Shown piece after piece: positions 1-35,504 of a stretch of DNA of 35,504 nt; the stretch's first letter is position 1, and every line of letters begins with the position of its first letter. Location of the stretch: NCBI GenBank assembly GCA_024280675.1, contig JAJRPT010000031.1, forward strand, positions 1-35,504, read 5' to 3'. The notes beneath the pieces are model-generated. The model was given only the letters and a program-made list of their open reading frames with translations, was not told the DNA's origin and ran no database searches. The position numbers and the translations under genes were made by a program. The DNA comes from Bacteroidota bacterium (GTDB lineage: Bacteria > Bacteroidota > Ignavibacteria > Kapaibacteriales > UBA2268).

Positions 1-221
1 CCGATGCCGAGCAAGAACTCCGAGTTCTTAATAAAGACAAGTCCAGCAGGATTGTTCTGCAATGTGGTTACATCGTCTGAAATGCCGTAATATGACAAGC
101 CAAGAGCAATTTGCCGTGGAGATTTCCCCGTATTTTGCGAGCCATATTTTGCACCATCTTCAATATATTGCGACAAAGCAATGGAGACAGATGCTAAAAA
201 TAGTATCAAAATTAATTTCAT
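1..221 (-). CDS. Partial CDS (N-terminal 73 aa, continues beyond window start): signal-peptide protein with a PorV/PorQ/FadL-like outer-membrane beta-barrel N-terminal motif
   Basis: Hand translation of the minus strand from ATG 221..219 gives MKLILILFLASVSIALSQYIEDGAKYGSQNTGKSPRQIALGLSYYGISDDVTTLQNNPAGLVFIKNSEFLLGIG. It has a hydrophobic signal peptide followed by an 'ALG..y.gisDD...l.NPAGL' pattern typical of PorV/PorQ-type barrels. It is absent from the ORF track because it runs off the window. Confidence 0.5.
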   Translation of the reverse strand, partial: MKLILILFLASVSIALSQYIEDGAKYGSQNTGKSPRQIALGLSYYGISDDVTTLQNNPAGLVFIKNSEFLLGI

Positions 222-245
222 TATAATTCCATTTATCCTAGAATA

Positions 246-1310
246 TTACCTGCGTCCGCCACCTGATCTTCGACTTCCGCCACCACTTGATCTTGAGCCA
301 GACGAACGTGATCCGCCACTTGACTTTCGCACACCTGAGCTGCGTGAACTTGAGCCACTTGACTTGCGTACACCTGAGCTGCGTGAACTTGAGCCACTTG
401 ACTTACGTACGCCTGAGCTGCGTGAACTTGAGCCACTTGACTTACGTACGCCTGAGCCGCGTGAACTTGAGCCACTTGACTTACGTACATCACTAGACTT
501 TGAAGAGCCACGTGTGTTTTTAGTTGTAGGTCTAACGGTTTTTGTGGTGTTTACAACTCTCGAGTTTGAATTTCTTGTGTTTACAACTCTCGAGTTTTTA
601 CTTGTGCTAGATCTTGAATTACCAACAGATTGAGTCTGACGAGAGGAACGTGGATTGTAGGCAACTCTCCTGGAGCTTCTAGGGTTTGTACTTCTATTTA
701 CCGCAGTTCTTGATGATCTCGCTACCCTTCTCCCCGAACGATTATAAGCATAATCTCCACGACCAGAGGAATAGTTGCGATAACGGTTTCTTGGGATGCT
801 TGTTCTGTAATAGGAATAGTATGGCTGATTATAATATCCACGGTAATGGTATCGGCCGTTGTGATTGTAATCATACCAAGAGTATCCATAATAAGGATGA
901 TAGCTATACCATGGAGAATACCAGTCGTAGTAATAATATCCGCCGTATTGGCCGTATTGGCCACCCCAGCCATATCTATTATACCAAGGAACTATAACAG
1001 GAACATAAGCGGTTTGTGTGTAATATGTTGTTTCCTCAACCACATACTCATTTTCGTCCTGCCCATCGTATCCTGCTTGAGTTTCGGCATCATCGCCTAG
1101 TGGGTTAATCCAATCGGAATCCTCTGAGCTATCTTGCCCAGTAGAATTATTTTTCTTTACAACTTTGGTGACCTTCACAGTCTTGCTCTTATTTGAGTAA
1201 CCGTAATGATTGTCGGCTGGTACGACTTTGGTACACGAAGACAGCGAGAGTGCCAAAGTGATTAAGCTAAGCAATATGTAATTTGACCCTTTCATAATTT
1301 CCCCACTCAT
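246..1310 (-). CDS. Lipoprotein with an extreme Tyr/Trp/Gly-rich core and an Arg/Ser-rich tandem-repeat C-terminus (unknown function)
   Basis: 354-aa ORF. The N-terminus MSGEIMKGSNYILLSLITLALSLSSC carries a lipobox (LSSC); an alternative start is M6 at 1295. The core reads ...YGWGGQYGQYGGYYYYDWYSPWYSYHPYYGYSWYDYNHNGRYHYRGYY.... The C-terminus has about 5 copies of SSGSSSRSSGVRK. The stop lies 24 nt upstream of the next minus-strand gene. Confidence 0.75.
   Translation of the reverse strand: MSGEIMKGSNYILLSLITLALSLSSCTKVVPADNHYGYSNKSKTVKVTKVVKKNNSTGQDSSEDSDWINPLGDDAETQAGYDGQDENEYVVEETTYYTQTAYVPVIVPWYNRYGWGGQYGQYGGYYYYDWYSPWYSYHPYYGYSWYDYNHNGRYHYRGYYNQPYYSYYRTSIPRNRYRNYSSGRGDYAYNRSGRRVARSSRTAVNRSTNPRSSRRVAYNPRSSRQTQSVGNSRSSTSKNSRVVNTRNSNSRVVNTTKTVRPTTKNTRGSSKSSDVRKSSGSSSRGSGVRKSSGSSSRSSGVRKSSGSSSRSSGVRKSSGSSSRSSGVRKSSGGSRSSGSRSSGGGSRRSGGGRR
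293..487. repeat. 39-bp in-frame tandem repeat: 4 near-perfect copies at 332, 371, 410 and 449, plus 1 degenerate copy
   Basis: The unit cacctgagctgcgtgaacttgagccacttgacttgcgta recurs at an exact 39-bp period with 1-3 substitutions. It encodes the 13-aa SSGSSSRSSGVRK repeat on the minus strand. Confidence 0.92.
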
Positions 1311-1369
1311 TTTAATTGAGATGTATTGTTTAAACCTTAGTGTCTACTTTTAACAACGAAACACTAATA

Positions 1370-2317
1370 TTATTGTTTCATAGCTTTATTATTTAATTTA
1401 CTTTTTGTCATTCTCGAGTCTGCCTTATCACCCAGCAATGACAAAAACTTATCTGGTGTCTTACTTTCAAATTTAACTTTTTTATTAGTAACTGGGTGTA
1501 GAAATTCCAGATAGTTTCCGTCGAGTGCAATTCGAGAGATGGGGTTTTGCCCTTTCCCATATTTTTTGTCACCCACAAGCGAATGCCCAATTTGTTGCAT
1601 CTGCACTCTGATTTGATTTTTCCGTCCAGTTTCCAGCTCCAGCTCAACTAGAGAATATCTTTTACTTCTTTTCAGAACCTTATAGTGTGTCACAGAATAT
1701 TTCCCACCATTATCCTCAAGACTTGAATACATTATCAATGCTGAGTTTTCTTTCAGATATGAGCGTATTGTTCCCTTATCTTTTTTGACTAAGCCATCTG
1801 CCACGGCAATGAATTTCCTTGTGCCATCATCTGAGTTGAGAATATCTTGGAGCTTTCGTTTAACTGAAGATGTTTTTGCAAGCACCATTAATCCAGAAAT
1901 CTCCCTATCAAGTCGGTTCACCACGTAAATTCTGCTCTTTGGGTCTTCGGACTGTACTTGCTCTTTTAAAATACTGAGCACAGTCTTTTTGGATTCGGAA
2001 AGAGATGCAACAGAAAGCAAACCAGCACGCTTATGCACAACAATAATGTATGGATCTTCATAGATAATATCGAGGCTTTTGTGAGAGAAATTCCTCTGAG
2101 TCCTTTCCCAATTAATAATCATCTCATCACCTTTTTTCAAGACGTGATTATACTGGCTCACTTGCTTGTAATTGACAGAGATCTGTTTGTTCGAGAGTAA
2201 TGACTTTATGGCAGTTCTTTTCTTTTGAGGAAACTCTGCTATTAGAAATTTCATCAGCTCACATTCTTTCTTAATTATGAAGGATGTTTGTTTTGTCTTA
2301 TTTTTTTGCTTGCTCAT
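1370..2317 (-). CDS. RluA-family pseudouridine synthase with N-terminal S4-like domain (RluD/RluC-like)
   Basis: 315 aa. The catalytic motif VNRLDREISGLMVLAKT matches HRLDxxTSG. The 'IIVVHKRAGLLS' and 'KNQIRVQM' motifs and the N-terminal S4-like region (LLSNKQISVN) are present. Confidence 0.85.
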   Translation of the reverse strand: MSKQKNKTKQTSFIIKKECELMKFLIAEFPQKKRTAIKSLLSNKQISVNYKQVSQYNHVLKKGDEMIINWERTQRNFSHKSLDIIYEDPYIIVVHKRAGLLSVASLSESKKTVLSILKEQVQSEDPKSRIYVVNRLDREISGLMVLAKTSSVKRKLQDILNSDDGTRKFIAVADGLVKKDKGTIRSYLKENSALIMYSSLEDNGGKYSVTHYKVLKRSKRYSLVELELETGRKNQIRVQMQQIGHSLVGDKKYGKGQNPISRIALDGNYLEFLHPVTNKKVKFESKTPDKFLSLLGDKADSRMTKSKLNNKAMKQ

Positions 2318-2370
2318 TATATTATCTTAAATATCTGCTTTAATACTTGCTTGATTTTTACAAAATAAAC

Positions 2371-3111
2371 TTATCTGATGGCTTCCCATTCTTTGGATGC
2401 CGAACGGCCGGCAAACATTACGGCAAGCGAATTGACAAACCAGCGAAGCATGGTGCGGAAATAACCTTGCTTGTGGAATCGTCTGGGGGATTCGTAAATC
2501 ACAATGTCGGAGGCAAAGGCAACAGTGCCTCTTTTTGCAATTCTTCTGAAGAGATCAAAATCTTCACCTGCTACAATATTTGGATTATACCCATTTTCCT
2601 CTTCAAATATTTTCCTGCAAATCAACTGGCACTCCCCCCTCCCCATCCCAATTCCTATCTTGTTTAGAAATGCAAAATAACTATTAAAAAATTTATAAAA
2701 ATATTTATCATTCCATTTTTCTTCATCTGGGAAAGGCAGGACCGAACAAGCAATGGCATCTTTTCCACCATACTTCCCGCCACCCTTTGCCCAATCACTT
2801 ACTTGCTCAAGAAACCCCCTCATGTTCTTTGGTAAAGCGTCGGCATTGATGAACACACAATAATCACTTGACCCACTGGAGGCACCCATATTTCTCCCTT
2901 CGGCAATAGTTTGCCTTCGTTCTTGGGTGTGCGTGTAAATCTTATCTGCAAGAGGCTTTGCAATTTCTACAGTTTTATCGGAACTTCCTCCGTCTGAAAG
3001 AATTATCTCATAATCAAACTCATCTCGGTATTTTACAAATTCTGAGAGAATGCTCTCTATTCTTTTTTCTTCAAGAAGAGCTGGGATTATTATGCTAAAT
3101 TTCTTTTTCAA
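2371..3111 (-). CDS. Family 2 glycosyltransferase (small, soluble type)
   Basis: 246 aa. The N-terminus FSIIIPALLEEKRIESIL...EIILSDGGSSDKTVEIA...FINADALP has the typical GT2 layout (IIP..NE, DxxSxD, xxD). Confidence 0.8.
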   Translation of the reverse strand: MKKKFSIIIPALLEEKRIESILSEFVKYRDEFDYEIILSDGGSSDKTVEIAKPLADKIYTHTQERRQTIAEGRNMGASSGSSDYCVFINADALPKNMRGFLEQVSDWAKGGGKYGGKDAIACSVLPFPDEEKWNDKYFYKFFNSYFAFLNKIGIGMGRGECQLICRKIFEEENGYNPNIVAGEDFDLFRRIAKRGTVAFASDIVIYESPRRFHKQGYFRTMLRWFVNSLAVMFAGRSASKEWEAIR

Positions 3112-3125
3112 TTCTTCAATAATAA

Positions 3126-4160
3126 TTAATTAAGCGGAAATGGATACAAAAGATAAAAACGAGTTTTGCCATTTATTTCAAATTCTACAGCGGGTGAAGG
3201 CAATTTAACATAATCAAGTGTTTGAGCAAGCCAATTTAGCAAAGGATAATCTGTTTTCCCAATAAGTTGCTTTAAATTATAGTCAAGTGCTAGGATTATT
3301 CTTGGGCTACCGTATAATTTGTAATCGACAATTCCTTTGTACTCACGGTTAGAGTAGCCTTTGGGTGCTGGTTCGTCACTCAGGTTTCTGGTGGCATATC
3401 CGAGCGAAAGCTCCAGCCATGAGGGCCAATAATCTTGAATGGCGGGTAACATATTGTAGATATTAAATGAAAGCCAATAGGTCTGAGATGAATAATCGTC
3501 AATCGCAAATATGGCTCCCTTGCGTTCTAGTTCCCCGTGCCAAGGTGCTGGAATGTAAACAAATTTTGGTGTTATATTTTGCAAATATGGGAAATAATAA
3601 TGACTTAAATAAAATATTGAGCCTGCAACATTATAATAAAAGTCACCAGGACTAAATCCAAAATTGTCTCCAAACCCGTCCATTAGCTCAATATATGTCA
3701 AGTAGGCAAAGCCCATTGCAGCACCACCGAAGTAGGCATCATCATAATCAAAATCGGCGGCTAGCAAAGATTCAGCAAAGAGGTATGAAGAAAAATAACT
3801 GGCATAGAAATGCCCAATCTTATCCGACCAAAGAGCGTATCCACCGTCTTCGAGGAATTTAAAACTAGACTTATTTTTCCAGATTGTTTTTGATTGAATT
3901 ATATGTTGCCCAGCAATCAATGTTCCCACCGAAGCCGCAACTATAGATGTCCTAAGCCATGGGTTTCTAGTTTCCAAAGGCGGTAGACCACCCGTAATCC
4001 TTGTCCTTGGGCTATTGGCTATCATAAAATCATGGCTTGACATTCTTTCCACACTGTCTTTTGCAACCAACTGAACTGCTCCTAATTCATTAATATTTAA
4101 AGCAATAGAAACAATGAGAAATATCTTTATAATTTGGCTTGATAATTGATGCGACATCAC
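3126..4160 (-). CDS. Secreted/periplasmic protein of unknown function, possibly DUF2279-like
   Basis: 344 aa with a signal-like N-terminus (IIKIFLIVSIALNINELGAV). The motif FKFLEDGGYALWSDKIGHFYASYFSSYLF resembles the DK.gH core I associate with DUF2279. The family assignment is from memory only. Confidence 0.55.
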   Translation of the reverse strand: MMSHQLSSQIIKIFLIVSIALNINELGAVQLVAKDSVERMSSHDFMIANSPRTRITGGLPPLETRNPWLRTSIVAASVGTLIAGQHIIQSKTIWKNKSSFKFLEDGGYALWSDKIGHFYASYFSSYLFAESLLAADFDYDDAYFGGAAMGFAYLTYIELMDGFGDNFGFSPGDFYYNVAGSIFYLSHYYFPYLQNITPKFVYIPAPWHGELERKGAIFAIDDYSSQTYWLSFNIYNMLPAIQDYWPSWLELSLGYATRNLSDEPAPKGYSNREYKGIVDYKLYGSPRIILALDYNLKQLIGKTDYPLLNWLAQTLDYVKLPSPAVEFEINGKTRFYLLYPFPLN

Positions 4161-4190
4161 TAGGGTAGATTCCAGTTACAAAATATAATT

Positions 4191-4961
4191 ATGGAAGAAT
4201 TAGCACAATTAATAGTAAAATACAGGCATAAACTGAATCGTAGCATTGAGACCGTATCAACCGATACAAAGATACGGAAATATATTATTGAATCTATTGA
4301 AAATGCTGAGTTTGAAAAACTACCTGCGGTCTATGGTCTGTCATTTCTGAAAAGCTATATCAAATATTTGGGCATCCCAGAACCAGAGTACACAGAATTA
4401 TTATCGGAGTACAAAGAATCACTCAATATTGCCAAAACAGATTATTCTCCTCAAAAATTCAGATCTTACGAGGGATTGCAAGCAAATGAAATAAATCTCT
4501 TTGGTATTAATTTCAAAGCTAAGTGGCAACTATATTTGCTATTTTCGGCAGTCGGAACGATTGTCTTGCTCATAATTTATTTCACATTATTTTTTCCTAG
4601 CGATAATAAAAAAATTGAGACCGTACCCAATTTGCCCACCAGCGACAAAAGTATTGTCGTGTCTGTCGATGACATTGAAATTGCAGAAACTATTCAAGAC
4701 AGCATAACTCTTGAGGCATTTGCCATTGACACGGTTTGGCTTAAGGTAGAAATTGACGGCAACAGAGTCGAAGAAGTTCTTCTTGTTCCGAACGAAAAGG
4801 TCAAATGGAAAGCAAAGGAATATTTCCTGGTTCACCAAGGTAATGTTGGAGGTCTCGAATTAAAGCGAAACGGAAAAGTCCTCGAACCATTTGGCTCACG
4901 TGGTTCTGTTGTGAAAAATGTTAGAATTATGCGCGATAAAATTATTAATCCAAATAGATAA
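4191..4961 (+). CDS. RodZ-like protein: N-terminal HTH, one TM helix, C-terminal DUF4115-like domain
   Basis: 256 aa. The HTH-like N-terminus reads LNRSIETVSTDTKIRKYIIESIENAEFEKLPAVYGLSFLKSYIKYLGI and the TM helix is WQLYLLFSAVGTIVLLIIYFTLFF. The C-terminus WLKVEIDGNRVEEVLL...GNVGGLELKRNG matches the RodZ C-terminal pattern. Confidence 0.7.
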   Translation: MEELAQLIVKYRHKLNRSIETVSTDTKIRKYIIESIENAEFEKLPAVYGLSFLKSYIKYLGIPEPEYTELLSEYKESLNIAKTDYSPQKFRSYEGLQANEINLFGINFKAKWQLYLLFSAVGTIVLLIIYFTLFFPSDNKKIETVPNLPTSDKSIVVSVDDIEIAETIQDSITLEAFAIDTVWLKVEIDGNRVEEVLLVPNEKVKWKAKEYFLVHQGNVGGLELKRNGKVLEPFGSRGSVVKNVRIMRDKIINPNR

Positions 4962-5927
4962 TCATCTGGCTGTATTTCCAAGAATGTCATGTATTCTCAA
5001 TATTCCTACAAATTTAGCATCTTTATCATGCACGGCTAGGACACTGATTTGCGATTTCCTTGTTTCCATAACACTAAGAGCTTCTCCAAGCATCACCGAA
5101 TCACTAACAGAAACTGGATTCTTTGTCATAATATCACCTGCTACAAGATTGTCAATATTTTCATACTCTTCCAATGCACGGCGGATGTCGCCATCGGTAA
5201 TCATACCCATAATCCGGTGTGCAGAATCCAGAACGCAAGCACAACCTAGACCTTTTTGAGATATTGTAATTATAGTCTGTCTAAATGTTGCATTATTTTC
5301 CACAAGAGGCAATTCATCTCCCCTTCTCATCACATCACTTACGCTCAGATTTGCAATTCTTCCCAACTGACCACCAGGATGGTTGTAGGCAAAATCCCTT
5401 GGACGAAGTTGCCGGCTTTGTGCCATGGCAACCGACAAAGCGTCACCAAGTGCCAGTGCCGATGTAGTTGAGGCAGTTGGTGCTAGGTCAAATGGGCATG
5501 CCTCTTTTTCAACTTCGGCAATCAGCGCGATGTCTGAGGCTTGGGCCAAGGCTGAGTTGCTCTTTCCAATAATTCCTATCAAGAAAGCATTTCTTTTCCG
5601 AAGAAAAGGCAATAAATTTAAAATCTCTAGTGTAGTTCCACTTTTTGAAAGAAAAATAATAGTGGCATTTTCTGCAACAATTCCCATATCCCCATGAAGT
5701 GCTTCCACAGAATCCAGAAACGTTGCCCCAAAGCCATAAGATGCCATGGTTGCGGCAATCTTTTTGGCAATATAGCCAGATTTCCCAACACCAGTTAATA
5801 TGATTTGTTCCCTTGAGAGCAATTCTTTTATTGCCAAATCAAAATCATTGTCAAGATTTGAGATTAGCAGTTCCAGAGCATTTATCTCAGTACGAATTGT
5901 ATTTTTAGCAGAGTCTATTGTATTCAT
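4962..5927 (-). CDS. kdsD: KpsF/GutQ-family arabinose-5-phosphate isomerase (SIS domain plus tandem CBS)
   Basis: 321 aa. The SIS motif is ILTGVGKSGYIAKKIAATMASYG and the C-terminal CBS pair includes VMRRGDELPLV... and IMTKNPVSV...LAVHDKDAKFVGILRIHDIL. The gene converges on the rodZ-like gene with no gap. Confidence 0.85.
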   Translation of the reverse strand: MNTIDSAKNTIRTEINALELLISNLDNDFDLAIKELLSREQIILTGVGKSGYIAKKIAATMASYGFGATFLDSVEALHGDMGIVAENATIIFLSKSGTTLEILNLLPFLRKRNAFLIGIIGKSNSALAQASDIALIAEVEKEACPFDLAPTASTTSALALGDALSVAMAQSRQLRPRDFAYNHPGGQLGRIANLSVSDVMRRGDELPLVENNATFRQTIITISQKGLGCACVLDSAHRIMGMITDGDIRRALEEYENIDNLVAGDIMTKNPVSVSDSVMLGEALSVMETRKSQISVLAVHDKDAKFVGILRIHDILGNTAR

Positions 5928-6000
5928 GTTCCAAATATACGGCTTAGGGATGGATAATAAACATTCTATTTTCCAAGTGAGGCATCTCCATTATTTCAGT

Positions 6001-6342
6001 CTAAGGCCACAAGAGCTGCTTTCCACCAATCAAATGAATATGAATGTGGTAAACAGATTGCCCGCCCTCTTGGTTGCAATTAATAATTAGCCTATATCCA
6101 CTTTCTGCAATCCCTTCATTTTTTGCAATGCTAGAAGCCATGCGTATCATTTTCCCCATCAATTTATCGTGAGACTCATCCAAATCATTTGCCGTTGGAA
6201 TTTCTATTTTTGGAATTATTAGAATATGAACTGGTGCTTGTGGGTTCACGTCTTTGAATGCTAAAATCTCATCATCTTCCCAAACTATTTCAGCCGGTAT
6301 TTCTTTTGCTATTATTTTAGAAAATATTGTACTCATTTTCAT
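6001..6342 (-). CDS. HIT-family (histidine triad) nucleotide hydrolase
   Basis: The HIT motif is VYHIHIHLIGG. The sequence FSKIIAKEIPAEIVWEDDEILAFKDVNPQAPVHILIIPK is typical of Hint proteins. I place the start at M16 (6342) or M18 (6336, preceded by AAGGAAA). The longer ORF to 6387 would overlap the terminator hairpin of the upstream gene. Confidence 0.85.
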   Translation of the reverse strand: MKMSTIFSKIIAKEIPAEIVWEDDEILAFKDVNPQAPVHILIIPKIEIPTANDLDESHDKLMGKMIRMASSIAKNEGIAESGYRLIINCNQEGGQSVYHIHIHLIGGKQLLWP

Positions 6343-6369
6343 TTCCTTTTTTCGTGATAAAAAATAAAC

Positions 6370-6410
6370 AAAAAAACCCTGACCCACAATATAAAGTGAT
6401 GGGTCAGGGG
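6370..6410 (-). terminator. Rho-independent terminator following the 1627-aa gene
   Basis: On the minus strand, CCCTGACCCA (6409..6400) pairs perfectly with TGGGTCAGGG (6386..6377), a 10-bp GC-rich stem with a 13-nt loop. A run of 7 T follows (6376..6370). Confidence 0.75.
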
Positions 6411-6454
6411 ATTTTGTATTAAGACATCTTCTTAATTATGAAAAAGTTTGCACT

Positions 6455-9400
6455 TTATTTCACAAGTGAGAATTTGCCAGTTGCAACTTCACCTGATGCA
6501 CTAACACGGAAGAAATAAGTACCATTTGATACCTTTGCATCACCCTCGTTAGTACCGTTCCAAGTGAGTCCTTCTGATGTAAGACCTTCAACAAGTTCGT
6601 CATCATAGATAGTCTTAACGAGGTTGCCCATCATATCAAGAATTTCAATAGTGACATTTGTTCTGTCTGGATTTCTTACACCGAAGTTAATAGCATCGTT
6701 GTCTGAACCAGATATTACAAAGGCTGATAAGGCATTAGTTTCGGCTGCAATCTCAACTATTCCAGATGCTTCACAGTTGTGAGACCCGTCTATAGAGACT
6801 TGGCGCAGGCGGTATACAAAAGCAGAGTTCACATCAGCATCCATATCAGTCCAGTTATACTCGGTAGTACCTGAGACGGTATTGTTAGGAGAAGGTACAA
6901 AAGTTAGCTTGTCGTAAGATTCGTCATTTTCTGTTTTCAAACGTCTCTCGACATAAAATCCAGAATTTTCGTTTTCTTTGCCAAGAGTTTCCCAGTAAAG
7001 ATCAACCATAGAAGCTCTACGTTCTCCATCAAAATATCCAAATTCCAGAGGAACGAAGCATTCTTCAAAATCTTCTGCTGTTCCTTCTCTTTTCTCACCA
7101 AAATAAGGACGGATAAGTGGAATCCAGAAACCACGAGACAAAGTATTGGTTTTGTTGTCTATAGGAGATTGTCCAATGTGGTGAAGTGCAGCATAAGCTG
7201 GGTTGCCTTCATTTGGCATGAACATTTGCCAAGCATTAGAACCTTTAGAGTTTTCTTTTGAGAATAAGTTATTGTTGAGTAGTCTTTCGTTATTCCGAAT
7301 TCTAAACTCTTTCTGAAGAGCAAGGTGAACACCGGCTACACCAATTGGGTTAGGTAGTTGGATATGAACATGAGTTGTTCTCATACCACCACGTCTTTTG
7401 GTAGCTCCCAGTTCAAGTCCATCTATCCCATCTTGTGAGATTACCATCCAGTAAGTATCAGGCTGTAGTACAACAGGATTGTCAAGGCGATAATCAACAT
7501 ATTCGTTATAGAAACGATCTCCAGTATCATAATCGACACCACGTTGAGCGTCAAGTGAAGCATCTTCGATAATGCTATTTCCATCAGGATTATTCTCTCC
7601 ACCTCTGAATATTCTAAATTCAATATGGTCAGGAGATGAGTTCAGAGAAGCAAAATATGCACGGTAACCTTTTATAGTGTCAGCCGATTGAAGTACAAAC
7701 TTCATTGCAATCGACCCCGAGCCGTTTCCACCCTCTACGCCGGCACCATGAAGGCGGGCTTGGTAACCAGCACCAGATCCACTTGGTCCACCATAAGCAT
7801 AACCAAATAAGTTAAGTCCACCGTTAGTGATATCAATTTCCTCAGGTACATCATTTGCTGGATTATCAACATCATCATAGGCAAATGAATCACCAAATTC
7901 GATTTCAAACTCAGTATAAGTAGTGTCGTTCAGAGGATTAAGGTCTGAGTCATCAGGTACAGATACGATAGCTTCTAATTTGTAGCTACCAGCACCCGCA
8001 TCTTGGGCATTAAAGCCAGGCATAAACATGTTCTTTTGTATTCTTGGGTTGTGAACTGAAACAACGGAGGTTCTACAGTAAATAGTCCCAGCACCATTTT
8101 TGCCATATCCATCTTCTCCTATATCGTCAGGTGATTGACCAGTTTTAAACTTTCCACGTTTGTAGATATTTAGCTTCACCGTATAGGCGGGTGCAATCGT
8201 GCTAGTATTATTTGTGAGTTGTACTTGAATTGGGATGTTAGTAGCTTGAGTTGCAGGCACTTGTGTATAAGGCCAAACAGCTCTCACACTTGAAATCTCA
8301 ATATCGGTAGCCTCGATACTTTCCGGGATTATTTCAATATTATCGACAAAGAAGTCATCTGAGTCATCAGGAATAGAAGGAGCAGGCTTTTGGTCGTTAT
8401 GAGCCATAACCTTAATTCTAAACCTAAAGTTTTCAGCAGTAGCATAAGGATTAGTAATAAATGTATCAGGAATTGCCACAAAGAATTTGCGGTATTCAAG
8501 ATCTACTCCATCATCGTATCTATCGGGGCGAAGGCCATTTCTAACAGTTGTGGTATTCATTGTCATTGCAGAATCTTTATCCTCTTCTAGGAAACCAACT
8601 CTGTATCCACCAGCACCGTATAGACCAAATGCAGGCATACCTTTTTCGATAGGAGCATCGGAACCGGCACGTCTGTTATGCCATCTCCATCTTGCATTGT
8701 CTATGTTTGCTACATGATATAGAACTTGATCAGATACACCAACCCAAGGGTTAGCTATCTCAACAACGATTTCATCTGGGCGATAGGACGCAGCGTTAGA
8801 GTTGTTATTATACTGAACAAGTTGGCTATTGTTGTACTGGACACGTGGCTCAGGACCAATTAACGAACCGTTCGACCAACCACGCTCCCAATTATCATTA
8901 TATTGAACACGTTGAATCGAAAACGACAATACAGAATTATACTGTTCTCTCATGTCAATAGGGAAGGAACGAAGCTCATCACCACCAGGGCTTGTAGCAG
9001 GTTCTGTTCCAGCTAGTGTCATTCTATTCATTTTAATTACAGGAGATTCAACAGAGTATGCTTGCAATAATAGAATATAGGTTTGATTCCAATTCTCTTC
9101 ATAAGAAGGACCATACACTCCACGAGGTGGCACAGGGTGAGCCGAAACTTCGTTGCCTGAAACAACTTCTGCGTCAATATTTACCCATTTCAGAACAGAA
9201 GGCATAAGCACACCATCAACTAAATGGAACTCAGTCACATCGTCTCTGAAACCTTCCAATCTTTTCATCACAAAAAGAGGCACAGATGCGGTATCATCAA
9301 AAGGCCATTGGTCGCCGATACCCAGTGGTTCTCCATCAGGGTCTTGTGGAACGGCTGTAATATAGGCTTGAAGTCTACCTATGTGTCCATTAATAAATGG

Positions 9401-11338
9401 AGACGGCTCAAAGCGAGGGAAGAATATCTGAACCATACCATAGGTTGGAACACCGTTGTATGGTTTGCCATGGTGGACAGTAGATCCATCACCAGGGAAT
9501 AATAGGCTGCCAGTTGGGTCATCTATTGGGCTTTCGTAATGTGTTGCATCATAATCATATCTTCCAGGGCTACCACTTCTTTCAACCTCAGATAGTCTGA
9601 TCTTAACCTCTGGATGTCCAGTACATTCGATTTGAGTTTCTAAATCATATGCCATACATGATGAATCAATAGAAACAGTTTTTTGCCAGATAAGACGAGT
9701 TGAAGCCTTATTTCTCATTGTAAAGCGGGCTTGGAACTCCACATCTTGGGTGACATAGTTATGATTTGAAGGTCCTTGAATGTCGTTGGAAAGGTTTTGA
9801 ATGATGGCAACAGGTTGGATTGCTCCAATTCTTTCCTCACCAGCAAGAAGTTCATAATTAGCAACTTTAGTCGAGGAAACAACCTTAGAAAAACTTAGGT
9901 CATTGTTCACAGGATCAAGTTTTTTATCTCTTACACGGTACTGAATATCGACAACACGAAGTGTATTCTGCCATTGCTTGTACCTCACAACCAGTTGGTT
10001 CGCTGGGTAGGTAGCTCTTGGGTTTGGCTCATACTGCCAGAAAGTAGTGTATTGTTCGTATTCTGGATTTGATACTTGGTTGGTAATTGTACGGTTGTAA
10101 TTTTCATGTCTTGCAAAACCACGTACTCCAGCCACAGTGTTGTATAGGAATACTTTTTCTGGAGATACAGAACACCAGTTACTAATACGAGCATTACCCA
10201 TAAATGATTGGTAGAACATCGTCACAGAATTTTGTTGAACGTTCAATACTACACGAACGTTTACAGCAATATAGAACCTATCAAAAAATCGTTGATCTCT
10301 CGGTTGAAAGTAATTACCACAACGAGTACTCTTCGTGCCATGTGCTTGTAGATTCTTAAAATAAATATGAAGTTCATTATTATCAATTCTAGTATACCAC
10401 ACAGAGCCATTTGGTTCTAGTGATGAATTGGTTTCAGACCATTGTGATAGTTCATTACTTCCCCACACAGGAGCAATGATTGGTGCACGGTAGATATCAC
10501 TCGATGCGTTGCTAAGACCCGCAGCACCTGTTCCTCTTATACCAGCACCTGGGGTCAAATGGTTGCCACCACTTGCAATATAGCGAAACCCAAAGTCATC
10601 TGGAGTAGGGTCATAATTACCAGGATCTCCACTGTCTTCGATTCCAGCACCATTTCTTGAACGTCCTAGATTATCAGAAACGTACCAGTCAGCACTTTCT
10701 GGATCGTAGGTTGTTCCGGTTTCAACATCAATTTTCCTTCCGCCACCAGCTTGCTCAGAGTTGTATAGGTAACGTCTGTTAGAAAGAGCAACTACGCCGT
10801 TGGTCGAAACATAAAATGAATCGAAGCGAATGCCATTGAAACGAAATCCACTACTAACGTTTATAGGAATCGGTCCAGCAAAAGCGTTGTTAGTTGAGTC
10901 GATGATTGCAAATTCATCTGGGTCGAAAACGTCACCAAAGTTTGACGCAGGATCACGGAAGAAAGTATAACCTTCAGGGTTTTCTTCCCATTCTTCAGGA
11001 TCTATCTGACGAGGACCCGTGGTGATTTTCTTCCAAGAAGCAGGATGCGAATCTGGAGAAGTTTGGAACTCTGCAGGCCCAGGTGCCCATTCCTTGTATG
11101 TAGAATTGCTGGTCACAAAGTAGTAGCCAGTAGAAATAGCTGGCGAGTTGTGCGTCCAGCGCTGAGTGTTGTTTCTCAGCTCATCAAAAGGCATCGGTAA
11201 AGTACCAGCTGTCAAGCAGCTTTTGTACTTATTATTGCATTCTATAATCTCAGTCTGGGCACTAAGATTAGAGAAGGAGATTAGCAGCAAAAATGCCGAC
11301 AAAGTAATCGAGTAAAATTTACTCATAATTAACCCCAA
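6455..11338 (-). CDS. Giant secreted protein (1627 aa) with signal peptide and type-A T9SS C-terminal sorting domain; function unknown
   Basis: The signal peptide is MSKFYSITLSAFLLLISFSNLSAQ. The C-terminus ...VTIEILDMMGNLVKTIYDDE...LTWNGTNEGDAKVSNGTYFFRVSASGEVATGKFSLVK is a canonical CTD. Just before it sits an 'LYWETLGKENENSGFYVERR...YRLRQVSIDGS' module. An N-terminal 'FRFNGIRFDSFYVSTNGVVAL' segment looks NIDO-like. Confidence 0.85.
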   Translation of the reverse strand: MGLIMSKFYSITLSAFLLLISFSNLSAQTEIIECNNKYKSCLTAGTLPMPFDELRNNTQRWTHNSPAISTGYYFVTSNSTYKEWAPGPAEFQTSPDSHPASWKKITTGPRQIDPEEWEENPEGYTFFRDPASNFGDVFDPDEFAIIDSTNNAFAGPIPINVSSGFRFNGIRFDSFYVSTNGVVALSNRRYLYNSEQAGGGRKIDVETGTTYDPESADWYVSDNLGRSRNGAGIEDSGDPGNYDPTPDDFGFRYIASGGNHLTPGAGIRGTGAAGLSNASSDIYRAPIIAPVWGSNELSQWSETNSSLEPNGSVWYTRIDNNELHIYFKNLQAHGTKSTRCGNYFQPRDQRFFDRFYIAVNVRVVLNVQQNSVTMFYQSFMGNARISNWCSVSPEKVFLYNTVAGVRGFARHENYNRTITNQVSNPEYEQYTTFWQYEPNPRATYPANQLVVRYKQWQNTLRVVDIQYRVRDKKLDPVNNDLSFSKVVSSTKVANYELLAGEERIGAIQPVAIIQNLSNDIQGPSNHNYVTQDVEFQARFTMRNKASTRLIWQKTVSIDSSCMAYDLETQIECTGHPEVKIRLSEVERSGSPGRYDYDATHYESPIDDPTGSLLFPGDGSTVHHGKPYNGVPTYGMVQIFFPRFEPSPFINGHIGRLQAYITAVPQDPDGEPLGIGDQWPFDDTASVPLFVMKRLEGFRDDVTEFHLVDGVLMPSVLKWVNIDAEVVSGNEVSAHPVPPRGVYGPSYEENWNQTYILLLQAYSVESPVIKMNRMTLAGTEPATSPGGDELRSFPIDMREQYNSVLSFSIQRVQYNDNWERGWSNGSLIGPEPRVQYNNSQLVQYNNNSNAASYRPDEIVVEIANPWVGVSDQVLYHVANIDNARWRWHNRRAGSDAPIEKGMPAFGLYGAGGYRVGFLEEDKDSAMTMNTTTVRNGLRPDRYDDGVDLEYRKFFVAIPDTFITNPYATAENFRFRIKVMAHNDQKPAPSIPDDSDDFFVDNIEIIPESIEATDIEISSVRAVWPYTQVPATQATNIPIQVQLTNNTSTIAPAYTVKLNIYKRGKFKTGQSPDDIGEDGYGKNGAGTIYCRTSVVSVHNPRIQKNMFMPGFNAQDAGAGSYKLEAIVSVPDDSDLNPLNDTTYTEFEIEFGDSFAYDDVDNPANDVPEEIDITNGGLNLFGYAYGGPSGSGAGYQARLHGAGVEGGNGSGSIAMKFVLQSADTIKGYRAYFASLNSSPDHIEFRIFRGGENNPDGNSIIEDASLDAQRGVDYDTGDRFYNEYVDYRLDNPVVLQPDTYWMVISQDGIDGLELGATKRRGGMRTTHVHIQLPNPIGVAGVHLALQKEFRIRNNERLLNNNLFSKENSKGSNAWQMFMPNEGNPAYAALHHIGQSPIDNKTNTLSRGFWIPLIRPYFGEKREGTAEDFEECFVPLEFGYFDGERRASMVDLYWETLGKENENSGFYVERRLKTENDESYDKLTFVPSPNNTVSGTTEYNWTDMDADVNSAFVYRLRQVSIDGSHNCEASGIVEIAAETNALSAFVISGSDNDAINFGVRNPDRTNVTIEILDMMGNLVKTIYDDELVEGLTSEGLTWNGTNEGDAKVSNGTYFFRVSASGEVATGKFSLVK

Positions 11339-11440
11339 GTTAAATGTAACAAATTATTATTATTCAATATCATTATTATTATTATTCAAAGCACTCCACA
11401 AAACATTTACAATCATCATCGCCCTCACTCGCCAACACCG

Positions 11441-13126
11441 TCACCTTTTAAATCTATAACCCTTTTCTTCTGTTTCAAAGATCCAAGCGACAATTTTCCC
11501 TTCTTCGATTTTTTTATAATCATTCCAGTAAGAAGAAGAATATACAAATCGTGAACCAGTGGTATCGTAGATATTTTTTTGGCTTTGTGCTTTAATTTTC
11601 TTAAACCTATCTATCCAAGCCACAAAGTTTTCTTTTCTCAAATCAATCCAACCCTCTGAACACCATTTATCAATATTTTTTTCATTGAACTCACAATCAG
11701 ACCAAGGGTTTATCTTTGGCACTTTCATGCTTGCCCCTCTTAGGTACTCATCTTTTGACAAAAGAATCGGCAGACCGATTGAGAGAATTTTTTGCCTAAG
11801 TTCGTCACTGGACTTAATGAATTCAATTGCTTTATTTCTAAGAACATCACCACTACTATTTATTACCGAATCAAAATCACCACAAATATTTTTTAGTATG
11901 TTAGCTTCATACAGCAATTTTGAAAGCCTTGGCGGACCAAGAAGCTCGTATGCCACACCTTCATTACTATGTTTTTGTTCTAAATCAGTCAGTTGTCTAA
12001 TCGCACTTTCTCTGAGCAAGCCACCACGATAAGATGGTCCAAGTGTCGTTGCATCCAGACCAGCCAACACATCTTTCCCAGAGTTTCCGCCTTCTGCTTC
12101 AAAGATTAGAAGATCGGCAATTTCTTCTGGAGTAATTATTTCCATTTGCCCGAGCGAGGTGATGGTTTCAAACTCAGACTTTGAGAATATTCCATTTTCA
12201 CCAGTGTCGATATAAACTGACTTCAAATTTTTGCCAGTCATACTCACGCCACTCAAATCCTTAGCATCCAGAATACCTTTTGTTTTCCTTGCAAGTTCTG
12301 GGGTCATATCACTCAACTCGACCGCTTTTCCACCTTTTTTTATTTCTCCATAAGAGACAGATTTCCAAGCTATTGTGGCAGTTGGCTTAATTTCTTTAAC
12401 AATGGCTTCTCCCGGTGTTCTTGCCATCAAAAACATGAGCAAGGAATGAGCACCTGCAACCGCCGTCTTAGACATTAAGACTCGTGATGGCTTGTCTTCT
12501 GAGTGAGTGTACGGAATATTGAGTCCCATCCCACCAGTTCCAGCCGTCCCGACTTTGAAATACATTTTGGTTTCCCCGTCTTTCAAAGACTCACCAAGGA
12601 GTTGAATGTGTCTGATTAGTTGCGGAATGTAATTGCTTGCCATAAGTGATTCAACCGACTCGGTGTCTAGGGTTTCATTTTCGAGATGATTAAGTACCTC
12701 AAGCGAAGATGAATATATATCACGGTAGGCAATCGCCGTCGCTGTATTTATACAATCGATGACAAGATCAGGCCTTTGAGATGTTATCAGATTGTACAGT
12801 GCCGATTGCTTTTTACTCTCTGAATCTAAATCACCAAAAGTATCAACAATCAACTTTCTTCTAGTTTTAGGACTAGCAAGCAAATCATTATAATTTTCAT
12901 CTTTCCAATCTTGGCGTGTGAAAACATTGCCCCAAGCGGGAACAATTTCCGTTTCAGTGCCAACAAATTCTTGCTTTAAATCCCAAACTGTTTGCTCAGC
13001 TTCTTCTTTTTTCAATGAACTAATTACTATTTTTTTCAACGACTTAGGCATTAGCTTTTTAGCTATCGCCGCCCCTACCAGTCCTGCCCCACCTAAGATT
13101 AACACACTCGAATTTTTTAATTGCAT
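11441..13126 (-). CDS. NAD(P)-binding Rossmann-fold protein of unknown function (561 aa)
   Basis: The N-terminus VLILGGAGLVGAAIAKKL is a GxGxxG dinucleotide-binding motif followed by a beta-alpha-beta pattern. The remaining ~500 aa (e.g. KVGTAGTGGMGLNIPYTHSE) match no family I can name. Confidence 0.7.
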   Translation of the reverse strand: MQLKNSSVLILGGAGLVGAAIAKKLMPKSLKKIVISSLKKEEAEQTVWDLKQEFVGTETEIVPAWGNVFTRQDWKDENYNDLLASPKTRRKLIVDTFGDLDSESKKQSALYNLITSQRPDLVIDCINTATAIAYRDIYSSSLEVLNHLENETLDTESVESLMASNYIPQLIRHIQLLGESLKDGETKMYFKVGTAGTGGMGLNIPYTHSEDKPSRVLMSKTAVAGAHSLLMFLMARTPGEAIVKEIKPTATIAWKSVSYGEIKKGGKAVELSDMTPELARKTKGILDAKDLSGVSMTGKNLKSVYIDTGENGIFSKSEFETITSLGQMEIITPEEIADLLIFEAEGGNSGKDVLAGLDATTLGPSYRGGLLRESAIRQLTDLEQKHSNEGVAYELLGPPRLSKLLYEANILKNICGDFDSVINSSGDVLRNKAIEFIKSSDELRQKILSIGLPILLSKDEYLRGASMKVPKINPWSDCEFNEKNIDKWCSEGWIDLRKENFVAWIDRFKKIKAQSQKNIYDTTGSRFVYSSSYWNDYKKIEEGKIVAWIFETEEKGYRFKR

Positions 13127-13275
13127 TTACTATTTCAAACCTGTTTTACCGAAAATATTCTATTTAATCTAACAAAATAACTATTAAGAATTATTTTTCA
13201 AAATATTATTTTCCAAATGTATAAAAATATTTAAAATATACTCTACTCTCCCACCAAAAAAACTAAGTCTGTATT

Positions 13276-13339
13276 TCAGAAAACTTTATTACGCCCTTCA
13301 GAAAATCAAGCGTGCCACTCAGAAAACTTGATTACGCCC
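13276..13339. repeat. Three head-to-tail 21-22-bp direct repeats (TCAGAAAA-N-CG.GCC) in the intergenic region upstream of the Rossmann gene; candidate operator or regulatory array
   Basis: R1 (13276..13296) is tcagaaaactttattacgccc and R3 (13319..13339) is tcagaaaacttgattacgccc, 20/21 identical. R2 (13298..13318), tcagaaaatcaagcgtgccac, shares the TCAGAAAA head. R2 and R3 also form a 7-bp inverted repeat, AATCAAG (13304..13310) with CTTGATT (13327..13333). Confidence 0.6.
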
Positions 13340-13423
13340 ATTAAGAAAGAACCTTTGTTTAACCTAATGACACTTATGGATGAAAAAGGTCTCAGTTTAG
13401 TTGAAAAAAAAATGAAATAATTA

Positions 13424-14797
13424 TTAGTTCTTAATATTTAGCCATTTTCTTCGATAGAGTTCGGATAAGGAAATAAGCATAAACAGGAGATAGCTCAAGA
13501 ATATTCCCCACCAGATGCCAGAGCTTCCGAAGTCCAGGTGTATTGAGAGTAGATACGAGAGGGGGATTTGCACCACTATCATAATTATTGAGTATATGAC
13601 AAAGCTTCTCTGGGTGTCTCCTGCTCCACTTATGACACGGGTTCCGAAAACTGCGACTGAGAAAAAGATGTATGCAAGCGAGGTCACCTTCAGGTATGAA
13701 CTTGTCAGATACTTGATTTCAGAATCATCTGAGAAAAGCCCTGCAAATTCTGAGCCGATAAATTGGGCAATGATTATCATCGGCACCAATATGAAAAGCG
13801 ATTGCTTCACAGCGGAATTGAAATAGGCAAATATTCTTTTGATTTTTTTCGCACCACGATTTTGCCCTGATGCAATTTCGAGTGCCACACCCGCACCCAT
13901 AATTGGCATGAATACGAAAAGGTCGAAGCTAAGGCCGAGTGTGTAGGCGGCGACTGCATTTGTGCCAAAATAATTGACGAGGGAAAACATTGCAATTCGG
14001 TTAATTGAGATGGAAAGATATTGCAAGGTTGATGGAATGCCTTTGCTTATGATTTGGGATAATATTTTTGTATTGAATGAGAATTTGTGAAATTCTAGTT
14101 TAAAATCTGTGTACCCTCTATTAATAGTGTATAAGTTGATGAGTAAACCCAGCAAGTTTGCAATGGCTGTTCCGAGACCTGCTCCATAAATCCCAAGACC
14201 TTCTGGCAAAATAAAATCAAATACGAGCAAAGGAGTCAAAACTGCATTTATTAATATGGTAACCGCAATTATTGCCATCGGGTAGACAGTGTTTCCGGTT
14301 GAGCGAATGATGGCGTTTAGTTGTACGATTAAAAATAAAAACGGAAAGCCAAGCACCAAAGCACTTAGGTATTGTACAGATTCTGTTTTTACTAGCTTTT
14401 CGTACCCAAGTAGGTCAAGAAGGGGCGAAGCGGTGAAATGAAAGATAATCGAAATCGCAATCGAATAAAAGAACATGATTGCAAATGCTTGAACGGCGGT
14501 TTCGTTTGCTTCTTTTTTTGATTTCTCAGTTCCTTCGCCTAGCTTTCTGGCGACAATCACACCCGTTCCAATGGCAAAGCCGATGGCCAGAGTAAAGACC
14601 AGTAGCCCAAGTTGGTCTGAGACTCCGAGTGCGGCGAGCGAATCACCACCGAGCCTACTAACATATAGCTTGTCTACCCATCCGTTAATAATGTGCAAAA
14701 TAAAGGCAAATGCAAGAGGAAAGCCAAGGGTACGCAAGCTTTTGTCAATGTCTCCATTGAGCAGATCCACACCTTTGCTTGATTTTAGAAATTTCAA
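13424..14797 (-). CDS. MATE-family efflux transporter (MOP superfamily)
   Basis: 457 aa with about 12 predicted hydrophobic helices. The N-terminus LRTLGFPLAFAFILHIINGWVDKLYVSRLGGDSLAALGVS and an internal duplication pattern are typical of NorM/DinF-type MATE proteins. Confidence 0.85.
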   Translation of the reverse strand: MKFLKSSKGVDLLNGDIDKSLRTLGFPLAFAFILHIINGWVDKLYVSRLGGDSLAALGVSDQLGLLVFTLAIGFAIGTGVIVARKLGEGTEKSKKEANETAVQAFAIMFFYSIAISIIFHFTASPLLDLLGYEKLVKTESVQYLSALVLGFPFLFLIVQLNAIIRSTGNTVYPMAIIAVTILINAVLTPLLVFDFILPEGLGIYGAGLGTAIANLLGLLINLYTINRGYTDFKLEFHKFSFNTKILSQIISKGIPSTLQYLSISINRIAMFSLVNYFGTNAVAAYTLGLSFDLFVFMPIMGAGVALEIASGQNRGAKKIKRIFAYFNSAVKQSLFILVPMIIIAQFIGSEFAGLFSDDSEIKYLTSSYLKVTSLAYIFFSVAVFGTRVISGAGDTQRSFVIYSIIMIVVQIPLSYLLSIHLDFGSSGIWWGIFLSYLLFMLISLSELYRRKWLNIKN

Positions 14798-14891
14798 ATA
14801 ATGCTTTCGGATAATATTTTAAAAACAATGTTAAGAATAATTTCCTATCTTTGGCTTTTAAGTTTGAAAAAAAAACCTGAGGGATTTTTTC

Positions 14892-16016
14892 TTGATAATC
14901 TTTTTTGCTCATCTTTTTCTTTATTCCCTGAGGTCATTTGCATTCTTCTTTGGTTCAAACCGGAAAGAAAGAACGCAATCTGATGCCGTGCAAAACACAG
15001 AAGGTTTAAAGCTAAGCATTGTTGTACCCGCCCGCGATGAAGAAAATAATATAGAGTCTTGTATTGTTTCACTTGCCAATCTTAATTTAGACAATTCCGA
15101 ATACGAAATAATTATTGTCGATGATGATTCCTCCGACGGTACAAAAGACGTAGTCCTAGAACTTTGCAAAAGCGTCAGTAATTTGAAACTAATTTCATCT
15201 GACAAAGAATACAACTCCACACGCAAGAACCTCAGAGGAAAAGCCGGGGCGATTGACTCTGGGATAAAATCGGCAAGTGCTGAGATTGTATTAATGACGG
15301 ACGCCGATTGCAAAGTCCATCCCGATTGGGCTGGTAGCTTATTCTCAGAATTTTCTCACAAAGATGTTTCCTTTCTAGCTTCATTCACATTGGTAGAATC
15401 TGAATCATTATTTGCTTGTGTTCAAAATTACGAATGGATTTTCATGCACACAATGGCAAGAGCTGGCGTTGGTCTTGGCTGGCCAGTTGGTTGCTTTGGC
15501 AATAATATTGCAATTCGAAAATCAGTTTACCAAGGAATCGGTGCCTATGAGAATTTGGAATTTTCTGTGACCGAAGACCTAGCACTTCAGCTAGCCGTCG
15601 CCAGTGAATTTTCAGAGCGAGATAATCTAGGTCTGTCATACCCTTGCTCAAAAGAAACGACTGTCACAACAATTCCTTGTTCCACTTTTTCAGAATACTT
15701 AAAACAACATCACCGTTGGGCAGTTGGAGGAAAAAAGCTTGGCCTGCGTGCTAGCATATTTGTTCTTGTTTCGGCGATTGCCTGGGCTTCTGTTTTCTAT
15801 AATCTGTTTGTTGGAAACTACACACTTGTAGCCCTTACAATCTTAGTAAAATTAACAGGTGATTTTCTTGTAATTTTCCCGTCACTCATTCGGCTTGGTC
15901 TCAAAAGACTTTGGCTTTGGCACTTTCCTTCGGTTCTCTTTTTTATGCTTATGGAACTTATAATCCCATTGCTTTTACTCAAAAAAGAAGTAAAATGGAA
16001 AGGTCGTAAGTTCTAG
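14892..16016 (+). CDS. Membrane-embedded family 2 glycosyltransferase with a Q/RxxRW-type motif (processive or lipid-glycosyltransferase-like)
   Basis: 374 aa with an N-terminal TM helix. Motifs: LSIVVPARDEENNIESCI...EIIIVDDDSSDGT...LMTDADC...VTEDLAL...QHHRWAVGG. These are followed by 3-4 C-terminal TM helices. The gene is divergent from the MATE gene. Confidence 0.8.
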   Translation: MIIFFAHLFLYSLRSFAFFFGSNRKERTQSDAVQNTEGLKLSIVVPARDEENNIESCIVSLANLNLDNSEYEIIIVDDDSSDGTKDVVLELCKSVSNLKLISSDKEYNSTRKNLRGKAGAIDSGIKSASAEIVLMTDADCKVHPDWAGSLFSEFSHKDVSFLASFTLVESESLFACVQNYEWIFMHTMARAGVGLGWPVGCFGNNIAIRKSVYQGIGAYENLEFSVTEDLALQLAVASEFSERDNLGLSYPCSKETTVTTIPCSTFSEYLKQHHRWAVGGKKLGLRASIFVLVSAIAWASVFYNLFVGNYTLVALTILVKLTGDFLVIFPSLIRLGLKRLWLWHFPSVLFFMLMELIIPLLLLKKEVKWKGRKF

Positions 16017-16036
16017 TTTTAATCTTGTTTTATTAG

Positions 16037-17098
16037 CTATGCAATCGCCACATCCTCGCAAAGATACACATCTTGTATCGCATTGAGCAGTTCCACTCCT
16101 TCTTTCATCGGTCGCTGGAATGCTTTCCGACCAGAAATGAGCCCATGGCCACCGGCTCTTTTGTTGATGACAGCCGTTTCTACCGCCCCAGCAAAATCAT
16201 TCTCACCAGATGCTCCACCAGAATTGATGAGCCCAATTCGTCCCATGTAACAATTTGCAACTTGGTAGCGAGCTAGATCAATCGGATGGTCAGACGAAAG
16301 CTCAGTGTAAATCCGCTTGTCGTATTTGCCAAAGCTGGAATTTTTGTTCATTGCTGGGTATCCGCCATTGTTTGTCGGAAGCTTTTGCTTGATTATATCG
16401 GCTTGGATTGTCACTCCGAGGTGATTTGCTTGCCCAGTTAAATCGGCCGAAGTGTGGTAATCTTTATCTTTTATGAAGTCATTATTCCGAAGATAACACC
16501 AAAGAACTGTAGCCATACCAAGCTCGTGAGCGTAAGCAAATGCTTCGGAGACTTCGATTATCTGGCGATTGGATTCTTCTGAGCCGAAGTAAATTGTGGC
16601 ACCAACGGCTACCGCTCCCATATTGAACGCTTGGTCGATTTGCCCAAACATAATTTGGTCAAAGCCATTTGGCGAGGTCAAGAGTTGATTATGATTGATT
16701 TTTACAATAAAAGGGATTTTGTGTGCATACTTTCTGGAAACAATGCCTAATACGCCAAAAGTTGAAGCAACGGCATTACACCCGCCCTCGATTGCAAGAC
16801 GTACAATATTCTCTGGGTCAAAATATATTGGGTTCTTTGCAAATGAAGCACCAGCCGAATGCTCAATACCTTGATCCACTGGCAAAATAGACATGTACCC
16901 AGTTCCCCCAAGACGACCATGAGAGTATAGTCTTTGTAAATTTGCAAGCGTGCGATTATTTCTGTCCGAGGAGGAAAATATCTTGTCTACAAAATCGCCA
17001 CTAGGCAGACACAACATATCTTTTGAGATTTTCGGAGAAGAAAAACCCAGCAAATCCTCAGATTTATTGCCTAAATATTCTTGAATTTTGCTTACCAT
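16037..17098 (-). CDS. fbaB: Class I fructose-bisphosphate aldolase (DhnA/FbaB type)
   Basis: 353 aa, near-colinear with E. coli FbaB as I recall it. Matching stretches include [88 protein letters not shown] and [19 protein letters not shown]. Confidence 0.92.
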
Positions 17099-17383
17099 TA
17101 TGAATTAATTCCTATTTTTGAAATATTATAACCAGCAATTTGCTAAATAATATTATATTTTGCTCATAAATACTTTTAACAATCCTAGATTTATTACTGT
17201 TAAAAAAACAAGGAAACAAGATCTCATATAATCTAATTCAATGACATTCGTCTGCTGGACAAATGTTTTGTGCTATTTCTGAAAATAAATTCATATATTT
17301 GAATGCCAGAGAATTACAATGCCCACTAAACACTATGGATTCCTAACTCACTACCTGCCAATAGCTTACAGCAATATTTATTA

Positions 17384-17399
17384 TGGCATAACTTTTGCA
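17384..17399 (+). promoter_or_regulatory. Candidate sigma-54 (-24/-12) promoter for the 17538..25386 cluster
   Basis: TGGCATaacttTTGCA matches the consensus TGGCAC-N5-TTGCW, with exact GG-N10-GC spacing. It is on the coding strand about 140 nt upstream of ATG 17538, inside a 439-bp AT-rich intergenic region. A single match could be chance. Confidence 0.35.
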
Positions 17400-17537
17400 A
17401 TAACAACATCGAAATAGTAGTTTTTCACAGTTCAAGACCATTTATACATGAAATTGCGTAATTGTACTTAAAAAAATATTGGAAGATCATTGCTAATTTT
17501 AGAATGTGAAGAAATACATTATTGAAAAAACTTAATT

Positions 17538-19937
17538 ATGAAAAATCAATTCAAAATATTAACTAATTCGGAGGGAGTCGTGAAAAGACTTTCAATTTAT
17601 TTGCTTTTGGCAGTTTTTCTTTCGCCAACAGTATTTTCGCAAACCTTTACAATGTCGGGAGCTTCGGCGACCTTTCACAATGAAGGTGTGATTAGATTTG
17701 TAGACAACGACGGTAAATTCCGTACCACATCCAGCAACGTATCAAATGTATCAAATTCTGGTACGATACAATTCGACGGCACGGACAATCAATTCACCGA
17801 CGAGTCCGACGCAGTTGGAACTACTGGTGCTTTGGGTTCAAGCTCTGCTCTTAGAGTACCTGGGACAGTTAGATATTCCGCAACGGTTGGTACGCAAAAT
17901 CTACAAAACAGGTATCTTACCAATTTGCAAACGTCGGCTGCATCTACCAAAGCATTCCCGAATAACATATTTGTAAGCTCTTCTTATTCAGTTGCTGGCG
18001 GAGACAGAGATTATGACGCAAATGCGGGTACTTTCACCTACGATGGCACGGGTGATCAAACAATAGTGGGCGAAAGTGGAGCTGGTGCAACCAATGGTTA
18101 CAACAATCTATTCTTTGCTGACACTGGGGATAAGACATTAGAAAATGGACAAACAGTAAGAGTTAATTCAACACTCAATATACTAGCCTCCACCTCAAGT
18201 GCTTCAATTATTGTAAAAGGTTCTATATTAGTAGATGATTATTTCAGCCAAGAACTTGACGCTGCAACTCTATATGTAGACGGAGTTGATGGAAATGCTT
18301 CTCTGTCATTTGGCTCAACTCAAGCAGATATTTACTCAGATATTGACTTGCGTAATGGAAACGGAACCGCTAATGTGTACCTTGGTACAGGTGGTGCTGT
18401 GATTCAAGATGGTACAAGTCCTTCTGTTTTAGTCAATTCTGGAACTTTCCACGTTGTTGATGGTAATTTAGAAATTGCATCATCTACTTCTAACTCTTTC
18501 CAACTTGCCAATAGTGCAGACGCACAAATTATTGTTGGTGCAAGTCGTTCATTCACTATAACTGGTGGTGGCTTTGCCAATGATGTAGCAGTTGGATCAA
18601 GATCTAATATGAATTTTGATGACGCATCTTTTGTAGTCTATGACACCGACGGGAATGTGATGCTGACTGACCGTTCCCACCCTTATGGCTCGCTCTACTT
18701 AAAAGGAACTGGTCACGGTACAGAAGCTGCTAGTGGTTCTTTCTATGTCTCTGAAGATTTCAACCTATCGGGCGAAGACTGGGATATTACTGGTGGTGCA
18801 ACTGCTGGTGCTGAATCCTCTCACACATTTATTATGACTGACAAAACTGCTAATGCTTCCTATGATGGCGGAGCTGAACTGACTGGTCTTATGATTCGTG
18901 AATTTGTTGGTGGAGCGGATCCAACAACTACTTACACACTCAATAACGAAGCTACTACTGTAGATTTTGAAGCAGGCAATGCTAATGTTGCAAGCCTTGG
19001 TCTTGACGTTCGTCCTGGTGGTGGTACTGCTGGATATGTTTCTGATTTCGACGCAAACAGAGATGTTGACCGTAGTGCCGGTTTCTACTTCGATGCTGCA
19101 TCTGGTACATTCGAGGCTAACGTGCTGGTGGGTTACAAATCTGCATCGGAAGCTGGTGCTCATAGTGCTATAGTTACTCAAACTTTGCGTTACCGTGAAG
19201 ATGATGGAACTTCTAACACAAAAGTATCTACTGGATACACTTACGCTCGAAATTCAACTTCATCTCCATTTGAAACTGTATATTATAGAGGAATTAGAAA
19301 AGATGGCGATGTTGGATCTAACAACTATACTCTGGCCGGCGTTGCAGCAGGGAATGTATTATTCCTTCGTGGTGGACCGACTTACTTCATATCTGTAACC
19401 AGTGGTCGTTGGGCAAATCCTTCAACTTGGGATGAGAACGAGCAACCTGGACCAGATGACATTGCTGTTGTAAAACACAACGTACACGTTGGATATGTGA
19501 AATCAACTGATAATTATGGTATCAATGATGACGGAACAGAAGAGTTTGACTGGATTACTAACCAATTCGGTGGCTCTTATGTAAACACTCAACTTGTGTC
19601 TAAAATCATAATCGACGAAGAGTACAATGACATTGGAAACCCAACAAATGTTGCTACTCTAATGGTTGGTCAAGATGTTTCAATGGGAATCCGCTCTGAT
19701 GCTTCGCTTGACGGATTAGTGCCTGAGCATGGTTCTATACAAATAAAAGATAATGCAAATATTGCTACGCTTGACTTGCCAAGCGATCTTACGACCGAAA
19801 ACACTGGTGCAGGCGAAGTTAATTCTGGCCTTATAATTTACGCCGGAGCAACTTTCCATGTTCAAAGAAACTTCGATCTTGAGGATAATGGTTTATTTGT
19901 TGGTCCTGACGCTACTGTACTCATTGATAAAAAATAG
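17538..19937 (+). CDS. Secreted Gly/Thr/Ser/Asn/Asp-rich protein (about 785-799 aa), beta-helix/adhesin-like, no recognisable T9SS CTD
   Basis: A likely true start is GTG 17580 (MKRLSIYLLLAVFLSPTVFSQ), preceded by GGAGG at 17570..17574 with a 5-nt spacer. The signal peptide ends ...FSQ|TF. Adhesin-like patterns include TFTYDGTGDQTIVGE...GYNNLFFADTGDKTLENGQTVRVNSTLNI and SGRWANPSTWDENEQPGPDDIAVV. Confidence 0.8.
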   Translation: MKNQFKILTNSEGVVKRLSIYLLLAVFLSPTVFSQTFTMSGASATFHNEGVIRFVDNDGKFRTTSSNVSNVSNSGTIQFDGTDNQFTDESDAVGTTGALGSSSALRVPGTVRYSATVGTQNLQNRYLTNLQTSAASTKAFPNNIFVSSSYSVAGGDRDYDANAGTFTYDGTGDQTIVGESGAGATNGYNNLFFADTGDKTLENGQTVRVNSTLNILASTSSASIIVKGSILVDDYFSQELDAATLYVDGVDGNASLSFGSTQADIYSDIDLRNGNGTANVYLGTGGAVIQDGTSPSVLVNSGTFHVVDGNLEIASSTSNSFQLANSADAQIIVGASRSFTITGGGFANDVAVGSRSNMNFDDASFVVYDTDGNVMLTDRSHPYGSLYLKGTGHGTEAASGSFYVSEDFNLSGEDWDITGGATAGAESSHTFIMTDKTANASYDGGAELTGLMIREFVGGADPTTTYTLNNEATTVDFEAGNANVASLGLDVRPGGGTAGYVSDFDANRDVDRSAGFYFDAASGTFEANVLVGYKSASEAGAHSAIVTQTLRYREDDGTSNTKVSTGYTYARNSTSSPFETVYYRGIRKDGDVGSNNYTLAGVAAGNVLFLRGGPTYFISVTSGRWANPSTWDENEQPGPDDIAVVKHNVHVGYVKSTDNYGINDDGTEEFDWITNQFGGSYVNTQLVSKIIIDEEYNDIGNPTNVATLMVGQDVSMGIRSDASLDGLVPEHGSIQIKDNANIATLDLPSDLTTENTGAGEVNSGLIIYAGATFHVQRNFDLEDNGLFVGPDATVLIDKK

Positions 19938-20009
19938 ATAATGGGTTAATTTAATCACTAACAAGACAATTATTTTAATTATACTAGAAAAGCGAAGATG
20001 AAAAGTATA

Positions 20010-20050
20010 GGGCAGCCTGATTAAACTCAATGAGCTGCCTTTGCTTTCTC
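20010..20050 (+). terminator. Weak hairpin plus T-rich tail between the first and second cluster genes (possible partial terminator or attenuator)
   Basis: GGCAGC (20011..20016) pairs with GCTGCC (20034..20039) across a 17-nt loop, followed by tttgctttctc. The stem is short and the loop large. Confidence 0.25.
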
Positions 20051-20056
20051 TAAAAG

Positions 20057-22471
20057 ATGAAAAAGATAATCTACATATTAAGCGTTCTCACATTCTTTGC
20101 CACCGCAGAGTCGCAGACATTTTCCAGCCATGGAGTGATTGTAAATGAAGGGACTTTTATTATTAAAGATTTGAACTTGGTAAGACTGGGCGGTACGGTA
20201 GAAAATTCTGGGACATTCACATTAAGCGACAGCCCAAATGGTATGTTCATTGAATCTAACTCTAATTTTATCAACACTGGCGAATTTAATTTATTTAACA
20301 CTTTGAACTGTAATGGCAATATTGACAATGAAAATGGATATTTGCAATTAAATTATAATGGTGGGACTGTTCTTGCCCAAGATGCCATTGGCGGATTTGT
20401 AGATTTTAATTACTCTGAGGATTTTCAAGTAATTCCTATGCTGAGCTTTGACAGTGTTGTGTTCAGAGGAAATGTGAAAAGATTTGATTATGACAACACA
20501 AGAAACCAAGATTCATTAGTTGCCCGCTCTTATTTCTCCTCCAGCAACAACACACAACTGACTTATCAATCTGATGATATAGAAATACACTCTCACCAAG
20601 TCACCAATCATGGCGGAACTGTTAAAAACTTCTCTGGTCCATGGTCTTGGTTTAGACAAAACTCCGACTCTCTTGGCGCGCAACTTGGTGGTTCTGGGTC
20701 TTTTACTCAATATGAAGTAGACAATCCAAATGGTGTAGAAATTGTAAGCAATGGAATATATATTGAGAATTTATTGCAACTCAGCCAGGGTGAGATGAAG
20801 AATACATCATCGCTCAACCTCACAATGGCAGACCAATCATCAATCCACCGCAAACCACAGTCATCACTATCGAGCCAGCCAAACTGGGAAGGCACGGTGG
20901 CTGTTCTTTACAATGGTTCTTCTAGCATCTCTACTAAAATTACAGCTGAGATTCCTACAGGCAAATCAATACTCACAGATCTTGAAGTGGAAAATACTGG
21001 AGGTATTGAGCTGACTCGTGACGTTTATGTAACCGACCGAATTTCGCTCAGAGATGGGAATATTTACACAGACGAAGACACAGACTCAGACGGCACAAGA
21101 GACAGCAGAAACACTTTATACATGATTAATTCTGACAATACAGCTTTAGAATTCGAGGACAAAAGCTCTGAGATTGTTGGTGCTTTTGCAAAAACTAATC
21201 TTGTGCTTGGTCAGGCAATGAAATTCAACAACGAATATACTAATTTAGCACTTGGTGAATTTGGCTCGGATATAGGAAATATTGACACATTGATTCTTCG
21301 TGTAGAGCCAAAATTCTCTTGGGATCAGGCAACTTATGGCGAGGTATCCAATGTGCAAAGAAAATTTGAAATTGCAGCAAGAAATTCAAACGGAACTGAT
21401 GCTCTATTTTTGAACTCGGCTACTTTCGGTTATGCGTGGAGGCATTTTGCTTCCGCCCCACCTTTTGAGAATGAAACTCCTGCCACTGGTGAATTTTCTT
21501 TCGACGAAGCAAGGCTTATTCACTGGGATGAGACTAATAACTCTTGGATTGACCAAGGCGAATCGGCTACAATTTTAACAGATGAGGGTGCAAACTGGGC
21601 TTACGGCATAGCCGATTTAAGAGGAGAACTGGGTCAATTTGCGGTCGGTGTCTCAGCCATTGATTATCTGCGTTTGATAGCTAGTGCCATACTCCAAGGG
21701 CCATACCGTGGGCTTGGAATTTATTCCGATGCAAACTACACCTCCCCTAGCCCTGTCCCACTAATGGGAACTGAGCTTAACCAGCAAGGGCTTTTGCCAT
21801 TGAATGCTCCGGACGAATACCCTTACAATCTTGATCCCGCAAGAGCATCGGCTACACTTAGTGTAATGCCACAAAACATTGTGGACTGGATTGTTGTTGA
21901 GTTTAGAAACAAAGCACTAGCAGAAGATATTGGTCCTCCACTTAAAAGTTTTTTCAAGACTTGCTTGCTCAGGTCCGACGGAATGTTAATTGATTTGGAC
22001 GGATCATCTGAGATTCTAATACTACAAGAAGATACCAAGACACCAGAGAATCCTGGAGGAATTGACGCAAGTGGAAACACTCCATATCATATTGTTTTAC
22101 GTCACAGAAACCACCTCTCAGTAGTCAGTGCTAATCCCGTATCTTTTTCTGGAGGCGATACCACAAGACTTACTCTTTCGCCTGGAGATTTGCTCGGCGA
22201 AGTGAAATTGCTTGGACTTGATAATCTGGGCAATAATATATTTGGACTATTGGCTGGGAACACAGACCACAATAGACTAACCATATTAAATGAGCAAATT
22301 ATTAATGAGTTTGGTTTCGAAGACGACAAGCAAGCCATCTGGAATAAAATTGGTTTGGCTGGCTACATGAGAGAAGATGCAAACCTTGACGGTTTGGTCT
22401 CGACAAAAGATTATAATATAAGCTGGAATAATAGACAGAAATTTACACTAGTCAAAGATTTGCTTCCATGA
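20057..22471 (+). CDS. Secreted 804-aa protein, N-terminally similar to the 17538 product; C-terminal 'LQGPY...DWIVVEFR...HRNHL' module and dockerin/EF-hand-like loop
   Basis: The signal peptide is MKKIIYILSVLTFFATAESQ|TF. The N-terminus QTFSSHGVIVNEGTFIIK...ENSGTFTL parallels QTFTMSGASATFHNEGVIRF...SNSGTIQF of the upstream gene. The C-terminus contains ...ILQGPYRG...PYNLDP...IVDWIVVEFRNK...LLRSDGMLIDLDG...YHIVLRHRNHLSVVS... and DANLDGLVSTKD. The stop overlaps the next start (ATGA). Confidence 0.8.
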   Translation: MKKIIYILSVLTFFATAESQTFSSHGVIVNEGTFIIKDLNLVRLGGTVENSGTFTLSDSPNGMFIESNSNFINTGEFNLFNTLNCNGNIDNENGYLQLNYNGGTVLAQDAIGGFVDFNYSEDFQVIPMLSFDSVVFRGNVKRFDYDNTRNQDSLVARSYFSSSNNTQLTYQSDDIEIHSHQVTNHGGTVKNFSGPWSWFRQNSDSLGAQLGGSGSFTQYEVDNPNGVEIVSNGIYIENLLQLSQGEMKNTSSLNLTMADQSSIHRKPQSSLSSQPNWEGTVAVLYNGSSSISTKITAEIPTGKSILTDLEVENTGGIELTRDVYVTDRISLRDGNIYTDEDTDSDGTRDSRNTLYMINSDNTALEFEDKSSEIVGAFAKTNLVLGQAMKFNNEYTNLALGEFGSDIGNIDTLILRVEPKFSWDQATYGEVSNVQRKFEIAARNSNGTDALFLNSATFGYAWRHFASAPPFENETPATGEFSFDEARLIHWDETNNSWIDQGESATILTDEGANWAYGIADLRGELGQFAVGVSAIDYLRLIASAILQGPYRGLGIYSDANYTSPSPVPLMGTELNQQGLLPLNAPDEYPYNLDPARASATLSVMPQNIVDWIVVEFRNKALAEDIGPPLKSFFKTCLLRSDGMLIDLDGSSEILILQEDTKTPENPGGIDASGNTPYHIVLRHRNHLSVVSANPVSFSGGDTTRLTLSPGDLLGEVKLLGLDNLGNNIFGLLAGNTDHNRLTILNEQIINEFGFEDDKQAIWNKIGLAGYMREDANLDGLVSTKDYNISWNNRQKFTLVKDLLP

Positions 22472-23919
22472 GGATTTGTCTCTACATATTAATTTTTGCC
22501 CTTGCTTCTCTTGCACATATTAATGCTCAGGAAAACCTTGCCACCTTTGTTATTAAAAATTCTCGTGCCATCGCTCCAGATTCTCTAGAATTTGAAATAT
22601 GGATGGAAAGAAATAGCGAAAAATGGGAAAGATTTGCTAATGCTTCTTTTAATCTAGAGTTTGTTTTCGATGACGAACAAACCGTGACCACTGGTCTTGC
22701 AAAAATTAATCCAGATGAGATGGGTATAGTATTTTTGCCTAGTACAGTGGCTGATTTCCAAGGCATAAGTGCTGGTGATCATGCCTCAACAGATGTAAGC
22801 TCACTTGCCGAAAATGAATACAAGGTCATTGACAGGATTTACATTGACGATATTCACGAAGGCAGAATAAGCATAACACTGGTCGGCTCAGATGAATTTC
22901 CTGATACAAAATATATATGGGCTAACGACGAGATGGACTCTAGTCTTTTTATTGCTAGATTTCTTATCTACTCTAAGAAAAGCTATAAGCAAGTGCCTAG
23001 AAGACTTGCATTTAAAAAACCTCTCAGCTATTATCAAAATGTGACATACAAGATAAATGACATCGTTGAGCAGTTCGGTCAAACAGATTATTATATTGCC
23101 GATGACAACATTTCTATGGTAGATCCAACGGGTCAGACCAGCATTGCATTTTTCCCGGATGTTGCTCCTCCTCCAGATTTTGTACTCAGATACATCCATC
23201 CACAATACCTTGGCAATGGGAAAATGAGAATTTCTTGGGCAACTACTGCTGAGATTTTCAATACAGGGTTTATGATTGAAAGAGTTCGCATGCCATATTT
23301 TTCAACTGCTGAAGATCTTGCAAGTATTAATTGGGTATCTCAGCTTGATAAAAATTTAGATTATGACAATGAACTTTCTGCTCCAAATCCAGACATATCT
23401 ATTGTAGGTTTTGGCGACACAGAACTACCACAAAATGCAAATCACTCCAACGAGATATTAAATGATAAATTACTAGCAGGTGCAGACCATCCCGATGGCT
23501 ATGATTACAACTTTATTGACGAGCATGACTTTGTGCGAGAGGATTATTATTGCTTCCAAGTCTCTTCTATCGACTGGAATGGTACCGTTGTGCCTCTTGG
23601 GCAAACTTGTGAGAAAATACCAAATGCAATCATCACACTAGCAGAAGCTAGACCAAATCCATTTGCCAGAGAAACCACGGTGCAGTTTTCAGTCGATGAT
23701 GATGTGAACCTTTGGGCTTATGTGGTGGACGAAAAAGGAAGTATAATAAAAAGATTATACGAAAATGACCATGTGCAAAAAGGCACATATCTACTCAATA
23801 TCTCAATGCCAGAATTCTCCTCGCAAGGACTCTACAGCCTTGTTTTCACGGCTGAACCTATCAATGATAAAAATTTCGAAATCTCACGTGCATTGGTTAA
23901 ACTGCACATGATTAAATAA
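22468..23919 (+). CDS. Secreted 483-aa protein with type-A T9SS C-terminal sorting domain
   Basis: The signal peptide is MRICLYILIFALASLAHINAQ. An 'MRISWATTAEIFNTGFMIERV...YYCFQVSSIDWNGT' module is followed by the CTD ARPNPFARETTVQFSVDDDVNLWAYVVDEKGSIIKRLYEN...GLYSLVF...KLHMIK. The start overlaps the upstream stop by 4 nt. Confidence 0.8.
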   Translation: MRICLYILIFALASLAHINAQENLATFVIKNSRAIAPDSLEFEIWMERNSEKWERFANASFNLEFVFDDEQTVTTGLAKINPDEMGIVFLPSTVADFQGISAGDHASTDVSSLAENEYKVIDRIYIDDIHEGRISITLVGSDEFPDTKYIWANDEMDSSLFIARFLIYSKKSYKQVPRRLAFKKPLSYYQNVTYKINDIVEQFGQTDYYIADDNISMVDPTGQTSIAFFPDVAPPPDFVLRYIHPQYLGNGKMRISWATTAEIFNTGFMIERVRMPYFSTAEDLASINWVSQLDKNLDYDNELSAPNPDISIVGFGDTELPQNANHSNEILNDKLLAGADHPDGYDYNFIDEHDFVREDYYCFQVSSIDWNGTVVPLGQTCEKIPNAIITLAEARPNPFARETTVQFSVDDDVNLWAYVVDEKGSIIKRLYENDHVQKGTYLLNISMPEFSSQGLYSLVFTAEPINDKNFEISRALVKLHMIK

Positions 23920-23991
23920 TTTTTACTAGTTAGCTACTTTTCTAAAATAATTATTTAATTTGGCTTGTAATTTGCTACATTTCTTAGGATA

Positions 23992-25386
23992 ATGAAAAAA
24001 CCAGCCTACATATTAATTATTCTGTCATTAATACTTTTTAGCAAGAGTACAGCCCAAGACGAGTATGGGACTATGCTCGAGACTGAAATTCTTGAAAATT
24101 ATGACACTCTTCTTACCACCAGAACTTATGGTAATTGGTGGTTTAGCTTTCTGGGTGGAGGCTTAGCATTTAATACATACAATGGCAATTTAAATAATCT
24201 TGAGAATCCCACAAAAGTATTTCACGAAGATGCAAATAAAGTCGTCAGCTTTGAAACTACCAACAACAGATTAGCTTTTGGCTGGCCTAATTTCATGCTA
24301 CTAAATGTCGATTATATTCCAGCGGCAACAGACTGGGGAGGGCAGCTTAGATTATTATGGGATTTTCATAGCTTCACCGCTCAAAGGGTTAAAGACAGGG
24401 AATTCGATGATGATATAAACTTCATTATCGAGGGAAATATTGAATATATTGGAATTAATCCCGCAGTCTCCTACCGCTTGCCTTATTTTGCGGGGCTAAA
24501 GGCATACACTGGTCCAAATATTTTCATACCCATTGATGCCACTGGATCTTTTATTGATAATCCAGATAATATTTCAAACAAAAGACCAGACTTCAAACTC
24601 GATGATGTACCAATTATGTATGGTCTACACCTAGGTATAGAAAAAGAATGGCTCAATATGGATTTTGCTAAAACTGTGAGGGTGAAGTCTACTTTCTTCT
24701 TGCAAGCAGATTATTTTTTTACTACGGCTATCAATGATTTTAACTCTGACTTGCAAACATTTAGAGTAAGACTAGGAGGAACCTTTAGGATCGGTCCCGA
24801 TATTTTGGAATACGATACACTAAAGTTTGATCCTTTTGCCAATAATAGAAATCTTGCAAAATTTGAAACAGACCAAAGCGTTATCTTCGCTGGATTTTTA
24901 GTAAGGGAAGAAATCGGTGCAAACTCTATCTCGTTTGTTGATTTGCCAAAAGTCTCACAACAAGTCAAAGAAGAGCCACAGTTTGCACAAGAAATGGAAA
25001 AAGAAAAAGAAAAAGAAAAAGAGATAAAACTCGACCTTAAAAGAGGAACTAAAAAAACATACTCCTTCTCAAGATCTACCGACACTAGATTATCCAAAAC
25101 TATGAGAAGCGAAATAGATGGGATAATAAAGTGGATGAAACTCAATCCAGAATCAGAGGTTAGAGTCGTGGGCCATTCCGACAACACCGGCACCACTGCC
25201 GAACAAACCCAAAGAGCCAAAAAAAGATCTGAAGCCGTTCTCAGATATATGCAACTCAAAGGGATTCGAAAAGAAAGGGTACTTGTCACACAACAAGGAG
25301 CCCGTACCCCAATCGCCGACCCAAAGACTGAGGCCGGCAGGAGAAAAAACCGTAGAGTAGAAATTGAAATTGTCAAGATAAGATAA
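23992..25386 (+). CDS. OmpA-family outer-membrane protein: N-terminal beta-barrel-like domain, EK-rich linker, C-terminal OmpA-C peptidoglycan-binding domain
   Basis: The signal peptide is MKKPAYILIILSLILFSKSTAQ. Alternating-hydrophobic strands end in FRVRLGGTFRIG. The linker is EMEKEKEKEKE. The OmpA-C motif reads VRVVGHSDNTGTTAEQTQRAKKRSEAVLRYM...RRKNRRVEIEIV. Confidence 0.85.
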   Translation: MKKPAYILIILSLILFSKSTAQDEYGTMLETEILENYDTLLTTRTYGNWWFSFLGGGLAFNTYNGNLNNLENPTKVFHEDANKVVSFETTNNRLAFGWPNFMLLNVDYIPAATDWGGQLRLLWDFHSFTAQRVKDREFDDDINFIIEGNIEYIGINPAVSYRLPYFAGLKAYTGPNIFIPIDATGSFIDNPDNISNKRPDFKLDDVPIMYGLHLGIEKEWLNMDFAKTVRVKSTFFLQADYFFTTAINDFNSDLQTFRVRLGGTFRIGPDILEYDTLKFDPFANNRNLAKFETDQSVIFAGFLVREEIGANSISFVDLPKVSQQVKEEPQFAQEMEKEKEKEKEIKLDLKRGTKKTYSFSRSTDTRLSKTMRSEIDGIIKWMKLNPESEVRVVGHSDNTGTTAEQTQRAKKRSEAVLRYMQLKGIRKERVLVTQQGARTPIADPKTEAGRRKNRRVEIEIVKIR

Positions 25387-25520
25387 AGAAATATCTGCTG
25401 GTCTTAATCTCTTTTTTATACCTCATATTAACAATATTATAAAATTATTATTTATTATTGAAATTTATTTATTAATTTTACTCCAATAAATATTGAAAAT
25501 AATTTAGAGGTTTTTTTATT

Positions 25521-25910
25521 ATGTCAGATCAAAAAGCACCAATCGCTGTGATTGAAGATAATACTCCGATTAGAAAACTATTTGCTACCATTCTTGCCAA
25601 ATCTGGATTCACCGTAATAGAATTTGCAGATGGCAATTCCGCACTTAAATCTTTTAAAGAAAATCCCGTCTCTACAATCATCATGGATATACTTCTTCCA
25701 GATATTAATGGCACCGAACTCATTAAAGATGTCAGGAAAATTGATGCGTGTTCAGATATACCAATAATTGCTGTAACCGGTTTTGCACAATCCTCCGACA
25801 GAGAAAAATTCATAGAACTAGGCTTCGATGCCTATATTTCTAAGCCTATTAATACTGGCGCTTTTGTCGAGGAAATAAAAACTATTCGCTCCAACAAATT
25901 TGCTAATTAA
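25521..25910 (+). CDS. Stand-alone response-regulator receiver domain (CheY-like)
   Basis: 129 aa. The sequence IAVIEDN...STIIMDILLPDINGTELI...IPIIAVTGF...DAYISKPI retains the acidic pocket, the phospho-acceptor Asp, and the conserved Thr and Lys. There is no output domain. Confidence 0.9.
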   Translation: MSDQKAPIAVIEDNTPIRKLFATILAKSGFTVIEFADGNSALKSFKENPVSTIIMDILLPDINGTELIKDVRKIDACSDIPIIAVTGFAQSSDREKFIELGFDAYISKPINTGAFVEEIKTIRSNKFAN

Positions 25911-25923
25911 TCTAACTGAGTAA

Positions 25924-28128
25924 ATGAAAATGGCAAGACCAAATACCTCCTCCAATAAACATATCTCAAGAAATACAAAGAAAAAATCCGACTCTGCGGC
26001 AGCATTTAAATTATCTAAGACCTATCCAGCTTGGATAATTCTCATAGTTACTCTGCTCATAAGTGTCTTTCTCTACGATTTTATGGACAATAAAGTCCGC
26101 TCCGATAACGAGATGGCTTTTGAAAAAGCAACCAGCTCGCTTGTGAGCAGAGTCGAAGATAATTTTGACAACAAAATTCAAATAATGAATTCGGTAAATA
26201 ATATTTTTAAGAATTCCTACGTTGTAAGAGATGTATTTGAGATAAACACAAAGAATGCTGTGGCTACTTATTCCTCTGTTGTCTCTTTTGGGAAAGCTAA
26301 CAAAGTCACACCAGAAACTATTGGTGATTTCATCTACAATACACGGTCTCAAGGCTACTATGACATGAGGGTCACTCCAAAAGGAGAAAGAGACCTCTAC
26401 TATTTAACCGAATATATTGTCCCTTTCGAGGCTAATGAAAATAGAATTGGCTATGACGTTGCGACTGAAGAAGTTATCAAAAATGCTATTGATTCGGCCA
26501 GTTTGCACAATAGAATTCAAGTCACCACCACATTTGAATCCATGTCAAAAACACTTTCATTCTACATCATCGCACCACTCTACGAGTTTGGAATGCCAAG
26601 CCAGACAAGAAGTGACAGGGAAAAATATTTCAACTCTGCTGTTCTTATGGAGATGAATACTAGATTGTTCTACGACGAAGCCTTGGGCGAAGGGATTGCT
26701 TCTGATTCTACAATTATCTTCAAAATAGTAGATTTGGTAGAGGGTTCCGAATCGGGCGATTTCTATACTTCTGCAAATTATGAATCGATGGTAAATAAGG
26801 ATGGCAAGGGTGCTTTAATTAAAAATAATACAGATTTGAGCTTTGGAGACCACACAATAAGAATTAAGTTTGAAACCGCCATGGGTTTTGGGGGCGAGTT
26901 CTCAGAATACCTACCTCTTATTGCTCTGGGTTCTGGTGTGTTGGTCTCTGTTGTACTGTTTCTGTTCATTATTTCAGTCATCACCTCTCGCCAACGTGCA
27001 CTTGATTTGGCCGACCGAATGACAAAGTCTCAACGTAGAATAGTTGATTCCTCCCAAGACATCATCTCTGTTTTGGAGATGGATGGGACTTGGAAAACTA
27101 TGAACCCCGCTTCGGAGAAAATATTTGGCATGGATTCAGAGGAACTAATTGGCCGCAATATCAAAGAACTATTCTATTCCGAAGACGACTCCGAAGAATT
27201 CTTCAGAGTTGTAAGCACCGAGCATGAAGATTATTCAGAAAGAATTGACATACAGATGATTGCTAGTGAAAATGAAGTAAAGTGGATGAACTGGAGTCTT
27301 TCAATCTCTTTGCAAGATTCACTCGTCTATGCCATCGGAAGAGATGTCACACTGGAAAAAGAAACAGAAGAATTGCAAATTATGCAAAGAAAACAAGTTG
27401 GGCTTGCTGGGCGTTTCTCCAAAGAGGCTAATGAATCCAAATCTTTTTTCATGGTTCAACTCTCTCACCAACTTCGCAACTCACTGACTGGTATTCTGGG
27501 TTACCTCCAACTCATACGAGAGGGGTATTACCAGAGCGATGAAGAACTAAAAGAATATGTTGCACTTGCCGAGACTAGTTCCGAAGAAATATTTACATTC
27601 GTATCCGATATTGTCGAGATCACAAGCGCTACCGAAGCCAAAAACTCCACTCCAAAGCTTTCAAATGTAAACTTCTATGACGTTTACAAAGATGTTGCCT
27701 ACAAAATATACCTTATCATTGATCTTCCCGATGTTAAAACTACAATCAATGACGAAGCAAAGTTTGTTCATTTCCTTGGTGAAAGAACAGTTATGACAGA
27801 GTTACTTCTCATGTGTTTTGGCACTTTATGCACAGGGCTAGAAAATCAAACTGTGACCGTTCAAGCAGAAGAAAATACCTACGAAGGTGCTACCGAAATT
27901 CAAATCCTAGGACCGGGTAACGACGTGGTCGAAAGAATGATTAACGCTTACAAATTCAAAAAATCTGGCATAATTGACGCATTAGAAGATGACGAAGGCG
28001 ACGTGCTGTTAAATCTTGCAATCATCGAATCCGATATAAGAAGGCTCAATGGTAGTGTAACCATTGAATCATTCGGGGGCGAAGAAGGTAATGTGATTAT
28101 GATGACACTTCCTCTACAAAAAAGATAA
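25924..28128 (+). CDS. Sensor histidine-kinase-like protein: TM, CHASE-like periplasmic domain, TM, PAS, HisKA, and a degenerate HATPase-like domain
   Basis: 734 aa. TM1 is YPAWIILIVTLLISVFLYDFM. The CHASE-like core is TPKGERDLYYLTEYIVPFEANENRIGYDVATEEVIKNAIDSA. TM2 is LPLIALGSGVLVSVVLFLFIISVI. The PAS region includes IISVLEMDGTWKTMNPASEKIFGMDSEELIGR. The H-box is FFMVQLSHQLRNSLTGILGY, with the His codon at 27466. The C-terminal ~140 aa lack clear N, G1 and G2 boxes. Confidence 0.85.
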   Translation: MKMARPNTSSNKHISRNTKKKSDSAAAFKLSKTYPAWIILIVTLLISVFLYDFMDNKVRSDNEMAFEKATSSLVSRVEDNFDNKIQIMNSVNNIFKNSYVVRDVFEINTKNAVATYSSVVSFGKANKVTPETIGDFIYNTRSQGYYDMRVTPKGERDLYYLTEYIVPFEANENRIGYDVATEEVIKNAIDSASLHNRIQVTTTFESMSKTLSFYIIAPLYEFGMPSQTRSDREKYFNSAVLMEMNTRLFYDEALGEGIASDSTIIFKIVDLVEGSESGDFYTSANYESMVNKDGKGALIKNNTDLSFGDHTIRIKFETAMGFGGEFSEYLPLIALGSGVLVSVVLFLFIISVITSRQRALDLADRMTKSQRRIVDSSQDIISVLEMDGTWKTMNPASEKIFGMDSEELIGRNIKELFYSEDDSEEFFRVVSTEHEDYSERIDIQMIASENEVKWMNWSLSISLQDSLVYAIGRDVTLEKETEELQIMQRKQVGLAGRFSKEANESKSFFMVQLSHQLRNSLTGILGYLQLIREGYYQSDEELKEYVALAETSSEEIFTFVSDIVEITSATEAKNSTPKLSNVNFYDVYKDVAYKIYLIIDLPDVKTTINDEAKFVHFLGERTVMTELLLMCFGTLCTGLENQTVTVQAEENTYEGATEIQILGPGNDVVERMINAYKFKKSGIIDALEDDEGDVLLNLAIIESDIRRLNGSVTIESFGGEEGNVIMMTLPLQKR

Positions 28129-28772
28129 TGGCAGAGTTTATTGACATTGACCGATGGTTTGGTGACAAAGAGGGCGAATGCTATAATTTTGTGACAAAAG
28201 CACTCGAAGATGGTGAACTTATTGCATTTCCTACAGATACGGTTTATGGTCTGGGATGTGATATAGAAAATGAAAGTGCGGTAGGCAAAATATTTGAGCT
28301 AAAAAAACGCTCAAAGCAAAAAGCTCTCGGAGCTTATCTTTGTGGAGTGAATTGTGACGGTCGCCTAGAGAAAATGTCGAGCAGTATTCCTGAGATATTT
28401 TTTAAACTTTCCAAAGAGTTTCTACCAGGTCCTCTTACAATGATAATTCCCCGCCACGGTGCTTTTGCGGCTCTGGCAACATCAAACTCAAAGGGAATTG
28501 CCATAAGAATACCCAAGCACAGACCTCTGCTCGCTTTTCTATCCCATTACAAGGGAACACTCGCTGGTACATCTCTAAATCTTGCGGGCGAAAAACCAAT
28601 CAATGATCCAATAGAAATTCAAGAAAAGTTTGGAAGTCAAATAAAATATATTTTAACCTCGAATGAAAAGATCTCTCAAAACTCCTCTACAGTTATTGAT
28701 CTGACTCATGGCAAAATAAAATTGCTCCGAAAGGGTGATTTAGATATTTCCACACTCAAAAAATTTGCCTGA
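28128..28772 (+). CDS. tsaC: L-threonylcarbamoyladenylate synthase, YrdC/TsaC type (t6A biosynthesis)
   Basis: 214 aa with the motifs IAFPTDTVYGLGCD, ELKKRSKQKAL, LPGPLTMIIPR, IAIRIPKH and LAGTSLNLAGEKP. There is no Sua5 C-terminal domain. The ATG shares 1 nt with the kinase TAA (ataATGg). Confidence 0.85.
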   Translation: MAEFIDIDRWFGDKEGECYNFVTKALEDGELIAFPTDTVYGLGCDIENESAVGKIFELKKRSKQKALGAYLCGVNCDGRLEKMSSSIPEIFFKLSKEFLPGPLTMIIPRHGAFAALATSNSKGIAIRIPKHRPLLAFLSHYKGTLAGTSLNLAGEKPINDPIEIQEKFGSQIKYILTSNEKISQNSSTVIDLTHGKIKLLRKGDLDISTLKKFA

Positions 28773-28778
28773 TAGAAT

Positions 28779-30521
28779 TTATATTTTCTTTTCTAACCCA
28801 GCATTTATCTCAGCAATCCGCTTTAGGTTCTCCTCAACATTTGCTTGCCCTGAAGATATTTTTTGCTCTAGTGTCTTTACTTTTTCTAAATCTATTGACT
28901 CCTGAGAACCCTCTTTTATTTTCACTAAAAAAGATTCGTCCTCTTTGATTAATTTCTCAATATTTTCATTCTTTTGTTCTAATTTTTTAATCTTCTCCTC
29001 TAGTTTCTTACGCTTTTCCACCTCACGTCTTCTGAGGAAATCTTTTCTCTTTGAGTCAAACTTTTTAAAACCTTTTCTAATCCTTGCCAGCAATTCATTG
29101 CGATGGGAGCGTGTCAGCTTTATAATCTTGACCTCATCTTGGACATCAATTAAGCCCTCACGAATATCTCTGAAATTATTAGAGTATTCAACATTGGCTA
29201 TCGCCTCACTTATTTTCAGCTCAAGTTTCACAAAATTGCTTTTAGATATTTCCTTGAACTCCTCTGTCATCTCTTCGGTATTCTGGTTGAGCTTCGAAAA
29301 TATTGCACGAATCTCACCAAAGAGTTCATCACTTTGCCTTCTTGTCAAAGCTAATTGCTTTAGCTTCTTCTGGGTTTCAATTAGATGATTTCGAGAGGAA
29401 CTACTATTTTTTGGATCACTTGCAAATAAAATTGCAGTATCGACCATTGGCTTTGCCAACAAATAATTTTTCTCTGCGACTTCCCCAAAAGCCTTACGTT
29501 CGTTGTCTTGTTTTGCATTTATTTCATCGAATGCCAATCGTATTGTGCCATAGAGTTCGTCACGTTCCTTGCGTGAGAGCTTCACATCTCTTAGCTCTTT
29601 TTGTAGCGATATTAAAATCTTTCGTGCATTGTTTAAATCATCAGACGTTTTTTCCTTGTTGCAAGCAAATTCTACACGTGGCTTAAACCGCAAATAATTC
29701 TCAGCACATTCCATCTCAAAGGCCTCTCGCTCTGCACCTTCAAGCATGTTAATCTTATCGAACAAATTTTGAATTGACTTGAAAAACACATCCCTGTCAC
29801 TTGGGCGAAAACTTATAGACTTCATCTCCTTTTGCAAAGAGATTAATATGAGTCTAGTTTCTTTTAAATTATTAGATAACTTTCCCTCTGCCTCTTCAAT
29901 CTTAATATCAAATGTTGGTTTATATTTATTAAAGTTTTCATCAAAGATTTTATTTCGTTCTTCTCTTTCTTTTGCCTGTCTACTAGACACCAACTCAAAG
30001 ACTTCTTGAATCCTCTGGTCTATTTCATTTCTTTGATCCAGTGGGATTAAAAACAATGCTGACAAAGATTCCTTCAAGCCAACCAAAGTTTTGCGAATAG
30101 ACCTTGCGTCTCTATTCTCCTCAAAACCTAATTCTAATGCTTCTATTGTCTCATTTAGAAAATTAAACTCTTTTTCTTGTTTGGCAAGTGCGTCTTTATT
30201 GACAGGAGCTTCAAAATGCTCAATTTCCTCAGCAACTGCTTCTGGCTGCACTGCTTCTTTCTCAATTTCCTCTTCTGCACTCGAATCCTCAAGCACCTCT
30301 ACCTTTTGCTCTGGTTCACTTTCCGGCTCCAGCTCTGGAGGTGATTGTACTTGATTAGCTTCTTCTTCTTGTTGCTCGCCAGCAGTAGATTCTACAGTGT
30401 CCTCACTTTGGGATTCCTCTTTTTGGATGGGCAGATTATGTTCTGTTTCAACTACATTCGTTTCTACCACTGCCTCAGATTCCTTTTTCACTTCAATATT
30501 GCTGTTTTCTTCTTGTGTCAT
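28779..30521 (-). CDS. Acidic N-terminus plus a five-fold ~65-aa helical repeat protein, divergent DUF349-like
   Basis: 580 aa. Five units share the pattern L(I)xLQKE(l)xx(v)xLxRxxRDELfxxIRxaFdxinxxxxxxxxxF. One example is ARKILISLQKELRDVKLSRKERDELYGTIRLAFDEINAKQDNERKAF. This mirrors the DUF349 core (LQkEWk.iG.v.r...d.LW.rFr.a.D.Ff) but lacks its Trp residues. The E/K-rich C-terminal region looks coiled-coil. Confidence 0.65.
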   Translation of the reverse strand: MTQEENSNIEVKKESEAVVETNVVETEHNLPIQKEESQSEDTVESTAGEQQEEEANQVQSPPELEPESEPEQKVEVLEDSSAEEEIEKEAVQPEAVAEEIEHFEAPVNKDALAKQEKEFNFLNETIEALELGFEENRDARSIRKTLVGLKESLSALFLIPLDQRNEIDQRIQEVFELVSSRQAKEREERNKIFDENFNKYKPTFDIKIEEAEGKLSNNLKETRLILISLQKEMKSISFRPSDRDVFFKSIQNLFDKINMLEGAEREAFEMECAENYLRFKPRVEFACNKEKTSDDLNNARKILISLQKELRDVKLSRKERDELYGTIRLAFDEINAKQDNERKAFGEVAEKNYLLAKPMVDTAILFASDPKNSSSSRNHLIETQKKLKQLALTRRQSDELFGEIRAIFSKLNQNTEEMTEEFKEISKSNFVKLELKISEAIANVEYSNNFRDIREGLIDVQDEVKIIKLTRSHRNELLARIRKGFKKFDSKRKDFLRRREVEKRKKLEEKIKKLEQKNENIEKLIKEDESFLVKIKEGSQESIDLEKVKTLEQKISSGQANVEENLKRIAEINAGLEKKI

Positions 30522-30592
30522 CTTGTCTTACTCACTCTTGTTATTTGTTTTTGTTGTTGTTTGCATGTTTCCATCTTGTCGTCTGAGGACTT

Positions 30593-32647
30593 CTATTTTT
30601 CTATTTCTTCTTCTTTGCCGTCATTTAGATTAATAGACTTTATTGCCTCCATTGCTTGGGAGCTAATCTCTGGAAGCTCCTCGCCTTTGAACATCTTGTC
30701 CAGCTCTTCGCCCGTTATCACTTCTCGCTCAATTAATATTTTTGAACATTTTTCCAAAAGCTCTTTATTCTCACAAAGAAGACCTTCGGCAACGGCGTAA
30801 GAATTGCTGAGTATTTTCCTTACCTCAGAATCAATTATTTCCGATGTCTTCTCCGAATGATCCTTTGGCTGGGAAATCTCACGACCAAGAAAGACATCAT
30901 CTTGTTTAGTTGTGAAATTTACTGGTCCGATAATATCTGACATGCCCCAATCGCAAACCATCTTTTTAGCAATCTCGGTAGCCCGCTGAATATCATTTTG
31001 AGCTCCGGTGGACAGGACATTGAAAGTGAGCAACTCGGCCGCTCGTCCTCCCATCATCATCGCTAATTTCTGCTCTAAATAAGTCTTTGATTTCGAATGA
31101 AACTCCTCATCTGGCAAATATGAAGTAACTCCAAGAGCTTGTCCTCTAGGGATAATCGTCACTTTGTGTACAGGATCAGGATTTTTAGTTAGCTTGCCAA
31201 CAAGGGCGTGTCCCATTTCGTGGTATGCCGTCATTTCTTTTTCTTTCTCAGACACCACCATACTTTTACGCTCAACGCCCATTAGTATCTTGTCCTTTGC
31301 ATTTTCAAAATCATACATTGTGACCTTCTCGCCATTTCGTCTTGCGGCAAGAAGAGCCGCCTCGTTTACAATATTTGCAATATCGGCTCCACTCAGGCCT
31401 GGTGTACCTTTTGCCAAAATTGTAACATCTACATCAGAACCTAAGGGAATTTTCTTAATATGAACTTCAAAAATACCCTTTCGTCCCCTCACATCGGGGC
31501 GATCTACTACCACCTGTCGGTCGAATCTTCCAGGACGAAGAAGTGCCGGGTCAAGTACGTCCGGGCGGTTGGTTGCAGCAATAATAATTACACCACTATT
31601 TTGCTCAAAACCATCCATCTCCACAAGAAGTTGGTTCAGAGTCTGCTCACGCTCATCGTGTCCTCCCCCAACCCCAGCCCCACGCTGGCGACCAACTGCG
31701 TCAATCTCATCAATAAAACAAATGCAAGGAGAATTTTTCTTCGCTTGCTCAAAAAGATCCCTCACCCTGCTTGCACCCACACCAACGAACATTTCAACAA
31801 AGTCGGCCCCACTCATTGAGAAAAACGGAACATCTGCCTCGCCTGCCACAGCCCTTGCAAGAAGCGTCTTGCCGGTACCAGGAGGTCCCAAAAGCAACAC
31901 TCCTTTTGGAATCCTACCGCCAAGTTTTTGGAATTTCTCAGGCTCTTTCAAAAATTCTATAATTTCTTCTAGCTCATATTTTGCCTCATCAATGCCAGCC
32001 ACGTCCTTGAATGTCACAGGCTCTATATTTTCATCTACCAGCTTAATACGTGCCTTTCCAAAAGAAAACAGTCCCTTTTGCCCTCCAGCACCTCCCCCAT
32101 TTTGCATCCTCTTCATAAAGAAAATTACCAGACCAAAAAGCATTAGAAGTGGCAAAAAAGAAAGCACCGTCCCCCAGAAGAAATTATCACCTTCTTTATA
32201 AATAATGTTAATTCCCTTCTCCGACCACTCCGCTTCGGTGGCAGAATCAACGACAACAAGTTTGGTCACAAACTTAGTGATTGATTTGCTCTTGCCATCA
32301 ATCTCAAGAGTCACAGGATTGCTCAGAAATCCCTGGAATTCAAAGTCATTTAACTGCGTTTTGTAGACTACCCCTTCGGCTATCAGACCTTGGGACAAAA
32401 GATCTTTGTATTCAGAATATGAAATCTTGGGATCGGCCGAACGCCCGTCTTGGAAAAGAAATATCATTGAAAATATCCCCATACCAAGGAAAACCCACAA
32501 TAATAAATTCTTGCTAAATTTGTTGTCTTCGCCCGATTTGTTCGGATCGGAGCCATGAAAGCCCCGCTTTTTCTTTGGCGAATTTCCCTTTTTCATATTA
32601 TCATCACTCGACATATTAATTTTCCTGATTATTTTTTTCTGCATCAT
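30593..32647 (-). CDS. ftsH: ATP-dependent zinc metalloprotease FtsH
   Basis: 684 aa with an N-terminal TM pair. Motifs: Walker [18 protein letters not shown], Walker [33 protein letters not shown], and zinc site HEMGHAL. It lies directly downstream of tilS, a conserved neighbourhood. Confidence 0.97.
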
Positions 32648-32695
32648 TTTACAAGCAGACGTATAAATGTTATTTAATGTTTATTTTATATTTAT

Positions 32696-35194
32696 TTATT
32701 TTTCCGTTACTATTAATTCAGCCTTTAGTATCTTTTTAGAATCAGAAGTAACCTTGTATTTCTCACTCATCCTCCACCCGCAAACCCATATTATATTTAC
32801 CCTGTCGCTAAGTACCATTAAGTTCTTACGCTCGGCAAATGCTATTTTATTATTGACAACAAAATCACTCAGCTTTACGCTCCCACCAAGTCCAATAGGC
32901 ATAAAACGATCCCCATTCCTTATCGTTCTGAGTTCAAGATTTTCTGGCATAAACTCCATATCAAAATACTCAATGTTTCTGCCCAAGCTGTAATCAACAT
33001 CTTTGACCTTCACAAGACTTAACCGCAGTGTGAAATTCTCATAGGCATACTCGCCCGTGTTCTTTATAATATAGGACTTTTCCTTTAATATCTTGTTCTT
33101 GTAAAACACTAACTGCATTCTATCTTTGACAACAGAAGTATAAGGATTAACTTCAATAATCTTTCCCGTCTCCGATTTCAATAAAGAACTTATACTACTT
33201 ATTTTCTTATAACTTGCGTCTCTGATATTAAAATATCGCTCCAAAATTAAGGAAATTAATTCACCTTTTATAAAACTTTCATTCAACTCTAATTTATTGG
33301 CATCTATTACCACATAACTCTTCTTTGATGAAATTATTAATCGGTCAAGATCTGGACGCACCTTGGAGTAAACAAATCTATCGGCCGAAGAAATCAAATG
33401 TGCCGAACGGTTTACAACAGAAATTATGTCTTTATTGAACTGCTTTTCAATAAATGGAATAAGGTCTAGCCGAATTTTATTCCGAAGAAATTGCTTTTCG
33501 GAATTTGTCTTGTCCTCACGCCACACTATATTTCGCTTGTCTGCATACTCTTGAATTTCTTTTCTTGTAGTGTGAACCAATGGCCTGATTATATTAATGT
33601 TCTTGTAAAGCGGTCTTTTCTGAGGAATACCACCCAGTCCAGTCAGACCTGATCCCCTCATAAGATTTATAAAGAAAGTCTCAGTAGAATCATTTGCATT
33701 GTGTGCTGTGGCTACAAAATTCACTTTGATAGATTTTGCTACTTGCTCAAAGAAAAAATAACGCCTGTTGCGTGCCGCCTCTTCGATTGAGTAGCCAAAA
33801 TCACTTGCGTACTTTTTGACATTTGCCTCATCCCTATAAAAAGGAATATTATATTTTTCGGCTAATTCCTCCACAAAGAATTCGTCCTCATCCGACTCTT
33901 TTCTTAGCTTGTGATTGAAATGGGCAATATGCAAAGACCACGATTTCTCAAGCGAAAGATTGGCAAACATATCCAGCATCACAATGGAATCAACCCCCCC
34001 ACTCACACACAGCAAGATAGACACTTTACTGTCCACATAAAGCGATTCAGAAAGAAATGAGTACAAGTCTCCAAGCATTTTTTTATAATATTTATCAATC
34101 TTTTGAAAGGGTGAAAGAAGCATATCTTGATTGATTACACTTCCTACAAATGGCTCCAGCTTGGGTATTACTCTTTTTATTTCCTTCTTTGAAGGTAGAA
34201 TATCGGGCGTTTGGTTTTCTTTTTTCTTATGTGATTTTTTTTGCGGTTTAGCTTTAACCATTGACTTCGATTTCTCCAGCTTCAAATCCAATTCGGACTT
34301 CTCCAAAATTTCCTGCGACGGAACTGAACCCGCTTCCGATTCGGCTGGCTCTTTCTTTAGTTTTGCTTTGGGCTTTGGCTTTGCTTTGGCTTTAGGTTTT
34401 GACCTTGATTTCTCCAGCTTCAAATCCAATTCGGACTTCTCCAAAATTTCCTGCGACGGATCGGAACCCGCTTCCGATTCGGCTGGCTCTTTCTTTAGTT
34501 TTGCTTTGGGCTTTGGCTTTGCTTTGGCTTTAGGTTTAGTTTTTGATTTCTCCAGCTTCAAATCCAATTCGGATTTCTCCGAAACTTCCTGCGACGGAAC
34601 TGAACCCGCTTCCGATTCGGCTGGCTCTTTCTTTAGTTTTGCTTTAGTCTTTGGCTTTGGCTTTGCTTTGGCTTTAGGTTTTGGCTTTGGTTTTGCTTTG
34701 GCTTTAGGTTTTGACTTCGATTTCTCCAGCTTCAAATCCAATTCGGACTTCTCCAAAATTTCCTGCAACGGAACTGAACCCGCTTCCGATTCGGCTGGCT
34801 CTTTCTTTAGTTTTGCTTTGGGCTTTGGCTTTGGCTTTGGTTTTGCTTTGGCTTTAGGTTTTGACTTTGATTTCTCCAGCTTCAAATCCAATTCGGACTT
34901 CTCCAAAATTTCCTGCGACGGAACTGAACCCGCTTCCGATTCGGCTGGCTCTTTCTTTAGCTTTGCTTTGGGCTTTGGCTTTGCTTTGGCTTTAGGTTTT
35001 GCTTTGGCTTTATCGCTCTTTGTCACACTTTTTTTTGCAGGTGACCGCTTCGCCTTAGTTTTAGCCTTGACAAGCTCCTCTTCTTTGACCAATTTAATCT
35101 TAGCCTTAGAAACTTTTCCTTTCTTAGCTTTATCGCCAACACTGGGCTTCCCCTCAGCTTTCTTAACTCTAGTATTTATTTTTTCTTTTGCCAT
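32696..35194 (-). CDS. tilS: tRNA(Ile)-lysidine synthetase TilS with a ~350-aa Lys/Pro/Ala-rich tandem-repeat N-terminal extension
   Basis: The PP-loop motif is ILLCVSGGVDSIVM, with SGGVDS at 34003..33986. TilS-like motifs follow (FNHKLR, ATAHNANDSTETFFINLMRGSG, RPL). The N-terminus has 5 copies of KPKAKAKPKPKAKLKKEPAESEAGSVPSQEILEKSELDLKLEKSKS. The start is set at M13 (35194, MAKEKINTRV) because the longer ORF to 35230 would encode a terminator-like hairpin; 35230 remains possible. Confidence 0.85.
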   Translation of the reverse strand: MAKEKINTRVKKAEGKPSVGDKAKKGKVSKAKIKLVKEEELVKAKTKAKRSPAKKSVTKSDKAKAKPKAKAKPKPKAKLKKEPAESEAGSVPSQEILEKSELDLKLEKSKSKPKAKAKPKPKPKPKAKLKKEPAESEAGSVPLQEILEKSELDLKLEKSKSKPKAKAKPKPKPKAKAKPKPKTKAKLKKEPAESEAGSVPSQEVSEKSELDLKLEKSKTKPKAKAKPKPKAKLKKEPAESEAGSDPSQEILEKSELDLKLEKSRSKPKAKAKPKPKAKLKKEPAESEAGSVPSQEILEKSELDLKLEKSKSMVKAKPQKKSHKKKENQTPDILPSKKEIKRVIPKLEPFVGSVINQDMLLSPFQKIDKYYKKMLGDLYSFLSESLYVDSKVSILLCVSGGVDSIVMLDMFANLSLEKSWSLHIAHFNHKLRKESDEDEFFVEELAEKYNIPFYRDEANVKKYASDFGYSIEEAARNRRYFFFEQVAKSIKVNFVATAHNANDSTETFFINLMRGSGLTGLGGIPQKRPLYKNINIIRPLVHTTRKEIQEYADKRNIVWREDKTNSEKQFLRNKIRLDLIPFIEKQFNKDIISVVNRSAHLISSADRFVYSKVRPDLDRLIISSKKSYVVIDANKLELNESFIKGELISLILERYFNIRDASYKKISSISSLLKSETGKIIEVNPYTSVVKDRMQLVFYKNKILKEKSYIIKNTGEYAYENFTLRLSLVKVKDVDYSLGRNIEYFDMEFMPENLELRTIRNGDRFMPIGLGGSVKLSDFVVNNKIAFAERKNLMVLSDRVNIIWVCGWRMSEKYKVTSDSKKILKAELIVTEK
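34262..35015. repeat. In-frame long tandem repeat array inside tilS: 5 units with periods 138, 138, 174 and 150 bp
   Basis: The core gatttctccagcttcaaatccaattcgga... recurs at 34269, 34407, 34545, 34719 and 34869. The ~95-bp conserved part is nearly identical between copies. Variable-length (ggctttggctttgctttg)n tracts between cores encode the (KPKA)n stretches. Confidence 0.92.
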
Positions 35195-35201
35195 ATATTG
35201 T

Positions 35202-35233
35202 AAAAAAAGGCGACTTATCCCGGCAGTCACCTT
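35202..35233 (-). terminator. Rho-independent terminator-like hairpin downstream of the T9SS-CTD gene fragment, abutting the tilS start
   Basis: The minus-strand RNA would read AAGGUGACU-GCCGGGAUA-AGUCGCCUU, a 9-bp stem with one G-U pair and a 9-nt loop, followed by a run of U (plus-strand A-run 35202..35208). Confidence 0.55.
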
Positions 35234-35254
35234 CTTTATATTTTAATGTGTGAA

Positions 35255-35504
35255 TTATTTTACAATGTTAATTTGAGTGCTAACAAGCGCATTTCCATTT
35301 GAAAGAATAAGATGGTAAACACCACTTGACAAATCATTTGCAGAAAATGAATACTCCCTTTTTCCCGCCTGATAATATTCCCTAAATAATTCTAACACTC
35401 TGTTGCCAAGGTTATCATAAATCTCTAAACTCAATTCATCAAAAACATTATTACCAAATTCAATTGTGAAATTATTAGAAATAGAGAGATTGTTTAAAGC
35501 CTTA
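35255..35504 (-). CDS. Partial CDS (C-terminal 83 aa; upstream part lies beyond the window end): type-A T9SS C-terminal sorting domain
   Basis: Hand translation of the minus strand ends ...FTIEFGNNVFDELSLEIYDNLGNRVLELFREYYQAGKREYSFSANDLSSGVYHLILSNGNALVSTQINIVK*, with the TAA at 35257..35255. This is a canonical CTD pattern (l.iYd.lG..v..l.......G....f.a..l.sGvY...l). It is absent from the ORF track because there is no Met in the window. Confidence 0.75.
   Translation of the reverse strand, partial: KALNNLSISNNFTIEFGNNVFDELSLEIYDNLGNRVLELFREYYQAGKREYSFSANDLSSGVYHLILSNGNALVSTQINIVK

Follow-up and report, generated by a model that had tools for sequence, protein, structure and literature searches.

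Several described systems combine surface adhesins, outer-membrane barrels and anchoring modules. Namely, the sprC-sprD-sprB-sprF genes of Flavobacterium johnsoniae form an adhesin operon of gliding Bacteroidota, and in pilus operons (e.g. pap and fim) a stem-loop follows the gene of the major subunit. In Bacteroidota, SprF is the outer-membrane partner of the T9SS cargo SprB (PMC12635249), while cohesin-dockerin assemblies include cellulosomes as well as non-cellulosomal dockerins, also in Bacteroidetes (PMC6487960). The four-gene cluster analysed here, P1 to P4, shares features with each of these and departs from each. It lies in a 35,504-nt stretch of DNA from a Bacteroidota bacterium; we refer to this whole stretch as the window.

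Results

The four same-strand ORFs are all present at positions 17538-25386, on the forward strand: P1 (17538..19937, 799 aa, secreted, beta-solenoid-like), P2 (20057..22471, 804 aa, secreted), P3 (22468..23919, 483 aa, secreted) and P4 (23992..25386, 464 aa, OmpA-type). They are preceded by a 439-bp intergenic leader or divergent promoter region (17099..17537, + strand), which separates P1 from a DeoC-family aldolase gene on the minus strand and which, on inspection of its sequence, is AT-rich as predicted (GC 0.286 at 17001-17500 versus about 0.40 elsewhere); it matched no Rfam family. All four proteins carry Sec-type signal peptides with glutamine at +1. This residue varies little or not at all in P1 and P3 and is the consensus residue of P2 and of P4, a pattern that matches the Bacteroidetes Q-rule (PMC5837995). 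The original prediction had held that the mature N-termini of P1 and P2 begin alike; this likeness is in part just the +1 glutamine, and the remainder is a repeated N-x-G rung motif.

About 20 species-level genomes of Kapaibacteria show the order P1-P2-P3-[WD40]-P4-[CheY]-CHASE kinase again, at protein identities of about 25-75% (24-75% for orthologues of P1, 38-78% for those of the kinase). P1, P2, P3, P4 and the kinase stand together in 19 genome loci, the window being counted additionally; the complete cluster is also found on three metagenome contigs (L001-L003), and a short one (L006) holds P1 and the beginning of P2. In the synteny survey, set beforehand as a refuting test, homologues were thus strongly syntenic and not scattered, and in the other such test, profile and PDB searches, P1-P3 fell in no characterised enzyme family. 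The operon-like cluster of four genes is real; it is conserved throughout the uncultured class Kapaibacteria (FCB group; Bacteroidota sensu lato) and vertically inherited there. The unit extends beyond these four genes and varies in content, since in some lineages a WD40 protein with a bona fide T9SS CTD is added, some have a giant adhesin-like protein with a GEVED domain directly upstream, and in some two further upstream genes join the cluster. The flanking regions vary from lineage to lineage, and no transporter, SusC/D or sugar-metabolism genes were conserved beside the cluster in the sister loci inspected.

P1 consists of a signal peptide (aa 1-34, with Q35 at +1), an all-beta region (aa ~30-490) and an invariant GRW.NP.TWDE motif at aa 623-633; in an alignment of 16 orthologues, Q35 and G623-R624-W625...W631 are invariant. 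Its AF2 model has a mean pLDDT of 54.7, with values of 60-87 over aa 30-490, all of it strands, and the best Foldseek matches to this model are all beta-helix proteins, but at E 0.12 or worse. Searches of Pfam, NCBIfam and PDB with P1 gave nothing convincing, the sole PDB profile match being marginal (E 0.0027, 19 bits). P2 has a signal peptide at aa 1-19 (Q20 at +1), N-x-G rung motifs at its N-terminus, a module at aa 205-339 that occurs 5-7 times over in giant proteins elsewhere, and a poor structure model (pLDDT 36.8). Exhaustive HMMER searching with P2 retrieved 100 representative clusters at E<=1e-30, P1-P2 fusions among them.

Are P1 and P2 paralogues, as had been proposed? By pairwise BLASTP they are not significantly related (best E 0.047), and it is profile-profile comparison alone that recovers a relationship, limited to one domain of ~190 residues (hhalign probability 95%, E 3.4e-8; P1 aa ~303-519, P2 aa ~239-442). 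What is more, in six other lineages P1 and P2 are one seamless protein of 1450-1580 aa (P0088, P0094, P0095, P0096, P0100 and P0104), in which the final N-x-G rungs of P1 are continued directly by the first ones of P2 and the P2 signal peptide is missing; P0090 and P0097 are P1/P2 hybrids. Such fusions support the idea that the two large proteins may act together physically. P1 and P2 are Sec-exported all-beta proteins, for which a beta-solenoid fold is weakly supported by the models. Profile searches, with orthologues included, bore out the predicted absence of a T9SS CTD from both, and recognised no outer-membrane-crossing signal in them apart from the Sec signal peptides. Profile and structure-database searches found no enzyme family, phage or PDB relative of P1-P3, and, in line with the predicted lack of a recognisable catalytic motif, those against Pfam, NCBIfam and PDB yielded no enzyme family. 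To judge from these searches, P1-P3 are most likely previously undescribed protein families.

The C-terminal module of P2 (aa ~565-804, + strand, 21749..22468; motifs YPYNLDP, VDWIVVEFR, IRHRNHL and SWNNR) comprises ~230 aa, is unmatched in Pfam and NCBIfam, and itself matches 6161 representative proteins at E<=1e-3. In 44 of 54 occurrences it ends within 15 aa of the protein C-terminus, and among the domains combined with it are Beta_helix, FG-GAP, Peptidase_S8, GDSL lipase, PETase and Cohesin. The module closes with a dockerin-like double calcium-loop segment (aa ~735-795), always preceded by a conserved domain of ~170 aa that matches no Pfam or NCBIfam model. In the window copy the second calcium loop alone is intact and Dockerin_1 is not matched; that family scores 30.2 bits in the orthologue of L014 (cut-off 22.9) and 18.5 bits in that of L038, and there are EF-hand matches in an orthologue other than that of L014. 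Profile searches for a cohesin-like partner did not find one.

Shortly 3' of the P1 stop codon there starts a terminator- or attenuator-like stem-loop followed by a U-rich tract (19996..20051, + strand; MFE -19.3 kcal/mol, z -3.3). In layouts (a) and (b), two of the three cluster layouts and the ones to which the count is limited, a hairpin with a perfect stem of 10-15 bp occupies the same position in 13/13 loci, conserved in position and not in sequence. Over all 19 P1 sites the mean folding energy is -23.3 kcal/mol, as compared with -12.6 to -12.9 kcal/mol after P2, P3 and P4 and a background of -14.8. Because a strong terminator-like hairpin follows P1 at a conserved position, a simple single transcript is doubtful, and we propose on this ground that P1 would be produced separately or in excess. 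The P1-P2 fusions, with their 1:1 stoichiometry, and a terminator after P1, with its excess of P1, point in different directions, and they are found in different lineages.

The predicted ATGA overlap between the P3 start and the P2 stop was read directly at 22468-22471, and P3 is translationally coupled to P2. Counted from ORF coordinates, the P2-P3 gap is at most 7 nt in 12 of 23 loci, and every locus with P2 that extends beyond the P2 stop has P3 next. P3 has an unmatched N-terminal part (aa ~22-230), an Ig/FN3-like middle, and a tail (aa ~396-483; 23653-23916, + strand) that had been described as a canonical type-A T9SS CTD. Type-A-like it is, with TIGR04183 as its top match; canonical it is not, since its 14.1 bits lie below the cut-offs of both TIGR04183 (23) and PF18962 (27). 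The same model is the top match in 4/4 P3 tails tested (14.1-21.6 bits against the cut-off of 23), PF18962 matches 13 of the 23 P3 orthologues at E<=10 (best 2.8e-4), and an HMM of the neighbouring WD40 protein matches P3 through the bona fide CTD of the former (E 1e-5). Sister loci hold bona fide Por_Secre_tail proteins, that is, T9SS cargo in this lineage. As the CTD of P3 is divergent, we can only infer that P3 uses the T9SS.

P4 was predicted to fuse a barrel to an OmpA-C domain, and this holds: a signal peptide is followed by an outer-membrane beta-barrel (aa ~22-300), a charged linker and a peptidoglycan-binding OmpA_C domain (aa 364-454; 25081-25353, + strand; PF00691, 62.1 bits), and the OmpA family matches 21/21 orthologues. 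Within a mixed set of P1, P2 and P4 orthologues that holds these 21, OMP_b-brl_2 matches 9 sequences (best E 2.2e-9) and OMP_b-brl 3, assigned to P4 from the family name, the single direct barrel assignment being a weak precomputed match on the P4 of L005. NCBIfam matches are confined to the OmpA_C part, far below every equivalog cut-off. By its sequence, P4 is an operon-specific paralogue with a predicted OmpA-type outer-membrane barrel and peptidoglycan-binding domain. Further OmpA_C proteins lie near the cluster in sister contigs, e.g. a 708-aa PD40/OmpA protein.

The predicted two-component pair lies downstream on the same strand: a single-domain CheY-type response regulator (25521..25910; PF00072, 88.7 bits) and a membrane CHASE-PAS-HisKA sensor (25924..28128; Pfam CHASE, PAS and HisKA). 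Orthologues of the regulator are 51-84% identical; it is conserved together with the cluster in layouts (a) and (b) and missing in layout (c). The sensor gene is better conserved than any other in the neighbourhood, and the 50 loci related by the kinase are almost all Kapaibacteria MAGs. The H-box of the sensor (SHQLRNSLTG) is intact, and its C-terminal domain is pseudo-kinase-like, devoid of the ATP-binding boxes N, G1 and G2, Pfam detecting no HATPase_c at E<=1 in the window sensor, nor, as precomputed, in the orthologues of L002-L005. Being co-conserved with the cluster, the pair is more than a neighbour. That said, the closest kinase and regulator orthologues in reference genomes (48-51% identity) adjoin housekeeping genes and occur without P1-P4, so the signalling link is not obligatory.

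Discussion

We believe, with a probability of roughly 0.45, that the cluster encodes one cell-envelope or cell-surface assembly, namely a T9SS-linked, wall-tethered surface beta-solenoid assembly. The multi-subunit assembly originally proposed gains from synteny, the P1-P2 fusions and the wall-binding barrel of P4, and has to be qualified as regards the divergent CTD and the more variable unit. In such an assembly, P1 and P2 would line up end to end to give an elongated beta-solenoid, while P3, along with the WD40 protein where found, would be exported by the T9SS, fixed to the cell surface and serve as docking partner for the C-terminal module of P2. P4 would staple the assembly site to the wall, and the CHASE sensor, with CheY, might link an extracellular or periplasmic signal to the assembly via protein-protein contacts or phosphotransfer. 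Classical autokinase-driven control of transcription is unlikely, given the degenerate ATPase domain and a regulator devoid of an output domain. The cluster would probably serve adhesion or the formation of a surface structure, and not catalysis. It should be noted that several observations weigh against a surface assembly: P1 and P2 bear no recognised outer-membrane-crossing signal, no cohesin-like partner turned up in the searches, the structure models of P1 and P2 are poor, and the P3 tail and the dockerin-like segment of P2 in the window are below family thresholds or undetectable.

Could P1 and P2 instead stay in the periplasm, like beta-helix proteins of the NosD or AlgG type? They would then form, with P4 and the periplasmic CHASE domain, an envelope-spanning sensory and structural complex that monitors or remodels the envelope, P3 being unrelated or an accessory secreted partner. 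In favour of this, P1 and P2 carry Sec signal peptides and neither a CTD nor another outer-membrane-crossing signal, and the link between CHASE sensor and OmpA_C protein predates P1-P3: in L011 P4, regulator and kinase stand by themselves, and more distant kinases adjoin other large OmpA_C proteins (L030, L036, L039, L044, L047-L053 and L056). We nonetheless consider this rather unlikely, given that the P2 C-terminal module sits on extracellular enzymes (subtilases, GDSL lipases, PETase-like hydrolases), that P3 and the WD40 neighbour bear T9SS-type tails, and that the neighbouring giant adhesin-like proteins point outward. That the genes are neighbours by chance or by an annotation artefact would fit the flanks that differ among lineages and the kinase/regulator pair that is also found alone, but is effectively refuted by the synteny survey, with the same order in about 20 species-level genomes at 25-45% identity, overlapping or abutting junctions, and gene fusions.

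A nutrient-acquisition locus, with P1 and P2 as divergent beta-helix enzymes (polysaccharide lyases or hydrolases) that the dockerin-like module holds to the cell, appears improbable. It is true that the best, non-significant Foldseek matches include tailspike depolymerases and polygalacturonases, that the P2 module elsewhere accompanies Beta_helix, Pel9A-like and other hydrolase domains, and that dockerins are typical of enzyme subunits. However, P1, P2 and their orthologues match no catalytic family in Pfam, NCBIfam or PDB even at E<=10, conservation is concentrated in modules of non-catalytic look, and transporter, SusC/D and sugar-metabolism genes are not conserved alongside. More improbable still is a cargo-specific T9SS accessory module, with P4 as a fused PorP/SprF-type barrel and PorE-type wall anchor serving P3 and WD40, and P1 and P2 as passengers or co-factors. 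To our knowledge, type-A cargo normally needs no dedicated PorP-like partner, and the P3 tail is type-A-like; moreover, the PorP/SprF family matches 0/21 P4 orthologues at E<=10, and the sequence of P4 lacks C-terminal twin cysteines. P4 does lie directly 3' of CTD-bearing genes, and its weak NCBIfam match to PorE runs through OmpA_C, but at 29 bits against a cut-off of 600 it covers OmpA_C alone. In Bacteroidota, cargo genes often adjoin dedicated outer-membrane partners, as SprF with SprB (PMC12635249), which would speak for such a module.

How does the preferred surface assembly compare with known systems? Like the spr operons, the cluster combines co-oriented genes for very large secreted proteins of repeat or adhesin-like type and for accessory secreted ones with genes for an outer-membrane barrel and an OmpA-like element that binds the wall; some members have T9SS-type sorting tails and, in some Kapaibacteria, giant adhesin-like genes lie directly upstream. 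Unlike them, it is coupled to a CHASE sensor and CheY, P1 and P2 are devoid of a CTD, the tail of P3 is a divergent type-A-like one, and profile searches found no sequence relationship to SprB, SprC, SprD, SprF or PorP; the literature searched gave no description of gliding in Kapaibacteria. As in dockerin proteins, P2 ends in a duplicated calcium-loop segment, above the Dockerin_1 threshold in one orthologue (30.2 bits), and, as with dockerins on enzymes, its module nearly always forms the very C-terminal end of proteins whose passenger domains vary. Yet the window P2 has one intact loop and no Pfam match, the conserved ~170-aa domain always comes before it, and the cluster contains neither cohesin nor carbohydrate-active enzymes.

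With type V beta-helix adhesins the cluster shares all-beta, solenoid-like P1 and P2 with N-x-G rungs and an outer-membrane barrel gene, and the non-significant top Foldseek matches include Ag43, Hbp, EspP, IgA1 protease, VacA p55 and the EtpA TPS domain. In contrast to type V systems, profile searches detected no autotransporter barrel, Omp85/POTRA or TPS domain, and the fusion partner of the P4 barrel is a wall-binding domain in the periplasm and not a passenger. The strong hairpin right behind P1, the first structural gene, and the tight packing of the genes that come next resemble the pap and fim operons, where such genes encode minor and anchoring components; here there is no pilin, chaperone or usher homology, the hairpin is a putative terminator or mRNA stabiliser, and P1-P2 fusions imply 1:1 use in their lineages. 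Finally, P4 resembles tethers of the OmpA, Pal and PorE type in its classic succession of barrel, linker and clear OmpA_C, while its barrel half (~280 aa) is longer than the 8-strand barrel of OmpA, and P4 is an operon-specific paralogue that scores far below all NCBIfam equivalog cut-offs.

Results

Four co-oriented forward-strand genes, encoding the proteins P1 (17538-19937, 799 aa), P2 (20057-22471, 804 aa), P3 (22468-23919, 483 aa) and P4 (23992-25386, 464 aa), make up the cluster, and they are followed on the same strand by a single-domain response regulator, here called CheY (25521-25910), and a CHASE-PAS-HisKA sensor (25924-28128), both recognised with Pfam. The TGA stop codon of P2 and the ATG start codon of P3 overlap at 22468-22471. 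Upstream of P1, an AT-rich spacer of 439 bp (GC 0.286 at 17001-17500, as compared to approximately 0.40 around it) lies between P1 and the gene of a DeoC-family aldolase, which is transcribed divergently. The original prediction had listed the co-oriented reading frames, the AT-rich leader, the ATGA overlap and the downstream two-component genes, and all of these are indeed found in the sequence. A structured RNA in the leader was considered and rejected, as Rfam gave no match anywhere in the window, the leader included.

Each of the four proteins carries a Sec-type signal peptide, and the first mature residue is a glutamine in all of them. In the orthologue alignments, every P1 has this glutamine (Q35), it is conserved to at least 90% among the 23 orthologues of P3 (Q21), and in P2 and P4 it is the consensus residue. 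In P3, the signal peptide has a hydrophobic N-terminus and a cleavage-site-like A-Q, between HINA and QEN. A glutamine at position +1 fits the Bacteroidetes Q-rule (PMC5837995), and the similarity of the N-termini is, for this reason, partly a general property of the lineage. In other words, the mature P1 and P2 do begin alike, as had been noticed, but a part of this likeness is lineage-wide.

Gene order is retained well beyond the window. Namely, on the contigs with the few close homologues, the order P1-P2-P3-P4-CheY-CHASE sensor is kept at 75%, 41%, 33% and 28% identity. Scanning a profile of the sensor against species-representative genomes yielded 50 loci, nearly all of them in metagenome-assembled genomes (MAGs) that are labelled as Kapaibacteria, Kapabacteria, 'Chlorobiota' or 'Ignavibacteria'. 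With the family HMMs mapped onto the open reading frames of these loci, P1, P2, P3, P4 and the sensor occur together in 19 genome loci (P1 being cut by the contig end in some), in the same order and not scattered, which agrees with the cluster as it had been proposed. What is more, P2 is followed by P3 in every locus where P2 is present and the contig extends past its stop codon, and the gap between the two, counted from ORF coordinates, is at most 7 nt in 12 of 23 loci. Judged by its gene order, the cluster has clearly been conserved as a unit. Many of the third-party MAG records that hold loci of the Kapaibacteria type are labelled 'uncultured Hyphomicrobiales', 'Chromatiales' or 'Ectothiorhodospiraceae' (L008, L012, L014, L016-L018, L023, L025, L031, L034, L042, L050, L051, L056), and these taxonomic labels look wrong.

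Three layouts of the cluster can be told apart. In layout (a), a WD40 protein with a bona fide T9SS C-terminal sorting domain (CTD) stands between P3 and P4, and CheY is present; layout (b), that of the window, has CheY and no WD40 protein; layout (c) has neither. Modularity is seen in one locus that carries just P4, CheY and the sensor (L011) and in another that lacks P1 (L045). In two loci of layout (a) (L004 1-9767, L005 1-7072), a secreted protein of more than 3900 aa, with a GEVED domain in one of the two, is encoded immediately upstream of P1, and in L006 an upstream protein fragment ends in the motif of P1's terminal rung, a rung being a putative beta-solenoid turn with an N-x-G motif. 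Layout (c) has two extra conserved upstream genes (L029 3-2332, L033 27-2870, L043 59-2342, L045 3928-4395), the products of which have no match in Pfam: one is a protein of about 560-770 aa ending in ...YLKFTRIQ, and the other a secreted protein of about 160 aa, the end of which is an N-x-G...IEVG motif as in P1. In L045, the gene for this small protein occupies the usual place of P1.

At the level of families and folds, P1, P2 and P3 have no match in Pfam and NCBIfam at E<=1 and nothing significant in the PDB, whether searched as sequences or as profiles, the sole profile match being marginal (E 0.0027, 19 bits). A prophage tailspike origin of P1 and P2 was rejected, as tblastn with both proteins found no match in 50,697 phage records. 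The two large proteins had been called paralogues, and this holds for one domain: while BLASTP between them gives a best E of only 0.047, which is not significant, a profile-profile comparison of their orthologues aligns P1 303-519 with P2 239-442 over approximately 190 columns (probability 95%, E 3.4e-8). A few invariant positions are kept in the joint alignment, e.g. Q35, G109, G450, N470 and R512 in P1 numbering. As far as the profiles indicate, P1 and P2 are distant, partial paralogues assembled from common modules.

P2 was also searched exhaustively with HMMER in a set of 1.84 billion representatives, where 6161 proteins match at E<=1e-3 and 100 at E<=1e-30; with roughly 90 full-length orthologue clusters among them, the P2 family is not ultra-rare. 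In word-indexed searches, P1 had just 4 relatives and P2 had 2, and a query with a mixed P1+P2 alignment brought nothing new; per the exhaustive search, the apparent rarity of the P2 family is an artefact of the word filter. Six representatives, 1451-1581 aa in length, are fusions of P1 followed by P2, in which the last rungs of P1, e.g. ...LQNASLVSNGGRIEVSQ, lead straight into the first rungs of P2, SLVSTGLIRNNGTV..., with no internal signal peptide. These seamless fusions look genuine and argue that the C-terminal end of P1 and the N-terminal end of P2 would lie next to each other when the structure is at work. Another two proteins are hybrids, joining the N-terminal part of P1 to the C-terminal module of P2, and residues 205-339 of P2 recur in the HMMER search as a repeat unit, with 5-7 copies in giant proteins.

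The AF2 model of P1, built from a five-sequence alignment, has a pLDDT of 54.7; it consists entirely of short strands, at pLDDT 60-87, over residues 30-490 and does not resolve the C-terminal third. Foldseek found no significant match for this model in the PDB (E>=0.12, TM<=0.18), and nearly every leading match is a right-handed beta-helix protein, with tailspikes, autotransporter passengers, VacA p55 and polygalacturonase among them. This hints, weakly, at a beta-solenoid fold of P1. The Beta_helix Pfam model had no match in P1. A model of P2 from 3 sequences reached a pLDDT of 36.8 and was left out of the fold search. Finally, a reading of the GRW.NP.TWDE motif of P1 as the start of a G8 domain was considered and is unsupported, with no G8 match in 12 P1 orthologues at E<=10.

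Most of the HMMER matches of P2 have in common only its last ~230 residues, a C-terminal module (aa ~565-804; 21749-22468, forward strand) that reads LEGPY..YPYNLDP..DWIVVEFR..RHRNHL.. followed by dockerin-like loops and occurs across over 6000 representative protein clusters. The module sits nearly always at the very C-terminus, with 44 of 54 occurrences ending within 15 residues of it (median 2.5), and the partners on its N-terminal side vary widely (Beta_helix, FG-GAP, subtilase, GDSL lipase, PETase-like, metallophosphatase, Cohesin). Por_Secre_tail stands alongside it in only 1 of 43 proteins. No Pfam or NCBIfam model for the module was matched in the scans made here, and the names of the cluster members that carry it are all 'hypothetical' or absent. 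The final ~65 residues of the module resemble a dockerin: with Dockerin_1, the P2 tail of L014 reaches 30.2 bits (cut-off 22.9), that of L038 18.5 and that of L005 15.3, and EF-hand_1 gives 26.3 bits, above its cut-off, on the L038 tail. The P2 tail of the window, in which the first calcium loop is degenerate, has no dockerin match at E<=10. Cohesin (PF00963) was sought in 23 P3 and 48 P1/P2/P4 orthologues at E<=10 with no match, and hhalign of the P3 profile with a CipA-type cohesin sequence gave a probability of 0.2%; the idea that the N-terminal domain of P3 is a cohesin was, on both grounds, rejected for now.

P3 had been credited with a canonical type-A CTD. The word canonical had to be dropped, as the P3 tail of the window scores 14.1 bits against the TIGR04183/PF18962 cut-offs of 23 and 27. 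In all four P3 tails tested, TIGR04183 ranks first or close to first (best orthologue 21.6 bits), PF18962 matches 13 of 23 P3 orthologues at E<=10 (best 2.8e-4), and the HMM of the WD40 neighbour, the own tail of which passes the CTD threshold with 41-43 bits, matches the window's P3 via its bona fide CTD region (E 1e-5). Because of this consistent best match and the WD40 match through the CTD, we read the P3 tail as a divergent type-A CTD, homologous and non-canonical. None of the T9SS core components SprA, PorV, PorU and GldK/L/M/N is encoded on the 35.5-kb contig, all of which is covered by the window; bona fide Por_Secre_tail proteins in sister Kapaibacteria loci speak indirectly for a T9SS. 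On the reverse strand, 6 kb upstream of the cluster, a gene at 6455-11338 encodes a 1627-aa protein, whose only Pfam match is a FlgD_ig/CTD-like domain at the extreme C-terminus and which is probably another T9SS-type surface protein.

In P4, OmpA_C (PF00691) scores 62.1 bits at aa 364-454 (cut-off 27.2), and each of the 21 P4 orthologues has a match to it too. These 21 were also part of a mixed set with P1 and P2 orthologues, in which 9 sequences match OMP_b-brl_2 (best 2.2e-9) and 3 match OMP_b-brl, the matches being assigned to P4 orthologues by family name. The P4 of the window has no barrel match of its own at E<=1 and aligns full-length with the orthologues. On the strength of the matches assigned by name and of this alignment, the N-terminal half of P4 is identified as an outer-membrane barrel, and P4, by its domain content, is an OmpA-type protein that joins a barrel to a peptidoglycan-binding domain. 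PorP_SprF has no match in the P4 orthologues at E<=10, and PorE (NF052230) reaches 29.3 bits on P4, against a cut-off of 600, over the OmpA_C part only.

Past the P1 stop codon, at 19996-20051 (forward strand), there is a stable stem-loop with a U-rich tail (-19.3 kcal/mol, z -3.3). All 13 loci of layouts (a) and (b) have a hairpin in this same place, with a perfect stem of 10-15 bp and with sequences that are unrelated between loci, and U-runs follow several of these hairpins. Examples besides that of the window are at L002 8039-8154, L003 12356-12443 and L004 12269-12410, and the post-P1 hairpin is weak or absent in the layout (c) loci L029, L032 and L043. The best energies average -23.3 kcal/mol over the 19 P1 sites that were measured, as compared to -12.6 to -12.9 kcal/mol after P2, P3 and P4 and -14.8 (sd 4.6) in random windows. 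The stem-loop resembles a terminator that leaks or an element that stabilises the mRNA, and it suggests that P1 is expressed apart from, or in excess over, P2-P4. The expectation of a single transcript must therefore be qualified.

The regulator downstream is a bare receiver domain (Response_reg, 88.7 bits). The sensor is the best-conserved gene of the neighbourhood (38-78% identity), its family being conserved across approximately 50 Kapaibacteria loci, and has a HisKA domain (40.5 bits) with an invariant H515 and an intact H-box, SHQLRNSLTG. In an alignment with five orthologues, the N, G1 and G2 boxes are absent from its C-terminal ~170 residues, as are the motifs DxGxG and GxGxGL, and HATPase_c is found neither in the window's sensor at E<=1 nor in the precomputed Pfam matches of the L002-L005 orthologues. 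The sensor could be a pseudo-kinase, or else act as a phosphatase only. Signalling would then be non-canonical, by phosphatase or phosphotransfer activity or by protein-protein control, and classical control of transcription driven by an autokinase is unlikely. The sensor/CheY pair is an older, independently conserved unit: the nearest pairs in the reference set (48-51% identity; L007, L010, L018) lie beside glmS, proS and htrA-like genes without P1-P4, and more distant sensors adjoin other large OmpA_C proteins.

The gene that follows the sensor (28128-28772, forward strand) has a start that overlaps the sensor stop by one base, and its counterparts in L002 and L003 belong to the Sua5/YciO/YrdC family according to precomputed Pfam. 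This adjacency is probably lineage-local, since the other layouts have no counterpart. Convergent with this gene, at 28779-30521 on the reverse strand, is that of a very E/K-rich protein of 580 aa with helical-looking internal repeats, which has a 587-aa counterpart at the same position in L002.

Discussion

The cluster is one of several conserved loci that are specific to the Kapaibacteria lineage, and nearly all of it consists of families without a Pfam/NCBIfam model or a convincing PDB relative. Its co-inheritance is conserved, the coupling between P2 and P3 is tight, and P2 bears a dockerin-like module in C-terminal position. How might these proteins act together? P1 and P2 would build an elongated beta-solenoid unit. 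P3, along with the WD40 protein where present, would be exported by the T9SS and attached to the surface, where it may receive the C-terminal module of P2. P4 would tether this site to peptidoglycan, and the CHASE sensor and CheY might couple the assembly to a signal. Taken to its full extent, our reading is that P1 and P2, together with the small P1-like and the giant proteins that have the same terminal N-x-G...IEVG motif, stack their terminal beta-solenoid rungs head to tail into a new surface fibre, which is docked by the widespread, undescribed 'X-dockerin-like' module of P2 on T9SS-anchored P3 and tethered to the wall by P4, with a CHASE pseudo-kinase and CheY in charge of its post-translational control. 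The whole would be an unknown adhesion or motility organelle of Kapaibacteria, and the module a general surface-docking signal of thousands of secreted proteins. We regard this complete reading as a long shot, with a probability of about 0.1.

Do P1 and P2 reach the surface at all? They could be periplasmic instead, and this alternative stays alive because neither has a known route across the outer membrane. As to type V secretion, no autotransporter barrel, Omp85/POTRA or TPS model of Pfam matches P1, P2, P4 or their orthologues. That P1 and P2 are enzymes is a weak alternative, since nothing catalytic is detectable in them and the conserved neighbourhood is without genes for uptake or catabolism. 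To return to the surface assembly, this part of the original prediction is strengthened by synteny and by the fusions, while the roles given to the individual proteins stay conjectural. All in all, what had been observed was largely correct, and its interpretation is partly supported.

The literature that we searched holds no description of the cluster or of surface systems of Kapaibacteria, which, to our knowledge, are known only from metagenome-assembled genomes and are essentially undescribed as regards envelope biology. If true, our reading would define a new T9SS-linked surface assembly and would give a first functional context to a C-terminal module found in more than 6000 protein clusters, among them proteases, lipases, PETase-like enzymes and beta-helix proteins, with a bearing on how such enzymes stay at the cell surface. 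Moreover, the conserved, ATPase-less CHASE sensor would become a candidate for non-canonical signalling in partnership with an envelope structure. Even should the reading prove wrong, structure prediction and metaproteomics would have a well-delimited target in this locus. Finally, although it does not pass the full set of membership tests for either, the cluster resembles two known kinds of system, namely adhesin operons that are linked to the T9SS and have an OmpA-type anchor, and docking based on dockerins.

What the first reader, a model, noticed from the sequence alone, without database searches (positions are those of the whole stretch)
34130..35194. TilS fused to a ~350-aa histone-H1/AlgP-like polycationic tandem-repeat extension
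A normal-length TilS (PP-loop SGGVDS at 34003..33986) is preceded by five copies of a 46-58-aa unit. Each unit alternates a (KPKA)n polycationic tract with an acidic amphipathic segment (KKEPAESEAGSVPSQEILEKSELDLKLEKSKS). At the DNA level the conserved cores are nearly identical, with periods of 138, 138, 174 and 150 bp. Differences are confined mostly to the number of KPKA-coding hexamers. This points to recent expansion or contraction by slippage or recombination. KPKA/AKKA repeats are known nucleic-acid-binding tails in histone H1, Pseudomonas AlgP and chlamydial Hc1. I am not aware of such a tail on an essential tRNA-modifying enzyme. It could tether TilS to tRNA, ribosomes or the nucleoid, or drive condensate formation. 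It also sits in the conserved tilS-ftsH operon.
Basis: partly seen in the sequence, partly recalled or inferred. Interest (0 to 1): 0.65.

Follow-up and report, generated by a model that had tools for sequence, protein, structure and literature searches.

The report
TilS enzyme with a giant basic disordered tail
An essential tRNA-modifying enzyme (TilS) here carries a roughly 350-residue, positively charged, disordered, repeat-built N-terminal tail; the tail is real and selected, and a whole uncultured bacterial clade shares the trait, probably using it to hold RNA or other polyanions.

Summary
ORF 32696..35194 (-) encodes an 832-aa protein. Residues 358-832 are a complete TilS; residues 1-345 are a lysine-rich (29% K, net +58) region predicted to be disordered. 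It contains five tandem units of 46/50/58/46/46 aa (138/150/174/138/138 bp).

The tail is coding. Against a 65%-identical ortholog, nonsynonymous divergence (0.31) is far below synonymous (~0.86). The only motif the two arrays share, EKSELDLKLEK, is kept through synonymous changes only.

It is not a one-off. All 82 TilS cluster representatives with extensions of at least 100 aa (median 390, maximum 881) fall in one NJ clade of 104, labelled Kapabacteria or Ignavibacteria where named. Of these, 79 are net positive. They are K-rich in low-GC genomes and R-rich in a 56%-GC genome. In 78 neighbouring genes from seven loci only TilS has such a segment.

There is no homology to histone H1, AlgP or Hc1; the resemblance is compositional.

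Best reading (inferred, untested): an electrostatic RNA/tRNA-binding appendage that evolves by repeat slippage. It resembles eukaryotic aaRS lysine-rich appended domains, PhaF KPAA regions and actinobacterial TopA lysine repeats. I found no published description.

The parts
32696..35194 (-). tilS gene, 832 codons plus stop; start taken as the ATG at 35194 (MAKEKINT...)
   Evidence: ORF list and start scan. The N-terminus MAKEK(I/T)NT is shared with ortholog P0001. 27 of 82 long relatives start with MAK.
34160..35194 (-). N-terminal region predicted to be intrinsically disordered (aa 1-345): 29-30% K, net +58
   Evidence: AF2 pLDDT 34-53 with no secondary structure for aa 1-345, against a confident core. 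Charge analysis. No family or PDB match.
35009..35194 (-). Non-repetitive lysine-rich leader (aa 1-62)
   Evidence: 52% aa identity to P0001, pN 0.31 against pS 0.55.
34271..35008 (-). Tandem array of five units (aa 63-308): 35008-34871, 34870-34721, 34720-34547, 34546-34409, 34408-34271. Each unit is a (KP/KA)n block (+10) followed by an acidic block ending in EKSELDLKLEK (-5).
34271..34303 (-). One of five copies of the conserved motif EKSELDLKLEK (others at 34903-34871, 34753-34721, 34579-34547, 34441-34409)
   Evidence: Identical peptide in four of the five units of ortholog P0001 (the fifth reads EKSKLDLKLEK). Between typical copies, 5 of 11 codons differ, all synonymously.
34124..34270 (-). 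Basic linker (aa 309-357), partly conserved with P0001 (PDILPSKKEIKRVIPK.EPFVG)
   Evidence: pLDDT rises from 53 to 84 over aa 341-360.
32699..34123 (-). Complete TilS catalytic core (aa 358-832): PP-loop N-domain, central domain and TilS_C
   Evidence: PF01171 8.9e-54; PF11734 23.7 bits against cut-off 22. TIGR02432 201.7 bits against cut-off 93.6. PDB 3A2K aligned over aa 379-810. Foldseek 3a2k_A E 4e-31, TMt 0.73.
33986..34003 (-). PP-loop SGGVDS
   Evidence: invariant in the 28-sequence alignment.
35202..35231 (-). Terminator-like hairpin (GGTGACT...AGTCGCC) plus T7 run between the upstream T9SS-tail gene and tilS. It ends 7 nt before the ATG.
   Evidence: Sequence. L001 has a hairpin of different sequence plus a T-run at the same place. 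The pattern scan missed it because its loop is 9 nt.
30593..32647 (-). ftsH, immediately downstream (conserved tilS-(hpt)-ftsH neighbourhood)
   Evidence: TIGR01241 834 bits. Same order in L001, L086 and L087.

Best explanation
Shown:
- The gene encodes one polypeptide. A complete, ordinary TilS (tRNA-Ile2 lysidine synthetase) is preceded by a ~345-residue, strongly net-positive N-terminal region predicted to be disordered.
- In this genome the region consists of five recently homogenised ~46-aa units, each a (KP/KA)n cationic block plus an acidic block ending in EKSELDLKLEK.
- Such a tail is an ancestral, TilS-specific trait of a large uncultured clade labelled Kapabacteria or Ignavibacteria.
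- It evolves fast by in-frame repeat gain and loss. It keeps basic charge and low hydrophobicity, not sequence.

Inferred, not shown:
- The tail acts as a non-specific electrostatic nucleic-acid-binding appendage. It would raise the enzyme's capture rate and affinity for RNA, most plausibly its scarce substrate tRNA-Ile2(CAU) or bulk tRNA/ribosomal RNA.
- The structured C-terminal domains would still provide specificity.
- The acidic blocks may temper or auto-regulate the cationic blocks.
For: Translated and selected:
- Against ortholog L001 the extension has pN 0.31-0.32 and pS 0.55-0.86; the core has pN 0.107.
- EKSELDLKLEK is kept with 5 synonymous and 0 nonsynonymous codon changes, while the rest of the unit has diverged. 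Nucleotide identity is 54% between genomes and 94% within this array.
- 47 of 82 long relatives have no Met where a normal-length TilS would start, and N-termini are stereotyped (MAK in 27 of 82).

Disordered: AF2 pLDDT is below 50 over aa 1-345.

Clade-wide and single origin: all 82 representatives with extensions of at least 100 aa lie in one NJ clade of 104, and none of 72 outgroups has one.

Charge, not composition drift, is what persists:
- 79 of 82 are net positive.
- The K/(K+R) ratio in the tail tracks that of the core (Spearman rho 0.74).
- The tail in a 56%-GC locus is R-rich (R 16%, K 9%, net +57).

TilS-specific: among 78 called genes in 7 loci of the clade, only TilS has a low-hydrophobicity segment longer than 160 aa. 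Neighbouring tRNA enzymes (QueA, TsaE, Dus, Sua5) lack one.

Nucleic-acid hint in relatives: P0047 carries about 8 RKRPGRPKK motifs, which are AT-hook-like. The motif regex found 36 hits against 1.2 expected across all extensions, in 6 carriers.

Precedents:
- KPAA-type K-rich disordered regions bind RNA directly in PhaF (PMC12818456).
- Lysine repeats stabilise TopA-DNA complexes (PMC5714199).
- The disordered K-rich N-terminal domain of human LysRS binds tRNA (PMC6213541).
Against: - No binding or activity data exist. The function rests on analogy and composition.
- Length ranges from about 15 to 881 aa. 22 of 104 clade members are short, and a 42-43%-identical Kapaibacterium TilS has none, so the tail is dispensable in some lineages.
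- Strain-level indels and a 3-fold higher pN fit weak constraint.
- Three of 82 tails are slightly net negative.
- The relatives' start codons come from automatic gene calls.
- How tilS is transcribed is unclear, since a terminator-like hairpin ends 7 nt before the ATG.
- The window's copy number is unverified by reads.
Confidence: 0.5

Rival explanations
1. Nearly neutral low-complexity growth. Replication slippage or unequal recombination keeps inflating and deflating a tolerated N-terminal spacer that has no specific function.
For: - Extreme length and sequence variability.
- Strain-level in-frame copy-number differences confined to the tail, for example SPANAKVN x0-4.
- Repeated contractions, 14 Fitch changes on the tree.
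- No extension in L003 and L004.
- pN three times that of the core.
Against: - Only TilS carries it among 78 neighbouring genes.
- Net positive charge in 79 of 82, maintained whether the lineage uses K or R and from 29 to 56% GC.
- pN is well below pS, and a motif is conserved purely by synonymous change.
- It persists across a clade whose cores are only 33-50% identical.
Confidence: 0.2
2. The tail targets TilS to another polyanion or compartment rather than to its tRNA substrate. Candidates are nucleoid DNA, polyphosphate granules or ribosomes. Alternatively its blocky plus/minus pattern drives condensate formation.
For: - Blocky charge pattern, +10/-5 per unit; the kappa-type segregation measure is 2.6 sd above shuffles.
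- AT-hook-like GRP motifs in P0047 and P0058 suggest DNA minor-groove binding.
- The K-rich AlgP associates with polyP granules (PMC9239181).
- A conserved neighbour two genes downstream has an acidic N-terminal disordered region, net -30.
Against: - There is no obvious reason for a tRNA-modifying enzyme to be on DNA or polyP.
- AT-hook-like motifs occur in only 6 of 82 tails and not in this window.
- There are no localisation data.
Confidence: 0.15
3. The highly charged tail is a solubility or stability device for an aggregation-prone enzyme. It would act as an entropic bristle or intramolecular chaperone, or as a handle for regulated proteolysis.
For: - TilS is described as an obligate Hsp90 client in Shewanella (bioRxiv 10.1101/2025.07.01.662558, abstract).
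- The tail is highly charged and disordered.
- The gene is adjacent to the protease gene ftsH.
Against: - Solubility tags need not be consistently net positive, yet 79 of 82 are.
- The tilS-ftsH linkage is general in bacteria that lack the tail (own knowledge).
- Nothing here tests stability.
Confidence: 0.12
4. The extension is not part of the protein. Translation would start near aa 358 (ATG at 34123), and the upstream open frame or its copy number would be an annotation or assembly artefact.
For: - An in-frame ATG sits exactly at the start of the core in this window and in P0001.
- A terminator-like hairpin lies just upstream of the long-form ATG.
- The array could not be checked with reads.
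Against: - Protein-level purifying selection acts on the tail.
- The linker sequence upstream of aa 358 is conserved.
- 47 of 82 relatives have no Met in the equivalent place.
- Open frames of hundreds of codons recur in dozens of diverged genomes.
- The ortholog's five-unit array is identical in contigs from two samples.
Confidence: 0.03

Closest known systems
Eukaryotic aminoacyl-tRNA synthetase lysine-rich N-terminal appended domains (e.g. the human LysRS tRNA-interaction domain, PMC6213541)
   Same: A disordered, lysine-rich N-terminal appendage on an enzyme that acts on tRNA. It is absent from most prokaryotic counterparts and is thought to add non-specific tRNA affinity.
   Different: Those domains are roughly 60-70 aa (own knowledge) and are not tandem arrays. 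They are eukaryotic. No sequence homology was detected here. tRNA binding by the TilS tail is untested.
PhaF / AlgP KPAA-repeat disordered regions of Pseudomonas (PMC12818456, PMC9239181)
   Same: Bacterial K/A/P-rich disordered repeat regions whose copy number varies between species. The PhaF C-terminal domain binds RNA directly, and AlgP associates with polyphosphate granules.
   Different: The motif here is KP/KA dipeptide runs interleaved with acidic blocks; there is no KPAA. The tail is N-terminal and fused to an enzyme rather than to a phasin or regulator. It gives no homology hits.
Actinobacterial topoisomerase I C-terminal lysine repeats (PMC5714199)
   Same: A clade-specific lysine-repeat tail of variable length, appended to an essential nucleic-acid enzyme, that increases substrate retention.
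   Different: It is C-terminal, the substrate is DNA, and the lineage is different. Function is demonstrated there and only inferred here.
Chlamydial Hc2 / histone H1 C-terminal tails (PMC2848022)
   Same: Lysine-rich repeats with strain-level copy-number variation, and a similar K/A/P composition.
   Different: Those are stand-alone DNA-compacting proteins. No H1 globular domain or Hc1 family match was found here.
Canonical TilS (E. coli 1NI5, G. kaustophilus 3A2K, A. aeolicus 2E89)
   Same: The core, aa 358-832, has the PP-loop, the central domain and TilS_C. The best structural match is the TilS-tRNA complex 3A2K.
   Different: Canonical TilS has about 20-35 residues before the PP-loop. This protein has 397.

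Membership tests
TilS (tRNA(Ile)-lysidine synthetase) | PP-loop ATP-pyrophosphatase N-domain with the SGGxDS motif | tested here: met
   SGGVDS at aa 398-403. PF01171 E 8.9e-54. TIGR02432 201.7 bits against cut-off 93.6.
TilS (tRNA(Ile)-lysidine synthetase) | C-terminal tRNA-recognition domain (TilS_C), as in long-type TilS | tested here: met
   PF11734 scores 23.7 bits against cut-off 22 at aa 753-821. 3A2K aligns over aa 379-810. Foldseek 3a2k_A E 4e-31, TMt 0.73. TIGR02433 at 18 bits is just below its 20.2 cut-off.
TilS (tRNA(Ile)-lysidine synthetase) | Converts C34 of tRNA-Ile2(CAU) to lysidine using ATP and lysine | not testable with these tools
   Needs a biochemical assay or complementation. 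No tRNA gene lies in the window.
Linker histone H1/H5 | Globular winged-helix domain (PF00538) flanked by K/A/P-rich tails | tested here: not met
   No Pfam hit in aa 1-357 at E up to 0.1. No PDB sequence hit at E up to 10 other than chance matches. Only the K/A/P-rich composition is shared.
AlgP/PhaF-type KPAA-repeat region | Multiple KPAA tetrapeptide repeats | tested here: not met
   The tail sequence contains KPKA/KAKP runs but no KPAA. No NCBIfam hit in the tail.
Chlamydial histone-like Hc1/Hc2 | Match to the Hc1 family model, or Hc2 lysine-rich pentamer repeats | tested here: not met
   No Pfam or NCBIfam hit in the tail.
AT-hook | GRP core flanked by basic residues | tested here: not met
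   There is none in the window's tail. It is present only in relatives P0047, P0058 and variants, by regex only, without Pfam support.
Eukaryotic aaRS lysine-rich appended tRNA-binding domain | Sequence homology to the class IIb N-terminal helix or motif, and demonstrated tRNA binding | tested here: inconclusive
   No homology was detected by Pfam or PDB searches. The functional analogy cannot be tested with these tools.

The most novel reading that the evidence does not exclude
A phylum-level bacterial lineage has given an essential tRNA-anticodon-modifying enzyme a polycationic disordered region of several hundred residues. This region would work like the appended tRNA-binding domains of eukaryotic synthetases, or would nucleate RNA-dependent condensates. 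That would make it the first bacterial tRNA-modification enzyme whose substrate capture or localisation depends on a long, rapidly evolving charge-patterned tail. The SLiM-like element EKSELDLKLEK might add a specific partner.
Probability: 0.35. Interest if true: 0.7.

Novelty: new variant of a known kind. Interest (0 to 1): 0.55.

Why it matters
TilS is essential in almost all bacteria and has been studied as a compact three-domain enzyme. A clade in which it nearly always carries a basic disordered extension of 200-880 residues gives a natural experiment. The extension is selected for charge rather than sequence, and it is specific to this one enzyme among its neighbours. This lets one ask what long disordered regions do in bacteria, where they are rare and little understood, and whether appended polycationic tRNA-binding domains, considered a eukaryotic innovation, arose independently in bacteria. 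It also flags a practical point: these long gene calls are probably correct and should not be trimmed to the conserved core.

Tried and rejected
1. Read support for the array. Three public runs hold only short, low-depth contig fragments, most of which match KPKA-like low complexity elsewhere. Copy number cannot be confirmed.
2. An exact look-up of the window's protein in public assemblies found nothing on record.
3. Homology searches with the tail alone (357 aa) and with a single unit (42 aa) found nothing. This is probably because of low-complexity word saturation or masking, so it is uninformative about whether other proteins share the unit.
4. I tested whether an alternating-hydrophobic motif (h-x-h-x-h, as in LDLKL) is a family-wide SLiM. 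It gave 40 hits against 52.5 expected by shuffling, so it is not general. It is enriched only in the window, P0001, P0006 and P0037.
5. The sigma-70 promoter and terminator pattern scan was not informative for this lineage. No Bacteroidota-type TAnnTTTG box lies upstream of tilS in the window or in L001.
7. Shine-Dalgarno logic cannot choose between start codons, because 13 of the 16 window genes checked (and the three internal tilS candidates) have no SD-like tetramer upstream and none has one at a typical SD spacing.
8. Literature searches for any description of a disordered or lysine-rich extension on TilS found none.
Full report

Yes. On the minus strand an ORF runs from 35230 (GTG) to 32696. 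The first ATG is at 35194 and gives an 832-aa product beginning MAKEKINT.

Upstream of it, the repeat finder reports five in-register copies with start-to-start spacing 138, 138, 174 and 150 bp. TRF reports a 138-bp period with 92% matches. Read as protein, the units are 46, 50, 58, 46 and 46 aa. The length differences are entirely KP/KA dipeptide steps. The 102-nt acidic cores are 89-98% identical.

Residues 1-345 carry 109 K+R and 51 D+E, net +58. Each unit is a +10 block (SKSKPKAKAKPKPKAKLKK) followed by a -5 block (EPAESEAGSVPSQEILEKSELDLKLEK).

The mirror ORF on the plus strand (34131..35246) is the usual antisense shadow of a repeat.

**2. What is the rest of the protein?**

Residues 358-832 are a complete, ordinary TilS.
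- PF01171 at 8.9e-54, and TilS_C above its cut-off.
- TIGR02432 at 201.7 bits against a cut-off of 93.6.
- Sequence alignment to the G. kaustophilus TilS of the tRNA complex 3A2K over aa 379-810.
- The AF2 model's best structural match is 3a2k_A (E 4e-31, TMt 0.73).

So nothing is missing from the enzyme that the tail might replace. ftsH follows 48 nt downstream. In relatives the order is tilS-(hpt)-ftsH.

**3. Is the tail part of the protein?**

The evidence is indirect but strong.

(a) A 65%-identical ortholog (P0001) was found with an identical protein sequence in contigs from two JGI samples. It has the same gene neighbourhood and also five ~45-aa units.
- Its units have been homogenised independently: nucleotide identity is 54% between genomes and 94% within this window.
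- Yet EKSELDLKLEK followed by x-K-x-KPK is retained. The typical copies differ at 5 of the 11 motif codons, all synonymously.

(b) Nei-Gojobori proportions against this ortholog:
- leader: pN 0.31, pS 0.55;
- repeats: pN 0.32, pS 0.86;
- linker: pN 0.31, pS 0.86;
- core: pN 0.107, pS 0.78.

This is relaxed but clear purifying selection in this frame.

(c) The linker upstream of Met358 is conserved (PDILPSKKEIKRVIPK.EPFVG).

(d) Across 82 long relatives, 47 have no methionine where a normal-length TilS would begin. The N-termini are stereotyped (MAK 27, MKK 7, MPR 5, MAR 4).

(e) AF2 with a 28-sequence alignment gives pLDDT 34-53 and no secondary structure for aa 1-345. The core is confident from about aa 350.

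The open issue is transcription. A terminator-like hairpin plus T7 run ends 7 nt before the ATG. A hairpin of different sequence plus a T-run sits at the same place in the ortholog. Thirteen of the 16 window genes checked have no SD-like tetramer upstream and none has one at a typical spacing, so start-site logic based on SD does not apply.

**4. How widespread is it?**

I searched the core alone against 1.84 billion cluster representatives and parsed the residues preceding the PP-loop.
- Ordinary TilS has 20-40 residues before the loop.
- Most of the roughly 105 best-scoring representatives instead have 200-920.
- On an NJ tree of 176 cores, all 82 proteins with extensions of at least 100 aa fall in one clade of 104.
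- The other 22 clade members are short, most still with 14-89 extra residues.
- None of the 72 outgroup sequences has a long extension. Fitch parsimony gives 14 changes.
- Where sources give names, they are Candidatus Kapabacteria / Kapaibacteriota or Ignavibacteria MAGs.
- A 42-43%-identical Kapaibacterium TilS lacks the tail, so it can be lost.

Extensions have median length 390 aa (116-881), hydrophobic fraction 0.19 against 0.37 in cores, and K+R of 13-32%. Of the 82, 79 are net positive.

The K/(K+R) ratio of the tail follows that of the core (Spearman rho 0.74). In a 56%-GC locus the tail is arginine-rich (R 16%, K 9%, net +57). Positive charge is therefore what is kept, not A-rich codons.

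None of eight very long tails has a Pfam domain.

Only about 10 of the 82 are conspicuously repetitive. The window's tail is the most repetitive of all, with 59% of its 6-mers recurring.

**5. Is it a habit of the proteome or of TilS?**

I checked 78 called genes from seven loci of the clade (GC 29-56%). TilS is the only one with a low-hydrophobicity segment longer than 160 aa, and the only strongly basic one. Nearby tRNA enzymes (QueA, TsaE, Dus, Sua5/YciO) are unremarkable.

One caveat: an ORF I did not include in that list (246..1310) has an R/S-rich basic repeat. It looks like a secreted lipoprotein, a different kind of protein.

**6. Mode of evolution**

Within 90%-identity clusters every indel lies in the tail and is in frame. 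Examples are SPANAKVN in 0-4 copies and 4-5-aa units. Substitutions also concentrate there: 18/706 against 1/479 columns, 12/890 against 0/485, and 30/437 against 3/477.

**7. What does it do?**

Nothing here measures function. I commit to the following as most likely (about 0.5). The tail is a non-specific electrostatic nucleic-acid-binding appendage that increases TilS's encounter with, and retention of, RNA. The most plausible target is its low-abundance substrate tRNA-Ile2 or the tRNA/ribosome pool. The folded domains provide specificity.

Support:
- Charge is conserved regardless of sequence.
- The tail is restricted to one RNA enzyme.
- AT-hook-like RKRPGRPKK motifs occur in some relatives: 36 regex hits against 1.2 expected, in 6 carriers.
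- There are experimental precedents for this chemistry. PhaF's KPAA disordered region binds RNA directly (PMC12818456). TopA lysine repeats stabilise DNA complexes (PMC5714199). The disordered K-rich N-domain of human LysRS binds tRNA (PMC6213541).

Rivals:
- nearly neutral repeat inflation (0.2);
- targeting to DNA, polyP or condensates (0.15);
- a solubility or stability device for an aggregation-prone enzyme (0.12; TilS is an Hsp90 client in Shewanella);
- not translated, or an artefact (0.03).

**8. Comparison with known families**

Membership in histone H1, AlgP/PhaF-KPAA, Hc1/Hc2 or AT-hook families was tested and not met for the window's tail. The likeness is compositional and possibly functional.

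The protein is a member of TilS by every sequence and fold criterion. I found no paper describing a disordered or lysine-rich extension on TilS. Public annotations simply call these proteins TilS.

**9. Verdict**

This is a real, selected and clade-wide feature: a new variant of a known enzyme that uses a known kind of appendage in a new place. It is moderately surprising to a tRNA-modification or bacterial-IDR specialist, and directly testable. The function is unproven, and the window's exact copy number is unverified.

Noticed in passing
window 28779..30521 (-): A 580-aa protein with no Pfam or NCBIfam match and a strongly acidic N-terminal disordered-looking region (aa 2-120, D+E 32%, net -30). 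It is conserved next to ftsH in L001 (587 aa) and L086 (595 aa, net -32). An acidic counterpart sitting two genes from the basic TilS tail is curious.
   Followed up: partly
window 246..1310 (-): A 354-aa ORF with a lipoprotein-like signal (..LALSLSSC), a Tyr/Gly-rich middle and a C-terminal Arg/Ser-rich tandem repeat (SGVRKSSGSSSRS, about 5 copies, net +44). No Pfam match.
   Followed up: partly
window 30593..32647 (-): FtsH carries a ~52-aa lysine-rich N-terminal extension (K 21%, net +8) before the region that aligns to FtsH models (the alignment starts at aa 45-56).
   Followed up: no
window 35202..35231 (-) and L001 about 5955..5990: A terminator-like hairpin plus T-run between the upstream T9SS-tail gene and tilS sits at the same position in the ortholog, but with a different stem sequence. 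The tilS ATG follows within 7-9 nt, so it is unclear where tilS transcription starts.
   Followed up: partly
window, 16 gene starts: Only three of 16 genes have any Shine-Dalgarno-like tetramer in the 40 nt upstream of the start (at -6, -15 and -39), none at a typical SD spacing. Start contexts are A/T-rich, as in the Bacteroidota/FCB group.
   Followed up: partly
L005 3047..5674: This Ignavibacteria-labelled TilS (875 aa) has a 343-aa N-terminal tail and also a C-terminal low-complexity repeat (NQENSRSL, about 8 copies).
   Followed up: no
P0047 (L084 10001..13588), P0058, P0043: The TilS tails of these relatives contain repeated RKRPGRPKK / RRRPGRKK motifs resembling AT-hooks (GRP core with basic flanks).
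   Followed up: partly
window 35255..35503 (-): The gene upstream of tilS ends in a type IX secretion C-terminal sorting domain (PF18962, 31.5 bits). Several other large ORFs in the window (17538..19937, 20057..22471, 22468..23919) have no Pfam match.
   Followed up: no
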